A stretch of 47,754 nt of DNA from a virus (taxonomy: Duplodnaviria; Heunggongvirae; Uroviricota; Caudoviricetes), in IMG/VR virus record IMGVR_UViG_2778261224_000004. One strand, written 5' to 3'. The notes beneath the pieces were generated by a model. That model did no database searches. It saw nothing but the letters and a program-made list of their open reading frames with translations, and had not been told where the DNA came from. Position 1 is the first letter of the stretch. Each line of letters opens with the position of its first letter. This document shows, one piece after another, positions 1-47,754 of the stretch. The translations under genes and the position numbers were made by a program.

Positions 1-77
1 GATATTGTTATAGGGCATAATGTGACCATTGGTTGTAATGCCACCATTCTTGGTGGCAAAGTGCGTATAGGAAACAA
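1..77. repeat. Terminal duplication: bases 1-77 identical to 47678-47754 (circular-closure overlap)
   Basis: Same 77-nt string at both window ends, in the same reading frame of the acetyltransferase gene. Confidence 0.9.
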
Positions 78-183
78 TGTCACAATAGGTGCTCATGCAT
101 TGGTATTGCATGATATTCCTGATGATTCAACATTCATCACTAAATTTCAGTCTGAAGTTATCTGCTCGTCCTCCCGAACATAA
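1..183 (+). CDS. Hexapeptide-repeat (left-handed beta-helix) O-acetyltransferase, C-terminal part; same gene as 47297..47754 across the circular junction
   Basis: Frame-1 translation [42 protein letters not shown]... shows hexapeptide repeats; stop TAA at 181-183. Confidence 0.7.
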
Positions 184-764
184 CCCTGATTCATCAGCTC
201 TGGCCATACGATATCCGGAGCTGTACTGGTGTCAATTCTACTCACTAATACTCTGTATTTTCTCCAGGAATCCAGTTGTGAATTTTCCTCGTTTGTTGCT
301 ATTTCAAGATTAACTGCATCCTGCAGAATTGCGATGTTATCTGTTGCTTCCTGGATCAACCTTGCCTTTTTCTCTTCCGCTTCCCGTATCCGAAACAGTT
401 TTTCTGCTTCCTCATCATTCACCCAGGATACGCCGTCCCACTTCTGATACTCCCCTGCTGGCGACAACCAGGTGACATTCTCTGGTAGCGGTCCGAGTTC
501 AGAAATAAACAATGCGTCCCCCGACGCCACGTCATAGACCGTTTTACCACGATGGTCTTCAACAATATTCCACGATTCATTTTCACTGTTAAAAACTGCC
601 ACAAAGCCAGCAGGAATTTCCGGTGGGGCGATATCTGTAGAATTAGCTGGCAGCCCTGTATGAGGTGGAATATATGCGTCACCTTCACCAATAAACTCAT
701 TAGTTCCGGCCAGCAGGTTATAAATTTTTACGGTACGTGATTGTTCACTCATTCTGAATGCCAT
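147..764 (-). CDS. Tail fibre assembly protein (Tfa-like chaperone)
   Basis: 205-aa ORF immediately downstream of the tail fibre gene; size, position and composition typical of lambda Tfa / P2 G / Mu U chaperones; 3' end overlaps the acetyltransferase 3' end convergently (147-183). Confidence 0.7.
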
Positions 765-3610
765 TATGCAAGCCTCACAATATAATTAAATGCGATGTTT
801 TTAACGGTGTTTTCCGCGTTACCAGCAGCGTTAACGGTGATGGTGTGTCCATGTGAACCAATCTTAACAGAGTGCGTATGAGCGCCAATACCAACAGTGT
901 GTGCATGTGCCCCAGCACTTGTAGCGGTACCTGATACTGAGTGGGTATGTGCGCCAGAAGAAGGCACAGTTCCATTCCCCACCACCGTGCCACTTGATGA
1001 ACCATCCAGCCAGTCGAAATTCATACCGCCACTGTTTGGTCTCCTTAATGGAACGGTATGAGTATGTGCGCCAGCACTATTTGCAGTACCAGATACATTG
1101 TGGGTATGTGCACCTGTGTTATTCGTTGATTTAGTACCGTAATCAAACGACGATGTGGTTTTCGTACCCAAATCCGTACTGGATGCGCTGGCACTGTGGG
1201 TGTGCGATTTAATGCCATCCTGTTCCTGAGACAATACGGCCCGACCACTGGCGGGTTTGCCCTTGATTGTCCAGCCGCGCATATCTGGAATAACACCAGA
1301 AGGATAGGCAATAGCCAGTTTCGGATATGCTGCCTTATCAAACGTCTGCCCCTGCATGATTGCATAACCTGCAGGTGGCGTATCTGATGGCCACGGCAGC
1401 GGAACACCTGGCGGAAACGCTTCAATATTTGCCGAGCCGTCAAATTTTACGCCGTTAATTGTCCTTGCCGTTTTCAGCTTTGTTGCTGTCGCCGCATTGC
1501 CGGACAGTTCACCAGAAAGGCCAGCACTGAATGTCTGTTTCGCGCCCCATGTCTGGGCTTCGTCAATGATTGGTACTCGTCTTGTTGTGATCGTGCGGCT
1601 CCCCGGATTTCCTGAAATGCGCACCATAAAAAAGCGGTAGTTGGCTTTACTTACAGTGCTGCGCCATACATGCATTGAGCGCCCCGTACCGGAATCATCA
1701 CTCGGACCAACTGCGATATTTATCAGGTTGCCATCAATGACGCCCCAGTCCATACCGTCGGGAATATTGGTCATATTATCCAGCCGAACGGTTATCAGAC
1801 TGCCCGGAACAAAGTCGTAGGTCTGCCAGTCCAGGCTGGTGAGCTTTGCCACAGCACCGCCGATACCCAGATTCAGGGGAAGTGAATACGAGGTGTAGAC
1901 TTCCCGCCATTCGCTCCACGAGCTACCGGTATAGGCGCGCTCAAACGTGCGACCTTTAAGGGTTGCACCTGTTCCGGCGGTTGTATAACGTTGCCATACG
2001 TTAACGCCATCAAAGCGCCTCAGCACTTCCAGAATACCGAGTACAGTCACGCCGTTTCCGTCCAGTATTGGACCATTGGTCGCTTTACCTGTAACGCTGT
2101 AAATACCTGGTGAGGTTACATCATTCAAATCACCGTCGTAATAACGGCTTTCTGACTGATGACCGACTCTTAACCACGGTTCCCACTGCGGATTTGATGC
2201 ATCCCAGCTTGCCGCAAGGCAGCGGACATACATATTTCCACGGCGAGTGGTATAACGTTGCGTTCTTCCATAATTTCCGCCTTCGAGGATCTCAAGCATC
2301 CCCTGAGCAAAGCCGCCTTCCTCTGGATAATTGCGTTCATATGAAGCTATAGCTGAGCTACTGTTACGCCATAAACCAAGATGCTCGGCGGCTCCAAGCG
2401 TATTCAGGTCTATAGTCGTACTCAAAGGGCGGGTAGCAGATTGAGTGTGACGCCATACGCCCCACGGACCATCAGTGCCATTCCACTTATTGGCGAGTTT
2501 ACGCATGTATACATTGCCGTCTCTCGTGGTAAAGCGTTGCGTACCTGCAAAATGGCCGGCAGCAAAAACCTCAAGCACACCGACAGCATTATCTTCCGGG
2601 AAATTTTTCTCCAGTGTTGCGTTGGTGGATGTTGCTTTAGACCAGATACCTGAATAAGCCTTAACAGGACCAAACGTATTCAGATCAGCATCAAGCGGCA
2701 TTTCGCCATTGTTTTTCATAAACGTCAGGCTGGTAACGCCAACATTGTCCAGAAAAGCTGATTTATCCTGGATATCTGCACCGTTCTGATTTTTCGCCAG
2801 ACGTGAATTTGCGTTGTCATTTGCTGCCTTGACCGCTTTTGGCGTTGCCGCCTGCGTTTCAGACGTACTGTTAGTGGCACTACTGAGCTGAACTATCCCT
2901 TTTTGTGCCGTGGTGGCATTCTGGGCGGTATATTTTCCGTCAGCCAGGTCATATGCAGCCTTAACAGCCTTAGGCGTCGCTGCGAGCTTTTCAGACGTGC
3001 TATTGGTGGCATTACTGAGTTGAACAATGCCTTTTGATGTTAAAGTTGCATCAGGATGATTACGTGATTGCTCATGTTTTACAATAGCTTGCTTAAGCCG
3101 CTTTGCTGAAACAGCCAGGGAATCATCTGTACCTGCATCAATTTCTTGTTCATTAGCAAATCTTGCTACTCCAACAACAGTTTCGGTTGCGGGAGGGTTA
3201 ATAAACTCAACATCACCAAATGTAATGTTTTTAGTATCAAGATTTTTAATTGCTATATCACTTGATATTAAAGCAATTGTAGAAGATGCTTTATTTATTA
3301 TTACTTGTTCTTGCGAGTATACAGCAAACAATGTTCCTTTATTTGTATACAAACCTATTGTATGGACAACATACTCATCTTTACTATCATCCTTCGCAGT
3401 TACATGAATGGTATCAGGAGAAACGACTTTGCCTCCTATTGTGGTAAGTCGCTTTATTTCATCTGTTATTTTTGTTTGTGTGGTTGATGTGGCATAATAT
3501 CTACTACCTAAACCAACAGAAACGATCTCAACTTTATTTGTTCCAGTCTTGTTGGCATTAACCAGCGCCTTACGCCCGGCGTCAGTCATCGTAAATAATA
3601 ATTTACTCAC
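764..3610 (-). CDS. Tail fibre protein with C-terminal His-x-His repeat tip domain
   Basis: 948-aa ORF; repeated collar-like motifs (KGIVQLSxATNSTSE..[10 protein letters not shown] twice), three paralogous internal modules (..[15 protein letters not shown].. / ..[16 protein letters not shown].. / ..[11 protein letters not shown]..), and C-terminal GAHTHxVSGTA..HTHSV HxH repeats as in T4 gp37-type and lambda Stf-type fibre tips. Confidence 0.85.
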
Positions 3611-3640
3611 GCTTAATTCCTTGGATTAACAAATCGCAAA

Positions 3641-4222
3641 TTAGCACTCACCAATTAATCGTACATAAGACACAGGCTGGAAAGCACCGACAATACCAAC
3701 ACCACCTGAAACATTGGTTGCTTGCGAAAATGTAAATAGTGTTCTTGCCGACTTTGCACTCTTGATACTTCTTAACGTATCCTCCAACATCTCTTTCGAA
3801 GGAACAGCACCATCAAAAGAGTTAATCGAAGCAACAATTGAGGCTGTATATGGTTCGCCAGGTGGTGATGTTTCAAACCATTCTGTTATGTTTACCTCTC
3901 CACCCAAGCTATTTACTACATCTTCAACCGCTGCCCTTGTACCCTTTATTCGCTTTGTTCGTATTATTGATTTAAAAACAGAACGCTTTAACAATACAGG
4001 CCAACTATCCCTCCATGTATCAGCATTCCATTGCCAAGCTAAATGATCGAGAACAACTGAGTCCAGGTTATCAACAACGCTATATATTTCTGTCTTATAT
4101 ATTAAATTGTTAATTGCTTGTAGTTCATCATCAATAGCTTTCGACATAGCTATCACGTTGGGATCGCTAGCTAAGTTAGGAGGTAAAACATCCAACAAGC
4201 TAACATTAAAGATATCAGCCAT
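3641..4222 (-). CDS. Baseplate assembly protein, P2 gpI-like
   Basis: 193-aa ORF between J-like baseplate gene and tail fibre gene, conserved P2/Mu synteny. Confidence 0.6.
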   Translation of the reverse strand: MADIFNVSLLDVLPPNLASDPNVIAMSKAIDDELQAINNLIYKTEIYSVVDNLDSVVLDHLAWQWNADTWRDSWPVLLKRSVFKSIIRTKRIKGTRAAVEDVVNSLGGEVNITEWFETSPPGEPYTASIVASINSFDGAVPSKEMLEDTLRSIKSAKSARTLFTFSQATNVSGGVGIVGAFQPVSYVRLIGEC

Positions 4223-5339
4223 CCTCTAACCCCGCATACTGGCAATTTATATTTCTCTCTCTGGCGACCTGTGTCTCTCCAATCACAGTAAAAACAGGAC
4301 TTGATATTTCTAATCTTTTAGCCCCAGCATTTTTTAAACGTTGAATAATTTCATCTGGATTTATATCTCTTCCCATAACCGAACGTTGCCATTGTTTATA
4401 CTCATCAATAGCTTTCTCAACCTCACTTTGAATTAAAGTTGTTCTGTTTTTGTCCGATGAGTTAATCCAGTATTTAATTATTATATCGTATTCAATGCTC
4501 TCTGGTTTCTTAACAAGAACTTTATCTGTGAATGGTCGAATATTAGTTGCAGAGAGAACGCTATTTATCTGCTCTAATAGTTCATTAGAAGGTATATCTC
4601 CGTTCTCTAACAAAGAACGGATTTCTACAATTCCGGGCGATGGTGTATATACATTCACATCTTTTATATTCTGATTGGCTGTTCTTGTCCAATATTTATA
4701 AGAATCCTCCGGCCCTGCTGTAGACAGTTTTTCCGGCGACAGTTTTATTCTTTCAGCATAATTATCATCTGACTCCGTATCAGCACCAGAATTAGATGTT
4801 GTTACATTCCTTACGCTGGAAACATACGGCAACGGAGTCACCAACTCATTTATTTGCCCTGGTAAAAAGCCATTCCCAGATAAACCAGGTATAACAGCAT
4901 ATCCTGAGACTGTACCAACTGTTTTCCCAGCAGGTATTTCCAACAAAATATCTGTTTGGAAAATAACACCATTTCCAGTTGAAACTTGAGTGCCAGCAGG
5001 TATTGTATATATCCCCGATAATTTTGTTGACAGATTAAACTCAAATGTAGTCAAGGCAGATTGAGCTTCCAGCCTAGGCGTATCCGTCAGATAGCCTATA
5101 TGGTCGAGATATTCACCTTCACCATATGTAAGAAGGTTTTGTTTTGCAGAAAAATCGATAGCTTTTCTTTGCTGTATAATAATCTCACACAATGATAAGA
5201 TGAATAATCTACGTGGATCAGCAGGTGCTAATGTTTCACCTGTTATACTCTCAAAAGCCCTGATTGAACGAGTTGTTATATCAGTCGGGTTAGAATCTGC
5301 GAAAGTAATATCTGGCAAACCACCACGCGGCAACGTCAT
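4215..5339 (-). CDS. Baseplate protein J-like (P2 gpJ / Mu gp47 family)
   Basis: 374-aa ORF, position after gp25-like W gene; size and synteny. Confidence 0.7.
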   Translation of the reverse strand: MTLPRGGLPDITFADSNPTDITTRSIRAFESITGETLAPADPRRLFILSLCEIIIQQRKAIDFSAKQNLLTYGEGEYLDHIGYLTDTPRLEAQSALTTFEFNLSTKLSGIYTIPAGTQVSTGNGVIFQTDILLEIPAGKTVGTVSGYAVIPGLSGNGFLPGQINELVTPLPYVSSVRNVTTSNSGADTESDDNYAERIKLSPEKLSTAGPEDSYKYWTRTANQNIKDVNVYTPSPGIVEIRSLLENGDIPSNELLEQINSVLSATNIRPFTDKVLVKKPESIEYDIIIKYWINSSDKNRTTLIQSEVEKAIDEYKQWQRSVMGRDINPDEIIQRLKNAGAKRLEISSPVFTVIGETQVARERNINCQYAGLEDG

Positions 5340-5656
5340 TCTCTAACTCCTATCACAAGTTTTGGCCTAATAAAACCATCAGAAACGTCCGTTCTTTCAA
5401 AAGTAACAGAATGGATAATCGCTCTAGGCTCAAACTCACTAATTTTTTGAATTATTTCTCGTGTTGCTGTAGCAATAAAAATTGGACTAGGGCTATCAAC
5501 AAGACTTGAATTAATTCCTAATTTTCTGGCATATGGTACAGTGCCAATTTGAGTATTAATAATAGTAGAGACATTTTGCAAAACTTCTTCTACAACTGTT
5601 TTGGGCGACCAATCAATCGAGTAAGAAGGTGATGATATGGTAAACGTATTATTCAT
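5336..5656 (-). CDS. Baseplate wedge protein, GPW/gp25-like
   Basis: 106-aa ORF with gp25/W-like size and motif pattern (..EPRAII..), directly upstream of J-like gene. Confidence 0.65.
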   Translation of the reverse strand: MNNTFTISSPSYSIDWSPKTVVEEVLQNVSTIINTQIGTVPYARKLGINSSLVDSPSPIFIATATREIIQKISEFEPRAIIHSVTFERTDVSDGFIRPKLVIGVRE

Positions 5657-6120
5657 AATAATTTACCTAACGCACTTCTAGTTTTTGACTCTATATTGCC
5701 AGCAATATCAACTAATGCTTCTTTCAGAGAGGTCTGTCCGACTTCCTGTAATTTAATGCCGACGATAATCACTCGTGGATTCCCAGTTGGACCGAAATAA
5801 GTCCATGATTCCTCTATATCTGTAATTATAAAATTACCAAAATACTGAATACCAATTACAACAGGATTTACTTCCTGAATTGATTGCATTGTCCTAAGTA
5901 ATGAAAGCGCAGCCAATGGAACAATGCCAAGTGTTGTATCCAACCGCATATTAAAACTAACTTCATCCAGATCTGGACCTATATCCTCCAGAACAGGTTT
6001 AAGCCCAATAACATCATGGCGCGCTACACGACGCTTTGACGTCCTTTTAAAATTGTTGAACGTATTCACCACTATTGATGAGGCAACAAAAGGCATTGTA
6101 CCAAGCATACCCACAATCAT
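5653..6120 (-). CDS. Hypothetical baseplate-region protein
   Basis: 155-aa ORF between spike and W-like genes, overlapping stop/start coupling with neighbours. Confidence 0.4.
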   Translation of the reverse strand: MIVGMLGTMPFVASSIVVNTFNNFKRTSKRRVARHDVIGLKPVLEDIGPDLDEVSFNMRLDTTLGIVPLAALSLLRTMQSIQEVNPVVIGIQYFGNFIITDIEESWTYFGPTGNPRVIIVGIKLQEVGQTSLKEALVDIAGNIESKTRSALGKLL

Positions 6121-6737
6121 GCCTGAGCCTCCGTTGTCGGAGCGTATTCCCCCTGAGCTGTGTGATGGTGGCCTTTAGATTTAATCCCATCAACATCTAT
6201 ATCACCACCAACAACCTTAACATTCCCAGAAATTGTAGCTGCAACACCTCCAGCAGAAGATCCTTTCATTCCACCTTTGAAGGTTAGTAATCCTTCAACT
6301 GTAGCATTTCCGGTAATGATGGTTTCTGGAGCATCAATAGTTACGGTTCCTGTAGCCTTAATGGTTACATCTCCGACAGCATCAACAAGGAGTAAATTAG
6401 ATTCTCTGTCTATCTCAATACGAGTTCCGTTATTAAATCTAATGACGCGTTTATTAACAGTATTAGATGGCGGCTTCTGTGTTTCATCATAAAAACTACC
6501 AAGAATAAAACCTTGTTGCGGCCCCGCGGGATGAAAGATACACAAAACTTGCTCACCAATATCTGGCATCCAGTAATCAGCATTCTTATCTGTATTTTTC
6601 ACAATAACTGATAACTTTGCCGAAGTGACGTTATCCTGATCATCGAAAGTAACTCTTGCTGTAACATCACCATCATCAATATCAGAAACAACGCCAACTC
6701 TTATAGTCTGACGTAATAATGTTTCTAAATCATTCAT
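6117..6737 (-). CDS. Baseplate central spike protein (P2 gpV / Mu gp45-like)
   Basis: 206-aa ORF; C-terminal Gly/Val-rich beta-helix-like repeats (TIDAPETIITGNATVEG...GGVAATISGNVKVVGGDIDVDG) and His cluster (KGHHHT) typical of spike tips. Confidence 0.65.
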   Translation of the reverse strand: MNDLETLLRQTIRVGVVSDIDDGDVTARVTFDDQDNVTSAKLSVIVKNTDKNADYWMPDIGEQVLCIFHPAGPQQGFILGSFYDETQKPPSNTVNKRVIRFNNGTRIEIDRESNLLLVDAVGDVTIKATGTVTIDAPETIITGNATVEGLLTFKGGMKGSSAGGVAATISGNVKVVGGDIDVDGIKSKGHHHTAQGEYAPTTEAQA

Positions 6738-6739
6738 AA

Positions 6740-7741
6740 TTAATACCCATTAATTACTCTTCGGACATCAATCGAGGTGGTATAACCACTAGTCCCAATT
6801 GAATGCACAGCTTTCGATATAAGATATTTTCCAGAAAATGAACCGAATCCCTCCAGATTTATAGTTACACCAGCTACCAATCTGGTGTCTCCAACCAATA
6901 CTAAAGATCCGGTATTTTGATATCTATTTTTAAGCCGCAAAGCAGCCTTTGCCTTACGTTTTGCTTCATCTAAATTAGCTACCAGTTTTCTTATCTTAAG
7001 ATTCGACCCTTCTTCTACGGATGGATCTACCCAAGTATACGAAAGCGACTTTCTTTTTTTAGGTACGCGATATTTGCACGTGCAACTTTTATACAAATCT
7101 GTAGATTGTGTGCTAAAGCTATATCTGATTATCTCATCAATACCTAACGTAAGCGTAGCGATAGGATCTTTTTGCTCAAACATCTCTTGAGCAAATATTA
7201 TTAATTGGCTATCAGTGACCTTTAACGACAACCCTTCATCCTGGCAAAGTCGATGGAGAAATTTTAAATCGCTTTCCTCCATTTGATCTTCACGCGCATA
7301 ATATGGATTACTATCACCATCAATAAGAAACAACAGTTCAAGGTTAGCTAATTTAGCTATAGAAGTTGCTATATCTTTAAGAGTTGTTTTTTCCCATGCA
7401 TTACTTTTTAAATCACGTCTAATGCCTGATGAAACAGGAACAGAAACAGCAGTTACCTCAACCACAGAAGGTGGTCCAGAGCAAGTTATGCCATCTACCT
7501 GGAATTTCCCGCACTCAAGGACGATTTGATTTATAGGCTTAAAGCTCAAATCAATAAAATCACCCTTTTTAGGTGTCCAGTCTCCAGACCATTTCCCATC
7601 ATCATTTTTTAATATAATAGAAATATCATCGACCTGACCATCTTCATTATCTGTATAAGACATTGACAAAACATCAGGTGACATATGAGCGGTAATATTT
7701 ACATTCTGATATATAACATCAAAAAGCGTTTTACGTAACAC
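6740..7741 (-). CDS. Tail/baseplate hub protein, P2 gpD-like (late control D family)
   Basis: 333-aa ORF downstream of tape measure and LysM-like gene; size and synteny. Confidence 0.5.
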   Translation of the reverse strand: MLRKTLFDVIYQNVNITAHMSPDVLSMSYTDNEDGQVDDISIILKNDDGKWSGDWTPKKGDFIDLSFKPINQIVLECGKFQVDGITCSGPPSVVEVTAVSVPVSSGIRRDLKSNAWEKTTLKDIATSIAKLANLELLFLIDGDSNPYYAREDQMEESDLKFLHRLCQDEGLSLKVTDSQLIIFAQEMFEQKDPIATLTLGIDEIIRYSFSTQSTDLYKSCTCKYRVPKKRKSLSYTWVDPSVEEGSNLKIRKLVANLDEAKRKAKAALRLKNRYQNTGSLVLVGDTRLVAGVTINLEGFGSFSGKYLISKAVHSIGTSGYTTSIDVRRVINGY

Positions 7742-7949
7742 TATTGCGTCTCCACGGAGGAAAATTGTTTACTGATATTGGCATAACCGGAGCATCAGGA
7801 ACTTTAAGAATAATTCCCGCAGAAAAAAGCACCGTAAAGCGGTGCTCAGTATTAGCATCAATAAGAAGATAAGACAGGTACTCATTACCATACAACTTTA
7901 AAGCGATACTATCCCATGAGTCCCCTTGAACCGTTCTATAATCATCCAA
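7731..7949 (-). CDS. Tail protein X-like (LysM-like)
   Basis: 72-aa ORF immediately after tape measure; pattern ..QGDSWDSIALKLYG.. resembles P2 gpX/LysM-type tail proteins. Confidence 0.5.
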   Translation of the reverse strand: MDDYRTVQGDSWDSIALKLYGNEYLSYLLIDANTEHRFTVLFSAGIILKVPDAPVMPISVNNFPPWRRNSVT

Positions 7950-10734
7950 AACTTAATCTCCGTTGTTGGAACATATGAGCACTCAATTTCTTCTCAAAAT
8001 CAGAATATCCCGCATCTAATGCTCTTTTAGCTGCCGCCTCAGTTTCCTTTGGTGAACCAGCCGGAAGATTGATTACAGGTGAATAGGTTATTCCACCAGT
8101 CACAGCGTTAACGTTCTGGCGAGGTCCAGAAGTCCCGGCGGCAGATATCCCGTGAGGTGATAAATTTGATTGCCCGAACTTGCTTGCTATTGCATTCTGT
8201 AAGCTGTTATTCCTGCTAACACCTGATGCCAGAGTAGTCATTATTGCACCACCTGACTTTGTTAGCTGTGAGAATGGACCTTTTTTCGCGTCAGAGAACG
8301 GTAAATACTCACGTACAGAAGAAAAAACGCCTTTCACTTCATTAATTAAAGCATTTGCTTTTGATTTTATCCCAGTGATTAACGTCTCAATTATTTTTGC
8401 GCCTGACTCACTCCAGTTTATTCCAGATAAATAAGTCGTTACAGATTGGAATGCTCTTATAAAGAGTCCAACTGGTGAAAAACGCATAAAAACAGATACC
8501 AGTGTATCTATGATTTTCTTTCCTGTTTCGCTCCAGTTAATGCCAGAAAGGTAATTTGTTGTAATTTTAAATGCTTTAATTAAGAACGGAAGCGGAGACA
8601 TCCATTTAAAAGCACTAATTAATGTACTGTAAATTCTTACACCTGCCGAACTCCAGTTTATGTTGGAAAGATAATCCCATGCTTTACCAAACATAGATAT
8701 AATCCATCCATTGAGGTCAAAGTTTAAGATAAAGTTTTTTATAGCCTCAAATGATTTAACTGTATATTCCTTAACAGAAGGCCAAACTCTGACAGCATAA
8801 TCTCTGATCTTATCCCAATTCTGATAGAGCAATATTCCTGCGGCAACCAGCGCAGATATAGCCATCTGAATCCACCCGAAGGGTGTTAGCTTTGTCGCTA
8901 CAGATAAAGCCAGCATAGCTACCCTACACGCTATAACCACACTTTTCATGGTTAGAAACGCACCTGCCGCCATCACTATCTGAGACACAAAATTGGGGTT
9001 GTTAGCTACAAATTCACTAATTTTTGTAATCAGCGGAACCAAAACACTAAGCGCGGCATTCAAAGCAGGTTGCAAGGCCTGACCAAAACTTAATGATGCA
9101 TTGCTAGCCTGAATACGTAATTGTTTCAATCGCTCCGCATTATCTTTCGTTATGTTGGCAAAATCGCGGTCAATAACAGCACTTCCAGCTCCAAGAGATG
9201 TTGCTTTGATTCTCTGGTATTCCTTCCAGTTTTGAATCATCGGACGAACAAAGTTCTGAACCTGCATATCGCCAAATAGTTCACCAAGTAACTTCTGATC
9301 TCCGTTCTTAGTCATTTTCATGACAGAATGCATTGCAGCTTCGAATGGATTCTTCCCTTTTTTCTGCGCTGTTGTAACAATTTTATATAAATCTACACCG
9401 AAATTTTTCTTTGCTTTTTTTAGTGTTTCAGGGGAAAGTATTTTTGCCAAAAAGTTGTTCATATTATTAGCAGCCTCATCCGAAGTTGCAGCCCCCTTGC
9501 GAGCTATCTGCAAAGCTGCACCCATCGTCGCGGCTGCTTCTTTACCTCCCATTTTTAATGCCTGGAACTGAGCACCAAGCACAGGAAGATTTTTGGCCAT
9601 ATCTTTAAATTCAAAGTTCCCCTCTTTCCCTGCCTGAACCAGAATCCCCATTGCAGACTTCATTTGAGATGGATCAATCTTCAATGAGTCACTTAATGTA
9701 AATGATGCTTTCGAGACATCGAGGATATCAGAGCCAGTAGCTGTAGCTGTTCGCCCAATAGTTAGTAGATTCGCCTGAGCCTCTTTATAATCCTGCCCAG
9801 CAGCGACGAGAAAACCCTGAGCGGCCTGAATATCAGATGCAAACTGGTTGGTAGCCGTTCCGGTAACAAGCATCGCCTGCCCCATCGCCTGAACTTCTTC
9901 CGGCTTCATATCTGCCGTAAGACCAATCATTTTGTTTTCACGATTGAAATTTGCTGCATTGTTAGCAGCAGCAAATGCACCAGCCGCTACAGCACCAGTT
10001 TGTAATCCTGACCTTACAAGTTGACTCTTTGCCTCACCAAGATGCTCTCGCTTCAATTCACGCTGCCTTTCCAACGCGCGGTTTAACTCCTCCTGAGCAC
10101 GTTTTACTGCAAGAACATTTTTCCGTGCTTCAGCCAACGCATTTTTATAGCTGTTAATTTTATCAATACGTTGTTTTTCTAATGCCCGGTTAAGTTCCTC
10201 CTGCTGTTTTTTCACTTGCTGAACATTTGCTCTGGCTAAAGCCAAAGCCGTTCTGTAGCGGTTAACCTGCTCAACGCTACGGGCCTGAGCCTCACGATTA
10301 CGATCAATGCTGGCTTTAAGCTCTTTCTCTCTTGAGGCCAAAGCTCTGGCAGATGTATCAGCTCCCTGATAGGCAGACTTTAAAGCGGCCAGTTCTTCAC
10401 GCTGAGAACGTAGTGATGCTCGTAAATTCGATGAATGTGTTTTTGCCTTCTCAAAGTCACGAAGCATCGCTCTGGTTGGATTGGCCGTGTTTTTTATTTG
10501 CTTCTGTAACTCTTCAACGCGAGCGGCAGCTTTATGATATTCGAGGGCAGTCTGTCCAACCTTTACTTTTACAGATTGTAGCTTTTGAATTTCCCCATGT
10601 TCTTTCGTTAATCCAGCAAGCTCGGCATTTAATTTAGCAACAGCCTGATTAGCTGTAGTAAAACTTTTGGGGAGAGAGGCGGCAACTTTGCCGCCAATTT
10701 CAAAAGCCAGCTTAAAGTTCTTATTGCTGGCCAT
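7942..10734 (-). CDS. Tail tape measure protein
   Basis: 930-aa ORF; long N-terminal coiled-coil-like repeats (..EELNRALE.. repeated), central hydrophobic segments; follows frameshifted chaperone gene. Confidence 0.8.
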   Translation of the reverse strand: MASNKNFKLAFEIGGKVAASLPKSFTTANQAVAKLNAELAGLTKEHGEIQKLQSVKVKVGQTALEYHKAAARVEELQKQIKNTANPTRAMLRDFEKAKTHSSNLRASLRSQREELAALKSAYQGADTSARALASREKELKASIDRNREAQARSVEQVNRYRTALALARANVQQVKKQQEELNRALEKQRIDKINSYKNALAEARKNVLAVKRAQEELNRALERQRELKREHLGEAKSQLVRSGLQTGAVAAGAFAAANNAANFNRENKMIGLTADMKPEEVQAMGQAMLVTGTATNQFASDIQAAQGFLVAAGQDYKEAQANLLTIGRTATATGSDILDVSKASFTLSDSLKIDPSQMKSAMGILVQAGKEGNFEFKDMAKNLPVLGAQFQALKMGGKEAAATMGAALQIARKGAATSDEAANNMNNFLAKILSPETLKKAKKNFGVDLYKIVTTAQKKGKNPFEAAMHSVMKMTKNGDQKLLGELFGDMQVQNFVRPMIQNWKEYQRIKATSLGAGSAVIDRDFANITKDNAERLKQLRIQASNASLSFGQALQPALNAALSVLVPLITKISEFVANNPNFVSQIVMAAGAFLTMKSVVIACRVAMLALSVATKLTPFGWIQMAISALVAAGILLYQNWDKIRDYAVRVWPSVKEYTVKSFEAIKNFILNFDLNGWIISMFGKAWDYLSNINWSSAGVRIYSTLISAFKWMSPLPFLIKAFKITTNYLSGINWSETGKKIIDTLVSVFMRFSPVGLFIRAFQSVTTYLSGINWSESGAKIIETLITGIKSKANALINEVKGVFSSVREYLPFSDAKKGPFSQLTKSGGAIMTTLASGVSRNNSLQNAIASKFGQSNLSPHGISAAGTSGPRQNVNAVTGGITYSPVINLPAGSPKETEAAAKRALDAGYSDFEKKLSAHMFQQRRLSFG

Positions 10735-10739
10735 TAGTA

Positions 10740-10922
10740 TTAATCCTCATTAAACACGTCAATCCATGCGACGATTCGCCTCAACCGAAGCGAAAGCCAG
10801 TAGGATATAGGTGTTGATTGAGATGATTGAGATAGAGAACTCGCGGCCCTCATTATTTGCTTATCAATAGGTTTTTGCTCATCAAAACCTACGAGAGCAA
10901 AAAATTCTGTACCTTTTGACAA
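10740..10922 (-). CDS. E-prime-like C-terminal extension reached by -1 frameshift from the tail assembly chaperone ORF
   Basis: ORF in the -1 frame overlapping the 3' end of 10889..11170 by 34 nt; the track start is TTG, not ATG, so it is unlikely to be independently initiated. Confidence 0.5.
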   Translation of the reverse strand: MSKGTEFFALVGFDEQKPIDKQIMRAASSLSQSSQSTPISYWLSLRLRRIVAWIDVFNED

Positions 10923-11170
10923 ACTTTAACAAAGTCTTTCGCTGGTAATCCATTCAGATACTCTATTGGACGACCAATACAGCGAGCAGCCAAGGCTGCA
11001 TGGACTTTATTATCAAGTGATGTTTGAACTGAAACATGCCCTTGAGATTGCAGTAAGTCCGATACCTCTAAAATATCACTGCCTTTTAGGTTGTCTAAAT
11101 CAAGGTTGAGTTCAGTCACTGGCTCAAAGTCTTCAAAACGATATTCTTTACTTAATTTAACGGTTTCCAT
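10889..11170 (-). CDS. Tail assembly chaperone (P2 gpE-like)
   Basis: 93-aa ORF between tail tube and tape measure genes, with frameshift partner downstream. Confidence 0.6.
   Translation of the reverse strand: METVKLSKEYRFEDFEPVTELNLDLDNLKGSDILEVSDLLQSQGHVSVQTSLDNKVHAALAARCIGRPIEYLNGLPAKDFVKVCQKVQNFLLS
10898..10904 (-). other. Slippery heptamer T_TTT_TTG for programmed -1 ribosomal frameshift
   Basis: Minus-strand codons AAT TTT TTG 5 codons before the chaperone stop; same heptamer as the P2 E/E' shift site. Confidence 0.55.
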
Positions 11171-11179
11171 TTTTTCACC

Positions 11180-11701
11180 TTATAAACCTAAATCATCACG
11201 AACAGTTTTTAATATATCTTCGCCATCAAAGATACAAATAAAGTTCAACTTATCAATTTCTAAGACTTCTTTCCCATCAATAAATAATTTGATATAGAGA
11301 ACTTCGAATTCATTTTCTGAATCAGTGGCCTTTGCTACCTGTAGCGAACCTAAATCCAGTTTTTTAGGGTTTAGCTTCATTGAAGCCCGAATAGGAACCG
11401 TTTTATATTTTCCTGTTCCTGCATCATAAACCTGCTGGCTACCGCGAAAATCTACCTGATGCGATGAGGATAGAAATAATTTTGTACCAGCAGAGGTCAG
11501 AGTTCGCCATTTAAGAGAGACAGTCATTGGTTTGAAATGCCCCAGCGTTCCGCTCTCAAGCTCTCCAGCGATACCTGCACCACTAACAGTTTCTGTCATC
11601 ATCTCAATTGATGGCAGCTTTGCGTCAGCAACACCGATAATACGGTTTCCTTCACCGTATACTGTAAAGTTAATAAGTCTCTCAGGAATTTGATTGCTCA
11701 A
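11180..11701 (-). CDS. Major tail tube protein (P2 FII / Mu gp40-like)
   Basis: 173-aa ORF directly downstream of sheath gene. Confidence 0.7.
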   Translation of the reverse strand: MSNQIPERLINFTVYGEGNRIIGVADAKLPSIEMMTETVSGAGIAGELESGTLGHFKPMTVSLKWRTLTSAGTKLFLSSSHQVDFRGSQQVYDAGTGKYKTVPIRASMKLNPKKLDLGSLQVAKATDSENEFEVLYIKLFIDGKEVLEIDKLNFICIFDGEDILKTVRDDLGL

Positions 11702-11717
11702 AGCAACCTCCTATTAT

Positions 11718-13181
11718 TTATTCAGAAAACAAGTTCAGCAGATAATCAGGATTATATTCCATGACGAACTCTATATCTCTGGCAGGTGAGAATGGTGTCA
11801 TTTTCACATGGAATTTAACAATCCCGTCCATCAATGACGTAATCGTGTTTTCAGACTGATCAAAGGTAACAACACCACCTGCAATATCCTGATTACCAGT
11901 GAGGCCGTTAAGCCAAATATTCGCACTAGTAACAATCGATTCAATTAATCGACGGTTTGCAGGATTGTCTATTTTTGACCAATGCGAAAGAATTAACGTA
12001 TTACCCACCCAGTTAAACATACGTCGGCAAACACGAAATGCGTCTTTGGGGTCTGTAGATGTTGGATAAATAGCATTACGGTTTCCCCATGATTTCCAAC
12101 CATCAAAATTAAGGCTTGTTACAATCCCCTGTCCATTTAAGTAGTTTGCCTGGCTAATGTTAAGCCATACCTCACTGCCATCTTTACGTACAGCACCGTC
12201 CATCTGTAGTTTTATATTTGACGGAGAACGTGATGGAATATCACCATACTGACTATCCAGCAAGCATGTTGCTGCCGCTAAATGGGTTGAGTGATGGTAA
12301 ATATTGTCACCAAGTTTCACCATCGGCCAGCACACTGTCTGGTTAGCTGCCATATGATTATTGTTCTGCTTCCATTCAGGAACAGCAGAATAATCACTGA
12401 TAGTAGATTTATCAGTCGGCGCATCGGTGATAGCTTCTGCTTTGAACAATTCACTAATCAGCGCAGCTTTAGCCGCCATTAGCTGGCCAACTTCACTATC
12501 AGAACTAAATCCAGGCGCAATCACTTGTCCTGGAACTAGTTTGAAGCGGGGATAAACATCCGACAGTAACTCAAGCCCCGTATTCGCTTTAGTGTTGGAA
12601 TCCACGCCACCAATAATATCGTTTTTAGTTACAGCCCCGGGATCAAGATACGTATAACTAACCTTAAGAGTGGCGTCTTTTTCAGTAACTTTTCCTCCGC
12701 TAATAGCGGTAATGACCGTATAGCCATTATCATCCAGCGCCAGTACATAATCTGTATCAACCGTTAACCCTGGAGAATCACCATCTGCTTTTTTCACAAC
12801 AACAGATTTATATAAGACACCATCGTTAGAGAGCGTACCTTTCCCGCCAGAAAGTTTTACTACCTCATCAGTTACGTCTTTCTTATGCTTTGCTGGATCA
12901 AGCACATTGATAAATACAACTGGCGCAACACCATATATTCCAAATGCGACTTTAATTACTTCGCTTAAAGTATATTTCTCGAAGTTTGTGCTATATCCTA
13001 TTTTAGATACGGCCTCTGCGTATGTATAAGCAATGATAGGTTTATTTACCGCTGAGGCTGGATCTTCTAACTGATTAACAGGAGCTGTACCAAATGCGAC
13101 AATCAACCCAGCACTAACTTGTACTGGAGGAGTTATAGATGTAGCCAGCTCAGATATATAAATACCGTGGCGATATCCCAT
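11718..13181 (-). CDS. Contractile tail sheath protein
   Basis: 487-aa ORF, sheath-like size and composition, upstream of tube gene. Confidence 0.8.
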   Translation of the reverse strand: MGYRHGIYISELATSITPPVQVSAGLIVAFGTAPVNQLEDPASAVNKPIIAYTYAEAVSKIGYSTNFEKYTLSEVIKVAFGIYGVAPVVFINVLDPAKHKKDVTDEVVKLSGGKGTLSNDGVLYKSVVVKKADGDSPGLTVDTDYVLALDDNGYTVITAISGGKVTEKDATLKVSYTYLDPGAVTKNDIIGGVDSNTKANTGLELLSDVYPRFKLVPGQVIAPGFSSDSEVGQLMAAKAALISELFKAEAITDAPTDKSTISDYSAVPEWKQNNNHMAANQTVCWPMVKLGDNIYHHSTHLAAATCLLDSQYGDIPSRSPSNIKLQMDGAVRKDGSEVWLNISQANYLNGQGIVTSLNFDGWKSWGNRNAIYPTSTDPKDAFRVCRRMFNWVGNTLILSHWSKIDNPANRRLIESIVTSANIWLNGLTGNQDIAGGVVTFDQSENTITSLMDGIVKFHVKMTPFSPARDIEFVMEYNPDYLLNLFSE

Positions 13182-13471
13182 TATTTAATCTCCATGATAG
13201 AAGAAGAAACTCTAGAGTACATTACATACTCGACACTGGTTTTATCAGAAAGTCTTTTTTCTGCATCTGAAAAATCACTGGTTGCCACAAACAAACACTT
13301 TGCACCAGGAATATGTGATATTAATTTTTCACACTCTGGAGATAAGCCATTCTTAAATAGTTTATGCTTCAAAATTGAGAGTTGAGGGATTGTTGGCCCT
13401 ATATATACAAATGTTTGAGCAACATCTTCCTTCTTTTCTATATCTTCTTTACTACTTTTCTTATTAGCCAT
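13181..13471 (-). CDS. Hypothetical protein (head-tail joining region)
   Basis: 96-aa ORF, start overlaps sheath gene stop. Confidence 0.4.
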   Translation of the reverse strand: MANKKSSKEDIEKKEDVAQTFVYIGPTIPQLSILKHKLFKNGLSPECEKLISHIPGAKCLFVATSDFSDAEKRLSDKTSVEYVMYSRVSSSIMEIK

Positions 13472-13957
13472 TTAGATAAACTCCTGAGACTGAATATTCT
13501 GAGGCTTTAATACTAGCCACGTTCCAGTTGCTTCCGTTATCCAATATGGATATGGTTGATCATCAAACATTCGCCATCTGATATCACCCTGAAAGAGAAA
13601 TTTCTCTTCAAGTAAAGGCTTCTCCTGAAAATGAAACATCATCCTTTCAAGAAGAGCCATTACCCATTCATATCCAGTATGGTCCTCACAAAAACCACCT
13701 AGAAGAAACTTAACCTTAACTTCATCCGTTTCAGGCTGCATTCCTCCTTCCGTGGGCCTGATAATCACATGAGGAAATTCTGGCGGTTTATCTGGAGATG
13801 GTTGTGATTTAGGAGGCAAGTACCCTTTAAATATTGTTGGAACAAACAATTTAATATCGCTGTCTGTTTCATCATAAGGAGGCCCCTGCACTAATAAATC
13901 ATGGAAAACCTCATGTTCCAACCGATTTTTTATTGCATCTATCAAAAGATTAATCAA
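13472..13957 (-). CDS. Hypothetical protein (possible tail completion/terminator)
   Basis: 161-aa ORF in head-tail connector block. Confidence 0.4.
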   Translation of the reverse strand: MINLLIDAIKNRLEHEVFHDLLVQGPPYDETDSDIKLFVPTIFKGYLPPKSQPSPDKPPEFPHVIIRPTEGGMQPETDEVKVKFLLGGFCEDHTGYEWVMALLERMMFHFQEKPLLEEKFLFQGDIRWRMFDDQPYPYWITEATGTWLVLKPQNIQSQEFI

Positions 13958-14298
13958 ATCGGCATTCCTCTGTTAGTATTAACAGTGAGAGTTATTTCCA
14001 ATACACCAACATTATCTGATACTTCATCAACAATATAATTTTTACCGTTGATTTTCATTGACTGGTCTTTGACAGGGAGAACAGGAAAATCTTTTCTTGA
14101 AACAAATAATATTATTTGCCCCTGATTTATTCCCTCTGCAAACTCAGCATATGAGCGTTTATTCCGCTCATGAATAAGGTCTGTATCAATAACGGCAAGG
14201 ATATCCTTGCCGTCTATGTTATATGTATCGGCAAACTCTTTTTCATTGAGGAATATTGCAGAAATATCTTGCGCTATAACCTCTTTGAAGGAGTTCAT
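13954..14298 (-). CDS. Hypothetical protein (possible head-tail adaptor)
   Basis: 114-aa ORF, overlapping start/stop coupling. Confidence 0.4.
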   Translation of the reverse strand: MNSFKEVIAQDISAIFLNEKEFADTYNIDGKDILAVIDTDLIHERNKRSYAEFAEGINQGQIILFVSRKDFPVLPVKDQSMKINGKNYIVDEVSDNVGVLEITLTVNTNRGMPI

Positions 14299-14690
14299 TA
14301 CTTCTTATTACCTTTTTTTTGCGTTGATTTTTTCGCATTACTGGTATCAGAAGTAGCTACAGATTCAGATGAATCATCAGCAACCATTTCCTCATTGCCG
14401 CCATCATCCTCAAACTCAACCTCGAATACACAGCTACCCGCCTCCGTTCGCGTAATCAACCCCGCGTCCACAGCATCATTAACAGCAGATGCGTATCCAT
14501 GCTCAAAAGCTAACTTAGCAGCATCATAGCCCCCAGCCGATGCCAAATCACCATCCTCTTCGGTGGCAATAGCATGTCCTGACGCAATCAGTTCGGCAAT
14601 TCTGGAGTTATCCATTAGCCCATTAAGCAAACGGCCCGCTTTTAGCGAGCCGTGGCTTATCGTATCAATGTTTTTAATCAGTCTGGCCAT
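14298..14690 (-). CDS. Hypothetical acidic protein downstream of capsid gene
   Basis: 130-aa ORF with acidic C-terminal tail. Confidence 0.4.
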   Translation of the reverse strand: MARLIKNIDTISHGSLKAGRLLNGLMDNSRIAELIASGHAIATEEDGDLASAGGYDAAKLAFEHGYASAVNDAVDAGLITRTEAGSCVFEVEFEDDGGNEEMVADDSSESVATSDTSNAKKSTQKKGNKK

Positions 14691-15734
14691 TTAAACCACC
14701 TTAGCCACCAGATAGGCATCAGCCACACCAGGATTAGGCAGTGGAGATGACTTCATGGCAACATAACGGCCAGCCGGCTTACGAGTTACCCAGGTGTCTG
14801 GAACTCGTGGTGACTCAACAATCGTTAGAGTCTTTTCGGCGTCATCTACAAGCTCTACAGCACCATACAGCATCGTTCCTCGACCAGGAGAGCCAAAGAG
14901 GATCTTATCTTCCGGTACTAATGGTTCAGGTTTTCCTGTTTTATCATTGCGAATAAGTTCGTCGTAACCATAAAAATCGACACCTTCAAGATTGCCATAA
15001 TGAGTTACGCCTTCTTCTAACTCTTTAGGCTCAATATACCCAAGCTCTTTTCGGCGATTATCAAGATATTTAGTTACTGCTTCATTTTTAACGAAGGCAT
15101 CAACAACTTTTGCGCCCATTACGGCAACACGAGGTGTAAAACCTGAAGTTAGTGATACCCGACGTTTCCAGTTGCGAACATTGACTAACGGATCTGATTT
15201 TGCTGCACTCCATAAATCATCACCTGTCAGTTCAAGATATGGTTTATCTCCTTCCTCTTCAGGCCAAAAATAAACTGTGTCATCCACTCCTTCACCAACA
15301 ATATCAACCTGCCCCGTAAACAAGACTTGTGCACACATCCATTCTTCACGGCGGTTAACCATTTCATCAAGCTCAAGCAAATCTTTACCTAATTGCTCGG
15401 CGGCTCGTTCTGCTGGCGATTTTGCGTTGTAAATATTCTCACCCGGAAGCCTGTTTAAAAGCAGCTCGGCTGTTGTTACCAAATCAGGTGCAACAAGTGG
15501 TGGCTCCAGAGTTCTCGTTACAAAGCCGCGTCGCTCAACGGTTTTTGAGCCAAAACCTTTACCAACAAACGGAGCCATAGTACGGCCACCGCGAACAAAA
15601 TCCAGATCAACTTTCTTTGTATTAAAGGTCTGAACACCAGGAAAAAAGGTACGAAGAAGAAAACGACGAGCCTTGAAATTCTGAATAACAGGCTCAAGCA
15701 TCGTACGTCGTTCAAAAATATCAATATTCGGCAT
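14691..15734 (-). CDS. Major capsid protein, lambda gpE-like
   Basis: 347-aa ORF; size and position after decoration gene match the lambda E family. Confidence 0.8.
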   Translation of the reverse strand: MPNIDIFERRTMLEPVIQNFKARRFLLRTFFPGVQTFNTKKVDLDFVRGGRTMAPFVGKGFGSKTVERRGFVTRTLEPPLVAPDLVTTAELLLNRLPGENIYNAKSPAERAAEQLGKDLLELDEMVNRREEWMCAQVLFTGQVDIVGEGVDDTVYFWPEEEGDKPYLELTGDDLWSAAKSDPLVNVRNWKRRVSLTSGFTPRVAVMGAKVVDAFVKNEAVTKYLDNRRKELGYIEPKELEEGVTHYGNLEGVDFYGYDELIRNDKTGKPEPLVPEDKILFGSPGRGTMLYGAVELVDDAEKTLTIVESPRVPDTWVTRKPAGRYVAMKSSPLPNPGVADAYLVAKVV

Positions 15735-15754
15735 AAAAATACGACCTCTTTATA

Positions 15755-16138
15755 TTATGCAGATGGATTTTGTTGTGCGGTATTAAGGAATATTCCAACC
15801 TTCCGGCAAGCCAGATATACATCGGCAACTTTTGCTGATTCAGGAAGGATAACCGCATGTGCATTGAACATTCCGGTCAGCCATGCTGTTCCGACTTGCG
15901 CTGAATCAGTCGCATCAATATTGTGTTGAGCGATACAATACGGTTCTTTTGCCTCCCCTTCACCAGAGAGATTTATTGGCGCCACAGTGACAACATTTGT
16001 TGTCTGATCAATACTGACAAAAGCAAGTAACTCACCCCGTTTTACTTTACCGCTGGCAAGTTTAATACTTGTTGGAATTGCTGGCATACCACCAGAAATA
16101 ATCAGATTATCTGGTTCAAATGAAAAAGACTCTCGCAT
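15755..16138 (-). CDS. Head decoration protein, lambda gpD-like
   Basis: 127-aa ORF between protease and capsid genes. Confidence 0.65.
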   Translation of the reverse strand: MRESFSFEPDNLIISGGMPAIPTSIKLASGKVKRGELLAFVSIDQTTNVVTVAPINLSGEGEAKEPYCIAQHNIDATDSAQVGTAWLTGMFNAHAVILPESAKVADVYLACRKVGIFLNTAQQNPSA

Positions 16139-16147
16139 AAACTCACC

Positions 16148-17236
16148 TTAATTTTTATCGCGGTTTTTAAATACTGACCCAATAACATTTTTTACTGCTT
16201 CAGCCTGTTTGTTGCCGTTGTTTTCTGGTTGATTAACATCAACTGAATCATTCACCTCACTTGCGTCTTCTTGCCGTTGATTAAGAAAGTTTTTGTTACG
16301 CGCTCGCTCTGCATTCATAATTTCCAAAGCAAGTTCAGCCGCAGAAACTCCTGTTTTGAATTTTGCATTCTTAACCAGGTCGTCATGACCAGGAATCACG
16401 CTATTCTCGATTGTTTCAATGCGCTCGCGTTCTGATTTAACGCCCTCGTCTTTACCAGCATTAAAAACCTGATTGTATAATTCTGGATATTTATTTTTTA
16501 ATTCATCAAGAGTCACAATATCGTCCTCATTTTGTTCATTTGATTCAGTAGATAACTCATTTTTATTTTGCGGCAACTTTGCGAGTGAATCAGGTAATTT
16601 TGAAAACCTTGATGCTTCAAAAGTTATTCCATTAAGCGAAAGCATCCCTTCCTTTATAGAAGCGGATAAGCGTATTGGTTTTTCAACTTCGTCAGCAAAT
16701 CCAAGCTCTACAGCCTCTTCTGCATTTAGCCATGTTTCCTGATCCATTAGTTCAATTAATTTATCCTCAGAAAGCCCTGTTTTCTCCTTATATGCAGATA
16801 AAATACTATTGCGTATCTTATCCATCATCTCAGCAATATCACGCAATTCATCCGCATCGCCAGCAGCAAATGTCCACGGATTATGGATCATCATCATAGC
16901 ATTAGATGGGATAATAATTTTATCACCCGCCATTGCAATAATAGTTGCAGCCGATGCAGCAATCCCGTCGATATAAACCGTAATATTCGCCTTATGACGC
17001 TTCAATGATGAAAGAATAGCTTGAGCAGTAAAAACAGAACCACCATAACTATTAATTTTTACGTTGATAGTATTTGATGAAATATCCTTTAATTTATTAA
17101 CTATGTCAGAAGAAGAAACCTCATCAAATTCACCAATATACCCGTAAATTAAAAGTTCAGCCGGAGAGTCATCTTCACCCGTGCTATTTTTTATTTCCCA
17201 CCAATTAGGCATCATCAGTCTCCATATTTTGTTCAT
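16148..17236 (-). CDS. Prohead protease / scaffold (ClpP/S49-like, lambda gpC-like)
   Basis: 362-aa ORF; N-terminal ClpP-like core (IYGYIGEF...NSYGGSV...DGIAASAA) followed by charged scaffold-like C-terminus. Confidence 0.75.
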   Translation of the reverse strand: MNKIWRLMMPNWWEIKNSTGEDDSPAELLIYGYIGEFDEVSSSDIVNKLKDISSNTINVKINSYGGSVFTAQAILSSLKRHKANITVYIDGIAASAATIIAMAGDKIIIPSNAMMMIHNPWTFAAGDADELRDIAEMMDKIRNSILSAYKEKTGLSEDKLIELMDQETWLNAEEAVELGFADEVEKPIRLSASIKEGMLSLNGITFEASRFSKLPDSLAKLPQNKNELSTESNEQNEDDIVTLDELKNKYPELYNQVFNAGKDEGVKSERERIETIENSVIPGHDDLVKNAKFKTGVSAAELALEIMNAERARNKNFLNQRQEDASEVNDSVDVNQPENNGNKQAEAVKNVIGSVFKNRDKN

Positions 17237-18779
17237 TTACCTCAGAAACAGGAGGTGTAATAAGCCCCAACTCACGGCGAGCATTCTCTTCTCTGCCACA
17301 GATTTGTGCGGTTTCTTCCCAGTTAAGACCTGACATTTCAGCCGCTTCTTTTTCACGGGTAGAGAATGTTTCCTCAACACGCAGTTTTGCAGCTTTGACT
17401 TCTTTAAGGGGATCTAATTGGCCTTGTGATGGGCCATACCATTGAGCGCCACTCCATGCAGCGCGATATTTAGGCCCATAAAAAAAACCAGGGGCAATAA
17501 CACGACCTTTAGCAACGGCTTCGGCCAACCATTCCTCATAGATCGGTTGGCAAAATGACTGAACCATCCAGTCACGTCGCATACGGAACATTTTCCAGGC
17601 TTCAAGTAATGCGGCCCTGCTTGCGCTATAACTTGCTGTAAAATGCTTTACCAAGAGTTCGTAAGGGAGTTCTAAAGCAGCCCCAATTTGACGGCATATG
17701 GCGACAACAAAACCATCAAATGCCGTATTTGGTCGCCCGGGATTTGCTGTATCTATCGACTCACCTTCACCCAAACTTACTATGGAGCCATTCCCCATTT
17801 CTTGGGTGTTATCATCATGGTTATCGATCTGCTCGTACTGAGGGATACCCGATTCACCGACTGGCCCATCAGGAGCGTCTGTTTTAATAAAGACAGTAAA
17901 CATCCCTGACACAACCGCAGCAACCAATTCAGCATCGGTGTATCGTCCTAACTGCTTCAATGCTTCAATTACAGGAGCAAGGACAGGAACGCCACGGCGT
18001 TGCCCAGGCCTTTCAAAATCCTGCATGACATGCAGAATATTTCTTCTTCCTGTTTTACTCCCATATGCGGGAATACGTTCCCACTTGCGGGTTACAAAAC
18101 CAGAAGTCCCGGCTGGGTGATGTTTTGCAACCCAGTACGCCACAGGCTCGCTAAATTCACCAACCTCTACGCCACCGTAAAGATTTGGTATAAAACGATC
18201 CTCTGGATTGCAAACACGATCACCTTCAATTAAATAGACGCACAAATCATATATAACACCCTTACGCTTAATAACTGGTAGCGCAGCAAATATATCGCCA
18301 GATGTTAACGCAGATATTTGGACCAATGATTGCAATTGTCCAAAAGTACACATTCTTGATGCATCACAATTTGGAGAATCAGCCCATAATCTAAACTCAC
18401 GCTCAACATGCTTTTCCCATGCTCGCGCTTCTTCCTGCGTCATCCCCAAGAAATCGGCATCAATGTTCGCATTTAGTTTTAAACCGGAACCAACAACGTT
18501 TGTCCTGATAGTTTTTATTGCGCCAACAGATAGCGGGTTTCCCATGAAGAGATCACGAGAACGCTCACGCAATTTATCTATATTTTTAACAATATCATCA
18601 TCAGGAGAACCAGCTTTACTAAACCAACCCCTTAATGATTTTTTATGAGTGCTTGCACCATGACGTGAATATCCAAGGTTATTAATACCTTCAAGTGCTT
18701 CTAACCGTTTTCTTGCCAAAGCTCGATTTAATGCCCTCTGAGGTGAAAACGGCGCAATAACTCGATCAAGAATATTCAT
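17205..18779 (-). CDS. Portal protein, lambda gpB-like
   Basis: 524-aa ORF between gpW-like and protease genes. Confidence 0.8.
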   Translation of the reverse strand: MNILDRVIAPFSPQRALNRALARKRLEALEGINNLGYSRHGASTHKKSLRGWFSKAGSPDDDIVKNIDKLRERSRDLFMGNPLSVGAIKTIRTNVVGSGLKLNANIDADFLGMTQEEARAWEKHVEREFRLWADSPNCDASRMCTFGQLQSLVQISALTSGDIFAALPVIKRKGVIYDLCVYLIEGDRVCNPEDRFIPNLYGGVEVGEFSEPVAYWVAKHHPAGTSGFVTRKWERIPAYGSKTGRRNILHVMQDFERPGQRRGVPVLAPVIEALKQLGRYTDAELVAAVVSGMFTVFIKTDAPDGPVGESGIPQYEQIDNHDDNTQEMGNGSIVSLGEGESIDTANPGRPNTAFDGFVVAICRQIGAALELPYELLVKHFTASYSASRAALLEAWKMFRMRRDWMVQSFCQPIYEEWLAEAVAKGRVIAPGFFYGPKYRAAWSGAQWYGPSQGQLDPLKEVKAAKLRVEETFSTREKEAAEMSGLNWEETAQICGREENARRELGLITPPVSEVNEQNMETDDA

Positions 18780-19015
18780 AAATCTCTTATCACCACTCGT
18801 TTAATTCGTGGGCCTCGGCGTACACCTGCTGATAATCTTTCTACTTCATTACGCCAGTAATCCATCTCTTTTCTGACTTCTGATAAATCCGCACGAGTTA
18901 ACTGCCGCGTACCAAATTTATATGACTGACCGCCAATAGCAATAGCGCGATATGCTTCCCGCCAGACAGATAACATCTCTCTGGCTTCAGTCAGAGAAAA
19001 TGCTTCATTGTTCAT
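18776..19015 (-). CDS. Head-tail joining protein, lambda gpW-like
   Basis: 79-aa ORF between terminase large subunit and portal. Confidence 0.6.
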   Translation of the reverse strand: MNNEAFSLTEAREMLSVWREAYRAIAIGGQSYKFGTRQLTRADLSEVRKEMDYWRNEVERLSAGVRRGPRIKRVVIRDL

Positions 19016-19026
19016 TTATATTTCCT

Positions 19027-20883
19027 CTATATGGTTACGCCTTTACTTATAACTCTACGGCGTCTTCTACGTATACCTGACGAGTTCTGCACATACACAT
19101 TACCTCGCATTTCCTGTTCGGCAAGCCAGTTAAAATTAGGGTTCAGAATTTCCATCGCGGCAGTTGCATAGTTACGGCAATCAAGAGGCTCGTTACGCTC
19201 GTAGACTTTCACCCACTTTTCTTTTGTCTGCCCATTTTTATATTCAAATATTTTTTTCTCTGATAATAATCCTTTAAAGTATTCGGTATCATATCCTCTG
19301 TCAGAATCTAATGGGAAATGCATATAACCAGGACCAGGATCATGTAGTTTAATTCTTGCCATGATGGTCCCTTTACCATCATCAACCCCCAAATTAAACA
19401 ACATAGCACCCACACGGTTATTATTACTTGGCTTTCCTATAAATGGTAAACCTACCCCACCACGCCCCCTGATAGAGTATATTCGCCTTGATTCTCTCGG
19501 CTTAGTAAAGCGATATACCTCTGTCGTAAAATGCCCACCAGAGTCAATACAAACGGAAGAAATCTGTAATTTTCGACCGTCACGGAATGACCAGCTACGG
19601 AGTAAGTATTCATCAAGTTGTTTCCAGACAACATCTTGTGCGGGATCACCTGGGAATATTTTATATTCTATCCCCCATGACTCCTTACCTTTTCCCCAAC
19701 CGACCAATTCACAAACTAAATACGTGTCCTGTACGTCAACACCAGCACTTAACAATAAAACATCATCTGGTAAAAACTCTTCAAACCTTATTCTGCGTTG
19801 CAACAAGTATTCAGGATCGATATCGTCTTTAGCATCCTCTTTCCATGGCTCACCCAGCTTAAGGTTAATAAACTCCATTAATCCATTTTTATCGCGGTTT
19901 CTGGTTGCTTCCGTAAATTCTTCAACCAGCTCTGACAATGCAACCCACGGGGAGTAAAGACTGTTAATATGAAAACCAACAATACCTTTAACTCCAGTAT
20001 GTTCAGCTATCCATACCCCCTTCGCCAACCAATCAACGTCTGGTTTACCAGATCCGCGCATAATCCCGCCGCACTCACAGCACTCATATCTGGCCGTTTC
20101 CGGTAACGCCTCACCTGAATCGCTCTTATCCCATCTGACTTGCGACCATTTCATCACCTGCATGGTGCCACAACATGGGCAAGGAACATGGTAGTAACGC
20201 TGATCGGAGAGCTTAAACCACTTGTGGATTTTGCTTGTTTCCTCCAAAACAGGAGTAGAAACAAAAACTTTCTTACGATTATGAAAGTTGGTAGTACGCT
20301 GAATACCTAGTTTTAGTGGGTCGCCCTCCTGCGTCACACCGTAACGATCAATCTCATCAGCTAACAGTATTCGAATTGGCCTGGATGCAAGACCTGCTGG
20401 GGAATTAGCACCAACAAGTGCTATATATCCACCAGCGTAATGCTTCATACGTATAGTCGTGCTGGACTTTTTGGCTGCACCGCGCCCCTCTTTCCCTTCA
20501 TGCAGCTTGTGTTTCAAACCAGGGGAATATTTGAACGTCGGATCAATACGCTCTTTTGAAAAAGCCTCAGCCGCCTCTACCGTTGGATAAATCATCAACT
20601 GAGGAGATGGCTCCTGATCTGCAAAGTAACCCATAACATTTAGCTGTAATTCGGATTTACCAATTTGCGAGCTACATTGCATCACTACTGTTTCTGTATC
20701 AGCGTCACCAATAACATCCATTGGTTCACGCAAATATGGCACTCGGCTTGTACGCCACGGCCCTGGCTCTGGAGACGTTCCCGGCGCTACATGACGATAC
20801 TTATCAGCCCATTCGGAAACAGTTAGCCGTGATTTAGGGCGAAGCGCACGGAAAAAAGCGGTGCTCCATACTGTTTCGCCCAT
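19027..20883 (-). CDS. Terminase large subunit, lambda gpA-like
   Basis: 618-aa ORF; N-terminal ..TVSEWADKY.. and ATPase region resemble the GpA terminase family. Confidence 0.85.
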   Translation of the reverse strand: MGETVWSTAFFRALRPKSRLTVSEWADKYRHVAPGTSPEPGPWRTSRVPYLREPMDVIGDADTETVVMQCSSQIGKSELQLNVMGYFADQEPSPQLMIYPTVEAAEAFSKERIDPTFKYSPGLKHKLHEGKEGRGAAKKSSTTIRMKHYAGGYIALVGANSPAGLASRPIRILLADEIDRYGVTQEGDPLKLGIQRTTNFHNRKKVFVSTPVLEETSKIHKWFKLSDQRYYHVPCPCCGTMQVMKWSQVRWDKSDSGEALPETARYECCECGGIMRGSGKPDVDWLAKGVWIAEHTGVKGIVGFHINSLYSPWVALSELVEEFTEATRNRDKNGLMEFINLKLGEPWKEDAKDDIDPEYLLQRRIRFEEFLPDDVLLLSAGVDVQDTYLVCELVGWGKGKESWGIEYKIFPGDPAQDVVWKQLDEYLLRSWSFRDGRKLQISSVCIDSGGHFTTEVYRFTKPRESRRIYSIRGRGGVGLPFIGKPSNNNRVGAMLFNLGVDDGKGTIMARIKLHDPGPGYMHFPLDSDRGYDTEYFKGLLSEKKIFEYKNGQTKEKWVKVYERNEPLDCRNYATAAMEILNPNFNWLAEQEMRGNVYVQNSSGIRRRRRRVISKGVTI

Positions 20884-20888
20884 GAGGT

Positions 20889-21449
20889 TTATTCTTCCTG
20901 CTTAATAAATCGGGATTCCTGGAGCGCCTGAAGCGCAAAATTAATCTCGTCTTCAATAATGCGCTCGATCTCCCTGGCTGTTTTGCCTTCACAACGGGGA
21001 GCTGCTCTTGGAGCAATACTAAATAAGCGGCTACGCAATTCATTAGCTGCCAGAAATGCATCATCCCTGACCGCATCTTTAGCGATGAGAGAGCCTTCCT
21101 TTTCTTCAAATTCAAGGCGTTTCAGCTTTGCCTGATAAATTTTTTCTGCGGTCTTAGCCTTGTTGAATTGCACCGCAACACCGGAAGTACCACCAGCTAA
21201 TCCGGCATCATCAGCGGGTAACTCTGGTTGTTCCGAAGATATCCCATGCCCTCTTTTTCCATTTTCAGCAGATACCTCACGACCAACCTGTCGGCTCGCT
21301 TCATAAGCCGCACTGGCTTTATCAAAATCCAGCTTGCCGCTTTTCAGCACTGGAATGCGACCGGAACGACAGAGCTTCGTAACCATTGCCGGAGAAATAC
21401 CTTTCCGGCGGGCAAACTCTGACTTACTGACGATGGCCATTACTTGCAA
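20889..21449 (-). CDS. Terminase small subunit (Nu1-like, N-terminal HTH)
   Basis: 186-aa ORF directly upstream of large terminase; N-terminal HTH-like SKSEFARRKGISPAMVTKL. Confidence 0.6.
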   Translation of the reverse strand: MQVMAIVSKSEFARRKGISPAMVTKLCRSGRIPVLKSGKLDFDKASAAYEASRQVGREVSAENGKRGHGISSEQPELPADDAGLAGGTSGVAVQFNKAKTAEKIYQAKLKRLEFEEKEGSLIAKDAVRDDAFLAANELRSRLFSIAPRAAPRCEGKTAREIERIIEDEINFALQALQESRFIKQEE

Positions 21450-22030
21450 CCATTAGCAAGATACTGAACAAATCCCTCATGCGTTTCATGCGCGTCGTGG
21501 TACTGACGATAAACATCCAGCAACAATGCAATTTCCATATCCGTCGCGGGAATACGTTCTTTATCAATAGCCAGGTACTTAATTTGAACAACAGGGGAAG
21601 AATTATCGTCTTCTTCCTGCGGCTGTTCATCGCTTAACATTTCGTCAAGCTCTGCATCATTAAACCCAAGCAGATCAATATCAAAATCATCATCCATTAA
21701 CTCTTTGACTTCTTCGGCCAGAAGCTGCATATCCCAGCCAGCATTTAAGGCCAGCTTGTTATCTGCAATCCTGTAAGCCTTCTTCTGTTTTTCAGAAAGG
21801 TTACTCAACCGAATCGCCGGAACTTTATCCATTTCCAGAATTTCGGCTGCTGCAAGCCGCCCATGCCCCGCAATCAGTTCATTCTTTTCATCGATCAGCA
21901 CAGGATTAGTGAAACCGAACTCACGGATACTGTTCACCAACTGTTCAACTTGCTCATCTGAATGAGTCCGTGAATTTTTGGCATATCTGAGCAACTTACC
22001 GACTGGTAAATATTCGATTTTTAGAGCCAT
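21440..22030 (-). CDS. ParB-like nuclease domain (ParB/Srx fold) protein
   Basis: 196-aa ORF; motif ..YAKNSRTHSDEQVEQLVNSIREFGFTNPVLIDE..LIAGHGRLAAA..; paralog of 24697..25320. Confidence 0.7.
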   Translation of the reverse strand: MALKIEYLPVGKLLRYAKNSRTHSDEQVEQLVNSIREFGFTNPVLIDEKNELIAGHGRLAAAEILEMDKVPAIRLSNLSEKQKKAYRIADNKLALNAGWDMQLLAEEVKELMDDDFDIDLLGFNDAELDEMLSDEQPQEEDDNSSPVVQIKYLAIDKERIPATDMEIALLLDVYRQYHDAHETHEGFVQYLANGCK

Positions 22031-22587
22031 TTTTTAACCGCCATAACACAACAGGTTAAAGAAAACTGTTTAACTTATTGATACTAAAAGAGAAAAATGA
22101 CGATCTTTTTACTCATAAAAAATCACACAAACCAGCATAATTATCTGATTTTATTAAGTTTTTATAAGTAAAAAGGATCTTGCGATGGTGTTTTGGTTAA
22201 AAGATTGGATGTATTTGCATGATTTATAACGATTTTTATCAGAACAACATTACATTGGTTAAAGATCTGCGCGTATCTTGATGATCTAAAAGAAAATTTT
22301 CTACTTTCTTTTTACCAGCACAAATACAGCAAAAAATCACGTTTTCCCGATATTTTTCAATGAGATGAGTAAATTTCTTTTACCGCAACTTTTAACCTAA
22401 CTTTTTTCACGTTTAGCTAGCCGAACATCGGGGTTCGAATGACCCGCATCCAACGCTTTTGGCCAGAAGGACCCAATTCTGCCGGACGATGAAACGATGC
22501 TCGTGCTCCCCCACAGACAGCCAGCGAGCGACGCTACAGAACACAGTGAATACACTCTGCATAACAACACCATCAACCACACGATGA
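22031..22587. other. 557-bp AT-rich non-coding gap inside the late gene block (candidate cos/packaging or regulatory region)
   Basis: No convincing ORF; AT-rich with several GATC sites. Confidence 0.3.
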
Positions 22588-23307
22588 TTAACGAGAGAAG
22601 GTCTTAGAAAGAATGTCATCAATCGCCTTTGTGACTTCATCAGCAAACGCATCCTCACCAGCACGCAGCGCCACGCCATGCCAATCAAGACGCTGCGAAT
22701 AGTTAGGTTGCTGGATAAACGTAAGGATCAACGTAGGACGCCGCCCAACGCGCTGCCAGACGCCTGGTTGAAGCGGGTTACTTGTACCAGGTCGAACAAC
22801 AAAAAACTCCGTAGGCTTGCCCTGACGGCGATTTTGATGCGCATCTCGCTGAACTCTTAGGCCAGATAAGACCTGCTGTAATTGCCCCCGCGAAATATTC
22901 CCGTATTTGTCCAGCTTTGCGCCGGGACCAGGAGCAAGCTGCCAGCCGTTAGGCAAATATCCACCAGCCCTTAGCGCCCCTTCTGAGCGTTTGTACTGTC
23001 GTTGGCCACCTTCGATTTGCGGAGTCAACGTTACAGGGGCTGGCGTTCCTCCCCATTCACGAGCATACACAATGGCTGTAGGATCACTCTTCTTTGCGGC
23101 CAAAACGTAAGTAGAGTTCTGAATCCACGGCGTGGGCCTGTCAAATACCCGATTAATTTCATTCTTAATCGCAGCCTGAGAAGCCTTTGCCGTTCTGGTT
23201 GCCGCAAGCGCCATTGCGAACGGCAATTCGCGTTCTTCAAGGCGCTGGAGTTGTCGTTGAATATCCTGAGAAGAAAAATCCATCTTTATCTCAATTCTGT
23301 CAGCCAC
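22588..23307 (-). CDS. Hypothetical protein
   Basis: 239-aa ORF between ParB-methyltransferase fusion and the AT-rich gap. Confidence 0.45.
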   Translation of the reverse strand: MADRIEIKMDFSSQDIQRQLQRLEERELPFAMALAATRTAKASQAAIKNEINRVFDRPTPWIQNSTYVLAAKKSDPTAIVYAREWGGTPAPVTLTPQIEGGQRQYKRSEGALRAGGYLPNGWQLAPGPGAKLDKYGNISRGQLQQVLSGLRVQRDAHQNRRQGKPTEFFVVRPGTSNPLQPGVWQRVGRRPTLILTFIQQPNYSQRLDWHGVALRAGEDAFADEVTKAIDDILSKTFSR

Positions 23308-23323
23308 CAGCGCCTCCTACACA

Positions 23324-24703
23324 CTACTTAATCAACGGCCGGAAAGCCGCCAGCACATCATCAGATCGTCCGATTGTTGAACCACCAGGCAACGGCAACT
23401 CAAACTCAAAACGAACAGCTTTCTCCAGACTCGCCCAACTAAGGGAATCATCGTTAATAACGTGCAAATACCAGCTCTTACAGTTGAATATTGACCGCTT
23501 AATCCTGAAACCATGTACACGACACAACTGCTTCACTTCATCATCAGAGTGAAACTTCTGGTAAAACCAGTGCCCCTTCCGGTACAACGCGGTAAAACCG
23601 TTATGATCAATAAAATAAAGCCGGCTTTTGGAACTCGCAGCTTGTGTTTGCTTCAGGACTGTTTCCAGCTCTCCACGGCTACGGCCAGAAAAGAATATTG
23701 ACCCACCAGCTTTACACAAGCCTTTCAGAACCGTCAGAACGGACCATTCAGCCTCGACACTATCGACCGAGTTCAAAACGCTATCGCAAATCACGTAGTC
23801 GTAACGCCCTCGCGTTTTTAAGTCGTCCACCAGCGTATCAATCATCCGGTTTGTTGCGGTCCTATCCAGAGTGTTTCCAGCGCCCTTACGGCGGAAAAGC
23901 TCGAGATCATGCAGGTTATATCCCTTTGCCCTGAGCATTCGCGCGTAGTCTCCCTGCCCCGAACCAAAATCAATTCCTCTTGGCGTCTTGGCAACGATCG
24001 GGAGGATCAACGACTCATACAGATTTGATTTCAGGCTGCCACCATTACGCAACCGCATAAGCTGCGCATACGTCTGGATGTATGTTGTTTTCTCCAGATG
24101 AGAATACTCAAATACACCATAAGTTTTATTCAGATAACTTTGGTATTTTTCCTTCTCAACATCAGGGATCACAAACACCGTTAGCGGTGTGCGCGTCATT
24201 TTCGCTGCTAATGCATACTGAGCACAGTGAATAACCTCACCAGACTGAGTAGCAACACAACCACCCCACGGACCATACTTGATAACCAGTTCCGCTATGT
24301 TCTTTCGAACATATGCCATTTTCGCGCGCATATTGCCTGAGATCTGGCTTGCCGATACCTGAACAAAACCATGCTTATCTTCCAGACCGGACACCCTGCA
24401 ACGCTCATCTCCGCTATCAAAATCCGTTCCGTTATGCAGTTGGTTAAACCGTACTTCGTCGTATACCGTCGTTTCACAGGGCAACACATACACCGCAGCA
24501 CGCGTTATTCCCAACTTACGTAGCGCCTTCGTCCTTTGGTGTCCCGCCACCAGCAAATCGCCGCGCACTATCAATGGCTTCACAAGCCCCAGCTCCCTGA
24601 CGCTTTCCGCCAGCCTCGCAAGATCATCCTCACCGATAAAACGCGGGTTATATTCCGCGCCGCGTAGGTGCGTTATGTCGTAATTGAGGTGAAGCATCAG
24701 CAC
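23324..24703 (-). CDS. ParB-like N-terminal domain fused to a class I SAM-dependent methyltransferase domain
   Basis: 459-aa ORF; N-terminal ParB-like ..LVAGHQRTKAL..; C-terminal Rossmann methyltransferase motif I GIDFGSGQGDYA and motif II-like YDYVICDSVL; no DPPY/DPPW or PCQ motif seen. Confidence 0.65.
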   Translation of the reverse strand: MLMLHLNYDITHLRGAEYNPRFIGEDDLARLAESVRELGLVKPLIVRGDLLVAGHQRTKALRKLGITRAAVYVLPCETTVYDEVRFNQLHNGTDFDSGDERCRVSGLEDKHGFVQVSASQISGNMRAKMAYVRKNIAELVIKYGPWGGCVATQSGEVIHCAQYALAAKMTRTPLTVFVIPDVEKEKYQSYLNKTYGVFEYSHLEKTTYIQTYAQLMRLRNGGSLKSNLYESLILPIVAKTPRGIDFGSGQGDYARMLRAKGYNLHDLELFRRKGAGNTLDRTATNRMIDTLVDDLKTRGRYDYVICDSVLNSVDSVEAEWSVLTVLKGLCKAGGSIFFSGRSRGELETVLKQTQAASSKSRLYFIDHNGFTALYRKGHWFYQKFHSDDEVKQLCRVHGFRIKRSIFNCKSWYLHVINDDSLSWASLEKAVRFEFELPLPGGSTIGRSDDVLAAFRPLIK

Positions 24704-25320
24704 ACCTCCCCAGCCAGCAATGCGGATACAAATCCGATATAGCTGCCATTATCATCAACATAACGAGACACCGCGCAGTCAAAACGATCCGCTTCCTCAT
24801 CCGTTGCCGGGATTTTATGACCTCCAAATGACAGGTACTGAACTTTTACGCCTGATTTGGCCTCATCCTTCTCAAATGGGATATCCATACCCTCTGTGTC
24901 ATCGTAGACCGCCGCACTCAATAAGTTATCCAGTTCGCGCTGAGTAAAACCAATTGAGTCCAGAGAAAAATCATCGGCCGCAAGATCTGCAAGCTCCGCG
25001 CTTAACAACTCTTCATCCCAACCAGCATTCAGCGGAATACGGTTGTCGGCCAGACGATATGCCTTCTTCTGATTCTCCGTTAGCCCAGCCAGAACAATGC
25101 AGGGAACATCATCCATCCCCAACTGAGTGGCCGCAGCAATTCGACCATGACCAGCAATTACAACGTTGTTCTCGTCTATCAGGATCGGATTAGTCCATCC
25201 GTACTCCTGTATGCTGGCAACAATCTGATCTACCTGCTCCACGGAGTGTGTGCGAGCGTTCTTTTCATAACCAATCAACACAGAAAGTGGTAAAGAAACC
25301 ACATTAAGTTGTTTTGTCAT
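24697..25320 (-). CDS. ParB-like nuclease domain (ParB/Srx fold) protein
   Basis: 207-aa ORF; ..YEKNARTHSVEQVDQIVASIQEYGWTNPILIDE..VIAGHGRIAAA.. Confidence 0.7.
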   Translation of the reverse strand: MTKQLNVVSLPLSVLIGYEKNARTHSVEQVDQIVASIQEYGWTNPILIDENNVVIAGHGRIAAATQLGMDDVPCIVLAGLTENQKKAYRLADNRIPLNAGWDEELLSAELADLAADDFSLDSIGFTQRELDNLLSAAVYDDTEGMDIPFEKDEAKSGVKVQYLSFGGHKIPATDEEADRFDCAVSRYVDDNGSYIGFVSALLAGEVC

Positions 25321-25554
25321 GCCGTTTATCCGCTAAAATCCCCTCGCTTGTGCAAGCAAGTGGGCCTCGGTTTGTATCCACGGCACCCTGTGGGTATGAA
25401 TGACTGTCGTCAGGTCGCAACTGACGGCGGTCGCCCACCTTCCAGTAATAAAAAAGCCACCAGCATTAACTCCACAATGAGCTGGAGTTAATGAGGCAGC
25501 TTTGGTTTGCGCATTATCGCAGCCCCTGATAAGCACAAGAGCTGCTGTAATGCG

Positions 25555-25965
25555 TTACTCTGGTATCAAACAGATGTGGCCGTTATTTACCTCAATACGG
25601 GAATATTCCGGCTTACCATCCACGATTCCGGTAATGACAAGTTCGCCATCAGGCGACCATTCTTCTTTGTCGTCTTCAAGTACCGCGCCTTCTGGCAAAT
25701 CAATACAGGCAAAAACAGGGCAGCCAGGATGACGTTTATCCTCCATCGCAATCAGCATCGACTCACCGAACCACTCTGTGGTAGCACGGCCATCAGCCGC
25801 CTGATAGTGAATCAGATACTGGTTTTCGCCATTTGCATACTGAGCACGGGCTTTAACTTCTCCCCATTCGTCACTGATACGCATTGTTACCAGTTGGGAT
25901 AATTCAAACTTAAACGGAACAGCATCTGCACCAATGGCAATCGGTTTATCTTCTTTCTTTTCCAT
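25555..25965 (-). CDS. Hypothetical protein (start moved to Met preceded by AGGTGA RBS)
   Basis: ORF track gives 25555..26034; the upstream part overlaps an intrinsic terminator, and the Met at 25965 has an RBS 5 nt upstream. Confidence 0.45.
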   Translation of the reverse strand: MEKKEDKPIAIGADAVPFKFELSQLVTMRISDEWGEVKARAQYANGENQYLIHYQAADGRATTEWFGESMLIAMEDKRHPGCPVFACIDLPEGAVLEDDKEEWSPDGELVITGIVDGKPEYSRIEVNNGHICLIPE

Positions 25966-25975
25966 AACATCACCT

Positions 25976-26006
25976 GAAAATAAAAAGCCCCGCGACACCG
26001 CGAGGC
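25976..26006 (-). terminator. Rho-independent terminator (minus strand)
   Basis: 8-bp GC-rich stem (one mismatch) with 4-nt loop followed by TTTTTATTTT on the minus strand. Confidence 0.55.
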
Positions 26007-26014
26007 TGTAAGAG

Positions 26015-26167
26015 TTACTTTCGATAGAAATCAAGGCGCAATTGCTCCCGCTTACGCCGAAAAGCTCTCTGCGCCACTAAGATGCGCCACAGGACACCAG
26101 CGATAACCACCAGCGAGATACAAAAACACACGGCCACAACCATCAGAAAAATGCCAACACCATTCAT
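26015..26167 (-). CDS. Small hydrophobic (membrane) protein, 50 aa
   Basis: Hand translation MNGVGIFLMVVAVCFCISLVVIAGVLWRILVAQRAFRRKREQLRLDFYRK; ATGA start/stop overlap with upstream ORF; not in ORF track (<60 aa). Confidence 0.4.
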   Translation of the reverse strand: MNGVGIFLMVVAVCFCISLVVIAGVLWRILVAQRAFRRKREQLRLDFYRK

Positions 26168-26421
26168 GAAACTATCCATTCTTCAATGAATATCTCCAGT
26201 AATATCAAGAGATACGCCGTTCCCAGCGCGGTTCCTACCGATATAGCTAAGACAAACCTCAAAGATAACGAGGTGTCCTTCGCTTTTCTCCAGACGTAAG
26301 CGCCAGCCAGAAATACCAACAAATCTCTTATTGGAAGCGGAAACCAGAACAAATCACTCGGCAAGTCCACGGTTATATCCTTCCATTCATTTTTATCGGG
26401 TGACCAGATAGCCTTAGGCAA
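26164..26421 (-). CDS. Hypothetical membrane protein
   Basis: 85-aa ORF with hydrophobic C-terminal half; start uncertain (overlaps previous ORF by 49 nt). Confidence 0.4.
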   Translation of the reverse strand: MPKAIWSPDKNEWKDITVDLPSDLFWFPLPIRDLLVFLAGAYVWRKAKDTSLSLRFVLAISVGTALGTAYLLILLEIFIEEWIVS

Positions 26422-26828
26422 TTGAGCTGTAAAGCTCCTGTATCAACTAAATGATCAACTAACATGATTAGAGATTCATATTCAGCCAGATAGCTAACCT
26501 GACGCATTCGACCGCCGTTGTTCTCCAGAATGTCAGCCACCTTTGCAGCCAACTCGCTTAGACAGAAGAACTTATTCCCATATATCGTTTTATACTCGCG
26601 CTTCTGGCATTCTTCGGCTTGCGGCTGGTTATCGAGAGCTATCAGCGACCGATGGCTATCAATGAAGTCCACAATCTCATTCAGGCATTCTTTAGCTGCC
26701 TCATCGTGACTTTTTCCGTATGCTTCACGGAGGACTTTCATCCTCATCATTGCTCCGTCACATATAGTCGAAAGCGCGTAAAGCACATCACTAACCGCCA
26801 TTTCTTTTTTGGTGCTTGTCGAAGGCAT
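26373..26828 (-). CDS. Hypothetical protein
   Basis: 151-aa ORF in accessory block. Confidence 0.45.
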   Translation of the reverse strand: MPSTSTKKEMAVSDVLYALSTICDGAMMRMKVLREAYGKSHDEAAKECLNEIVDFIDSHRSLIALDNQPQAEECQKREYKTIYGNKFFCLSELAAKVADILENNGGRMRQVSYLAEYESLIMLVDHLVDTGALQLNCLRLSGHPIKMNGRI

Positions 26829-26902
26829 CCCATGTTCTCCTTTGTCTGGATGTAAAAAAGCCCCGGCAATTGCCGAGGCTCGTTGTTCGTTATCGTTACG
26901 GT

Positions 26903-27103
26903 TTAATGCTCGCGTCGTCCGGCGACAACTTCGGATTTGTATTTCAGGTCGCCCAGCAAGAATTGCAGTTTAAGCATCTTTGCCGCCGTGTAGTTCCCTG
27001 ATTCCACAACCTCTTTCATGAGGTCATAAACGGCCGCTACATCATCAGCCAGGAACTCTTTGCGTTGCTGCTCAGTCGCACGTTTGAAGGAAATACGCAT
27101 CAC
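26903..27103 (-). CDS. Hypothetical protein
   Basis: 66-aa ORF, ATGA overlap with upstream gene. Confidence 0.4.
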   Translation of the reverse strand: MMRISFKRATEQQRKEFLADDVAAVYDLMKEVVESGNYTAAKMLKLQFLLGDLKYKSEVVAGRREH

Positions 27104-27369
27104 TCATCATCTCCTGCCGCACATACAACCTCACAAAAAAAATCAGCAGAATGTTTCTCCTTGAACGAATGACGCTCAAAACCGCACTCAATATCAGGCG
27201 CAAAAACATCCACCACATACGGTCTTTCAGAATGTTTGTTTTCCCAACGATAAACCGTAGTGACGTTGAAATGTTTTAACGCTTCACGGAACTCAACGCT
27301 GCCCGTCAGGTTTTTTGAGGTCAGGTATTGCAGGAGGTTTTTTACTACTTCACGGTCTTGTACTTTCAT
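27100..27369 (-). CDS. Hypothetical protein, first gene after repeat copy A
   Basis: 89-aa ORF; GGAG RBS 8 nt upstream of ATG inside the conserved 112-bp cassette. Confidence 0.45.
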   Translation of the reverse strand: MKVQDREVVKNLLQYLTSKNLTGSVEFREALKHFNVTTVYRWENKHSERPYVVDVFAPDIECGFERHSFKEKHSADFFCEVVCAAGDDE

Positions 27370-27478
27370 CGGGTTATCTCCGGTTTAACCAGGGCGGGTA
27401 TCGCTCGGTTTCGGGTATAACCATAGGAAATTTTTTCCCATCTGTAAAGCACTTTTTATATAAATCTATAATTATATA
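27367..27478 (-). promoter_or_regulatory. Conserved ~112-bp promoter/leader cassette, copy A
   Basis: More than 95 percent identical to 34245..34355 and 43156..43267; contains AT-rich motif, TTTACA-N17-TATGGT promoter-like hexamers, leader and RBS. Confidence 0.55.
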
Positions 27479-27481
27479 ATT

Positions 27482-28069
27482 CTATGACACTTGCCAGAGA
27501 GCATCATGCAACTGGATACCTCCGTTGCACTGGTTGCCCCAGCCATGCCAGCCATCAGGTAAATCACCGCGAGCAAACAGCTCAATACGAGGAACATCGC
27601 CTAACAGCTTTACCAGCTTGTCACGGACCACATCAGGCTTCCGAGAATGCTCCAGACGAGGCGATGTAAACGACTGAATGATCCCCGCATCAAGACGTGT
27701 CGGTAGTTTGCCTTTCACTGCAAACAAGCAATCTTCACTGTTTGCACGAGTCATATGCCCCATCCCCATCACCAGCTTATCTGGTTGTCGGCTACCACAT
27801 TTGTTCCATGTGAAGCCCTTCATGGTCATCAGCCTGAATCCCCATGCTTTCACCACCAGCAACGCTTCTTCTGGCTGAGTCGGAACCCACCACATGGCCA
27901 ACAAACACGATTCAGGATTAGCAAGCTGCCAGACAGGAATACGAGCAATATCCTCAGCTTTCATCGTTGGATACTTAAAACCAGCGCCACGATTCCCATC
28001 CTTACACTTGTCTTTGTATTCCCAGGGGGGATCTGCATAAATCAGATTAAACAATGCAATTGCCTCCAT
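27482..28069 (-). CDS. MT-A70-family N6-adenine DNA methyltransferase
   Basis: 195-aa ORF with catalytic motif YADPPWEY near the N-terminus. Confidence 0.7.
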   Translation of the reverse strand: MEAIALFNLIYADPPWEYKDKCKDGNRGAGFKYPTMKAEDIARIPVWQLANPESCLLAMWWVPTQPEEALLVVKAWGFRLMTMKGFTWNKCGSRQPDKLVMGMGHMTRANSEDCLFAVKGKLPTRLDAGIIQSFTSPRLEHSRKPDVVRDKLVKLLGDVPRIELFARGDLPDGWHGWGNQCNGGIQLHDALWQVS

Positions 28070-28376
28070 GTTAGTTGTGTCTCCGGCGCTTATCTCCGGC
28101 AGTCATAACGCTGGCCAGCTCTACAGCAAACACAACGAAAAGGGCGCTAACCAGACTGATTAATGCCCTTGCCTGTTGTGTGCCGGATATCGCCCGACAA
28201 CGCTGTTTTGGTAACACGGCTACAGTTCCGTGCCGCTCCAGCTTTTACCCCTTTGCGGATAACAGGCCCTGCCTGTAACTTAGCCCCACGTTCGCCCGAA
28301 ATGCGCACCAGGCACGCATAAAGATGAGCACGAAGAAGTAACTCCACCGCGCTTATCTTTATGTGTGAGAGTGAAT

Positions 28377-28452
28377 TGGTGGCCCCTACCGGATTTGAAC
28401 CGATGACCGTGCGATTATGAGTCGCCTGCTCTAACCACTGAGCTAAGGGGCC
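28377..28452 (-). tRNA. tRNA with CAT anticodon (Met or lysidine-type Ile2), encoded CCA end
   Basis: Hand-folded cloverleaf GGCCCCTTAGCTCAGTGGTTAGAGCAGGCGACTCATAATCGCACGGTCATCGGTTCAAATCCGGTAGGGGCCACCA: 7-bp acceptor stem, D arm, anticodon loop CTCATAA, T loop TTCAAAT. Confidence 0.85.
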
Positions 28453-28461
28453 ATATTTGAT

Positions 28462-28545
28462 TTGTTTGTCTGGTGTGGCGCCGCGCACGAAAATCCCAGC
28501 CAATAAATTCAGGATTTTTGGGCGCGGCGGCATATCAGACAAACA
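28462..28545. repeat. 84-bp imperfect palindrome (nested inverted repeats) next to the tRNA 5' end
   Basis: Inner arms 28477-28496 and 28512-28530 (about 19 bp, GC-rich), outer arms 28462-28472 and 28536-28545. Confidence 0.5.
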
Positions 28546-28621
28546 TGGTTGATGCGTGCGCCCATGAGAAAAGCGCATAGAATGTTGTAACTATATATTT
28601 ATATAATTATAGAAATATATA

Positions 28622-28831
28622 TTACTTTGGACAGTTGATTTCCCATGCCATGTTATGAGCCAGAATATCTTTCTTTGTCTGGCGGTCCATAACATCGATG
28701 TCGTGATCAGTCAGGTAGATGGGCTTTACCCAATCACAGGCGGTATCAACCACCACCGGGACGCTTCCACGACTCCCGCAGCTCGCGATCAACATCGTCA
28801 TCAGCCATATGGTTAACACTCTGCTGTACAT
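28622..28831 (-). CDS. Rz1-like outer-membrane lipoprotein (o-spanin candidate)
   Basis: 69-aa ORF with signal peptide and lipobox LIASC, in the +1 frame overlapping the 3' end of the Rz-like gene. Confidence 0.5.
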   Translation of the reverse strand: MYSRVLTIWLMTMLIASCGSRGSVPVVVDTACDWVKPIYLTDHDIDVMDRQTKKDILAHNMAWEINCPK

Positions 28832-29024
28832 TCCCCACCTCTTTTGTCACTTCTATACGCCGCTCCGCAGTGGCTTTTACGGCGGCTGCATTCTCATTAA
28901 TGCGCTGCTTTTCAGCTTCATCTTCGGCCTTTTCTCGCCCTTTCATACGACCAAAACCAAACGCGCCGAATGCAACCAATATAATTGTGCCAATAAATGA
29001 CAACACGGCCTTCAAACCAGTCAT
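28746..29024 (-). CDS. Rz-like inner-membrane spanin (i-spanin candidate)
   Basis: 92-aa ORF with N-terminal TM segment and charged periplasmic part, ATGA overlap with endolysin stop. Confidence 0.5.
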   Translation of the reverse strand: MTGLKAVLSFIGTIILVAFGAFGFGRMKGREKAEDEAEKQRINENAAAVKATAERRIEVTKEVGNVQQSVNHMADDDVDRELRESWKRPGGG

Positions 29025-29563
29025 ACCACCACTCGCTCTTTCATCCAGCCGTAGACAAACGACTCATTAGCCTCGCGCTTCTCCGCCAACTCCAGATAGC
29101 GTTCGCCCTGCGTACAGTTCAGCGACGTCAGCATCACCCGTTCGCCGTCTTTTCCCCGATTCCCAAGATAAGCACGTAGCGCATTAATGGTACGTGGACC
29201 GATTCGTCCGTCTGCATCCAAATCGGGATACAGCTTCCCGCGCAGGTTGAACACATTCAGCCAGCGTTGAAGCATTTTTGACGCCACTATTGGCCCCATG
29301 TTCACCCCCGTGTCACACAGCTCTGCGGCAATATCAGAGGATAATGCGGCCACCTGATCAAAGCGTGGTCCGTACCAGTAATCAGCCTCAAGGATTTCCA
29401 GTGCCTGTTCGCGGGTTAAATCGCGCATATCGCCACGGTATCCATGAGCACGGGCAGAGTTCTGAGTAATGCCCCACTTTGTTGGGCCTCCCTTGTCGTC
29501 AGGGTGATCCACATAGCCGCCCTCTTTTCCAAGAACGCTGTTAAAAATCTCATCTTTGGTCAT
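29021..29563 (-). CDS. Endolysin, GH108 family with peptidoglycan-binding domain
   Basis: 180-aa ORF; N-terminal ..GKEGGYVDHPDDKGGPTKWGIT.. typical of GH108 lysozymes. Confidence 0.75.
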   Translation of the reverse strand: MTKDEIFNSVLGKEGGYVDHPDDKGGPTKWGITQNSARAHGYRGDMRDLTREQALEILEADYWYGPRFDQVAALSSDIAAELCDTGVNMGPIVASKMLQRWLNVFNLRGKLYPDLDADGRIGPRTINALRAYLGNRGKDGERVMLTSLNCTQGERYLELAEKREANESFVYGWMKERVVV

Positions 29564-29882
29564 GATTAAACCCTAATGCGTCAACTATCCGCGCCAGATT
29601 GCCCCTGAAATACAGAACAACGATGCAGATAATCAGATTTCCAATAACCACCAGCCAGTGGGATTCTTGATAAAGACCGAACACATAACGGAAGGGAACA
29701 TTGGCGTATACAATGACGTAGATATAAGCCAGAAAGGAAACAAATGGACGATGCCTGGAGTCTTTCCGTCGATAAAGCATCAGCGCCATTACTATTACTG
29801 TGCAAAGCACCGCATTAATCAGTGCTGACGGGTCACTGCTTACCATTTGAACCCCCTCCACGTAATCGGGAAAGCATTCCAA
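29550..29882 (-). CDS. Holin/antiholin-like membrane protein (start uncertain)
   Basis: 110-aa ORF with hydrophobic helices; internal Met at MVSSDPSAL is an alternative start. Confidence 0.45.
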   Translation of the reverse strand: MECFPDYVEGVQMVSSDPSALINAVLCTVIVMALMLYRRKDSRHRPFVSFLAYIYVIVYANVPFRYVFGLYQESHWLVVIGNLIICIVVLYFRGNLARIVDALGFNHDQR

Positions 29883-30228
29883 AGATGCTACCGAGATCCT
29901 GGCTGTTTACGAACGTGAGGATTTTAATGGTCAATGCAGCCACAATAACCGCACCAAGCGCATCCAGAGGACGATCGTTGTAGCTGGTCCATTTGGCAAG
30001 AAATGAGCCAACTAACGGCGCTCCAATCACTCCAACAATGAACGATGTAAAGAAATAGCCAATCAGCTTGAGACGGCTAATATTCACCGCTGTAGCAACA
30101 TAGAAAACAGCGCCAGCAAATGCCCCGAATACAACGCCGTAATCAATACCAGTTGCAATACCAAAAACGCTGGCACCCATCAGGCCACCAGCAGCAACGG
30201 CCGTACCGGAAATTGGTTCTGCTGACAT
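29833..30228 (-). CDS. Holin-like membrane protein
   Basis: 131-aa ORF, Gly/Ala-rich TM segments, first gene of lysis block. Confidence 0.5.
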   Translation of the reverse strand: MSAEPISGTAVAAGGLMGASVFGIATGIDYGVVFGAFAGAVFYVATAVNISRLKLIGYFFTSFIVGVIGAPLVGSFLAKWTSYNDRPLDALGAVIVAALTIKILTFVNSQDLGSIFGMLSRLRGGGSNGKQ

Positions 30229-30241
30229 TGAAATCCTCGTT

Positions 30242-30272
30242 AAAAAAAAAGCCCCGCCGAAAAAGGCAGGGC
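30242..30272 (-). terminator. Rho-independent terminator (minus strand) just upstream of the lysis cassette
   Basis: Minus strand GCCCTGCC-TTTTTC-GGCGGGGC stem-loop (8 bp incl. one G-U) followed by nine T. Confidence 0.7.
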
Positions 30273-30418
30273 TTCATAAAGCAACAAATTACGCGGTAAT
30301 CGCTTAACGCAGTTTTACTACGTTAAATGAAACACTACACCCAGTTACCACCTAAAACAAGGTTTCCCCATAAAAAAACCTTCATATCGTGGTTAATCGA
30401 TCAATAAAAAAGCAATGT

Positions 30419-30610
30419 TCAACTTTTTACCAACTGAACATCCCGACCAGGACTTCCATAATATTCGCCGATATTCCACTGCTTAAGTTGAGTAATCTTC
30501 TCCAACTTAACTCCCACAGAATCCAATTTCTGCCATGTTTTCGGTTGTATGTGCCTCATTACCCGCTCTGAATATCTAAATACTGCTCGTAGCCTCGCTA
30601 AATTGCTCAC
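30419..30610 (-). CDS. Hypothetical protein
   Basis: 63-aa ORF, ATGA overlap with upstream gene. Confidence 0.35.
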   Translation of the reverse strand: MSNLARLRAVFRYSERVMRHIQPKTWQKLDSVGVKLEKITQLKQWNIGEYYGSPGRDVQLVKS

Positions 30611-31368
30611 TTGTCGCCTCCTTTACGAATCTGTTCCGCCCACTCCTCAAGAGATTTCTCCGCATATTCACCGGACAGGCCATCAATCGGGTGCGGTTCA
30701 TTAGCCAACTCTTCTTTCGCTGACAAAATCATGCGTGTAACGTCGAAAACTTCACGCAAAGACTTATTGATAAATCCGTGATTGAACGCAGCAGCAAGAC
30801 GGCTTGCGGTGTAGTTAATCCCCTCGTTGCGTGCCTCCGCACGTATTTCAGCCAGGAAAGCATCGGTGGCTGGAATGGGCTTTTGTGGTGATATAGCAAT
30901 GCGAATTGTCTCAAGGTCTGGAGCTGTTTCCGCTGTTGGCACCTTGATATAACCCGTCTGCACCCCATTCATGATGAACCTGCGACGGTCATCACATATC
31001 GCCTTAAGCCCTGCATTCTCCGCCGCCAGCGCCGCACGACTGGCCTCCAGTTCAGCAATGCGTTTGCTTTGTGCTTCCCGTTCATTCAGCAACGCCTGCA
31101 CTACTTCTGGGTTGAAAGCTGCGATATAACGAGCGTTGTTCTCTGCGTTTTTCTGTCCGTCAAAGCCGGTCCATTTGATAACGTCTTCACATCGTTTATC
31201 ACCGGGTGTATGCACCGCATATGTACCAGTACCCGACGAAATAAATGCGACCCATTCGCCCTGTGTTGCCTGTTTTGCTATCTCACGTAGTGCCTGATAG
31301 TTAATTGCTGTGCTGTTAGTCATTCCAGGCCTCCAGCTCGTTCTGAATCTCCTCGTCAACCTCGTCAT
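30607..31368 (-). CDS. Hypothetical protein (possibly Ead/Ea22-like; start may be at Met 31323)
   Basis: 253-aa ORF with central coiled-coil-like segment; family assignment by recollection only. Confidence 0.4.
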   Translation of the reverse strand: MTRLTRRFRTSWRPGMTNSTAINYQALREIAKQATQGEWVAFISSGTGTYAVHTPGDKRCEDVIKWTGFDGQKNAENNARYIAAFNPEVVQALLNEREAQSKRIAELEASRAALAAENAGLKAICDDRRRFIMNGVQTGYIKVPTAETAPDLETIRIAISPQKPIPATDAFLAEIRAEARNEGINYTASRLAAAFNHGFINKSLREVFDVTRMILSAKEELANEPHPIDGLSGEYAEKSLEEWAEQIRKGGDK

Positions 31369-31660
31369 TGGTGGCGTCTTCGTTCAGATGGTCGCGCGCC
31401 TCTTTGAGATACTGTTCACGGCGTTCGTGGTACCAGGCTGAGAACTCCGGCGACCATCCTCGATTAGCCCCCTGAAAATCTACCATCGCATTATCCTCGG
31501 CCATACGCTCGACCATGCAATCCGCGGTGTTCAGTGCAACCTCACGGATGTACCCCCGCAGGTCGCGCTTACGCCAATACGGGCTATATTTTGAGTCGCA
31601 GCGGCCTTTAAATTCGACGGTCCAGCGACGGATGCAGCGTGCGTTAAGTGATTTGCTCAT
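31316..31660 (-). CDS. Hypothetical protein
   Basis: 114-aa ORF with acidic C-terminus. Confidence 0.4.
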   Translation of the reverse strand: MSKSLNARCIRRWTVEFKGRCDSKYSPYWRKRDLRGYIREVALNTADCMVERMAEDNAMVDFQGANRGWSPEFSAWYHERREQYLKEARDHLNEDATNDEVDEEIQNELEAWND

Positions 31661-31662
31661 AG

Positions 31663-32274
31663 TTATGCTTCCTTAATACGCTTAAACTCAATTACCCATA
31701 CCCACGGGTTAGATAGCCAGTTCTCTTGCCCGTAAATACCGCGCCAGATATCACCAAAGCCAACGCGATAAACAGCTTCCGGCGGTGTAATCTTGTACGT
31801 CACCGGAGATGCGCCTTCTGCTTTAGCATCTGCCTCGCTCATGTCATGTAGCCGTTCCACACGCACGTCGGTTATTTCCAACAGAATACGGCTGGCCCAA
31901 CGTGGCATGTGAATTGATGGGGTCCAACCCTCAGCTGGCTTGCTACTATCTGAGTAATCAGCCTTGTAATCACACAGTTCAGAAGCCAGAGAGACACCAT
32001 CTTTGATTTCCTGAATGACATCGTTATCCAGCCAAAAAGCGTTGAATGTTTCACGTACCCATATGCGATCACCAACGTTACCGAACGGGCATAAACCATG
32101 TTCCGGTGCATCCATAACGTGGGTATAGACACCATTGCGTTTCTTTGTCGGTTTACGGATAACCAGGCAGTTATCGGCCCTGACATTTTTTACAGGTCGG
32201 CGAGTCTGCGTCTTCCTTCCTTCGAGGATGGCCCTAACCATATCGTCATTAAAAACAACACCACGTTCTTTCAT
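31663..32274 (-). CDS. Hypothetical protein (possible ASCH/PUA-like fold)
   Basis: 203-aa ORF; N-terminal ..MVRAILEGRKTQTRRP.. pattern. Confidence 0.4.
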   Translation of the reverse strand: MKERGVVFNDDMVRAILEGRKTQTRRPVKNVRADNCLVIRKPTKKRNGVYTHVMDAPEHGLCPFGNVGDRIWVRETFNAFWLDNDVIQEIKDGVSLASELCDYKADYSDSSKPAEGWTPSIHMPRWASRILLEITDVRVERLHDMSEADAKAEGASPVTYKITPPEAVYRVGFGDIWRGIYGQENWLSNPWVWVIEFKRIKEA

Positions 32275-32525
32275 TTAGAAGCCACCTTGTTCAATTTCCG
32301 GCGACAAGACACGCAATCATCAGGACTCTCAAAAGTGTCTGGCTCACGGTAATCACCAAAATACATCCAACGGCCGCAAATGCTGGTTACTTCACCTTCA
32401 TTAAAATAATGATGTTTATTCGCCTTCATTGGCCTGACCCATCCGGCATTTTTCTTGCTCACTTCAACTCCTCCCGACGACGTTCCTGAAGCTCTAGCAT
32501 TGCGGCTCGGAAATCCTGCCACCAT
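32271..32525 (-). CDS. Hypothetical Cys-containing small protein
   Basis: 84-aa ORF; likely shorter from an internal Met. Confidence 0.35.
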   Translation of the reverse strand: MVAGFPSRNARASGTSSGGVEVSKKNAGWVRPMKANKHHYFNEGEVTSICGRWMYFGDYREPDTFESPDDCVSCRRKLNKVASK

Positions 32526-32824
32526 TCCTCATCGGCTACTGGGGTGTTCCGCTCCAGCACCTTGTCCGCATCGGCGATCAGGTTTGCCAGACTCTTGTCT
32601 GAAATCTTCGTTACCGGAGTCGTTGGTTGCTCAACCTGCCCGATAGGTTTTATCGTGCTCAAAAGGAGGCGACGGCGGGAAAGTGGTGCCCCACAACGAC
32701 GGCCATCTTCCTTGCGATATGTTTCTTTCGGACCAACACACCAGGTTGTCGGCGTCTCGCGCAACTTCACTTTTTTCTCACCATCATTGGTAATGATTAT
32801 TCCGGTATGGGTTTTGATGCTCAT
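32459..32824 (-). CDS. Hypothetical protein
   Basis: 121-aa ORF. Confidence 0.4.
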   Translation of the reverse strand: MSIKTHTGIIITNDGEKKVKLRETPTTWCVGPKETYRKEDGRRCGAPLSRRRLLLSTIKPIGQVEQPTTPVTKISDKSLANLIADADKVLERNTPVADEEWWQDFRAAMLELQERRREELK

Positions 32825-33123
32825 GCCACAGCCCCTCTCAACGGCTTAACTTTGGCTAATAAGGTGTTAAACAACATGGAGTTAGGATTCATGCCAAATG
32901 GCAATTCCGGTTTAGCGGAGTAGTACAGGCAACCATTTATTTTCCTGGTTGTTATCTGTCCTTCGGCAACCATGCTTCTCAGTCTGCAACGCATAGAGTT
33001 CTGCGACACACCAATGTGCTCCGCGATTACGTCCACTTTTGAACATGGGTGATCGGTCAGGAAATTAATCACATCTTGGGGGTTAATAATTTTGCGTTTC
33101 ATTGTCGAGGCGTCCTTATACAT
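32821..33123 (-). CDS. Hypothetical protein, possible winged-helix DNA-binding regulator
   Basis: 100-aa ORF; own AT-rich motif copy immediately upstream (33125-33150). Confidence 0.4.
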   Translation of the reverse strand: MYKDASTMKRKIINPQDVINFLTDHPCSKVDVIAEHIGVSQNSMRCRLRSMVAEGQITTRKINGCLYYSAKPELPFGMNPNSMLFNTLLAKVKPLRGAVA

Positions 33124-33179
33124 TTATATAAATATATAATTCTATATATGGCGGGAGACGTCCCGCCGTAGGCTTACTG

Positions 33180-34247
33180 TCAGGCTTTCAATAGCGATTC
33201 TTTTAGATATCGGGCATCAGCCAGGGCGTTTGGAGTAATCTTGCGAACCCATGCATTACGGGTTGGACTCCACTTAAAGGCGCGTGATTTAAGCAGCGAA
33301 CGAATGTTTGCCTCTGGTTTGCCAGGGAAATAAAACAGGATGCGGTTATCCTCTGGATCTATCTCCATAGAAAAGCCGTCGTATTCTTCGCGCTGTGCTC
33401 CTGTTACAGACTTGACCGATTCAAGCTCCTTAATACGGCTCTGTAGTCGTTTGATTTCGGCGTTATTGTTGCTCAGTGCGTATGAAGGGAATCCGATGCG
33501 CCCACAGAAATCTCCGGCCAGTAACTCTTTGGCTTCGCTTTCTGTAAACCTGAGATCGATTAATGCAGAAAGCTGCTGTATTTGGTCTTTTTTGTATTTG
33601 CGAATGGCCTTATTTGCGGCCTTCATTTTGACGTGTGACTTCATGCAGCCTTGCAGCTTACGAAGCAACTTAAATAGCGCATCAGGATCATCAGACGAAA
33701 TTCCATTACGACCAACACCTGCGGCTTTGCTCTCGTAGTGTGATGCTTTACTTTCGCATTCAACAAACGCTTTTCTGAATAACGCATCAGCTTTAGACAA
33801 ACGGCGGCGATGGCCTTTCGCGCTATAATGGTCAACTAAAATCGGCTGGCCTAACGGGATCACATCCAACAGGTCATGCGCTCGCTTATGCGCTACCGCA
33901 CCTTCTTTTCTGGCTTTTTCTGCACGAGCAATATATCGGGCAAGACGCGCGTTCTGGCGTTCCTGATAGGTGTTTACGTAATCATCTCCGCGCTGCTGCT
34001 GTTCAAGCCATGCTTTGCGCAGATCTTCTGTTACGTCCACCAGCTCCGCAGGGATACAACCAGTTTGGGCTTCATAAGAGTAACCATCCTCATAGATACG
34101 CCCATCGTCTTCAACAAAGAAAAAGGTTTCGTGCTCATCGCTTTTGACCATACGACCATTAACATGGCGTAATAGGTAGCCAGTATCAGTGCTTAACAGG
34201 CTGTTAGGGTTGTTGATCCAGTCAGAAATAATTACTTGTTTATTCAT
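33180..34247 (-). CDS. Hypothetical protein (DUF3560-like by recollection), first gene after repeat copy B
   Basis: ORF track gives 33180..34301; start moved to Met 34247, which aligns with the start codons of the other two cassette copies and has a GGAG RBS. Confidence 0.45.
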   Translation of the reverse strand: MNKQVIISDWINNPNSLLSTDTGYLLRHVNGRMVKSDEHETFFFVEDDGRIYEDGYSYEAQTGCIPAELVDVTEDLRKAWLEQQQRGDDYVNTYQERQNARLARYIARAEKARKEGAVAHKRAHDLLDVIPLGQPILVDHYSAKGHRRRLSKADALFRKAFVECESKASHYESKAAGVGRNGISSDDPDALFKLLRKLQGCMKSHVKMKAANKAIRKYKKDQIQQLSALIDLRFTESEAKELLAGDFCGRIGFPSYALSNNNAEIKRLQSRIKELESVKSVTGAQREEYDGFSMEIDPEDNRILFYFPGKPEANIRSLLKSRAFKWSPTRNAWVRKITPNALADARYLKESLLKA

Positions 34248-34355
34248 CAGATTTCTCCGGTTTAACCAGGGCGGGTATCGCTCGGTTTCGGGCATAACCA
34301 TAGGAAATTTTTTCCCACCTGTAAAGCACTTTTTATATAAATCTATAATTATATA
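34245..34355 (-). promoter_or_regulatory. Conserved ~112-bp promoter/leader cassette, copy B (immediately downstream of Q-like gene)
   Basis: Near-identical to copies A and C. Confidence 0.55.
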
Positions 34356-34416
34356 TTTATAGATTTTCGATGTTCCCGATGTCTACACACCATCAAAACA
34401 GCTCAAAATGACACTT

Positions 34417-34794
34417 TTACTCTCTTCGCTTTTTCAAATAGTCGACAACATACGCCCTGGCTTTTGCCAGCTTCCGGCGATACTGTCTGAGGCTAAGAGA
34501 AAGGGCGTGGGCTTTATCAATATGCGGTGCATTTATGTCGAGGCCCCGAATCTCCCACGCCCCGTATTCAATTCGGACAACCAGCGCCGCAGTCTCATCA
34601 ACTACCGTGAGGGCCGTCACCGCTCCCTCTATACTGGTTTCCAGTGAGTCATTTGGTGCGCCGCCCCCTCCGGTAAACTGGCAGCGCGTAACCATCATCA
34701 TTTCTAACATCGACGCGAAACCGCTACGGGCGTTGCAGCCATTGCGCACCCACAGCGCCCATAGCTCAAACAAGCTATCCAGATCGCGTCTCAC
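34417..34794 (-). CDS. Putative late antiterminator, QuuD-like (Phage_antitermQ family)
   Basis: 125-aa ORF; N-terminus MRRDLDSLFELWALWVRNG resembles the QuuD-type start MRDIQMVLERWGAW as recalled; followed by promoter cassette B. Confidence 0.45.
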   Translation of the reverse strand: MRRDLDSLFELWALWVRNGCNARSGFASMLEMMMVTRCQFTGGGGAPNDSLETSIEGAVTALTVVDETAALVVRIEYGAWEIRGLDINAPHIDKAHALSLSLRQYRRKLAKARAYVVDYLKKRRE

Positions 34795-34797
34795 TGT

Positions 34798-35130
34798 TCA
34801 GATCTCCCGTATCGTGACGGGATAAAGCGCCTCTACCTGCTTTTTCTTCATGATGTAGACGTCTGTTCGCACACCTTTAGTGTCGACACAATCAATCGTC
34901 CCATCGTCATAAAACACCATGAAATCAAGTTTATAAACGACACCACCTGGCAGATGAAAAGGCACCTGCATAAGAAACGTCACAACGCGGCCAGCTTTTC
35001 TCAGTAGCTTCAGTTCGCAGTAGTAATCAGCCTCTTTTTTGCTATCAAAAGCGATATCATCGACAACCGTTTTTTTATTGCCGTATTTGCTTTTCCTTGT
35101 CGCTGGTTTGCGAAAGCCGGTATATCTCAT
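34798..35130 (-). CDS. DUF1064-like lambdoid nin-region protein
   Basis: 110-aa ORF, MRYTGFRK..KYGNKKT..DSKKEADYY pattern. Confidence 0.5.
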   Translation of the reverse strand: MRYTGFRKPATRKSKYGNKKTVVDDIAFDSKKEADYYCELKLLRKAGRVVTFLMQVPFHLPGGVVYKLDFMVFYDDGTIDCVDTKGVRTDVYIMKKKQVEALYPVTIREI

Positions 35131-35531
35131 TTGGTATCCCCTGGTACTTCACCAAGACTAAGATCAAACCCAATTTCGTCTTTAACTGACTGCGGCAACA
35201 GCTCCCACGTCTGCGCACACAAAAATTCATCTGTGCCATAACGCTCAACAAAGCGAGCACAATTACTCAGGGGAGGGTGACGAACGGCAATATGCGGAGG
35301 CACACGCCCACCACCAGGCACAACACCGCGATGATGTGGTGCGCACAACCCAAAGCTATGGAAGTGGCAATTCTCATCAACGCTGCCGTAATCAGGATCG
35401 TGATGTAGCTCCGTCCACAGCTCTGGATTCTCAATTTCACGGCCATCAATAATGCAAGCTATGCAACCCACGTGAGTGAGCACCGCTTGTATATAAAGTT
35501 TCTCTTTCTTCGTTGGTGTACGTCCGTTCAT
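35127..35531 (-). CDS. Hypothetical Cys/His-rich protein (possible metal-binding nuclease-like)
   Basis: 134-aa ORF with CxxC and HH clusters. Confidence 0.4.
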   Translation of the reverse strand: MNGRTPTKKEKLYIQAVLTHVGCIACIIDGREIENPELWTELHHDPDYGSVDENCHFHSFGLCAPHHRGVVPGGGRVPPHIAVRHPPLSNCARFVERYGTDEFLCAQTWELLPQSVKDEIGFDLSLGEVPGDTK

Positions 35532-35764
35532 CAGCGCCCCTTACCATTGATAAAGAGGTTGAACTCGTTGATTAACTGGACATACATGCTTCTGGCCGCG
35601 TAGTTCTTTGCCAGCTCTTTACGGGATGAGATCCCGCAAAACTCACGCAGAATCACAGAGGCCTCAGAACTGTTTGAAACGTTCTTCCCTGTTTTACTGG
35701 TCAGAAAGCGCCAGAATTGGGGATTCTGGCAATGCATCGCAGCACCGCGAACATAACTACTCAT
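35531..35764 (-). CDS. Hypothetical protein
   Basis: 77-aa ORF. Confidence 0.35.
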   Translation of the reverse strand: MSSYVRGAAMHCQNPQFWRFLTSKTGKNVSNSSEASVILREFCGISSRKELAKNYAARSMYVQLINEFNLFINGKGR

Positions 35765-36276
35765 TGATGGCCCCCGTCATTTCTGGTGCTTTTCACCGTG
35801 CGGCTTCTTAAAAACCTGCCATCACGAACAACAGACACTTCTCGTTTACCCAACCTCATTTCACGGCGGTAACATTCAGAAAATGCCTCGTCCGGCATCA
35901 TATAAATGCGACGCTTCGCCTCCGTATCCAGAAGGGAACGGCTTGGGGTTACATATAAGAACGACTCATCAATAGGGACAAAACCACGAGCAAGAATTGC
36001 TGGCAGAATACCAGGAAGAACGCAGAAAACAGCTCCACGATGCAGCAACATCTGGTACTCCATGACCTCCGTAATCCCCGTAACGACTGTTACGGTGTCA
36101 CGTCTGTTACGGCTGGCAACCAGTCGCTGCACACCTCCAATTTTCTGCTCTACAGATAGACGTTTGCTATCGTTATCAATATGATCGATAACAAATCCTT
36201 TAATCGTTTGATCAAGGTAGTGCACCACCTGCGATTGAATCTGGTGATTATCACCAAAGAAGGCCAGAATCATCAT
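35761..36276 (-). CDS. Hypothetical protein
   Basis: 171-aa ORF in early operon. Confidence 0.4.
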   Translation of the reverse strand: MMILAFFGDNHQIQSQVVHYLDQTIKGFVIDHIDNDSKRLSVEQKIGGVQRLVASRNRRDTVTVVTGITEVMEYQMLLHRGAVFCVLPGILPAILARGFVPIDESFLYVTPSRSLLDTEAKRRIYMMPDEAFSECYRREMRLGKREVSVVRDGRFLRSRTVKSTRNDGGHQ

Positions 36277-36767
36277 TCCTCAAGCCTCCCAAGTGCTGAA
36301 CGCCGGGCGTTGCTAATCTCCTTATGAATCAGCTCGATATCGCTGGAATCTTTATTCTTAAGCTCCAGCACGGTAATCGCATCACGAACCTCTGAAACGG
36401 TTACGTGTGAGTGTTTCCAGCGAGCAATGAATCGCGGACCGCGTAGATTGCAACGCTCCGCAGGCATCCCCAGCTCAGAGAAAACCGCTTTCAGCCTTGA
36501 TAAGCAGTTAACAGGGAGATTCCCTTTGATCTTGTTCTGCCGAACCGATGTGCCATCGCTACGCTGGCGCTGACGTTCGGCAAAATCTGCCGCCCATTGC
36601 TGGACGTTAATCCGGCCTTCCGAATACGCCACCAGCAGCGTCAGGTTATCCGCACGAGGGAATCTCTCGAAGCGATACCAGGCACCAATCAGTGATGACG
36701 TAAAGCCAAACTTTCTGGCAACACCAATTTGGCCTCCATTTTCGTCAACCCACTCCTGAAAGGTCAT
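36273..36767 (-). CDS. Cro/CII-like early regulator (N-terminal HTH), divergent from repressor gene
   Basis: 164-aa ORF transcribed away from the CI-like gene; N-terminal ..GGQIGVARKFGFTSSLIGAWY.. HTH-like. Confidence 0.45.
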   Translation of the reverse strand: MTFQEWVDENGGQIGVARKFGFTSSLIGAWYRFERFPRADNLTLLVAYSEGRINVQQWAADFAERQRQRSDGTSVRQNKIKGNLPVNCLSRLKAVFSELGMPAERCNLRGPRFIARWKHSHVTVSEVRDAITVLELKNKDSSDIELIHKEISNARRSALGRLEE

Positions 36768-36786
36768 TTAACGAACTCCAGTTAAA

Positions 36787-36904
36787 ACCACGATACGTGG
36801 TATTAAAACCACATATCGTGAGTTTTTCAATGGGCGAAACAAAAAATAACCTTCTATTTGTGGTCCACCTCTCGTCTTACCATGTGAAAACCACTAAATG
36901 TGGT
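36787..36904. promoter_or_regulatory. Immunity-region operators: palindromes ACCAC-N5-GTGGT between divergent repressor and Cro-like genes
   Basis: Sites at 36787-36801 (ACCACGATACGTGGT), 36808-36822 (imperfect) and 36890-36904 (ACCACTAAATGTGGT). Confidence 0.6.
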
Positions 36905-36941
36905 AATGTATAAATAACCCACCATTCACGATTGATGAGAC

Positions 36942-37598
36942 ATGAAAAGCAACGACGAGAACATCAAGAAAGAAATAGGTCTGCGCATTCAGACTCTACG
37001 GAAACAATCCGGCATGACTGCCGGAGATCTCCAGCAAGTCACTGGAATAGGCTTAAGCACCTTGCAGAACTATGAGGCCGGATTAAGACAACCATCTATA
37101 CCTGCCATCAAGAAAATCGCGCACGCCCTGAAAGCATCAGCGCCTTATATCGCGTGCTTAACAGATAACCCGTTCCCACCCCAGAATACTAACGCTCCTG
37201 TTATTCCTGGGCTTGTAGCTATAAAAAATGACATAGCATCGCACGCCGGAGAAAAGCCAGTGCTGGCGATAGAACAGGAGATTCTACGAAGCAAGAACAT
37301 CAACCCATCGTCTCTGTCAGTTCTCCAGAGCAACGATGAGTTAATGTCACCAACAATATCCCCAGGCTCCCAAGTCCTGATTAATACAGACGATACAGAG
37401 ATTCATGAGGGGATCTATGCCCTTGAAGACAGAAATGGCCTGGTTGTTTTGAGGCACTGTAGAGTCATACCGGGTGACAATGCTGTTATGCTGTCAACCG
37501 AAAGGGATGCTGAAATGAACACTAAGCATCTGAATAACGAGGAATTTAAGCGTTATAAAGTTCTTGGCCGCGTAGTTAGTGTTGTCAACTGGTTATGA
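36942..37598 (+). CDS. CI-like repressor (HTH_XRE N-terminus, LexA/S24-like C-terminal domain)
   Basis: 218-aa ORF; ..QTLRKQSGMTAGDLQQVTGIGLSTLQNYEAG.. HTH and S24-like C-terminal domain. Confidence 0.8.
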   Translation: MKSNDENIKKEIGLRIQTLRKQSGMTAGDLQQVTGIGLSTLQNYEAGLRQPSIPAIKKIAHALKASAPYIACLTDNPFPPQNTNAPVIPGLVAIKNDIASHAGEKPVLAIEQEILRSKNINPSSLSVLQSNDELMSPTISPGSQVLINTDDTEIHEGIYALEDRNGLVVLRHCRVIPGDNAVMLSTERDAEMNTKHLNNEEFKRYKVLGRVVSVVNWL

Positions 37599-37640
37599 TA
37601 CACAGCACGGCGAAAGCCGTGCATTTCTACGCTCAAAAAA

Positions 37641-37655
37641 ACCACATTTTGTGGT
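37641..37655. promoter_or_regulatory. Operator-like palindrome ACCACATTTTGTGGT between repressor gene and downstream ORF
   Basis: Perfect outer half-sites; adjacent TTGACA at 37657-37662. Confidence 0.45.
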
Positions 37656-37690
37656 TTTGACAACATGTAAAAGTATAAAAGAGGCTACGC

Positions 37691-38065
37691 ATGGAATTAC
37701 ATACAGCCAATAAAAACGAAACTCTGATCACTGCTGGAATCGAAATCCAAGCGTTGAACATAGCGATTGAGTGTATGTTATGCCAAATCATTGATAATGA
37801 GAAAGATATCGACTGGATAGAATCTATCCTTCATCTGGCATCAGAACAAAAAGTCTGCCTCAAAACGGCCTTACAATACGATGTGCCAGCGGTATCGAAG
37901 CTGTGCCAGCCATTGATGGCATATAACAGGGCTATTATTTCTGTATGCCTCATGATTCTTGATGAAACCCCCCCTCTTAGCGACCGCTCAGAAGCTGCTC
38001 TAACCCTCTCACGTAAACAGCGACAGCTAGCAAATCAACTGATATCAACGATAGCTGACCTCTGA
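37691..38065 (+). CDS. Hypothetical protein encoded directly downstream of the repressor
   Basis: 124-aa ORF followed by a hairpin terminator. Confidence 0.45.
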   Translation: MELHTANKNETLITAGIEIQALNIAIECMLCQIIDNEKDIDWIESILHLASEQKVCLKTALQYDVPAVSKLCQPLMAYNRAIISVCLMILDETPPLSDRSEAALTLSRKQRQLANQLISTIADL

Positions 38066-38069
38066 CTGC

Positions 38070-38089
38070 AAGCGGGCTAACGCCCGCTT
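38070..38089 (+). terminator. Hairpin (candidate terminator) after the 124-aa ORF
   Basis: AAGCGGGC-TAAC-GCCCGCTT perfect 8-bp stem; downstream tract AT-rich rather than a clean T run. Confidence 0.45.
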
Positions 38090-38200
38090 ATATGATTATA
38101 GATTTATATAATTATATAAAACGCTTTTCATCAGCCAAAAAGTTGGTTATGCTTACCTCGTTCTATAAATATAGATTTATAGAATTATATAACCAAACAC
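38085..38200 (+). promoter_or_regulatory. Two copies of the AT-rich ATTATAGATTTATAtAA motif upstream of parA (promoter/centromere candidate)
   Basis: Motif at about 38090-38115 and 38165-38190; a third copy lies upstream of parG at 38861-38900. Confidence 0.45.
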
Positions 38201-45852: not shown

Positions 45853-46830
45853 TTAATGTTGGAGTGATTTCCAGGTCTTTCTTAACCTGTTATAACGCTG
45901 CTCAACGAGGGATCGTAAATATGCAAGGTCAGCTCCAGGATACATGCCATCAGCAAATTCCTGGCTAACCTCTCTAGTGATTTGATGACGAAGTTCGGCC
46001 TCTCCCTTTTCCCGAACAAGACGCGCAGCTCTCTCCGCTGCTTTCTGTTTTGCCTTTATCTCTCTGGCCGTCTTCCTCTGATGCCATACATTCTCCATCT
46101 GCTCCTGAATAACAATACGCTTATAATCAGCCTCCGTTATCGCTTTTTTAAGCCGTTCGCTATTCTTCGCATTGAAGTAATTAAGTTTCTGGCTAACCGC
46201 ACGTCTCCATGCTTGTTCAGTAATACCAACGGTTTCCAGCAGTTGATCACGAATCTCTATTTTCGCTGGCCAATACTGTTTATTCACCCGATCCCAGCGA
46301 CGTTCATAATCAATAAAACCTAACGCTTTCAGTTGCGACAATGCCCTTGTACAGCGCGTTATAGACTTGTTCCCAGCTTCGGATACGGTAGACAGGCCGC
46401 AAAAATCAGCCAACGCCTCAGCACTGGCCAGAACCCGCTTAGAAATGATGTTTACATGGTGCAAAATCGCAGCGATCACAGCATTAATCGCCCGACGACG
46501 ATGCTCGTTTATCCGGCGCTTCCGCTCTGACGGTTGATTAACGTAGAACGCAACCTCACACGTAAGATCACGCCCATTAATGCGCTGTAAAGCATCAGAT
46601 AACACCAGCGGCAGCTTGTGCGTATGGTGCTTTGGAGGCTGGAACTCCGGCGACAAATTACAAACGTAAGCTGAACGTAGAGACGGCATTGGTCTATCCA
46701 TATGTTCGCTCTTGCGTCCACGGAAAACCAACGTATAATGGGAGTTGTCGAGGCGCCCATGGTTAGTTGTTGGTTTTCCGTGGATGTCGCAAGAAGCCCG
46801 CAGATTTATCTGCGGGCTTTTTGTTTCCAT
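45853..46830 (-). CDS. repA: Plasmid replication initiator RepA, IncFII (RepFIIA)-like; true start probably internal (Met 46701 or 46692)
   Basis: 325-aa ORF; ..FCGLSTVSEAGNKSITRCTRALSQLKALGFIDYERRWD.. resembles the RepA1 core as recalled; the N-terminal 43 codons overlap the antisense-RNA/leader structures. Confidence 0.6.
   Translation of the reverse strand: METKSPQINLRASCDIHGKPTTNHGRLDNSHYTLVFRGRKSEHMDRPMPSLRSAYVCNLSPEFQPPKHHTHKLPLVLSDALQRINGRDLTCEVAFYVNQPSERKRRINEHRRRAINAVIAAILHHVNIISKRVLASAEALADFCGLSTVSEAGNKSITRCTRALSQLKALGFIDYERRWDRVNKQYWPAKIEIRDQLLETVGITEQAWRRAVSQKLNYFNAKNSERLKKAITEADYKRIVIQEQMENVWHQRKTAREIKAKQKAAERAARLVREKGEAELRHQITREVSQEFADGMYPGADLAYLRSLVEQRYNRLRKTWKSLQH
46746..46826 (+). 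ncRNA. Candidate CopA-like antisense RNA opposite the repA leader
   Basis: Plus-strand TTGCGT-N16-TATAAT (46712-46739) and, about 80 nt downstream, terminator GCCCGCAGA-TTTA-TCTGCGGGC plus TTTTGTTT (46796-46826); perfect 15-bp inverted repeat 46718-46732 / 46768-46782 in the leader. Confidence 0.5.
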
Positions 46831-46866
46831 ATCTGGTCACTTTCCAACCAGACACCCACAATCATA

Positions 46867-46881
46867 ACCACGTTACGTGGT
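46867..46881. promoter_or_regulatory. Operator-like palindrome ACCACGTTACGTGGT in the repA promoter region
   Basis: Same ACCAC-N5-GTGGT architecture as the immunity-region operators. Confidence 0.45.
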
Positions 46882-47296
46882 TTTAAGAGAACTCTACCAC
46901 AACACTTTCGGTCATGCACGAAGTCTCTCACTGATCGAACGATAATCCACCAGTAAAAGGATCTAAATTGGATCTCGTTTTGCGAGCATCATACTACTGG
47001 CCTAACTCCAGTCAATGATTCCCAGCCAGAAACCTGCGGTAAACTCATCGTTCAGCAATATGCTGTCCGGCTTCAAAGATAAGGTGACATCATCCCTTAA
47101 CAGCGCGGCCAGTTCAGTTAAAGGGCTGTTCTGATTTAATGCTGGCCACTCATACCTGGTAATAAGTGGTCAGTCTTAACACTCACCATTTGATTGCACC
47201 CGTGTTGACGATTTGTTACTGGATATCAGACACGCTGGATAGCCAGTAGAAACATACCATTAAAATTATTACAATAATTGGTCACATGATTATCTT

Positions 47297-47754
47297 ATGC
47301 TGAATAATAAAGATATGAATATTAATGAACTTAAAGACTGTATTCACTATGAAGTAATCGGTAGCGAGCGTCCTTTCTCCTGGCGAAAGGCAATTGTTCG
47401 CGCAATAAAACATAGAAGGGTTCGTTATTTATTTTGGTGGCGCATAGCCAAATACCTTTTTGATAAAGGCGGATACTGTCGGAAGATTGCGGGAAAAATA
47501 GAACGTTTCATTCTTGATAAATATAATGTAACAGTCCCTTTAACTGTAAATATAGGGAAAGGCTTTGATATTTCTTATCTCAACAGTGTTGTTATCGGTC
47601 ACAAAGTAACAATCGGTGAAAATTGTTCAATTAAGCCCGGAGTAACTATTGGACTTCGCGGGGAATTTAATGATATGGATATTGTTATAGGGCATAATGT
47701 GACCATTGGTTGTAATGCCACCATTCTTGGTGGCAAAGTGCGTATAGGAAACAA
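47297..47754 (+). CDS. Hexapeptide-repeat O-acetyltransferase, N-terminal part (continues at 78..183 across the circular junction; about 187 aa in total)
   Basis: ATG at 47297; translation MLNNKDMNINELKDC...GKGFDISYLNSVVIGHKVTIGENCSIKPGVTIGL... with hexapeptide repeats; reads in frame into the terminal duplication. Confidence 0.75.
   Translation, partial: MLNNKDMNINELKDCIHYEVIGSERPFSWRKAIVRAIKHRRVRYLFWWRIAKYLFDKGGYCRKIAGKIERFILDKYNVTVPLTVNIGKGFDISYLNSVVIGHKVTIGENCSIKPGVTIGLRGEFNDMDIVIGHNVTIGCNATILGGKVRIGN

What the first reader, a model, noticed from the sequence alone, without database searches (positions are those of the whole stretch)
46712..46830. Candidate CopA-like antisense RNA and large stem-loop in the repA leader
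On the strand opposite repA there is a promoter with a perfect TATAAT (46734-46739) and about 80 nt later a strong intrinsic terminator (46796-46826). The repA leader contains a perfect 15-bp inverted repeat (46718-46732 / 46768-46782). This is the layout of antisense-RNA copy-number control in IncFII-type replicons. The annotated 325-aa ORF would have to read through these structures, so the real RepA start is probably internal.
Basis: partly seen in the sequence, partly recalled or inferred. Interest (0 to 1): 0.6.

Follow-up and report, generated by a model that had tools for sequence, protein, structure and literature searches.

The report
Antisense RNA switch controlling phage-plasmid replication
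The leader of the replication gene of this 47-kb E. coli phage-plasmid very probably encodes a roughly 80-base antisense RNA that throttles production of the replication protein: a familiar kind of copy-number control, built differently from the textbook CopA and IncB/IncI versions.

Summary
On the plus strand, TTGCGT-16 nt-TATAAT (46712-46739) is followed by a strong hairpin plus T-run (46796-46826). The repA leader contains a perfect 16-bp inverted repeat (46717-46732 / 46769-46784).

The promoter, the terminator and the long hairpin are all kept in relatives whose RepA is only 58-86% identical, with compensatory base changes. This includes a second clade in which both hairpin arms have a completely different sequence.

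The predicted ~82-nt RNA has a 7-nt tail, a stem-loop SL1 and a terminator hairpin SL2. SL1 folds only on the plus strand, because it contains invariant G·U pairs. Its apical loop is a mutation hotspot, as expected for a specificity loop.

The 325-aa annotated ORF is not conserved. The conserved start is ATG 46689 (or 46701).

The RNA is not a CopA homologue. Rfam gives no CopA, PK-repBA or PK-repZ hit, there is no tap-like leader peptide and there is no copB.

Folding suggests that antisense pairing frees the 3' arm of the long hairpin to cover the repA start region. This step is inferred, not shown.

Verdict: real, and a new variant of a known kind. Interest is moderate.

The parts
46712..46717 (+). 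-35 hexamer (TTGCGT) of the antisense-RNA promoter
   Evidence: Read from the sequence. It is TTGCGT in clade A and TTGCAT in clade B, 16 or 18 nt upstream of TATAAT. It matches the consensus at only 3 of 6 positions, so the generic scan did not report it.
46734..46739 (+). -10 hexamer (perfect TATAAT) of the antisense-RNA promoter. It lies in the 3' internal loop and upper stem of the sense hairpin.
   Evidence: It is invariant in all relatives found through the RepA protein that carry this module: L003, L006, L007-L014, L024 and L025.
46745..46826 (+). Predicted antisense RNA, about 82 nt. It consists of a 5' tail (46745-46751), SL1 (46752-46788) and the terminator hairpin SL2 with its U-tail (46789-46826). 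The 5' end is inferred from the -10 position and has not been mapped.
   Evidence: It folds at -39.2 kcal/mol, z = -6.45. The same tail-SL1-SL2 architecture is predicted in 23 of 23 variants from two clades. A covariance model built on clade A finds all clade B copies at full length on the expected strand, at 28.6-29.9 bits and E about 1e-6. It finds no match in R100 or L002.
46752..46788 (+). SL1 of the antisense RNA. The stems are GGCG/UGUC and CCAUGG/CCGUGG, around a 15-nt loop.
   Evidence: All cells form standard pairs and 2 pairs show changes on both sides. Three G·U pairs are invariant or nearly so and would be A·C mismatches on the sense strand. The region folds at -9.0 to -16.3 kcal/mol on the + strand against -1.7 to -5.5 on the sense strand, in 23 of 23 variants. 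In the window alone the stem is weak: z = -1.03.
46763..46774 (.). Hypervariable patch. It is the apical loop of antisense SL1 and the 5' internal loop plus top of the 5' arm of the sense hairpin. It is the candidate specificity (incompatibility) determinant.
   Evidence: There are 7 alleles among 13 near-identical 1-kb sequences, and an eighth (L035) in the wider locus set. 11 of 17 patch columns vary against 39 of 976 elsewhere (Fisher p = 1.7e-11), and all indels within the region lie here. The structurally equivalent SL1 loop is also the hotspot in clade B: 6 of 9 against 34 of 152, p = 0.008.
46796..46826 (+). Intrinsic terminator of the antisense RNA. Stem 46796-46803 / 46810-46817, loop ATTTAT, T-run 46818-46826.
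   Evidence: Thirteen pairs are conserved across both clades and 3 of them show compensatory changes: AU/GC, AU/UA/GC and GC/AU. No plus-strand protein gene ends here.
46711..46793 (-). Long hairpin H in the repA mRNA leader. Its parts are the basal helix 46788-46793 / 46711-46716, the 16-bp main stem 46769-46784 / 46717-46732, the upper stem 46756-46760 / 46738-46742 and the 13-nt apical loop 46743-46755 (CGCCUCGACAACU).
   Evidence: It folds at -37.9 kcal/mol. In clade A 98% of cells are paired, against 31-46% for slid controls, and 4 pairs show changes on both sides. Clade B has arms of unrelated sequence that are still complementary.
46743..46755 (-). Apical loop of H. It is complementary to the single-stranded 5' tail of the antisense RNA. 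The core GCCUCGACAAC is conserved in both clades.
   Evidence: The core is present in relatives found by protein search, independently of the DNA pattern.
46687..46703 (-). repA translation-initiation region. AUG at 46701-46699 (M44 of the annotated ORF) and the conserved AUG at 46689-46687 (M48). This is the proposed partner of the freed 3' arm of H (46717-46733) in an alternative hairpin.
   Evidence: The alternative hairpin folds at -19.7 kcal/mol. The arm/TIR duplex is -12 to -16 kcal/mol in 6 of 6 clade A types, z = -1.6 to -4.7. Unpaired probability of this region falls when the antisense target is blocked.
45853..46689 (-). repA, IncFII-superfamily replication initiator, with the conserved start at ATG 46689. 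The start could be ATG 46701, which would add MDRP.
   Evidence: PF02387 matches at 1.2e-43, starting at residue 52 of the 325-aa ORF. NF040977 RepA_IncFII_LM scores 231.7 bits. Homologues of 274-284 aa start at the M48 position.
46988..47015 (-). Candidate repA promoter, TTGACT-16 nt-TATGAT. It would give a ~280-nt leader.
   Evidence: It matches 10 of 12 consensus positions. The TTGACT ... TAT(C/G)AT pair is conserved in clade A relatives.

Best explanation
Setting. The window is a ~47-kb E. coli phage-plasmid. It replicates from a divergent IncFII-superfamily RepA, with the origin downstream of repA.

The RNA. Inside the ~280-nt repA leader, the opposite (plus) strand carries a small gene for a cis-encoded antisense RNA of about 82 nt. 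Its promoter is TTGCGT-16-TATAAT and it ends at an intrinsic terminator at 46796-46826. The RNA has three parts:
- a 7-nt single-stranded 5' tail;
- SL1, a stem-loop that can form only on this strand;
- SL2, the terminator hairpin.

The target. The RNA is fully complementary to leader nucleotides that lie 44 to 125 nt upstream of the repA start. That stretch contains the 5' arm of a long leader hairpin (H) and its apical loop.

Most likely mechanism (inferred):
1. The antisense RNA first contacts the nascent leader. Contact is made through its SL1 loop (hypervariable, so a candidate specificity determinant), through its 5' tail pairing with the conserved apical loop of H, or through both.
2. 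Pairing then spreads over the 5' arm of H.
3. The 3' arm of H is not covered by the antisense RNA, because it is the spacer of the antisense promoter. Once freed, it pairs with the repA start-codon region. In the second clade it pairs with the Shine-Dalgarno sequence of an upstream ORF that is coupled to repA.
4. RepA synthesis, and therefore replication, falls as plasmid copy number and antisense dose rise.

Without the antisense RNA, H forms and keeps its 3' arm away from the start region.

Shown by sequence comparison: the promoter, terminator, SL1 and H are conserved with covariation; SL1 is strand-specific; the 325-aa ORF is an annotation artefact.

Inferred only: that the RNA is made, that it is inhibitory, and the refolding step.
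For: Promoter and terminator
- They are conserved in all relatives that carry the module, at RepA identities of 58-86% and in two clades with otherwise different leader sequence.
- The terminator has 3 compensatory pairs.

SL1
- 100% of cells form standard pairs.
- Three G·U pairs are invariant or nearly so.
- It is more stable on the plus strand than on the sense strand in 23 of 23 variants.

Family coherence
- A covariance model built from clade A recovers clade B at E about 1e-6. It finds no match in R100 or in the L002 locus, which carries an IncB-type control region.

The SL1 loop is the mutation hotspot in both clades
- p = 1.7e-11 in E. coli-type clade A and p = 0.008 in clade B.

Hairpin H
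- 98% of cells paired against 31-46% in slid controls.
- 4 compensatory pairs.
- The arms are wholly replaced but still complementary in clade B.

Refolding
- With the antisense target blocked, the 3' arm pairs with the start region in all 7 clade A types. Unpaired probability falls from 0.36-0.63 to 0.13-0.32.
- In 6 of 8 clade B types it pairs with the SD, whose unpaired probability falls from 0.38-0.57 to 0.13-0.16.
- The arm/TIR duplex is -12 to -16 kcal/mol, better than shuffles.

Context
- No plus-strand protein gene could use this terminator.
- RepA belongs to a superfamily whose studied members all use leader antisense RNAs (PMC8053102).
Against: - No expression data exist. The 5' end is only predicted.
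- The -35 hexamer is weak (3 of 6) and the generic promoter scan did not report the site.
- TATAAT alone is not above chance.
- SL1 in the window alone is thermodynamically unremarkable: z = -1.03.
- Part of the relatives set was collected with a DNA pattern that contains the core and ATTATA. Conservation of those bases in that subset is therefore circular. Only the protein-ascertained loci count.
- In the clade A refolding model, the purine-rich AAGRG motif upstream of the first AUG becomes more exposed when the antisense target is blocked: 0.02-0.36 rises to 0.45-0.77. In the free state it is partly buried by the basal helix of H. The predicted direction of regulation therefore depends on which start and which SD are used.
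- Own-versus-cross arm/TIR duplex energies show no lineage-specific covariation.
- The one apparent compensatory change in clade B (GACC/GGUC) is a single event with a counter-example, L043.
- The loop hotspot in clade A lies in an AAC-repeat-like tract, so slippage could contribute alongside selection.
Confidence: 0.7

Rival explanations
1. The plus-strand RNA is longer. It would start upstream of 46712, inside the repA coding region, and contain the whole inverted repeat as one large CopA-type stem-loop followed by the terminator. It would then act by loop-loop kissing, as in R1.
For: The plus-strand version of the long hairpin is very stable: 46712-46826 folds at -69.5 kcal/mol, z = -11.3, and the same DNA folds at -44.0 on the + strand against -37.9 on the sense strand. 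One variant (L007) has a C·A mismatch in the sense hairpin that would be a G·U pair on the plus strand.
Against: No plus-strand promoter-like site lies upstream of 46712. That DNA is coding sequence and differs between clades. The TTGCRT-N16-18-TATAAT promoter inside the repeat is conserved in both clades. L008 has the opposite asymmetry, a U·G pair in the sense hairpin. The sense transcript must contain both arms in any case.
Confidence: 0.1
2. The element works as in R1 or in IncB/IncI plasmids. The antisense RNA would block translation of a short leader peptide, or formation of a pseudoknot, that is needed to open the repA ribosome-binding site.
For: All studied IncFII-superfamily replicons use a leader peptide (PMC8053102). 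L002, a relative with 62% RepA identity, has a bona fide PK-repBA element at 49.3 bits and a 15-codon leader ORF whose stop overlaps the repA start. In some clade A variants the first AUG opens a short out-of-frame ORF of 13 codons that overlaps the repA AUG. In the E. coli type, an AUG at 46830 abuts the 3' end of the antisense target.
Against: No ORF is conserved. The first-AUG ORF is in frame with repA in the window and L011, 13 codons in L007/L009/L024, 46 codons in L008 and 114 codons in L013. The 46830 AUG is absent or out of frame in many variants. There is no UUGGCG loop with a distal complement. There is no PK-repZ or PK-repBA hit at E<=10. Only about 44 nt separate the antisense 5' end from the repA start.
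Confidence: 0.12
3. There is no regulatory RNA. The inverted repeat would be a DNA-level element, such as a protein operator or cruciform. The hairpin plus T-run would merely insulate repA from neighbouring transcription. TATAAT would be a chance match.
For: TATAAT frequency in the window is at the chance level. The -35 is weak. There is no transcript evidence.
Against: The arms change sequence completely between clades yet stay complementary, with wobble pairs and bulges tolerated. That is RNA-like behaviour and not expected of a protein-binding site. The 36-nt spacing between arms is unusual for an operator. SL1 shows strand-specific G·U pairing in 23 of 23 variants. TATAAT and the 16-18 nt spacing are kept in both clades. 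No plus-strand gene lies upstream for the terminator to stop.
Confidence: 0.06
4. The annotated 325-aa protein is real. RepA would be translated from ATG 46830 through both hairpins.
For: The frame is open from 46830 in the window and in 5 of the 10 other E. coli-type variants examined. RefSeq annotates it.
Against: Indels of +2 and +5 nt in the hypervariable patch break the frame in L021, L029, L034, L035 and L037. Stops occur in L008, L011 and L024. Homologues at 58-86% identity are 274-284 aa long and start at the M48 position. The Pfam domain starts at residue 52.
Confidence: 0.03

Closest known systems
CopA/CopT of IncFII plasmids R1 and R100 (Rfam RF00042)
   Same: It is a constitutive countertranscript of about 80-90 nt, encoded opposite the repA leader. 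It has two stem-loops and its own terminator, and it presumably sets copy number by limiting RepA translation. The origin, with a DnaA box, lies downstream of repA. RepA is homologous: 40% identity over 97 aa and a PF02387 match.
   Different: There is no sequence or structure match to RF00042 at E<=10, whereas R100 scores 106 bits. In CopA the terminator stem-loop II carries the CGCCAA recognition loop. Here the terminator has a small AUUUAU loop (UUCG in clade B), and the variable, presumably recognising loop is in SL1. There is no tap leader peptide and no copB. The antisense promoter lies inside a long sense hairpin. The antisense 5' end is only about 44 nt from the repA start, against 85 nt in R100.
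RNAI / Inc RNA systems of IncB (pMU720), IncL/M and IncI-alpha (ColIb-P9), with a leader peptide and an activating pseudoknot (Rfam PK-repBA RF01089, PK-repZ RF01087)
   Same: This is the closest RepA subfamily: NCBIfam RepA_IncFII_LM scores 231.7 bits. L002, a relative with 62% RepA identity, has a PK-repBA element above the gathering score. The antisense -10 TATAAT lies in a comparable position...ATTATAC... on the sense strand. The antisense terminator begins with the same ACAAAAAGCCC context.
   Different: The window has no PK-repBA or PK-repZ hit. It has no UUGGCG target loop with a distal complement, and no leader ORF ending on the repA start. The long recognition stem-loop of RNAI is replaced by a short terminator hairpin plus a separate SL1.
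Countertranscript-driven refolding switches: pT181/pIP501 transcription attenuation, and the repABC ctRNA, which also hides the repC ribosome-binding site (own knowledge of the literature, not checked here)
   Same: The proposed logic is the same. The antisense RNA sequesters the 5' partner (the 'preemptor') of a leader helix, so the 3' partner pairs with a downstream segment and switches rep expression off.
   Different: Here the downstream partner is the start-codon or SD region and no U-run follows it. The output would therefore be translational, not transcription termination. The Rep protein family and the hosts are unrelated. The switch here is predicted only from folding.
IncI2 (pHNSHP45) repA control: ~108-nt antisense RNA, leader peptide RepR, no pseudoknot, plus the ProQ/FinO protein PcnR (PMC8053102)
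   Same: It is an example of an IncFII-superfamily replicon whose antisense control departs from both the R1 and the IncI1 schemes.
   Different: IncI2 still relies on a leader peptide coupled to repA and on an RNA-binding protein. Neither a conserved leader ORF nor a ProQ/FinO gene was seen next to repA here.

Membership tests
CopA-like RNA (Rfam RF00042) | Matches the family covariance model | tested here: not met
   No RF00042 hit in 46400-47300 on either strand, even at E<=10. The positive control R100 scores 106.3 bits, E = 3e-21.
CopA-like RNA (Rfam RF00042) | Countertranscript with its own promoter and terminator, encoded opposite the repA leader | tested here: met
   TTGCRT-N16-18-TATAAT and a downstream hairpin plus U-run are conserved in both clades. 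Transcription itself was not tested.
CopA-like RNA (Rfam RF00042) | A long, bulged stem-loop II serves as terminator and carries the CGCCAA loop, complementary to UUGGCG in the target | tested here: not met
   The terminator hairpin core is 8-9 bp (about 16 bp with the A/U extension that uses up the U-run). Its loop is AUUUAU, or UUCG in clade B. There is no CGCCAA/TTGGCG in the module.
CopA-like RNA (Rfam RF00042) | Acts by blocking translation of the tap leader peptide, which is coupled to repA | tested here: not met
   No conserved leader ORF. The first-AUG ORF is in frame, 13, 46 or 114 codons long, depending on the variant. R100 has tap at L062 4746-4820.
CopA-like RNA (Rfam RF00042) | copB repressor gene upstream of the repA promoter | tested here: not met
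   The neighbour upstream is a divergent transferase gene (window) or an invertase gene (relatives). There is no small repressor ORF.
IncB/IncI/IncL-M RNAI-pseudoknot control (Rfam RF01089, RF01087) | Leader matches the PK-repBA or PK-repZ model: SL I with a UUGGCG loop, a distal complement and a leader peptide | tested here: not met
   No hit in the window at E<=10. Relative L002 scores 49.3 bits, above the gathering score of 45, so the test has power within this RepA subfamily.
IncFII-superfamily RepA (Pfam PF02387; NCBIfam NF040977 RepA_IncFII_LM) | Protein matches the family model above the curated cut-off | tested here: met
   PF02387: 150 bits against a cut-off of 22.9. NF040977: 231.7 bits against 70. 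It is not the strict IncFII equivalog: TIGR03474 scores 77.9 bits against a cut-off of 446.9.
Sigma-70 promoter | -35 and -10 hexamers 16-18 nt apart | tested here: inconclusive
   The -10 is perfect, the spacer is 16 nt and the -35 matches 3 of 6. This is below the scan's threshold, but the arrangement is conserved in both clades. Activity was not tested.
Intrinsic (Rho-independent) terminator | G+C-rich hairpin followed directly by a U-run on the transcribed strand | tested here: met
   The 8-bp GC core is followed by UUUUUGUUU on the + strand. On the sense strand it is followed by UUCUUGCG, a poor U-run. Compensatory changes are seen in relatives.
pT181-type countertranscript attenuation | Antisense pairing frees a leader segment, which then forms a terminator hairpin followed by a U-run upstream of rep | tested here: not met
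   An alternative hairpin is predicted. It covers the start codons and is followed by CCGUCUCUACG, with no U-run. The logic is similar, but the output would be translational.

The most novel reading that the evidence does not exclude
The module would be a previously undescribed type of copy-number switch in the IncFII superfamily. It would have no leader peptide, no pseudoknot and no CopB. A countertranscript transcribed from inside a long leader hairpin would capture that hairpin's 5' arm, so that the 3' arm folds onto the repA start region. This is pT181-like 'preemptor' logic with a translational output. The fast-evolving SL1 loop would set incompatibility types that decide which of these near-identical phage-plasmids can coexist in, or displace each other from, one cell.
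Probability: 0.35. Interest if true: 0.6.

Novelty: new variant of a known kind. Interest (0 to 1): 0.45.

Why it matters
Phage-plasmids of this ~47-49 kb type occur in about 1.3% of complete E. coli genomes. They are also found in Salmonella, Klebsiella and E. albertii plasmid records and in three Yersinia phage records. PLSDB's MOB-suite typing gives them no replicon type, and RefSeq annotates an over-long RepA and no RNA in this region.

Knowing the real control element would bring several gains:
- a correct repA start;
- a marker for typing and incompatibility prediction, namely the SL1 loop allele;
- a handle on copy number, which governs gene dosage of anything these elements carry;
- a natural example of how antisense control modules are rebuilt within one Rep family. 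A relative at 62% RepA identity still has the classical IncB-type pseudoknot system.

It is not a new principle. Antisense control of IncFII-family replication is textbook.

Tried and rejected
- Rfam at permissive thresholds gave only chance-level hits (Thr_leader, CsrC), all driven by the terminator hairpin.
- The genome-contig scan with the RepA alignment returned only distant relatives, Buchnera pLeu and Bowmanella.
- Literature searches for this replicon, for the Yersinia phages vB_YpM_39/41/44 and for phage-plasmid antisense control found no description. The pSLy3 group turned out to be SSU5-like and not this element. A 2026 preprint on phage-plasmid copy-number heteroresistance was listed but could not be opened.
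- Leader-peptide hypotheses were rejected for lack of conservation: ATG 46830, the ATG at 46760 at the top of the hairpin (absent in clade B), and the first AUG at 46701.
- I looked by eye for a pseudoknot between the apical loop of H and the region next to the start codon. No complement is conserved in both clades.
- I tested whether each lineage's 3' arm pairs better with its own start region than with those of other lineages. It does not. The pairing is conserved rather than covarying.
- The GACC/GGUC double change in clade B looked compensatory, but it is one event with a counter-example, L043.
- The 94-kb record NZ_CP032086.1, with two copies of the module, was checked as a possible case of two coexisting alleles. 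It is a head-to-tail duplicate of one element with identical RepA.
- Cross-clade MAFFT/RNAalifold aligned only the terminator. SL1 and H therefore had to be analysed per clade.
Full report
**What the window is**

The window is identical over the region tested to a 47.3-kb non-mobilizable E. coli plasmid, NZ_LR130559.1. That record carries a full set of myovirus head, tail, lysis and terminase genes, plus ParA, ParB-like genes, a RelE/ParE toxin-antitoxin pair and one replication gene. It is a phage-plasmid. Three Yersinia phage genomes carry the same leader at 98-99.5% identity. In complete E. coli genomes the leader occurs in 71 of 5,426 genomes, always on a plasmid and once per genome.

The replication protein, on the minus strand, matches Pfam IncFII_repA at 1.2e-43. 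It matches NCBIfam RepA_IncFII_LM at 231.7 bits. It lies far below the cut-off of the strict IncFII equivalog: 77.9 against 446.9 bits. It shares 40% identity over 97 residues with R100 RepA.

**Checking the observation**

All three sequence features are present.
- TATAAT is at 46734-46739 (+). A -35 TTGCGT lies at 46712-46717, 16 nt upstream.
- The terminator is an 8-bp GC-rich stem (46796-46803 / 46810-46817) with the loop ATTTAT, followed by TTTTTGTTT. With its A/U extension it folds at -27.4 kcal/mol, z = -7.35.
- The inverted repeat is 16 bp and perfect, at 46717-46732 / 46769-46784. A further 6-bp helix extends it (46711-46716 / 46788-46793), giving a sense-strand hairpin of -37.9 kcal/mol.

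Taken singly the signals are weak.
- TATAAT occurs 36 times in the window against 33 expected.
- The -35 matches only 3 of 6 positions.
- Neither the promoter nor the terminator was picked up by the generic scan.
- The composite TTGCRT-N16-18-TATAAT is unique in the window, with 0.07 expected.

The case therefore rests on comparison with relatives.

**Relatives**

A protein search found RepA homologues at 58-86% identity. I fetched their contigs. I then added loci from viral and metagenome collections, found by protein or by a DNA pattern of the conserved core. Three metagenome hits were chance matches in high-GC DNA and were discarded.

The rest fall into two clades.
- Clade A comprises E. 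coli, Salmonella and Klebsiella phage-plasmids, including the window. The module lies directly upstream of repA.
- Clade B has the same module upstream of a 158-aa ORF whose stop overlaps the repA start.

Both clades keep the same features:
- TTGC(G/A)T, then 16 or 18 nt, then TATAAT on the antisense strand;
- a block GCCTCGACAACTCC;
- an antisense-strand hairpin with a U-run;
- a long sense-strand hairpin.

The loci found through the protein are L003, L006, L007-L014, L024 and L025. They are independent of the DNA pattern, and all of them carry the module.

One relative, L002 (62% RepA identity, next to a TrbC gene), has a different control region. It is a classical IncB/IncL-M type: PK-repBA at 49.3 bits (gathering score 45), a UUGGCG loop, and a 15-codon leader ORF ending in GTGA on the repA start.

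**The antisense RNA**

Starting six nucleotides after the -10, every one of 23 distinct variants folds into the same architecture:
- a 7-nt single-stranded tail, UUGUCGA;
- stem-loop SL1;
- directly after it, the terminator hairpin SL2 and a U-tail.

The terminator has 13 pairs conserved across both clades, and 3 of them show compensatory changes.

For SL1 in clade A:
- all cells form standard pairs, against 37-48% in slid controls;
- two pairs show changes on both sides;
- three G·U pairs are invariant or nearly so.

On the sense strand those three pairs would be A·C mismatches. Accordingly, the SL1 region folds at -9.0 to -16.3 kcal/mol on the plus strand and at only -1.7 to -5.5 on the sense strand, in all 23 variants of both clades. 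This strand asymmetry is the best available evidence that the plus-strand RNA is the folded, selected molecule.

A covariance model built from clade A alone finds every clade B copy at full length and on the expected strand, at 28.6-29.9 bits and E about 1e-6. It finds no match at E<=1 in the R100 locus, which contains copA, or in the L002 locus.

In the window alone, SL1 is not statistically remarkable: z = -1.03.

**The hypervariable loop**

Among 13 distinct 1-kb sequences of the E. coli type, which otherwise differ at 39 of 976 columns, 11 of 17 columns in the patch 46763-46774 vary (Fisher p = 1.7e-11). All indels within the region lie there. They give 7 alleles, and an eighth (L035) appears in the wider locus set.

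The patch is the apical loop of SL1. In clade B the SL1 loop has a different sequence and is not repetitive, but it is again the hotspot: 6 of 9 columns against 34 of 152, p = 0.008.

Fast change confined to a recognition loop is what antisense-controlled replicons show when incompatibility specificity diversifies. In clade A the tract is AAC-repeat-like, so slippage may contribute.

**The sense hairpin H and the layout**

In the repA mRNA the inverted repeat forms hairpin H. Its parts are a basal helix, a 16-bp main stem, an asymmetric internal loop, a 5-bp upper stem and a 13-nt apical loop. In clade A, 98% of cells are paired against 31-46% in slid controls, and four pairs show changes on both sides. 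In clade B both arms have unrelated sequence and are still complementary.

The layout differs from R1. The antisense -10 lies in the upper part of H, and the -35 to -10 spacer is the 3' arm of H. The antisense RNA therefore contains the complement of the apical loop (its 5' tail) and of the 5' arm, but not of the 3' arm.

**How it probably works**

I folded each leader twice: once free, and once with the antisense-complementary stretch forced single-stranded.

In all seven clade A types the freed 3' arm pairs with the stretch from the first AUG to the conserved repA AUG.
- The alternative hairpin is -19.7 kcal/mol in the window.
- The mean unpaired probability of that stretch falls from 0.36-0.63 to 0.13-0.32.
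- The arm/start-region duplex is -12 to -16 kcal/mol in all six distinct 3'-arm/start-region pairs tested, better than shuffled controls (z = -1.6 to -4.7).

In clade B the freed arm pairs with the Shine-Dalgarno region of the 158-aa ORF. The SD unpaired probability falls from 0.38-0.57 to 0.13-0.16 in six of eight types.

This gives a coherent negative loop. More plasmid copies make more antisense RNA. More leaders then have their 5' arm captured. The start region is occluded, less RepA is made, and replication slows.

The caveats are real.
- In clade A the purine-rich AAGRG motif upstream of the first AUG becomes more exposed in the blocked state, and it is partly buried by the basal helix in the free state.
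- There is no lineage-specific covariation between the arm and the start region.
- Everything here is thermodynamic prediction.
- Cleavage of the roughly 80-bp duplex by RNase III could add to, or replace, the refolding effect.

**The RepA start**

The 325-aa ORF is the longest ORF, not the gene.
- Homologues are 274-284 aa long and begin at the position of M48.
- The Pfam domain begins at residue 52.
- In E. coli-type variants with +2 or +5 nt in the patch (L021, L029, L034, L035, L037) the ATG at 46830 is out of frame.
- L008, L011 and L024 have in-frame stops upstream.
- ATG 46689 is the only start conserved in frame in all types.
- ATG 46701 is in frame only in the window type and in L011. 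Elsewhere it opens ORFs of 13, 46 or 114 codons.

There is therefore no tap-like leader peptide.

**Comparison with known systems**

Functionally this is the familiar scheme of IncFII-superfamily replicons, in which a leader countertranscript limits Rep synthesis. The R1, IncI1, IncB and IncI2 mechanisms are summarised in PMC8053102.

As a family member it fails the tests for CopA: there is no RF00042 hit at E<=10 against 106 bits for R100, no CGCCAA loop, no tap and no copB. It also fails the tests for the IncB/IncI pseudoknot systems: there is no PK-repBA or PK-repZ hit, whereas L002 passes.

The proposed logic resembles countertranscript-driven refolding in pT181/pIP501 and in repABC plasmids (my own knowledge of that literature, not checked here). 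Here, however, no U-run follows the alternative hairpin, so the output would be translational.

RefSeq annotates only repA over this stretch, and I found no paper describing the element.

**Verdict**

The finding is real and mostly correctly read. It is a conserved antisense-RNA gene and a conserved leader hairpin in a divergent IncFII-superfamily replicon of a phage-plasmid, together with a mis-annotated RepA start. It is a new variant of a known kind and is of moderate interest. Transcript mapping and fusion assays would settle it quickly.

Noticed in passing
L003:2528-3004 and L012:112-588 (clade B relatives): A 158-aa ORF sits between the control module and repA, and its stop overlaps the repA start (ATGA). 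It resembles the N-terminal part of RepA itself: NF040977 scores 46.5 bits, below the cut-off, over profile positions 38-164. It looks like a truncated RepA paralogue acting as a long 'leader' gene. In L006 most of it has been lost.
   Followed up: partly
window 46933-47015: A candidate repA promoter, TTGACT-16-TATGAT (47015..46988, minus strand), is conserved in clade A. Three GATC sites follow it at 46971-74, 46960-63 and 46933-36. The first two are kept as GATCC-N6-GATCC in most clade A relatives. This could link repA transcription to Dam methylation or SeqA.
   Followed up: no
window 46866-46882: A perfect 8-bp hairpin, AACCACGT-A-ACGTGGTT, lies in the repA leader. In relatives the stem is conserved and the loop varies. 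Its function is unknown.
   Followed up: no
window 45703-45711: A perfect DnaA box (TTATCCACA on the minus strand) lies in an AT-rich stretch about 140 nt downstream of the repA stop. This is probably the origin, placed as in IncFII oriR.
   Followed up: no
L002:2863-3004: This relative has 62% RepA identity and a conjugative-plasmid context (TrbC). It has the classical IncB/IncL-M control region: PK-repBA at 49.3 bits, a UUGGCG loop, and a 15-codon leader ORF ending on the repA GTG. Control modules therefore differ within one RepA subfamily.
   Followed up: partly
L016:1289-1351 (Bowmanella yangjiangensis, RepA 33% identity): The antisense-RNA model gives a weak hit (21.5 bits) about 150-210 nt upstream of repA, on the antisense strand. 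The sequence shows a terminator hairpin followed by CTTTGCG, as in the window. This hints that a related layout may exist far outside the Enterobacteriaceae.
   Followed up: partly
NZ_CP032086.1 (L063, L064): This 94-kb 'plasmid' of E. coli ATCC 25922 is a head-to-tail duplicate of the 48-kb phage-plasmid, with identical RepA in both copies. It is most likely a long-read assembly concatemer or a dimer.
   Followed up: yes
window 47044-47054 and upstream: Sequence similarity among E. coli-type elements breaks just upstream of the repA promoter. Some carry a DNA invertase gene there, whereas the window carries a divergent hexapeptide-repeat transferase gene (47297 onward). This marks a recombination boundary next to the replicon.
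   Followed up: no

What the first reader, a model, noticed from the sequence alone, without database searches (positions are those of the whole stretch)
46867..46881. Repressor-type operator copies at the repA promoter and the antirepressor region suggest lysogeny is wired to plasmid replication
The same palindrome architecture recurs at the repA promoter region (ACCACGTTACGTGGT, 46867-46881), upstream of the candidate regulatory RNA/antirepressor operon (CCCACGCTATGTGGT, 40153-40167, overlapping a promoter-like -35) and near 39488-39502 (ACCACATCTTGTGGC). If bound by the CI-like repressor, one protein would control immunity, antirepressor expression and plasmid replication, as in multi-operator phage-plasmid repressors.
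Basis: inference. Interest (0 to 1): 0.65.

Follow-up and report, generated by a model that had tools for sequence, protein, structure and literature searches.

The report
Phage repressor sites at plasmid replication gene
A 47.7-kb E. coli virus that persists as a plasmid carries binding sites for its own dormancy repressor in front of its replication-initiator gene and its anti-repressor operon. This links dormancy to DNA copying much as in phages N15 and P1, but with different parts.

Summary
The three palindromes are at the stated coordinates. They belong to a seven-site family, ACCAC-N5-GTGGT, that is far above chance: 8 core hits against 0.45 expected. The best copies sit in the divergent region between a CI-like repressor gene and the early operon.

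The repA site (46867-46881) is the strongest part of the finding. A matrix trained only on immunity-region sites scores it third best in the element. It is kept, with a variable centre, in Salmonella, Klebsiella, Yokenella-type, Citrobacter amalonaticus and Yersinia-phage relatives. In a heteroimmune Citrobacter freundii-type lineage (CI 27% identical) the immunity sites read TTGTAGT. There the homologous repA site has switched both half-sites to ACTAC-N5-GTAGC.

The ant-operon site (40153-40167) is probably real but lineage-specific. The 39488 site is weak and lies in a rare insert.

The likely mechanism is that CI represses a second repA promoter, taking the role of CopB in an IncFII-type replicon controlled by an antisense RNA. 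The logic is already known from N15/phiKO2 (CB at OL-repA) and P1 (C1 operators), so this is a new member of a known kind. No binding has been shown.

The parts
36942..37598 (+). CI-like repressor gene (218 aa): an HTH_3 domain plus a degenerate S24-like C-terminal domain.
   Evidence: Pfam HTH_3 E=4.5e-11. Peptidase_S24 scores 18.4 bits, below the 23.3 cutoff. Only distant Xre-type matches among solved structures.
36787..36801 (.). O1, ACCACGATACGTGGT. It lies immediately downstream of the -10 of the leftward early promoter and covers the expected transcription start.
   Evidence: 30.5 bits. Promoter coordinates: -35 TTGAAA at 36830-36825, -10 TTTAAT at 36807-36802, minus strand, read by eye.
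36808..36822 (.). O2, ACCACATATCGTGAG. It fills the 17-nt spacer of the early promoter, 21 bp centre to centre from O1.
   Evidence: 26.5 bits. The same O1/O2 pair is present in Salmonella, K. aerogenes and C. amalonaticus relatives.
36890..36904 (.). O3, ACCACTAAATGTGGT, 38 bp upstream of the cI start codon. Probably the autoregulation site.
   Evidence: 23.7 bits. Conserved in relatives.
37641..37655 (.). O4, ACCACATTTTGTGGT, between cI and orf124 (37691-38065). orf124 is followed by parA (38201-38869) and an 82-aa gene (38913-39161).
   Evidence: 32.0 bits, the best site. The heteroimmune Citrobacter-type loci carry their own motif (TGTAGT) at the equivalent place: L014 18827 and L022 13191.
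39488..39502 (.). O5, ACCACATCTTGTGGC. Doubtful member: the core matches 9 of 10 positions but the flanks are poor.
   Evidence: The matrix gives 9.3 bits, below the mean shuffle maximum. The surrounding 39374-39557 segment is found in about 7 of 72 E. coli family records. It is absent from the Salmonella and Citrobacter-type relatives.
40153..40167 (.). O6, CCCACGCTATGTGGT. It overlaps a candidate -35 (TTGTCT-17-TATTGA) about 32 bp upstream of the conserved TTGACA promoter of the isrK/C4/icd-like/ant operon.
   Evidence: 18.5 bits, above all 200 shuffles. Retained exactly at the homology boundary in variants with unrelated upstream DNA: L025 3884 and L026 3769. Also present in the Yersinia phage (L024 10730). 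C. amalonaticus has an analogous site (L028 11777, 16.5 bits). Absent in Salmonella.
40214..41835 (+). Anti-repressor (immI-like) operon:
- c4 a1/b1 target and isrK RNA (40214-40299)
- C4 antisense RNA (40324-40412)
- 63-aa icd-like orf (40466-40657)
- Ant, with ORF6N and Rha domains (40654-41835)
   Evidence: Rfam: C4 77.8 bits, isrK 65.8 bits, c4-a1b1 37.8 bits, the last below its gathering score. Pfam: ORF6N 5.6e-22, Phage_pRha 4.4e-12.
46867..46881 (.). O7, ACCACGTTACGTGGT, in the repA upstream/leader region. This is the focus of the finding.
   Evidence: - 28.5 bits with a matrix that never saw it.
- Best non-training hit in every homoimmune relative.
- Half-sites invariant and centre variable.
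- Replaced column for column by ACTACAAAACGTAGC in the heteroimmune lineage.
46891..46899 (-). Candidate promoter P2 of repA, an extended -10 reading TGgTAGAGT. O7 begins 9 nt downstream, so it would span about +2 to +17.
   Evidence: TGnTA(G/A)AGT is conserved in both immunity groups. Coordinates. The promoter function is an inference.
46988..47015 (-). Candidate upstream repA promoter P1, TTGACT-16-TATGAT.
   Evidence: Promoter scan, 10 of 12 matches. Conserved in Salmonella. An equivalent TTGACG-17-TAGAAT is present in the Citrobacter type.
45853..46701 (-). repA, an IncFII-family initiator, given here with the conserved start codon. RefSeq annotates a longer form starting at 46830.
   Evidence: Pfam IncFII_repA 1.2e-43. 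The ATG at 46830 is not conserved, and homologues are 277 aa.
46734..46826 (+). Candidate countertranscript (antisense copy-control RNA) against the repA leader. It has a conserved TATAAT at 46734-46739 and a terminator hairpin with T-run at 46796-46826.
   Evidence: The alignment fold shows a 15-pair terminator with 5 compensatory pairs. No Rfam family matches it; only sub-threshold noise hits.

Best explanation
The window is a complete circular 47,677-bp phage-plasmid. Its CI-like HTH repressor (36942-37598) recognises a 15-bp palindrome, ACCAC-N5-GTGGT, with A/T-rich flanks.

O1 and O2 occlude the leftward early promoter and O3 lies in front of cI. Further copies lie outside the immunity region: O4 before orf124-parA, O6 before the isrK/C4/ant operon, and O7 before repA.

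repA belongs to an IncFII-type replicon. It has an antisense countertranscript against its leader but no copB gene.

My reading is that O7 sits at about +2 to +17 of a second repA promoter with an extended -10 (P2). It also lies in the path of transcripts from an upstream promoter (P1).
- In the lysogen, CI would keep repA transcription low, so the antisense RNA can hold a low plasmid copy number.
- When CI is inactivated, presumably by Ant, P2 would open and RepA synthesis would rise for lytic replication. No second replication initiator is recognisable in the element.

What is shown: motif enrichment, geometry, conservation, and co-variation of the repA site with the immunity specificity.

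What is inferred: that CI is the binding protein, that P2 is a promoter, and the direction and size of any effect on copy number.
For: 1. Enrichment: 8 core hits against 0.45 expected. Five exact 15-mers are found.
2. Classic operator geometry at the early promoter: O2 in the spacer and O1 over the start.
3. O7 scores 28.5 bits with a matrix trained only on immunity-region sites. The shuffle maximum is 18.2.
4. O7 is the best non-training site in Salmonella, the Yersinia phage, K. aerogenes, L010 and C. amalonaticus relatives. These have RepA 81-85% and CI 60-66% identical. The half-sites are fixed and the central 5 nt vary.
5. The heteroimmune C. freundii-type loci L014 and L022 (CI 27% identical) have no ACCAC-N5-GTGGT.
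   - Their immunity region carries TTGTAGT sites.
   - The homologous repA-upstream position reads ACTACAAAACGTAGC.
   - This site shares the 12-mer TTTTGTAGTCAA with an immunity site.
   - It is the best non-training hit in both loci: 16.2 and 15.3 bits, against 9.7 and 9.6 for the next best.
6. The closest non-phage RepA relative (63% identical), on a conjugative plasmid, lacks the motif. It has two HTH genes upstream of repA instead.
7. TGnTA(G/A)AGT is conserved 8-10 nt upstream of the operator in both immunity groups.
8. The early operon holds no recognisable second initiator.
9. There is experimental precedent for this logic in N15/phiKO2 and P1.
Against: - No binding or expression data exist.
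- The best consensus repA promoter is about 107 nt upstream of O7. P2 has no convincing -35 and was not reported by the promoter scan.
- The flanks of O7 are also conserved, so conservation alone does not single out the palindrome.
- In the heteroimmune loci the site's score is only borderline against genome-wide shuffles: 95th percentile 15.0-16.1. Its weight comes from its position.
- The co-variation rests on two immunity groups only.
- O6 is missing from homoimmune Salmonella relatives, and O5 is not significant.
- Many early proteins have no known function, so a second initiator or a Cro-like binder cannot be excluded.
Confidence: 0.7

Rival explanations
1. The sites, including O7, are bound by a different protein that co-varies with the immunity module. 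Candidates are a Cro-like lytic repressor or one of the uncharacterised early or orf124 products. CI would not be the regulator of repA.
For: The first early gene (164 aa) and orf124 have no known function. They differ between the two immunity groups together with CI. In lambda-type switches Cro shares operators with CI.
Against: CI is the only recognisable DNA-binding protein flanking the operator cluster. A dimeric HTH_3 protein fits a 15-bp palindrome with half-sites one helical turn apart. In phiKO2, Cro does not bind the repA operators whereas CB does. This rival also does not change the conclusion that immunity and repA share a regulator.
Confidence: 0.12
2. O7 functions as an RNA hairpin in the repA mRNA leader, for example for stability or folding. 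Its likeness to the operators would be coincidental.
For: It lies downstream of the conserved P1 promoter, so it is probably transcribed. The two half-sites changed symmetrically between lineages, which would also preserve a stem.
Against: - Predicted hairpins are weak and no better than shuffles: -8.4, -4.7 and -8.1 kcal/mol, z-scores -1.25, -0.14 and -1.01.
- Only 4 pairs remain in the Citrobacter type.
- In each lineage the changed bases are exactly those of that lineage's immunity operators, which an RNA stem does not explain.
Confidence: 0.05
3. O7 (like O4 to O6) is a distal auxiliary operator. It would serve only to raise the local repressor concentration or to loop to the immunity region, with no direct effect on repA expression.
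For: Long-range cooperativity of dispersed operators is known for lambda CI and was raised as a possibility for phiKO2 CB.
Against: O7 is a single site about 10 kb from O1-O3. Its position is fixed relative to repA-leader landmarks across lineages: 8-10 nt after TGnTAGAGT. That argues for a local role.
Confidence: 0.08
4. The dispersed copies are chance matches to a short palindrome.
For: One perfect copy (7461-7475) lies inside a tail gene and is not conserved in Salmonella. O5 scores at chance level.
Against: The enrichment statistics, the conservation and the co-variation exclude chance for O7, and make it unlikely for O4 and O6.
Confidence: 0.02

Closest known systems
Telomere phages N15 / phiKO2: prophage repressor CB with OR operators at cB-cro and OL operators at the repA promoter
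   Same: One prophage repressor binds operators in the divergent immunity region and also operators upstream of the plasmid replication gene. In N15 this represses repA and lowers copy number, and repA serves the plasmid prophage (PMC4997575). An antirepressor route to induction and a C4-type RNA are also features of that group; this last point is from my own knowledge.
   Different: N15 has a linear genome with a large primase-helicase RepA and two adjacent OL sites overlapping the promoter. Here the plasmid is circular and RepA is of IncFII type (Pfam PF02387). There is an antisense countertranscript and a single site after an extended -10-like element. There is no sequence relationship of operators: T-A-N10-T-A 16-mers against ACCAC-N5-GTGGT.
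Phage P1: C1 repressor with about 22 dispersed operators, including control of repL; immI region with c4 RNA and Ant
   Same: Both are phage-plasmids in which one repressor controls many scattered operators, including a replication function. Both have an antirepressor operon governed by a C4 antisense RNA (PMC8546580; Rfam C4 hit here). The O6 arrangement, a repressor-controlled promoter upstream of a second promoter, resembles P1's C1-controlled and constitutive immI promoters; that detail is from my own knowledge and was not checked.
   Different: P1 C1 operators are asymmetric 17-mers (ATTGCTCTAATAAATTT). In P1, C1 controls the separate lytic replicon repL, not the plasmid initiator repA. 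Here the operator is a palindrome, the target is the only recognisable initiator, and CI is an HTH_3 protein.
IncFII plasmid R1 copy control: CopA antisense RNA plus CopB repressor of the PrepA promoter
   Same: Both have a RepA of the IncFII family, a countertranscript against the repA leader, and two tandem repA promoters. The downstream promoter carries a dyad-symmetric repressor site. The R1 scheme is from established knowledge; CopB is noted as the transcriptional repressor in PMC5717011, listed.
   Different: There is no copB gene between P1 and repA here. The dyad has the sequence of the phage immunity operators. The repressor would therefore report the lysogenic state rather than plasmid copy number.

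Membership tests
Prophage-repressor control of the plasmid-prophage replication gene (N15/phiKO2 CB-OL-repA logic) | Repressor gene flanked by multiple operators in a divergent immunity region | tested here: met
   O1-O3 lie between cI and the early operon, with O2 in the promoter spacer and O1 over the start.
Prophage-repressor control of the plasmid-prophage replication gene (N15/phiKO2 CB-OL-repA logic) | Operators of the same specificity upstream of the replication initiator gene | tested here: met
   O7 scores 28.5 bits with an immunity-trained matrix. It is conserved and co-varies with the immunity specificity.
Prophage-repressor control of the plasmid-prophage replication gene (N15/phiKO2 CB-OL-repA logic) | Operator overlaps the repA promoter | tested here: inconclusive
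   The best sigma-70-like match is about 107 nt upstream. A conserved extended -10-like TGnTAGAGT lies 9 nt upstream of O7, but no transcription start data exist.
Prophage-repressor control of the plasmid-prophage replication gene (N15/phiKO2 CB-OL-repA logic) | Repressor binding demonstrated, and copy number raised without the repressor | not testable with these tools
   Needs EMSA or footprinting and copy-number assays.
Prophage-repressor control of the plasmid-prophage replication gene (N15/phiKO2 CB-OL-repA logic) | Homology of the parts to N15 (RepA primase-helicase, CB) | tested here: not met
   RepA is Pfam IncFII_repA, about 280 aa. CI has only generic HTH_3 similarity. The element therefore works like N15 but is not a member of the N15 family.
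IncFII-type (R1-like) replicon | RepA of Pfam family PF02387 | tested here: met
   E=1.2e-43, residues 52-318 of the long form.
IncFII-type (R1-like) replicon | Antisense countertranscript against the repA leader | tested here: met
   A conserved TATAAT and an antisense-oriented terminator with 5 compensatory pairs. Expression is not shown and there is no Rfam family hit.
IncFII-type (R1-like) replicon | copB repressor gene upstream of repA | tested here: not met
   No ORF of at least 60 aa on the repA strand between 46830 and 47290, and none annotated in relatives.
P1-type immI module (c4 antisense RNA - icd - ant) | C4 antisense RNA | tested here: met
   Rfam RF01695, 77.8 bits against a gathering score of 45.
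P1-type immI module (c4 antisense RNA - icd - ant) | Upstream a1/b1 target element | tested here: inconclusive
   RF03163 scores 37.8 bits against a gathering score of 46.7. It overlaps an isrK hit of 65.8 bits.
P1-type immI module (c4 antisense RNA - icd - ant) | Control by a P1 C1-type asymmetric 17-bp operator | tested here: not met
   The operator here is the palindrome ACCAC-N5-GTGGT. The P1 consensus is ATTGCTCTAATAAATTT.
Lambda/LexA-type self-cleaving repressor (HTH plus S24 peptidase) | N-terminal HTH DNA-binding domain | tested here: met
   HTH_3, E=4.5e-11.
Lambda/LexA-type self-cleaving repressor (HTH plus S24 peptidase) | Functional S24 peptidase domain with catalytic Ser/Lys | tested here: inconclusive
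   Peptidase_S24 scores 18.4 bits, below the 23.3 cutoff. The catalytic residues were not rigorously checked.

The most novel reading that the evidence does not exclude
In this widespread family of E. coli phage-plasmids, the phage immunity repressor has taken over the CopB slot of an IncFII-type replicon. A single initiator gene would then be run in two modes. With CI bound at O7, the antisense RNA limits the element to low-copy plasmid replication. Once Ant inactivates CI, replication runs away for lytic growth. The operator cassette at repA is exchanged together with the immunity module when lineages change immunity type.
Probability: 0.45. Interest if true: 0.55.

Novelty: new member of a known kind. 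Interest (0 to 1): 0.45.

Why it matters
These 44-50 kb elements are common in E. coli. PLSDB holds 102 records with a match to the repA region, 58 of them covering most of it, and 72 of 5,426 complete E. coli genomes carry the region tested. One of these is the reference strain ATCC 25922. Related elements occur in Salmonella, Citrobacter, Klebsiella and Yersinia, where they have been isolated as infective phages. I found no published study of their regulation.

If CI sets repA expression, then immunity, stable inheritance and the switch to lytic replication share one input. That would explain how a phage-plasmid with a single recognisable initiator changes replication mode. It predicts that superinfection immunity and plasmid incompatibility or copy number are coupled. 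It also gives a compact repressor/operator pair for controlling IncFII-type vectors. The principle is established in N15 and P1, so the gain is breadth and a new combination of parts rather than a new concept.

Tried and rejected
- First motif search, CCAC-N7-GTGG: wrong spacing, 0 hits. Corrected to N5.
- LexA boxes (CTGT-N8-ACAG): not enriched, and none at the ant or repA promoters. One 1-mismatch hit at 39522-39537 lies near O5.
- Scan of species-representative genomes with a RepA profile: only an irrelevant Streptomyces hit.
- Search of PLSDB for the Citrobacter freundii-type replicon: nothing beyond weak repA cross-hits.
- All 58 Escherichia/Klebsiella family members found in PLSDB share the same cI at 97.7% identity or more. 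No heteroimmune variant was available there.
- The CI homologue search returned only homoimmune types at 60-66% identity. A third immunity group was not found.
- Several contigs break about 2.8 kb beyond repA, so their immunity regions could not be paired.
- The conjugative-plasmid relative L016 showed no operator-like dyad at the O7-equivalent position.
- Rfam gave no family for the repA countertranscript; the Thr_leader, CsrC and RNAI hits are sub-threshold noise.
- The P1 genome paper (PMC523184) is not held. The P1 Op51 and Op53 details therefore rest on memory and.

Full report
**What the window is**

The first 77 nt repeat the last 77 nt, so the window is one complete circular element of 47,677 bp. 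It is 99.9% identical over its last 8.7 kb to E. coli plasmids NZ_CP099756.1 and NZ_CP064105.1. It is about 97% identical there to the isolated Yersinia phages vB_YpM_39/41/44.

The annotation of the near-identical plasmid shows a full set of phage genes: terminase, portal, capsid, contractile tail and lysis. It also shows ParA, RepA and toxin-antitoxin genes. The element is therefore a phage-plasmid.

**The observation**

The core CCAC-N5-GTGG occurs 8 times against 0.45 expected, and no shuffle of 100 reached 8.

Six of the eight core hits, plus one 2-mismatch copy, lie in non-coding DNA between 36.7 and 46.9 kb:
- O1 36787-36801
- O2 36808-36822
- O3 36890-36904
- O4 37641-37655
- O5 39488-39502
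- O6 40153-40167
- O7 46867-46881

O1 to O3 lie between a leftward early operon (start codon at 36767) and a rightward 218-aa gene. That gene has an HTH_3 domain and a degenerate S24-like C-terminal part.

On the minus strand I read an early promoter, TTGAAA-17-TTTAAT. O2 fills its spacer, and O1 starts directly after the -10. This is textbook repressor geometry.

**Is the repA site one of them?**

I trained a 23-bp matrix on immunity-region sites only, from the window and two Salmonella relatives, and scanned the whole window.

| Site | Score (bits) |
|---|---|
| O7 | 28.5 (third best overall, above two training sites) |
| O6 | 18.5 |
| O5 | 9.3 |
| Largest maximum over 200 shuffles | 18.2 |

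The replicon DNA is found almost only in 44-50 kb phage-plasmids.

In every homoimmune relative examined, the best non-training hit is the site upstream of repA. These relatives are:
- Salmonella (repA DNA about 76% identical)
- K. aerogenes
- an IMG/VR contig (L010)
- C. amalonaticus
- the Yersinia phage

The half-sites never change. The central five bases read GTTAC, GTTGT, GATGT or GATGC, depending on the relative.

**Co-variation with immunity type**

RepA homologues at about 60% identity led to a second group of phage-plasmids. Examples are C. freundii UFWO01000003.1 (L014) and IMG/VR contig L022. They have a Mu-like tail module but the same gene order: repA, toxin-antitoxin genes, ant, parA, a 128-aa orf, cI and the early operon.

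Their CI is only 27% identical to the window's CI. They contain no ACCAC-N5-GTGGT at all. Instead, their cI-early intergenic region carries four to five TTGTAGT sites. One more sits at the O4-equivalent place.

In an alignment of the repA upstream regions, the window's ACCACGTAACGTGGT lines up column for column with ACTACAAAACGTAGC. In both, the site comes just after the shared block TGnTAGAGTTC. Both half-sites changed symmetrically, to the bases used by that lineage's own immunity operators. The site even shares the 12-mer TTTTGTAGTCAA with one of those operators.

A matrix trained on the L014 and L022 immunity sites ranks the repA-upstream site as the best non-training hit in both loci. It scores 16.2 and 15.3 bits, against 9.7 and 9.6 for the next best. 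Genome-wide these scores are only borderline against shuffles. What carries the argument is that the top hit falls on the position homologous to O7.

The nearest non-phage RepA relative (63% identical) is on a conjugative plasmid. It lacks the motif and has two small HTH genes in front of repA instead.

An RNA-hairpin reading of the palindrome is weak. Predicted stabilities are no better than shuffles, and only four pairs remain in the second group.

**How repA is organised**

- **Start codon.** The RefSeq start at 46830 is not conserved. The conserved start is 46701, which gives a protein of about 280 aa like the 277-aa homologues.
- **Countertranscript.** Antisense to the leader there is a conserved TATAAT (46734-46739) and a terminator hairpin with a T-run (46796-46826). 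The hairpin keeps 15 pairs, with 5 compensatory changes across lineages. This fits a CopA-like countertranscript, as expected for an IncFII-family RepA.
- **Promoters.** A conserved sigma-70-like promoter, TTGACT-16-TATGAT (47015-46988), lies about 107 nt upstream of O7. Nine nucleotides upstream of O7 lies TGgTAGAGT (46899-46891), an extended -10-like element kept as TGnTA(G/A)AGT in both immunity groups.
- **No copB.** There is no copB-like ORF in this interval.

I therefore propose two tandem promoters, as in plasmid R1, with the phage repressor occupying the role of CopB at the downstream one. The repressor would also stand in the path of upstream transcripts. No helicase or second initiator is recognisable elsewhere. 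One early protein has a partial 'primase' PHROG match, and many early proteins are of unknown function. Derepression of repA on induction would supply lytic replication. This mechanism is inference.

**The antirepressor site, O6**

Downstream of O6, Rfam finds a c4-a1b1-like target with isrK (40214-40299) and a C4 antisense RNA (40324-40412). These are followed by a 63-aa orf and an ORF6N/Rha antirepressor.

Evidence that O6 belongs to the ant-operon control region:
- It overlaps a candidate -35 (TTGTCT-17-TATTGA) upstream of a conserved TTGACA promoter.
- In E. coli variants whose upstream DNA is unrelated, homology begins exactly at O6. This holds even where the C4/isrK specificity differs.
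- C. amalonaticus has an analogous site about 37 bp before the TTGACA promoter.

Evidence that O6 is lineage-specific:
- The homoimmune Salmonella relatives lack it. They lack the whole 39374-40190 block and keep only the TTGACA promoter.
- The C. freundii-type loci show no operator there.

O6 is thus plausible but lineage-specific.

**The third site, O5**

O5 matches 9 of 10 core positions but fails the matrix test. It lies in a 184-bp segment present in only about 7 of 72 E. coli family records. I could find no convincing promoter around it. It should not be counted as evidence.

**Comparison with what is known**

- **N15 and phiKO2.** CB binds three OR operators and two OL operators at the repA promoter. 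It represses repA and lowers copy number (PMC4997575).
- **P1.** C1 binds 22 dispersed operators, including those controlling the lytic replication gene repL. Ant is held down by c4 RNA (PMC8546580).

The element here follows the same logic with unrelated parts. It has an IncFII-type initiator with antisense control, an Xre-type CI, a palindromic operator and a single site at repA. I found no paper on this family.

**Verdict**

This is a new member of a known kind of circuit. It is of moderate interest because the family is common and unstudied, and because the predictions are easy to test.

Noticed in passing
39559-39855 (-) and 40030-40135 (+): A ryfA/TimP-like type I toxin RNA (Rfam RF00126, 142 bits) lies next to a divergent small-RNA candidate with its own promoter-like site and terminator. 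The whole 39374-40190 block is missing from Salmonella relatives and sits elsewhere in the Citrobacter-type element (L014 14317-14949).
   Followed up: partly
36849-36864 and 30378-30393: A hybrid motif, ACCTTC-N5-GTGGT, occurs between O2 and O3 and again upstream of the holin/lysis genes. Both copies are conserved in Salmonella, K. aerogenes (L027 9906, 1360) and C. amalonaticus (L028 8442, 1561). It may be a site for a second regulator or a weak CI site.
   Followed up: partly
25277-25312: Two one-mismatch operator-like sites lie 21 bp apart inside the first 14 codons of a ParB/Srx-like gene (24697-25320, minus strand). Part of this is conserved in Salmonella (L002 36180/36201). Coding constraint cannot be separated from operator function.
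   Followed up: no
46949-46966 (- strand GAGATCCAATTTAGATCC): Two GATC sites 11 bp apart lie between the two candidate repA promoters. A GATC cluster sits at the same place in the Citrobacter-type loci. The element also encodes an MT-A70 methyltransferase (27482-28069). This raises the possibility of methylation-sensitive control.
   Followed up: no
46702-46830: The RefSeq repA start (46830) is not conserved in relatives and would run through the countertranscript terminator. The conserved start is 46701.
   Followed up: yes
40214-40299; L026 3800-3900: The isrK hit overlaps the c4 a1/b1 target hit. E. coli variant FDAARGOS_1337 keeps O6 and the promoter but carries different a/b and C4 loop sequences. 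Antisense specificity therefore varies independently of the repressor operator.
   Followed up: partly
7461-7475: A perfect ACCACAGAAGGTGGT lies inside a tail/baseplate gene. It has poor flanks, scores low with the matrix and is absent from Salmonella relatives. It is probably a chance or non-functional copy.
   Followed up: partly
L016 8798-8834: The conjugative-plasmid relative of this replicon has a long palindrome made of LexA-box-like CTGTATAAA...ACAG repeats, upstream of two HTH genes that precede repA.
   Followed up: no
L014 9516-10004: In Citrobacter-type elements a 162-aa ORF with weak IncFII_repA similarity is inserted between the repA leader and the 277-aa repA gene.
   Followed up: no

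What the first reader, a model, noticed from the sequence alone, without database searches (positions are those of the whole stretch)
47678..47754. 77-bp end-to-end identity shows the window is a closed circular replicon
Bases 47678-47754 are identical to bases 1-77, and the acetyltransferase ORF starting at 47297 reads in frame through the window end and continues at base 78 to a stop at 181-183. This is how a circular contig written with a small overlap looks, so the unique genome is about 47,677 bp and gene order wraps: tail fibre/Tfa sit next to the acetyltransferase and the repA region.
Basis: seen in the sequence. Interest (0 to 1): 0.45.

Follow-up and report, generated by a model that had tools for sequence, protein, structure and literature searches.

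The report
Assembly overlap of a circular phage-plasmid
The identical 77 bases at both ends are the usual leftover of an assembler writing out a circle, and the circle is a common, already sequenced 47.7-kb E. coli phage-plasmid, so the finding is correct but ordinary.

Summary
Bases 1-77 and 47678-47754 are identical, 77 is the longest terminal overlap, and the 77-mer occurs nowhere else. Dropping one copy restores a 187-codon left-handed-beta-helix (hexapeptide-repeat) acetyltransferase ORF.

The one-copy junction aligns without gaps to independently closed circular E. coli plasmids, and the whole 47,677-bp circle is collinear with p806883-9-2019b (47,500 bp, 99.6-99.9% identity). In two closed plasmids the window's first and last 77 bases map onto the same 77 bases. 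About 40 PLSDB plasmids share the backbone.

A length of 77 equals a common de Bruijn k value, so the repeat is an assembly artefact, not biology.

The replicon is a phage-plasmid. It has an IncFII-type RepA, ParA, a HigB/RelE-type toxin-antitoxin pair and a P1-like C4 RNA/antirepressor immunity region. It also has a full myovirus module with a lambda-gpA-type terminase. Plaque-forming relatives exist (Yersinia phages vB_YpM_39/41/44).

One nuance: the virion form should be linear, with cohesive ends near window 22433-22444, far from the window ends.

Nothing here is new; interest is low.

The parts
1..77 (.). First copy of the 77-bp terminal overlap. It lies inside the acetyltransferase gene.
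   Evidence: identical to 47678-47754. It is single copy in closed plasmids.
47678..47754 (.). Second, redundant copy of the overlap. It should be trimmed to give the 47,677-bp circle.
47297..47754 (+). 5' part of the LbetaH (hexapeptide-repeat) acetyltransferase gene. It runs off the window end. The PGAP start is 47315.
   Evidence: in-frame join. (Pfam Hexapep, 47.7 bits against a cut-off of 27). (best NCBIfam matches EpsC/CysE/WcaB, all below their cut-offs). (annotated as transferase / LbetaH domain protein).
1..183 (+). 3' part of the same acetyltransferase gene. The stop is at 181-183. It overlaps the 3' end of tfa, which converges on it, by 37 bp.
147..764 (-). Tail fibre assembly protein (Tfa).
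   Evidence: Pfam Caudo_TAP, E = 1e-39..
764..3610 (-). Tail fibre, with a P2-like C-terminal part.
   Evidence: Phage_fiber_2 and Collar; window 1455-2891 is 93-94% identical to P2-type tail fibre genes.
45853..46830 (-). repA, the IncFII-family plasmid replication initiator.
   Evidence: PF02387, 150 bits (cut-off 22.9). NF040977 RepA_IncFII_LM, 231 bits (cut-off 70).
46716..46826 (+). Strongly structured element at the 5' end of the annotated repA: a long hairpin followed by a terminator-like hairpin with a T-run. It is a candidate antisense copy-control RNA or its target (inferred).
   Evidence: inverted repeats I3 and I5. (MFE -69.5 kcal/mol, z = -8.7). (no known Rfam family reaches its threshold). 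(promoter-like site on the minus strand at 47015-46988).
38201..38869 (+). ParA-type partition ATPase.
   Evidence: CbiA/ParA/MipZ. (ParA family protein in the near-identical plasmid).
43744..44396 (-). HigB/RelE-type toxin (44043-44396) and HTH antitoxin (43744-44043).
   Evidence: PGAP: RelE/ParE family toxin plus HTH protein. (Gp49 plus HTH_37). (annotated higB2 in the Yersinia phage).
40227..41835 (+). P1 immI-like immunity region: isrK-like RNA (40227-40299), C4 antisense RNA (40324-40412) and an ORF6N/Rha antirepressor-like gene (40654-41835).
   Evidence: C4 77.8 bits against 45; isrK 65.8 against 50. (ORF6N plus Phage_pRha). (the C4 loop is complementary to 40264 and 40462).
19027..20883 (-). 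Large terminase, lambda gpA type.
   Evidence: GpA_ATPase (255 bits) and GpA_nuclease (285 bits).
22433..22444 (-). Candidate 12-nt cohesive end (GGTCATTCGAAC on the minus strand). This is the predicted end of the linear virion DNA (inferred).
   Evidence: the records of phages vB_YpM_39 and vB_YpM_44 are opened exactly 12 nt apart here, upstream of the terminase genes. The junction is contiguous in the window.

Best explanation
The window is a complete circular contig that the assembler wrote out with its last k-mer repeated (k = 77). The real molecule has one copy of the 77 bases and is a 47,677-bp circle.

The circle is a phage-plasmid of Escherichia. In the lysogen it is kept as a closed circular plasmid by an IncFII-family RepA, a ParA partition ATPase and a HigB/RelE-type toxin-antitoxin pair. 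Lysogeny is held by an HTH repressor and a P1-like C4 RNA/antirepressor module.

On induction a myovirus virion is built. A lambda-gpA-type terminase is predicted to cut concatemers at a cos site near 22433-22444, which would give a linear molecule with cohesive ends.

The window's break point, inside an acetyltransferase gene, is arbitrary.

Shown here: the overlap, its single-copy state in closed relatives, whole-length collinearity, and the family assignments of the genes. Inferred: which assembler and k value were used, the cos position and its 12-nt overhang, and the roles of the repressor, the antisense RNAs and the acetyltransferase.
For: Overlap and junction:
- Exact 77-bp terminal identity, unique in the window.
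- The reading frame is restored across the join.
- The one-copy junction is gapless against two closed circular plasmids; the two-copy version is not.
- The full circle is collinear with NZ_CP099756.1, 47,500 bp, circular.
- Both end copies map to the same 77 bases in NZ_CP116126.1 and NZ_CP064105.1.
- 40-43 PLSDB plasmids of 46-50 kb share at least 80% of each tested part.
- A 1-kb junction-spanning query is contiguous in 176 complete E. coli records.

How common the element is:
- The exact RepA protein occurs in 1,710 blocks of public assemblies. In 767 of them the longest contig carrying it is 20-50 kb.

Gene families:
- RepA is above both curated cut-offs.
- ParA, a gpA-type TerL and an ORF6N/Rha protein are present.
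- C4 and isrK RNAs are above their Rfam gathering scores.
- No integrase or protelomerase is annotated in the 99.9% identical plasmid.

Phage side and assembler habit:
- Isolated phages vB_YpM_39/41/44 carry the same repA and virion genes at about 98% identity.
- Published assemblies report the same 77-bp identical ends on circular contigs (PMC5671560, PMC8767329, PMC11177050).
Against: No reads or assembly graph are available, so the assembler, its k value and the coverage across the junction are not shown directly. The source sample is unknown: it could be a bacterial isolate (plasmid form) or a phage lysate. The window's variable segment was not found in IMG/VR. The cos site rests only on where two database records were opened. 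Two very large records (CP050217.1, CP050218.1) carry a repA-acetyltransferase fragment next to integrase fragments, so pieces of the element can sit in other contexts.
Confidence: 0.95

Rival explanations
1. The circular map is right, but the DNA sequenced was virion DNA. That DNA would be linear with cohesive ends, or replicative concatemers. The assembler closed it because cos-joined or concatemeric reads bridge the ends, so the contig alone does not show a closed circular plasmid in that sample.
For: Close relatives were isolated and sequenced as phages, and their records are also labelled circular. The terminase is of the lambda gpA (cos) type. The source of the window is unknown.
Against: The same element is deposited as a circular plasmid in dozens of complete bacterial genomes. 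It carries a full plasmid maintenance set. The genome map and unique length would be the same either way.
Confidence: 0.1
2. The 77 bp is a true direct repeat. It would be either an attL/attR duplication flanking an integrated element or a direct terminal repeat of the virion DNA.
For: Only the bare fact of identical ends.
Against: The repeat sits inside a coding sequence and is single copy in every closed relative examined. The two-copy model breaks the alignment. No integrase is annotated. The terminase type predicts cos ends elsewhere, and the phage records open at 22444, not here. The length equals a standard assembler k value.
Confidence: 0.01
3. False circularisation: the contig is part of a larger replicon in which a 77-mer occurs twice, and the assembler closed the loop wrongly.
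For: Short-read graphs can form spurious cycles at repeats. Some relatives are larger, for example 57,491 bp, and some contigs are 55-115 kb.
Against: The full circle is collinear, with nothing missing, with independently closed plasmids of 47.3-47.6 kb. The 77-mer is unique within them at the join. The circle holds a complete phage and plasmid gene set.
Confidence: 0.02
4. The prophage is an N15-like linear plasmid with hairpin telomeres. The circular assembly would come from mixing the plasmid and virion permutations.
For: The size (about 47 kb) and the phage-plasmid lifestyle resemble N15 and PY54. This is a resemblance recalled from general knowledge only.
Against: No protelomerase is annotated. 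Every ORF longer than 400 aa is assigned to a tail, head, terminase or ParB-domain function. All closed relatives are recorded as circular. The replication initiator is IncFII-type, not the N15 RepA type.
Confidence: 0.01

Closest known systems
k-mer overlap at the ends of circular contigs from de Bruijn graph assemblers (for example SPAdes with a largest k of 77)
   Same: The first and last 77 bases are exactly identical, the break point is arbitrary and falls inside a gene, and the sequence is single copy in closed references. The same 77-bp ends are reported for circular plasmid, phage and mitochondrial contigs (PMC5671560, PMC11177050, PMC8767329).
   Different: The assembler and k value used for this window are not known. 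The match is in the value 77 only.
E. coli plasmids p806883-9-2019b (NZ_CP099756.1), pSCU-204-5 (NZ_CP053252.2) and about 40 similar 46-50 kb PLSDB plasmids
   Same: 99.4-99.9% identity, the same gene order around the whole circle, and the same repA / acetyltransferase / tfa / tail fibre junction.
   Different: Window 26364-26646 is replaced by a shorter segment in NZ_CP099756.1. There are small indels elsewhere, and some relatives carry IS21 or other insertions.
Yersinia phages vB_YpM_39, vB_YpM_41 and vB_YpM_44 (OR545053-55), isolated on Y. pestis EV76
   Same: About 98% identity over most of the genome, including repA, parA, the toxin-antitoxin pair, tRNA-Met and all virion genes. TerL is 100% identical.
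   Different: Between the tail fibre and repA they carry an invertible segment with alternative fibre and tfa genes and a Hin-type invertase. The window has the acetyltransferase there. Several early-region segments also differ.
Phage P1, the classical circular phage-plasmid
   Same: It works alike: circular plasmid prophage, partition system, addiction module and a C4 antisense RNA upstream of an antirepressor. There is also a Ref-family nuclease.
   Different: It is not a P1 relative. It is half the size, its RepA is IncFII-type rather than P1 RepA, and its terminase is the lambda-gpA (cos) type rather than P1 pac headful packaging. There is no DNA similarity to P1 in the phage search.
Vibrio phages X29, phi 2, Rostov 7 and vB_VpaM_XM1 (proposed family 'Weiviridae', PMC11432961)
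   Same: These are the nearest distinct phages by large terminase (63-66% amino-acid identity over the full length), with similar genome size and myovirus morphology.
   Different: They have a different host genus. Their paper mentions no plasmid functions. Only the terminase was compared here.

Membership tests
Assembler k-mer overlap of a circular contig | First and last k bases exactly identical, with no longer or imperfect extension | tested here: met
   the longest terminal overlap is exactly 77, and the flanking bases differ.
Assembler k-mer overlap of a circular contig | Overlap length equals the assembler's k | tested here: inconclusive
   77 is a standard k value, and the same length is reported for other circular contigs. 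The assembler used for this window is unknown.
Assembler k-mer overlap of a circular contig | The overlapped sequence is single copy in independently closed genomes, and both flanks are contiguous there | tested here: met
   and the coordinates.
Assembler k-mer overlap of a circular contig | Reads span the join with even coverage | not testable with these tools
   No reads are available.
Phage-plasmid (temperate phage kept as a plasmid) | Plasmid replication initiator | tested here: met
   NF040977, 231 bits against a cut-off of 70. PF02387.
Phage-plasmid (temperate phage kept as a plasmid) | Partition or stability functions | tested here: met
   ParA passes at the Pfam level; the NCBIfam ParA_partition match is below its cut-off. 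A RelE/HigB-type toxin-antitoxin pair is present.
Phage-plasmid (temperate phage kept as a plasmid) | Complete virion, packaging and lysis gene set | tested here: met
   annotation of the 99.9% identical plasmid lists terminase, portal, protease, capsid, tail tube, a tail protein in the sheath position (named sheath in ON470591.1), tape measure, baseplate, fibre, holins and endolysin. TerL and the fibre proteins were confirmed.
Phage-plasmid (temperate phage kept as a plasmid) | No integration module; found as a separate replicon | tested here: met
   No integrase is annotated. The element is deposited as a circular plasmid in complete genomes.
Phage-plasmid (temperate phage kept as a plasmid) | Shown to form infectious particles | not testable with these tools
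   This is known only for relatives: vB_YpM_39/41/44 are deposited as phages with host Y. pestis EV76. This particular element was not tested.
True terminal direct repeat or att duplication | Two copies present on the native molecule | tested here: not met
   There is a single copy in the closed relatives, and the two-copy model splits the alignment.
N15-like linear plasmid prophage | Protelomerase gene and telomere palindrome | tested here: not met
   No such annotation exists, and no unassigned ORF is longer than 400 aa. The only long inverted repeats are AT-rich operator-like sites.
IncFII-family replicon | RepA of the IncFII family | tested here: met
IncFII-family replicon | Antisense RNA control of repA | tested here: inconclusive
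   There is a strong hairpin plus terminator antisense to the repA 5' end, but no Rfam family matches.
Lambda-like cos packaging | gpA-type large terminase | tested here: met
   both the GpA ATPase and nuclease domains match.
Lambda-like cos packaging | Defined cohesive ends | tested here: inconclusive
   Two phage records open 12 nt apart at window 22433-22444. There are no end-sequencing data.
P1 immI-type immunity | C4 antisense RNA upstream of an antirepressor, with complementary target sites on the same transcript | tested here: met
   (C4 above its gathering score). (ORF6N/Rha). (9-10-nt complements of the C4 loop at 40264 and 40462).

The most novel reading that the evidence does not exclude
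The end overlap itself holds nothing new. The most novel reading left open concerns the element. This very common E. coli/Yersinia 47-49 kb element may be a phage-plasmid type that has not been formally described. It is not among the ten curated types listed in the typing paper I read. It combines an IncFII(L/M-like) RepA, a P1-like C4/antirepressor immunity region, a lambda-type cos terminase with a predicted 12-nt overhang, and a virion module whose nearest distinct relatives are the Vibrio X29-group phages. It also has a swappable cassette between the tail fibre and repA, holding either an acetyltransferase or a Hin-invertible fibre segment.
Probability: 0.3. Interest if true: 0.3.

Novelty: already known. 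Interest (0 to 1): 0.08.

Why it matters
The practical value is housekeeping. One 77-bp copy should be trimmed, the genome length is 47,677 bp, and the acetyltransferase gene should be annotated as one intact gene across the join. It also sets the right frame for any other finding in this window: the sequence is a complete phage-plasmid, not an integrated prophage or a fragment. Its biological ends, if any, are at the predicted cos site near 22.4 kb, not at the window ends. No open question is advanced.

Tried and rejected
- Source contig: I looked for it in IMG/VR with an exact 76-mer from the variable segment 26364-26646 and found no match. The junction 117-mer found only three partial viral contigs, which I did not use further.
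- Published name for the family: the pSLy3 lead was wrong, because pSLy3 is a 114-kb SSU5-like plasmid. The paper that deposited vB_EcoM-613R2 and vB_EcoM-473R2 mentions them only as ParB-carrying prophages. Searches by accession number and by Yersinia phage name found nothing relevant. The supplement of the phage-plasmid census is not held. One preprint could not be opened.
- vB_YpM_HQ103 is a different, 32-kb P2-like phage. It is useful only as a published example of a 77-bp assembly repeat.
- An Rfam search of the repA region for a CopA-like RNA gave only sub-threshold chance matches.
- Tandem-repeat and repeat scans around repA found no iteron array.
- The composition profile shows no skew switch that would help locate an origin.

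Full report
**Observation.** The first 77 and last 77 bases of the window are identical.
- 77 is the longest exact terminal overlap.
- The bases just inside each copy differ.
- The 77-mer occurs nowhere else on either strand.
- For one fixed pair of ends this cannot be chance (about 4^-77).
- NCBI's PGAP pipeline annotates the same gene from an ATG 18 nt further in (window 47315, 181 aa). Other gene callers use the 187-aa form.

**Is the repeat real DNA or an artefact?** I built two junction models and aligned both to independently closed plasmids.
- With one copy of the 77-mer, the junction aligns as one gapless block of 8,077 bp to pSCU-204-5 (NZ_CP053252.2) and of 5,468 bp to p806883-9-2019b (NZ_CP099756.1).
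- With both copies kept, the alignment splits in two at the repeat.
- The coordinates show the same thing. In NZ_CP116126.1, window base 1 maps to 12839 and base 47754 to 12915. In NZ_CP064105.1 they map to 33685 and 33609. In both cases the two end copies fall on the same 77 bases.
- A 1-kb query spanning the join is contiguous in 176 complete E. coli records, on plasmids and in chromosomal prophages.

So the native sequence has one copy. A length of 77 is a standard largest k for short-read de Bruijn assembly (my own knowledge). Identical 77-bp ends on circular contigs are reported in the literature for plasmids (PMC5671560), a mitochondrial genome (PMC8767329) and a phage kept as a plasmid, where the authors also put it down to assembly (PMC11177050).

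**Is the circle complete?**
- The 47,677-bp unique sequence is collinear around its whole length with the 47,500-bp circular plasmid NZ_CP099756.1, at 99.6-99.9% identity. The only break is window 26364-26646, which is replaced by a shorter segment.
- Forty PLSDB plasmids hold at least 80% of window 1-25000, and 43 hold at least 80% of 35000-47754. Those listed are 46-50 kb, non-mobilizable and from Escherichia.
- The exact RepA protein is on record in 1,710 blocks of public assemblies. In 767 of them the longest contig carrying it is 20-50 kb. That is what a self-contained 47-kb replicon gives in short-read assemblies.
- This excludes a false loop inside a larger replicon.

**What the replicon is: plasmid side.**
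- RepA (45853-46830, minus strand) passes both curated thresholds for the IncFII family.
- There is a ParA ATPase at 38201-38869.
- There is a HigB/RelE-type toxin with an HTH antitoxin at 43744-44396.

**What the replicon is: phage side.** The PGAP annotation of the 99.9% identical plasmid lists a full set: terminase, portal, ClpP-like protease, major capsid, tail tube, tape measure, baseplate, tail fibre, Tfa, two holins and an endolysin. The 487-aa gene beside the tube, which this record calls only 'phage tail protein', is named tail sheath in vB_EcoM-613R2. I confirmed the large terminase as lambda gpA type, and confirmed the fibre and Tfa families.

**Immunity.** This region looks like P1 immI. 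A C4 antisense RNA and an isrK-like RNA, both above their Rfam gathering scores, lie just upstream of an ORF6N/Rha antirepressor-like gene. The C4 loop has 9-10-nt complements both upstream and downstream on the same strand.

**Integration and telomeres.** No integrase or telomere resolvase is annotated. Every ORF above 400 aa has another assignment.

**Evidence that it is a working phage.** Three phages isolated on Y. pestis EV76 (vB_YpM_39/41/44) are about 98% identical over most of the window. They carry the same repA, parA and toxin-antitoxin genes. The DNA that replicates as a plasmid is therefore also packaged.

**Physical forms.** The virion form should be linear.
- The terminase type predicts cohesive ends.
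- The records of vB_YpM_39 and vB_YpM_44 are opened exactly 12 nt apart. One starts GGTCATTCGAAC|CCCGATG and the other starts at CCCGATG. This lies in the gap upstream of the ParB_N-domain gene (21440-22030), the 186-aa gene and the large terminase gene.
- A 12-nt offset is what the two nicks of a lambda-like cos site would give.
- This places the likely virion ends at window 22433-22444, where the window is contiguous.
- This is an inference from where records were opened, not from end sequencing.
- Either way, the window's own ends have no biological meaning.

**Neighbourhood of the join.** The order tail fibre (764-3610) - Tfa (147-764) - acetyltransferase (47297 to 183, converging on tfa with a 37-bp overlap) - repA is the same in the closed plasmids and in all ten contigs read; two of them (L009, L014) hold only a truncated tfa and no fibre gene.
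- The acetyltransferase is a hexapeptide-repeat (LbetaH) enzyme.
- Its best matches are exopolysaccharide and serine O-acetyltransferases (EpsC, CysE, WcaB), all below their family cut-offs.
- A role in modifying a surface polysaccharide of the lysogen is a reasonable guess, but it was not tested.
- The acetyltransferase-tfa cassette is also common in chromosomal prophages: 183 of the 243 places found are on chromosomes.
- In the Yersinia phages the same position holds an invertible segment, with alternative fibre and tfa genes and a Hin-type invertase. The segment lies in opposite orientation in phages 39 and 44.

**Comparison with what is known.** The overlap is a textbook assembly signature. 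The element is already present many times in RefSeq, PLSDB and GenBank.
- I did not find a paper that names this phage-plasmid type. It is not among the ten curated types listed in the typing paper.
- The pSLy3 lead was wrong.
- By large terminase, the nearest distinct phages are the Vibrio X29 / phi 2 / Rostov 7 / XM1 group at 63-66% amino-acid identity. That group has been proposed as a new family, with no mention of plasmid functions.

**Verdict.** The thing observed is an artefact of how a circle was written out. Novelty: already known. Interest: low.

Noticed in passing
window 27366-27479, 34243-34356, 43155-43268: Three copies of a 114-bp unit, 90-97% identical. Read on the minus strand, each holds an AT-rich operator-like stretch (TATAATTATAGATTTATATAA), a conserved leader of about 70 nt, a GGAGA ribosome-binding site and the ATG of a minus-strand gene. 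The three genes are the 89-aa ORF 27100-27369, the DUF3560 gene ending at 33180, and the 126-aa ORF 42778-43158. Related AT-rich motifs recur at 9381, 28597 and 38871, and as 8-mer arrays at 28588-28621 and 38088-38119. They look like dispersed, co-regulated promoter/leader cassettes.
   Followed up: partly
window 22433-22444 (minus strand GGTCATTCGAAC); L004 and L018 record ends: Two deposited phage genomes of this family are opened exactly 12 nt apart here. That suggests a 12-nt cohesive end like lambda's, consistent with the gpA-type terminase.
   Followed up: partly
window 46716-46826: A very stable hairpin followed by a terminator-like hairpin (MFE -69.5 kcal/mol, z = -8.7). It overlaps the first 40 or so codons of the annotated repA. 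The RepA family model aligns only from residue 57, so the true start may be further in and this may be the leader or antisense-RNA control region. It matches no Rfam family.
   Followed up: partly
window 39559-39855 (minus strand): A full-length match to the ryfA RNA family (142 bits against a gathering score of 80), in the 1.5-kb stretch free of long ORFs between parA and the C4 region. Its role on a phage-plasmid was not examined.
   Followed up: no
window 40227-41835: A P1 immI-like module: isrK-like RNA, C4 antisense RNA and an ORF6N/Rha antirepressor-like gene. The C4 loop sequence CATTGTGTCC is complementary to sites at 40264 and 40462 on the same strand.
   Followed up: partly
L004 21193-23874 and L018 20970-23828, compared with window 47044 to 2822 across the join: The slot between the tail fibre and repA is a swappable cassette. 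The Yersinia phages carry alternative fibre and tfa genes plus a Hin invertase, with the segment inverted between phages 39 and 44. The window and the E. coli plasmids carry the LbetaH acetyltransferase instead.
   Followed up: partly
window 26364-26646: A 283-bp segment that differs from the otherwise 99.9% identical plasmid NZ_CP099756.1, which has about 108 bp there. An exact 76-mer from it is absent from IMG/VR.
   Followed up: partly
window 21440-22030, 23324-24703, 24697-25320: Three separate ParB N-terminal-domain proteins flank the predicted cos region and terminase genes. They are distinct from the ParA gene at 38201.
   Followed up: no
window 28377-28452 (minus strand): A tRNA-Met (CAT) gene between the lysis genes and the MT-A70 methyltransferase gene. 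It is conserved in the Yersinia phages.
   Followed up: no
L009 (CP050217.1) and L014 (CP050218.1): In two records of 6.6 and 7.0 Mb, the repA / acetyltransferase / truncated-tfa block sits next to Phage_integrase fragments and, in one, a Rep3 gene. The block is therefore outside the usual 47-kb plasmid context.
   Followed up: no
window 19027-20883: By large terminase, the nearest distinct phages are Vibrio phages X29, phi 2, Rostov 7 and vB_VpaM_XM1, at 63-66% amino-acid identity. They have been proposed as a new family and are not described as plasmid-borne.
   Followed up: partly

What the first reader, a model, noticed from the sequence alone, without database searches (positions are those of the whole stretch)
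47297..47754. O-acetyltransferase at the junction of tail-fibre and replication modules, convergently overlapping tfa: a possible lysogenic-conversion gene
A ~187-aa hexapeptide-repeat acyltransferase is encoded on the plus strand between the repA region and the minus-strand tail fibre/Tfa genes; its 3' end overlaps the tfa 3' end by 37 nt (147-183). Acetyltransferases next to tail-fibre genes in temperate phages often modify surface polysaccharide (receptor masking), but hexapeptide acyltransferases have many substrates.
Basis: inference. Interest (0 to 1): 0.45.

Follow-up and report, generated by a model that had tools for sequence, protein, structure and literature searches.

The report
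Prophage acetyltransferase riding a tail-fibre cassette
A real, conserved accessory gene for a small acetyltransferase-fold protein travels between E. coli phages together with a tail-fibre tip; it probably modifies a cell-surface sugar polymer in lysogens, but it has swapped the usual catalytic histidine for tyrosine, so its chemistry is uncertain.

Summary
The window is a circular assembly with a 77-bp terminal overlap. A hexapeptide (LβH) acyltransferase ORF runs 47297..47754, continues at 78..183, and overlaps the minus-strand tfa by 37 nt. Homologues suggest the real start is 47315 (181 aa).

The gene is not a serine acetyltransferase, WcaB, EpsC or NeuO. It belongs to phage family phrog_2154, which has no assigned function. 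It sits on a 3.45-kb imported block (tail-gene remnant, acetyltransferase, tfa, fibre tip). That block replaced the invertase and invertible tail-fibre segment found in a sibling phage-plasmid. The same block occurs in P2-like prophages and P1-like plasmids, in about 145–211 of 5,426 complete E. coli genomes.

Non-phage relatives lie in polysaccharide or O-antigen loci. The gene has a conserved promoter-like site, low GC, and an orientation opposite the late operon. This makes "lysogenic-conversion glycan acetyltransferase" the best reading, but it is untested.

This monophyletic lineage has Tyr where 94 other family members and SAT have the catalytic His, yet dN/dS is 0.02–0.09. The 37-nt overlap is lineage-specific and looks incidental. 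Overall this is a new member of a known kind, of modest interest.

The parts
47297..47754 (+). 5' part of the acetyltransferase ORF. The longest ORF starts at 47297, but the probable true start is the ATG at 47315. The Tyr codon that replaces the family's catalytic His is TAT at 47576-47578 (Tyr88 in 181-aa numbering, Tyr94 in 187-aa numbering).
1..183 (+). 3' part of the same ORF. Bases 1-77 duplicate 47678-47754 because of the assembly overlap. The stop codon is at 181-183. Bases 147-183 overlap the 3' end of tfa.
47247..47275 (+). Sigma-70 promoter-like site, TAGAAA-17 nt-TACAAT. It is conserved in the P2-like prophage and P1-like plasmid copies, and the -10 is a perfect TATAAT in the P1-like copy. 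The homology with the P1-like plasmid begins just upstream, at about 47227.
   Evidence: consensus match and conservation only; activity was not shown
47044..47134 (+). Remnant consisting of the last 91 nt of a P2-type tail gene (gpU-like 'tail protein'), with its terminator-like hairpin at 47110-47128. This marks the left end of the imported block.
47012..47043 (-). 32-nt remnant of the 3' end of a hin-type DNA-invertase gene. Homology with the sibling phage-plasmid (Yersinia phage vB_YpM_39) stops at 47043.
147..764 (-). Tail-fibre assembly gene tfa (205 aa, Caudo_TAP). It carries a 15-aa C-terminal extension beyond the usual ...DIVWPEL end, and this extension creates the 37-nt overlap.
764..3610 (-). 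Tail-fibre gene (948 aa). The part from 764 to about 2816 (C-terminal about 680 aa, including the receptor-binding tip) belongs to the imported block. From about 2817 onward the gene again matches the sibling phage-plasmid.
45853..46830 (-). IncFII-type plasmid replication initiator repA, the backbone neighbour on the other side.

Best explanation
The gene is a phage accessory ('moron') gene. It encodes a small soluble protein with four N-terminal helices followed by a left-handed beta-helix, from the SAT-like branch of acetyl-CoA-dependent hexapeptide acyltransferases. The non-phage members of that branch are polysaccharide repeat-unit O-acetyltransferases.

The gene is cargo on a mobile cassette made of its own promoter, the acetyltransferase, tfa and a tail-fibre tip. 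This cassette recombines between P2-like prophages, P1-like phage-plasmids and this 47.7-kb IncFII-type phage-plasmid. In this element it replaced the invertase and invertible fibre segment.

The most likely mode of action is inferred, not shown. The gene would be transcribed from its own promoter in the lysogen. The trimeric enzyme would acylate a cytoplasmic precursor of an envelope glycan (O-antigen, LPS core, colanic acid, ECA or capsule). That would change the cell surface and hence phage adsorption or serotype, as NeuO of prophage CUS-3 does for the K1 capsule.

What is shown: the gene, its fold, family membership, cassette mobility, purifying selection, and the context of relatives. What is inferred: expression in lysogeny, the donor and acceptor substrates, and catalytic competence despite the His-to-Tyr change.
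For: - **Relatives in glycan loci:** In Proteus the order is cysE, acetyltransferase, ugd; in Leminorella the gene is next to Wzy_C; in Salmonella it lies between DUF6056 and a tail fibre. The Flavobacterium and metagenome homologues sit inside glycosyltransferase/Wzx clusters.
- **Association with tail fibres:** At least 34 of 75 distinct downstream neighbours are Caudo_TAP, and at least 18 of these belong to His-type members. P0020 lies at the distal end of a prophage tail-fibre module.
- **Cassette mobility:** The block is 91-97% identical in a P2-like prophage, a P1-like plasmid and this plasmid. It is present in 145-211 of 5,426 complete E. coli genomes.
- **Moron features:** The promoter-like site is conserved within the block. 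GC is 37.7% against 44.6% for the element. The gene is convergent to the late tail operon. One copy is disrupted by IS1 with a 9-bp duplication.
- **Selection:** dN/dS is 0.02-0.09 with dS up to 0.65.
- **Precedent:** NeuO is a prophage LβH O-acetyltransferase that modifies the K1 capsule and affects phage resistance (PMC3046976, PMC13001214).
Against: - The residue aligned with the family's catalytic His (E. coli CysE His158; PMC8786284) is Tyr in this protein and throughout its lineage. It is His in 94 of 94 other phage-family members and in 116 of 122 nearest cluster representatives. O-acetyltransferase activity is therefore not assured.
- There is no expression or biochemical evidence.
- Some relatives sit in contexts unrelated to glycans, such as Rahnella between a POT transporter and a GGDEF protein.
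- The linked fibre tip is related to StfR/TfaR-type side tail fibres. From my own knowledge, their receptors are often OmpC or LPS core rather than O-antigen, so a receptor-masking logic is not established.
- No strong Shine-Dalgarno sequence precedes either candidate start.
Confidence: 0.45

Rival explanations
1. The protein is a catalytically altered enzyme or a pseudo-enzyme. The His-to-Tyr lineage would no longer transfer acetyl groups to a hydroxyl. It would instead act by binding, for example by sequestering a glycan precursor or acetyl-CoA, or by forming mixed trimers with a host LβH enzyme. Alternatively it would use a different chemistry with Tyr in the active site.
For: Tyr is invariant in 19 unique lineage members while His is invariant in 88 unique sister sequences. 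The lineage is monophyletic, so the change happened once. No compensating His is conserved across the lineage. Strong purifying selection shows that the Tyr form is functional. A catalytic His is considered general for LβH acyltransferases (PMC3046976, PMC8786284).
Against: The rest of the LβH scaffold and the motifs shared with active enzymes are retained. From my own knowledge, some LβH sugar N-acetyltransferases such as QdtC and WlbB work without a catalytic base, so loss of His need not abolish transfer. No binding partner is known.
Confidence: 0.2
2. The protein is an acyltransferase acting on a non-glycan small molecule, such as a xenobiotic, antibiotic, metabolite or signalling molecule. 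It would give the lysogen a metabolic, resistance or anti-phage benefit unrelated to the cell surface.
For: There are weak similarities to Maa, LacA, Vat, CatB and sugar N-acetyltransferases. Several relatives are stand-alone genes next to transporters or regulators.
Against: Scores to Vat and CatB models are 22-27 bits against cutoffs of 300-475. PADLOC gives no hit. The closest non-phage relatives are embedded in polysaccharide clusters.
Confidence: 0.15
3. The protein is a genuine serine O-acetyltransferase (CysE-like), as RefSeq names it, and boosts cysteine synthesis.
For: RefSeq uses the product name 'serine acetyltransferase'. SATs are the closest solved structures.
Against: The TIGR01172 score is 71.5 against a cutoff of 210.65, and PRK11132 scores 44.7 against 397. 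There is no SATase_N Pfam match. CysE Asp143, Asp157 and His158 align with Thr, Ser and Tyr. The serine-binding GDRHP motif (Arg192, His193) aligns with NDMDI. In Proteus the relative sits right next to the true cysE as a separate gene.
Confidence: 0.03
4. The protein has a virion-related role. Because it occupies the place of the alternative tfa and fibre tip, it would act on the tail fibre or its assembly during lytic growth.
For: The gene sits exactly where Sv' and U' lie in sibling elements and is physically linked to tfa and the fibre tip.
Against: It is convergent to the late tail operon and not co-transcribed with it. It has no similarity to tail-fibre chaperones. Relatives occur in non-phage polysaccharide loci. 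An IS1-disrupted copy exists in an otherwise intact tail module.
Confidence: 0.05

Closest known systems
NeuO, the polysialic-acid O-acetyltransferase of E. coli K1 prophage CUS-3 (PDB 3JQY)
   Different: NeuO belongs to a different LβH subfamily, with only 23% identity over 111 aligned residues. The present gene has no 5' heptanucleotide VNTR or poly-psi domain. It lacks the NeuO catalytic His/Trp pair: Tyr sits at the family's His column, and there is no Trp in the β-helix. Its substrate is unknown.
Serine O-acetyltransferase CysE/SAT (e.g. PDB 1T3D, 4N69, 6WYE)
   Different: The full SATase_N domain and the C-terminal tail are missing. The catalytic Asp143 and His158 and the serine-binding Arg192 and His193 are not conserved. 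Scores are far below the equivalog cutoffs.
WcaB (colanic acid) and EpsC-type polysaccharide O-acetyltransferases, and the ~185-aa 'serine acetyltransferase'-annotated enzymes of O-antigen/EPS clusters
   Same: They have the same size and architecture. They are the best NCBIfam similarities (EpsC 81 bits, WcaB 62 bits). The nearest non-phage homologues sit in glycosyltransferase/Wzx clusters.
   Different: Scores are below the cutoffs (150 and 196 bits). Those relatives keep the catalytic His, and this lineage has Tyr.
Accessory-gene slot downstream of the tail-fibre genes in P2-like phages (Z/fun position of P2; invertase plus invertible fibre segment in P88-type phages, Mu G segment, P1 C segment)
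   Same: The locus is the same. In P88 and in the sibling phage-plasmid this slot holds hin, Sv' and U'. Here and in about 145 E. coli genomes it holds the acetyltransferase.
   Different: No invertase remains, only a 32-nt remnant. No crossover-site inverted repeats are present, so the fibre is fixed. The comparison with P2 Z/fun is positional only and comes from my own knowledge.

Membership tests
Hexapeptide-repeat (LβH) acyltransferase superfamily | Hexapeptide repeats or Pfam PF00132 above the gathering score | tested here: met
   47.5 bits against a cutoff of 27, E 1.1e-12
Hexapeptide-repeat (LβH) acyltransferase superfamily | Left-handed β-helix fold | tested here: met
Hexapeptide-repeat (LβH) acyltransferase superfamily | Conserved active-site histidine (general base) | tested here: not met
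   The column of CysE His158 is Tyr here. It is His in 94 of 94 other phage-family members and in 116 of 122 nearest representatives. The role of His is taken from PMC8786284 and PMC3046976.
Serine O-acetyltransferase (CysE) | NCBIfam equivalog score (TIGR01172, PRK11132) | tested here: not met
   71.5 against 210.65, and 44.7 against 397
Serine O-acetyltransferase (CysE) | SATase_N domain, and the catalytic and serine-binding residues Asp143, His158, Arg192, His193 | tested here: not met
   There is no PF06426 hit. These residues align with Thr, Tyr, Met and Asp.
WcaB / EpsC polysaccharide O-acetyltransferases | Equivalog score | tested here: not met
   WcaB scores 62.4 against 196 and 60.1 against 194.65. 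EpsC scores 81.2 against 150.
WcaB / EpsC polysaccharide O-acetyltransferases | Location in a polysaccharide biosynthesis cluster | tested here: not met
   This copy lies in a phage tail-fibre module. Only more distant relatives lie in such clusters.
NeuO-type phase-variable prophage O-acetyltransferase | 5' heptanucleotide VNTR (poly-psi) | tested here: not met
   Tandem Repeats Finder found no repeats in 47100-47754.
NeuO-type phase-variable prophage O-acetyltransferase | Catalytic His and Trp pair | tested here: not met
   Tyr sits at the His column, and there is no Trp in residues 80-187. NeuO residues are from PMC3046976.
NeuO-type phase-variable prophage O-acetyltransferase | Acetylation of a surface polysaccharide in the lysogen | not testable with these tools
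   This needs biochemistry or NMR/MS of lysogen glycans.
PHROG 2154 (phage protein family of unknown function) | Full-length profile match | tested here: met
   E 6.9e-79, residues 5-186 against profile positions 2-184 of 185
Moron / lysogenic-conversion gene | Own promoter, orientation and composition distinct from neighbouring late genes, and dispensability | tested here: inconclusive
   A promoter-like site is conserved within the mobile block. The gene is convergent to the late operon. GC is 37.7% against 44.6%. A copy is disrupted by IS1, and the slot has alternative occupants. Promoter activity and expression in lysogeny were not shown.
Known anti-phage defence systems (PADLOC) | Match to any defence-system protein model | tested here: not met
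   0 families at E up to 1

The most novel reading that the evidence does not exclude
One monophyletic lineage of prophage LβH proteins, which includes this gene, replaced the otherwise invariant catalytic histidine by tyrosine. It has kept Tyr under strong purifying selection while spreading on tail-fibre cassettes through three phage types. If Tyr is a working catalytic residue, this would be a new catalytic solution or a new acceptor chemistry for hexapeptide acyltransferases. If it is not, the protein would be a selected pseudo-enzyme that acts by binding, for example by poisoning a host trimeric acetyltransferase or sequestering a glycan precursor to alter the cell surface.
Probability: 0.25. 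Interest if true: 0.6.

Novelty: new member of a known kind. Interest (0 to 1): 0.35.

Why it matters
If the protein modifies an envelope glycan, then a gene present in roughly 3-4% of complete E. coli genomes would be an unrecognised serotype and phage-susceptibility modifier. It moves with receptor-binding modules between P2-like prophages, P1-like plasmids and IncFII-type phage-plasmids. That is relevant to phage therapy, host-range prediction and O/K-antigen typing. The 'serine acetyltransferase' product name in RefSeq is not supported and should not be used for metabolic inference. The conserved His-to-Tyr change gives a clean mutational test (Y88H, Y88F) of how much LβH acyltransferases depend on the canonical histidine.

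Tried and rejected
- **Invertase crossover sites:** I searched for inverted repeats linking the upstream remnant with the tail-fibre gene and found only chance-level matches. The segment is not invertible now.
- **Defence models:** PADLOC gave no hit.
- **Known RNAs:** An Rfam scan of the whole window found nothing in or near the gene.
- **Phase-variation repeats:** A tandem-repeat search for NeuO-like repeats found none.
- **Terminators:** A + strand scan downstream of the stop found none within 1-1200.
- **Literature:** Searches for functional work on this gene or this phage-plasmid found only an annotation-level mention of a prophage 'serine acetyltransferase' in C. rodentium ΦNP (PMC6456863). 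The P2/P4 hotspot paper (PMC9122126) covers the old/tin locus and never mentions an acetyltransferase. Nothing was found for vB_YpM_39. The P1-like plasmid paper PMC9037040 does not mention the gene. The QdtC paper (PMC2736325) is not held, so the 'no catalytic base' precedent rests on my own knowledge.
- **Structure prediction of the exact window protein:** I used the 96%-identical P0002, which has the same Tyr.
- **A compensating His (His101 or His164 in 187-aa numbering):** Rejected, because neither is conserved in the diverged Tyr-type members P0013 and P0014.
- **The 37-nt overlap as a regulatory feature:** Rejected, because 11 Tyr-type loci have a 10-nt gap instead and some His-type loci have an intergenic hairpin.
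- **Numbering correction:** An early notebook entry called the residue Y93. The correct numbering is Tyr94 (187 aa) or Tyr88 (181 aa).

Full report
**Observation**

The window is a circular assembly. Its last 77 bases are an exact copy of its first 77, so the true length is 47,677 bp. Read across this junction, a + strand ORF begins at 47297 and stops at 181-183 (187 aa). The minus-strand ORF 147..764 (205 aa) overlaps it convergently by 37 nt, at 147-183.

The neighbours are as stated:
- ORF 147..764 is a Caudo_TAP tail-fibre assembly protein (E 1e-39).
- ORF 764..3610 is a tail fibre (Phage_fiber_2 and Collar domains).
- ORF 45853..46830 is an IncFII-type RepA.

The ORF is a real gene. Pfam Hexapep scores 47.5 bits against a cutoff of 27. 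It matches phage family phrog_2154, which has no assigned function, over its full length at E 7e-79. Identical copies are annotated in about 18 E. coli plasmids of 47-49 kb.

All diverged homologues begin at the second methionine (MNINELK...), and RefSeq uses that start in chromosomal copies. The likely start is therefore 47315, giving 181 aa.

**What the locus is**

A sibling of this element, Yersinia phage vB_YpM_39 (49 kb), has the same repA backbone but a different arrangement next to repA. There it carries hin, Sv', U', U and S, a classical invertible tail-fibre segment of the Mu G / P1 C type.

Homology between the window and that sibling ends at 47043, which is 32 nt into the 3' end of hin. 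It resumes at about 2817, inside the tail-fibre gene. The intervening 3.45 kb (47044..47677 plus 1..2816) is an imported block. In order, it contains:
- the last 91 nt of a P2-type tail gene with its terminator-like hairpin (47044-47134)
- a 180-nt AT-rich spacer
- the acetyltransferase
- tfa
- the C-terminal two-thirds of the fibre

The same block recurs in other backgrounds:
- It is 94.6% identical in a P2-like (P88-type) chromosomal prophage, where the gene lies between the gpU-like tail gene and tfa.
- It is 94.8% identical in a 99-kb P1-like plasmid, where it lies at the position of the C segment.
- In phage P88 itself the slot holds a DNA invertase plus an alternative fibre tip and tfa.

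The tail-gene remnant joined to the acetyltransferase is found in 145 of 5,426 complete E. coli genomes. The acetyltransferase 3' end joined to tfa and the fibre tip is found in 211.

One chromosomal copy is split by IS1, with a 9-bp duplication. No inverted repeats link the remnant to the fibre gene. The fibre is therefore no longer switchable.

**Family and likely function**

A survey of 134 family members from genomes and viral contigs shows an Enterobacterales-wide, largely prophage-borne family. At least 34 of 75 distinct immediate downstream neighbours are Caudo_TAP genes, and at least 18 of those belong to members outside this gene's own lineage.

Chromosomal relatives sit at glycan loci:
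- In Proteus the order is cysE, acetyltransferase, ugd.
- In Leminorella the gene is next to a Wzy_C protein.
- In Salmonella it lies between a DUF6056 membrane protein and a tail fibre.

The next-nearest non-phage homologues are embedded in glycosyltransferase/Wzx clusters.

The gene has other features of phage accessory cargo:
- A promoter-like TAGAAA-17 nt-TACAAT site (47247-47275) is conserved in all three backgrounds. It lies just inside the point where the P1-like homology starts.
- GC is 37.7% (GC3 30%), against 44.6% for the whole element.
- The gene points against the late tail operon.

Together these favour an accessory gene expressed in the lysogen that acylates a precursor of an envelope glycan. 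This is the NeuO paradigm (PMC3046976, PMC13001214). It remains an inference, because nothing here shows expression or a substrate.

**The unexpected feature**

The residue aligned with the catalytic histidine of SAT is tyrosine in this protein (codon TAT at 47576-47578). In E. coli CysE that residue is His158, and it activates the acceptor hydroxyl (PMC8786284, PMC13040420).

The evidence on this change is as follows:
- His is invariant in 94 other family members, and Tyr occurs in all 40 members of this lineage.
- Among the 122 nearest 50%-identity cluster representatives, 116 have His. Only this clade has Tyr.
- The Tyr lineage is monophyletic, and its sister clade is a His-type prophage group.
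- Its members have diverged to about 52% identity.
- It is under strong purifying selection, with dN/dS 0.02-0.09 and dS up to 0.65.
- No compensating His is conserved across the lineage.

The protein is therefore functional, but its chemistry may differ from a canonical O-acetyltransferase. It could use Tyr in catalysis. It could act on a more nucleophilic acceptor; from my own knowledge, some LβH sugar N-acetyltransferases lack a catalytic base. It could also act by binding alone.

**What it is not**

- It is not CysE. It scores below the cutoffs, has no SATase_N match, and has Thr, Tyr, Met and Asp in place of Asp143, His158, Arg192 and His193. In Proteus the relative lies beside the true cysE as a separate gene.
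- It is not WcaB or EpsC by score.
- It is not NeuO-like in its details. It has no 5' repeat array and no His/Trp pair.
- It is not a known defence protein.

**The 37-nt overlap**

The overlap occurs in 26 loci where tfa carries a 15-aa extension past its usual ...DIVWPEL end. Eleven other Tyr-type loci have a 10-nt gap instead, and some His-type loci have a hairpin between the two genes. The overlap looks incidental rather than regulatory.

**Verdict**

The gene is a new member of a known kind: prophage LβH acyltransferase cargo next to receptor-binding genes. It carries a conserved active-site substitution that deserves a biochemical test. The gene is already annotated, wrongly, as 'serine acetyltransferase', and I found no functional study of it.

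Noticed in passing
window 1-77 and 47678-47754: There is an exact 77-bp terminal overlap, so the window is a circularly permuted assembly of a 47,677-bp circle. Genes at the ends wrap around.
   Followed up: yes
window 47012-47043 (-) and 47044-47134 (+): Two gene remnants lie back to back: 32 nt of a hin-type invertase 3' end, and the last 91 nt of a P2-type gpU-like tail gene. They mark where an invertible tail-fibre segment was replaced by a block from a P2-like prophage.
   Followed up: yes
window 39559-39855 (-), 40227-40299 (+), 40324-40412 (+), 28380-28452 (-): Rfam gathering-level hits were found for ryfA sRNA, isrK, C4 antisense RNA (the P1/P7-type immunity RNA) and a tRNA gene elsewhere on the element.
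   Followed up: no
window 43744-44396 (-): A RelE/ParE-family toxin gene and an HTH antitoxin gene pair (HigB2-like in the sibling phage's annotation) lie near the replication region.
   Followed up: no
window 46717-46732 / 46769-46784: A perfect 16-nt inverted repeat lies within the 5' part of the repA ORF and leader region. It may belong to IncFII-type copy-number control.
   Followed up: no
L002 (NZ_LR890336.1) 6071-7000: In the P1-like plasmid, about 1 kb of GC-rich DNA with no long ORF lies between the holin gene and the acetyltransferase, where P1 has cin. Its nature is unknown.
   Followed up: no
L006 (E. coli E1654 chromosome) 5472-6244; window 47508-47516: An IS1 insertion splits the acetyltransferase gene, with a 9-bp target duplication, inside an otherwise intact P2-like tail module.
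   Followed up: partly
window 147-1417: This tfa and fibre tip are 82-90% identical at the DNA level to the stfR/tfaR and tfaQ side-tail-fibre genes of the Rac and Qin-type lambdoid prophages, which are found in most E. coli genomes. Those copies lack the acetyltransferase.
   Followed up: partly
L012-L017, L022, L027, L028, L062 (Proteus spp.): A His-type homologue (about 40% identity) is translationally coupled to the genuine cysE with a 1-nt overlap and lies near ugd. It appears to be a conserved chromosomal acetyltransferase at the edge of the Proteus O-antigen region.
   Followed up: partly
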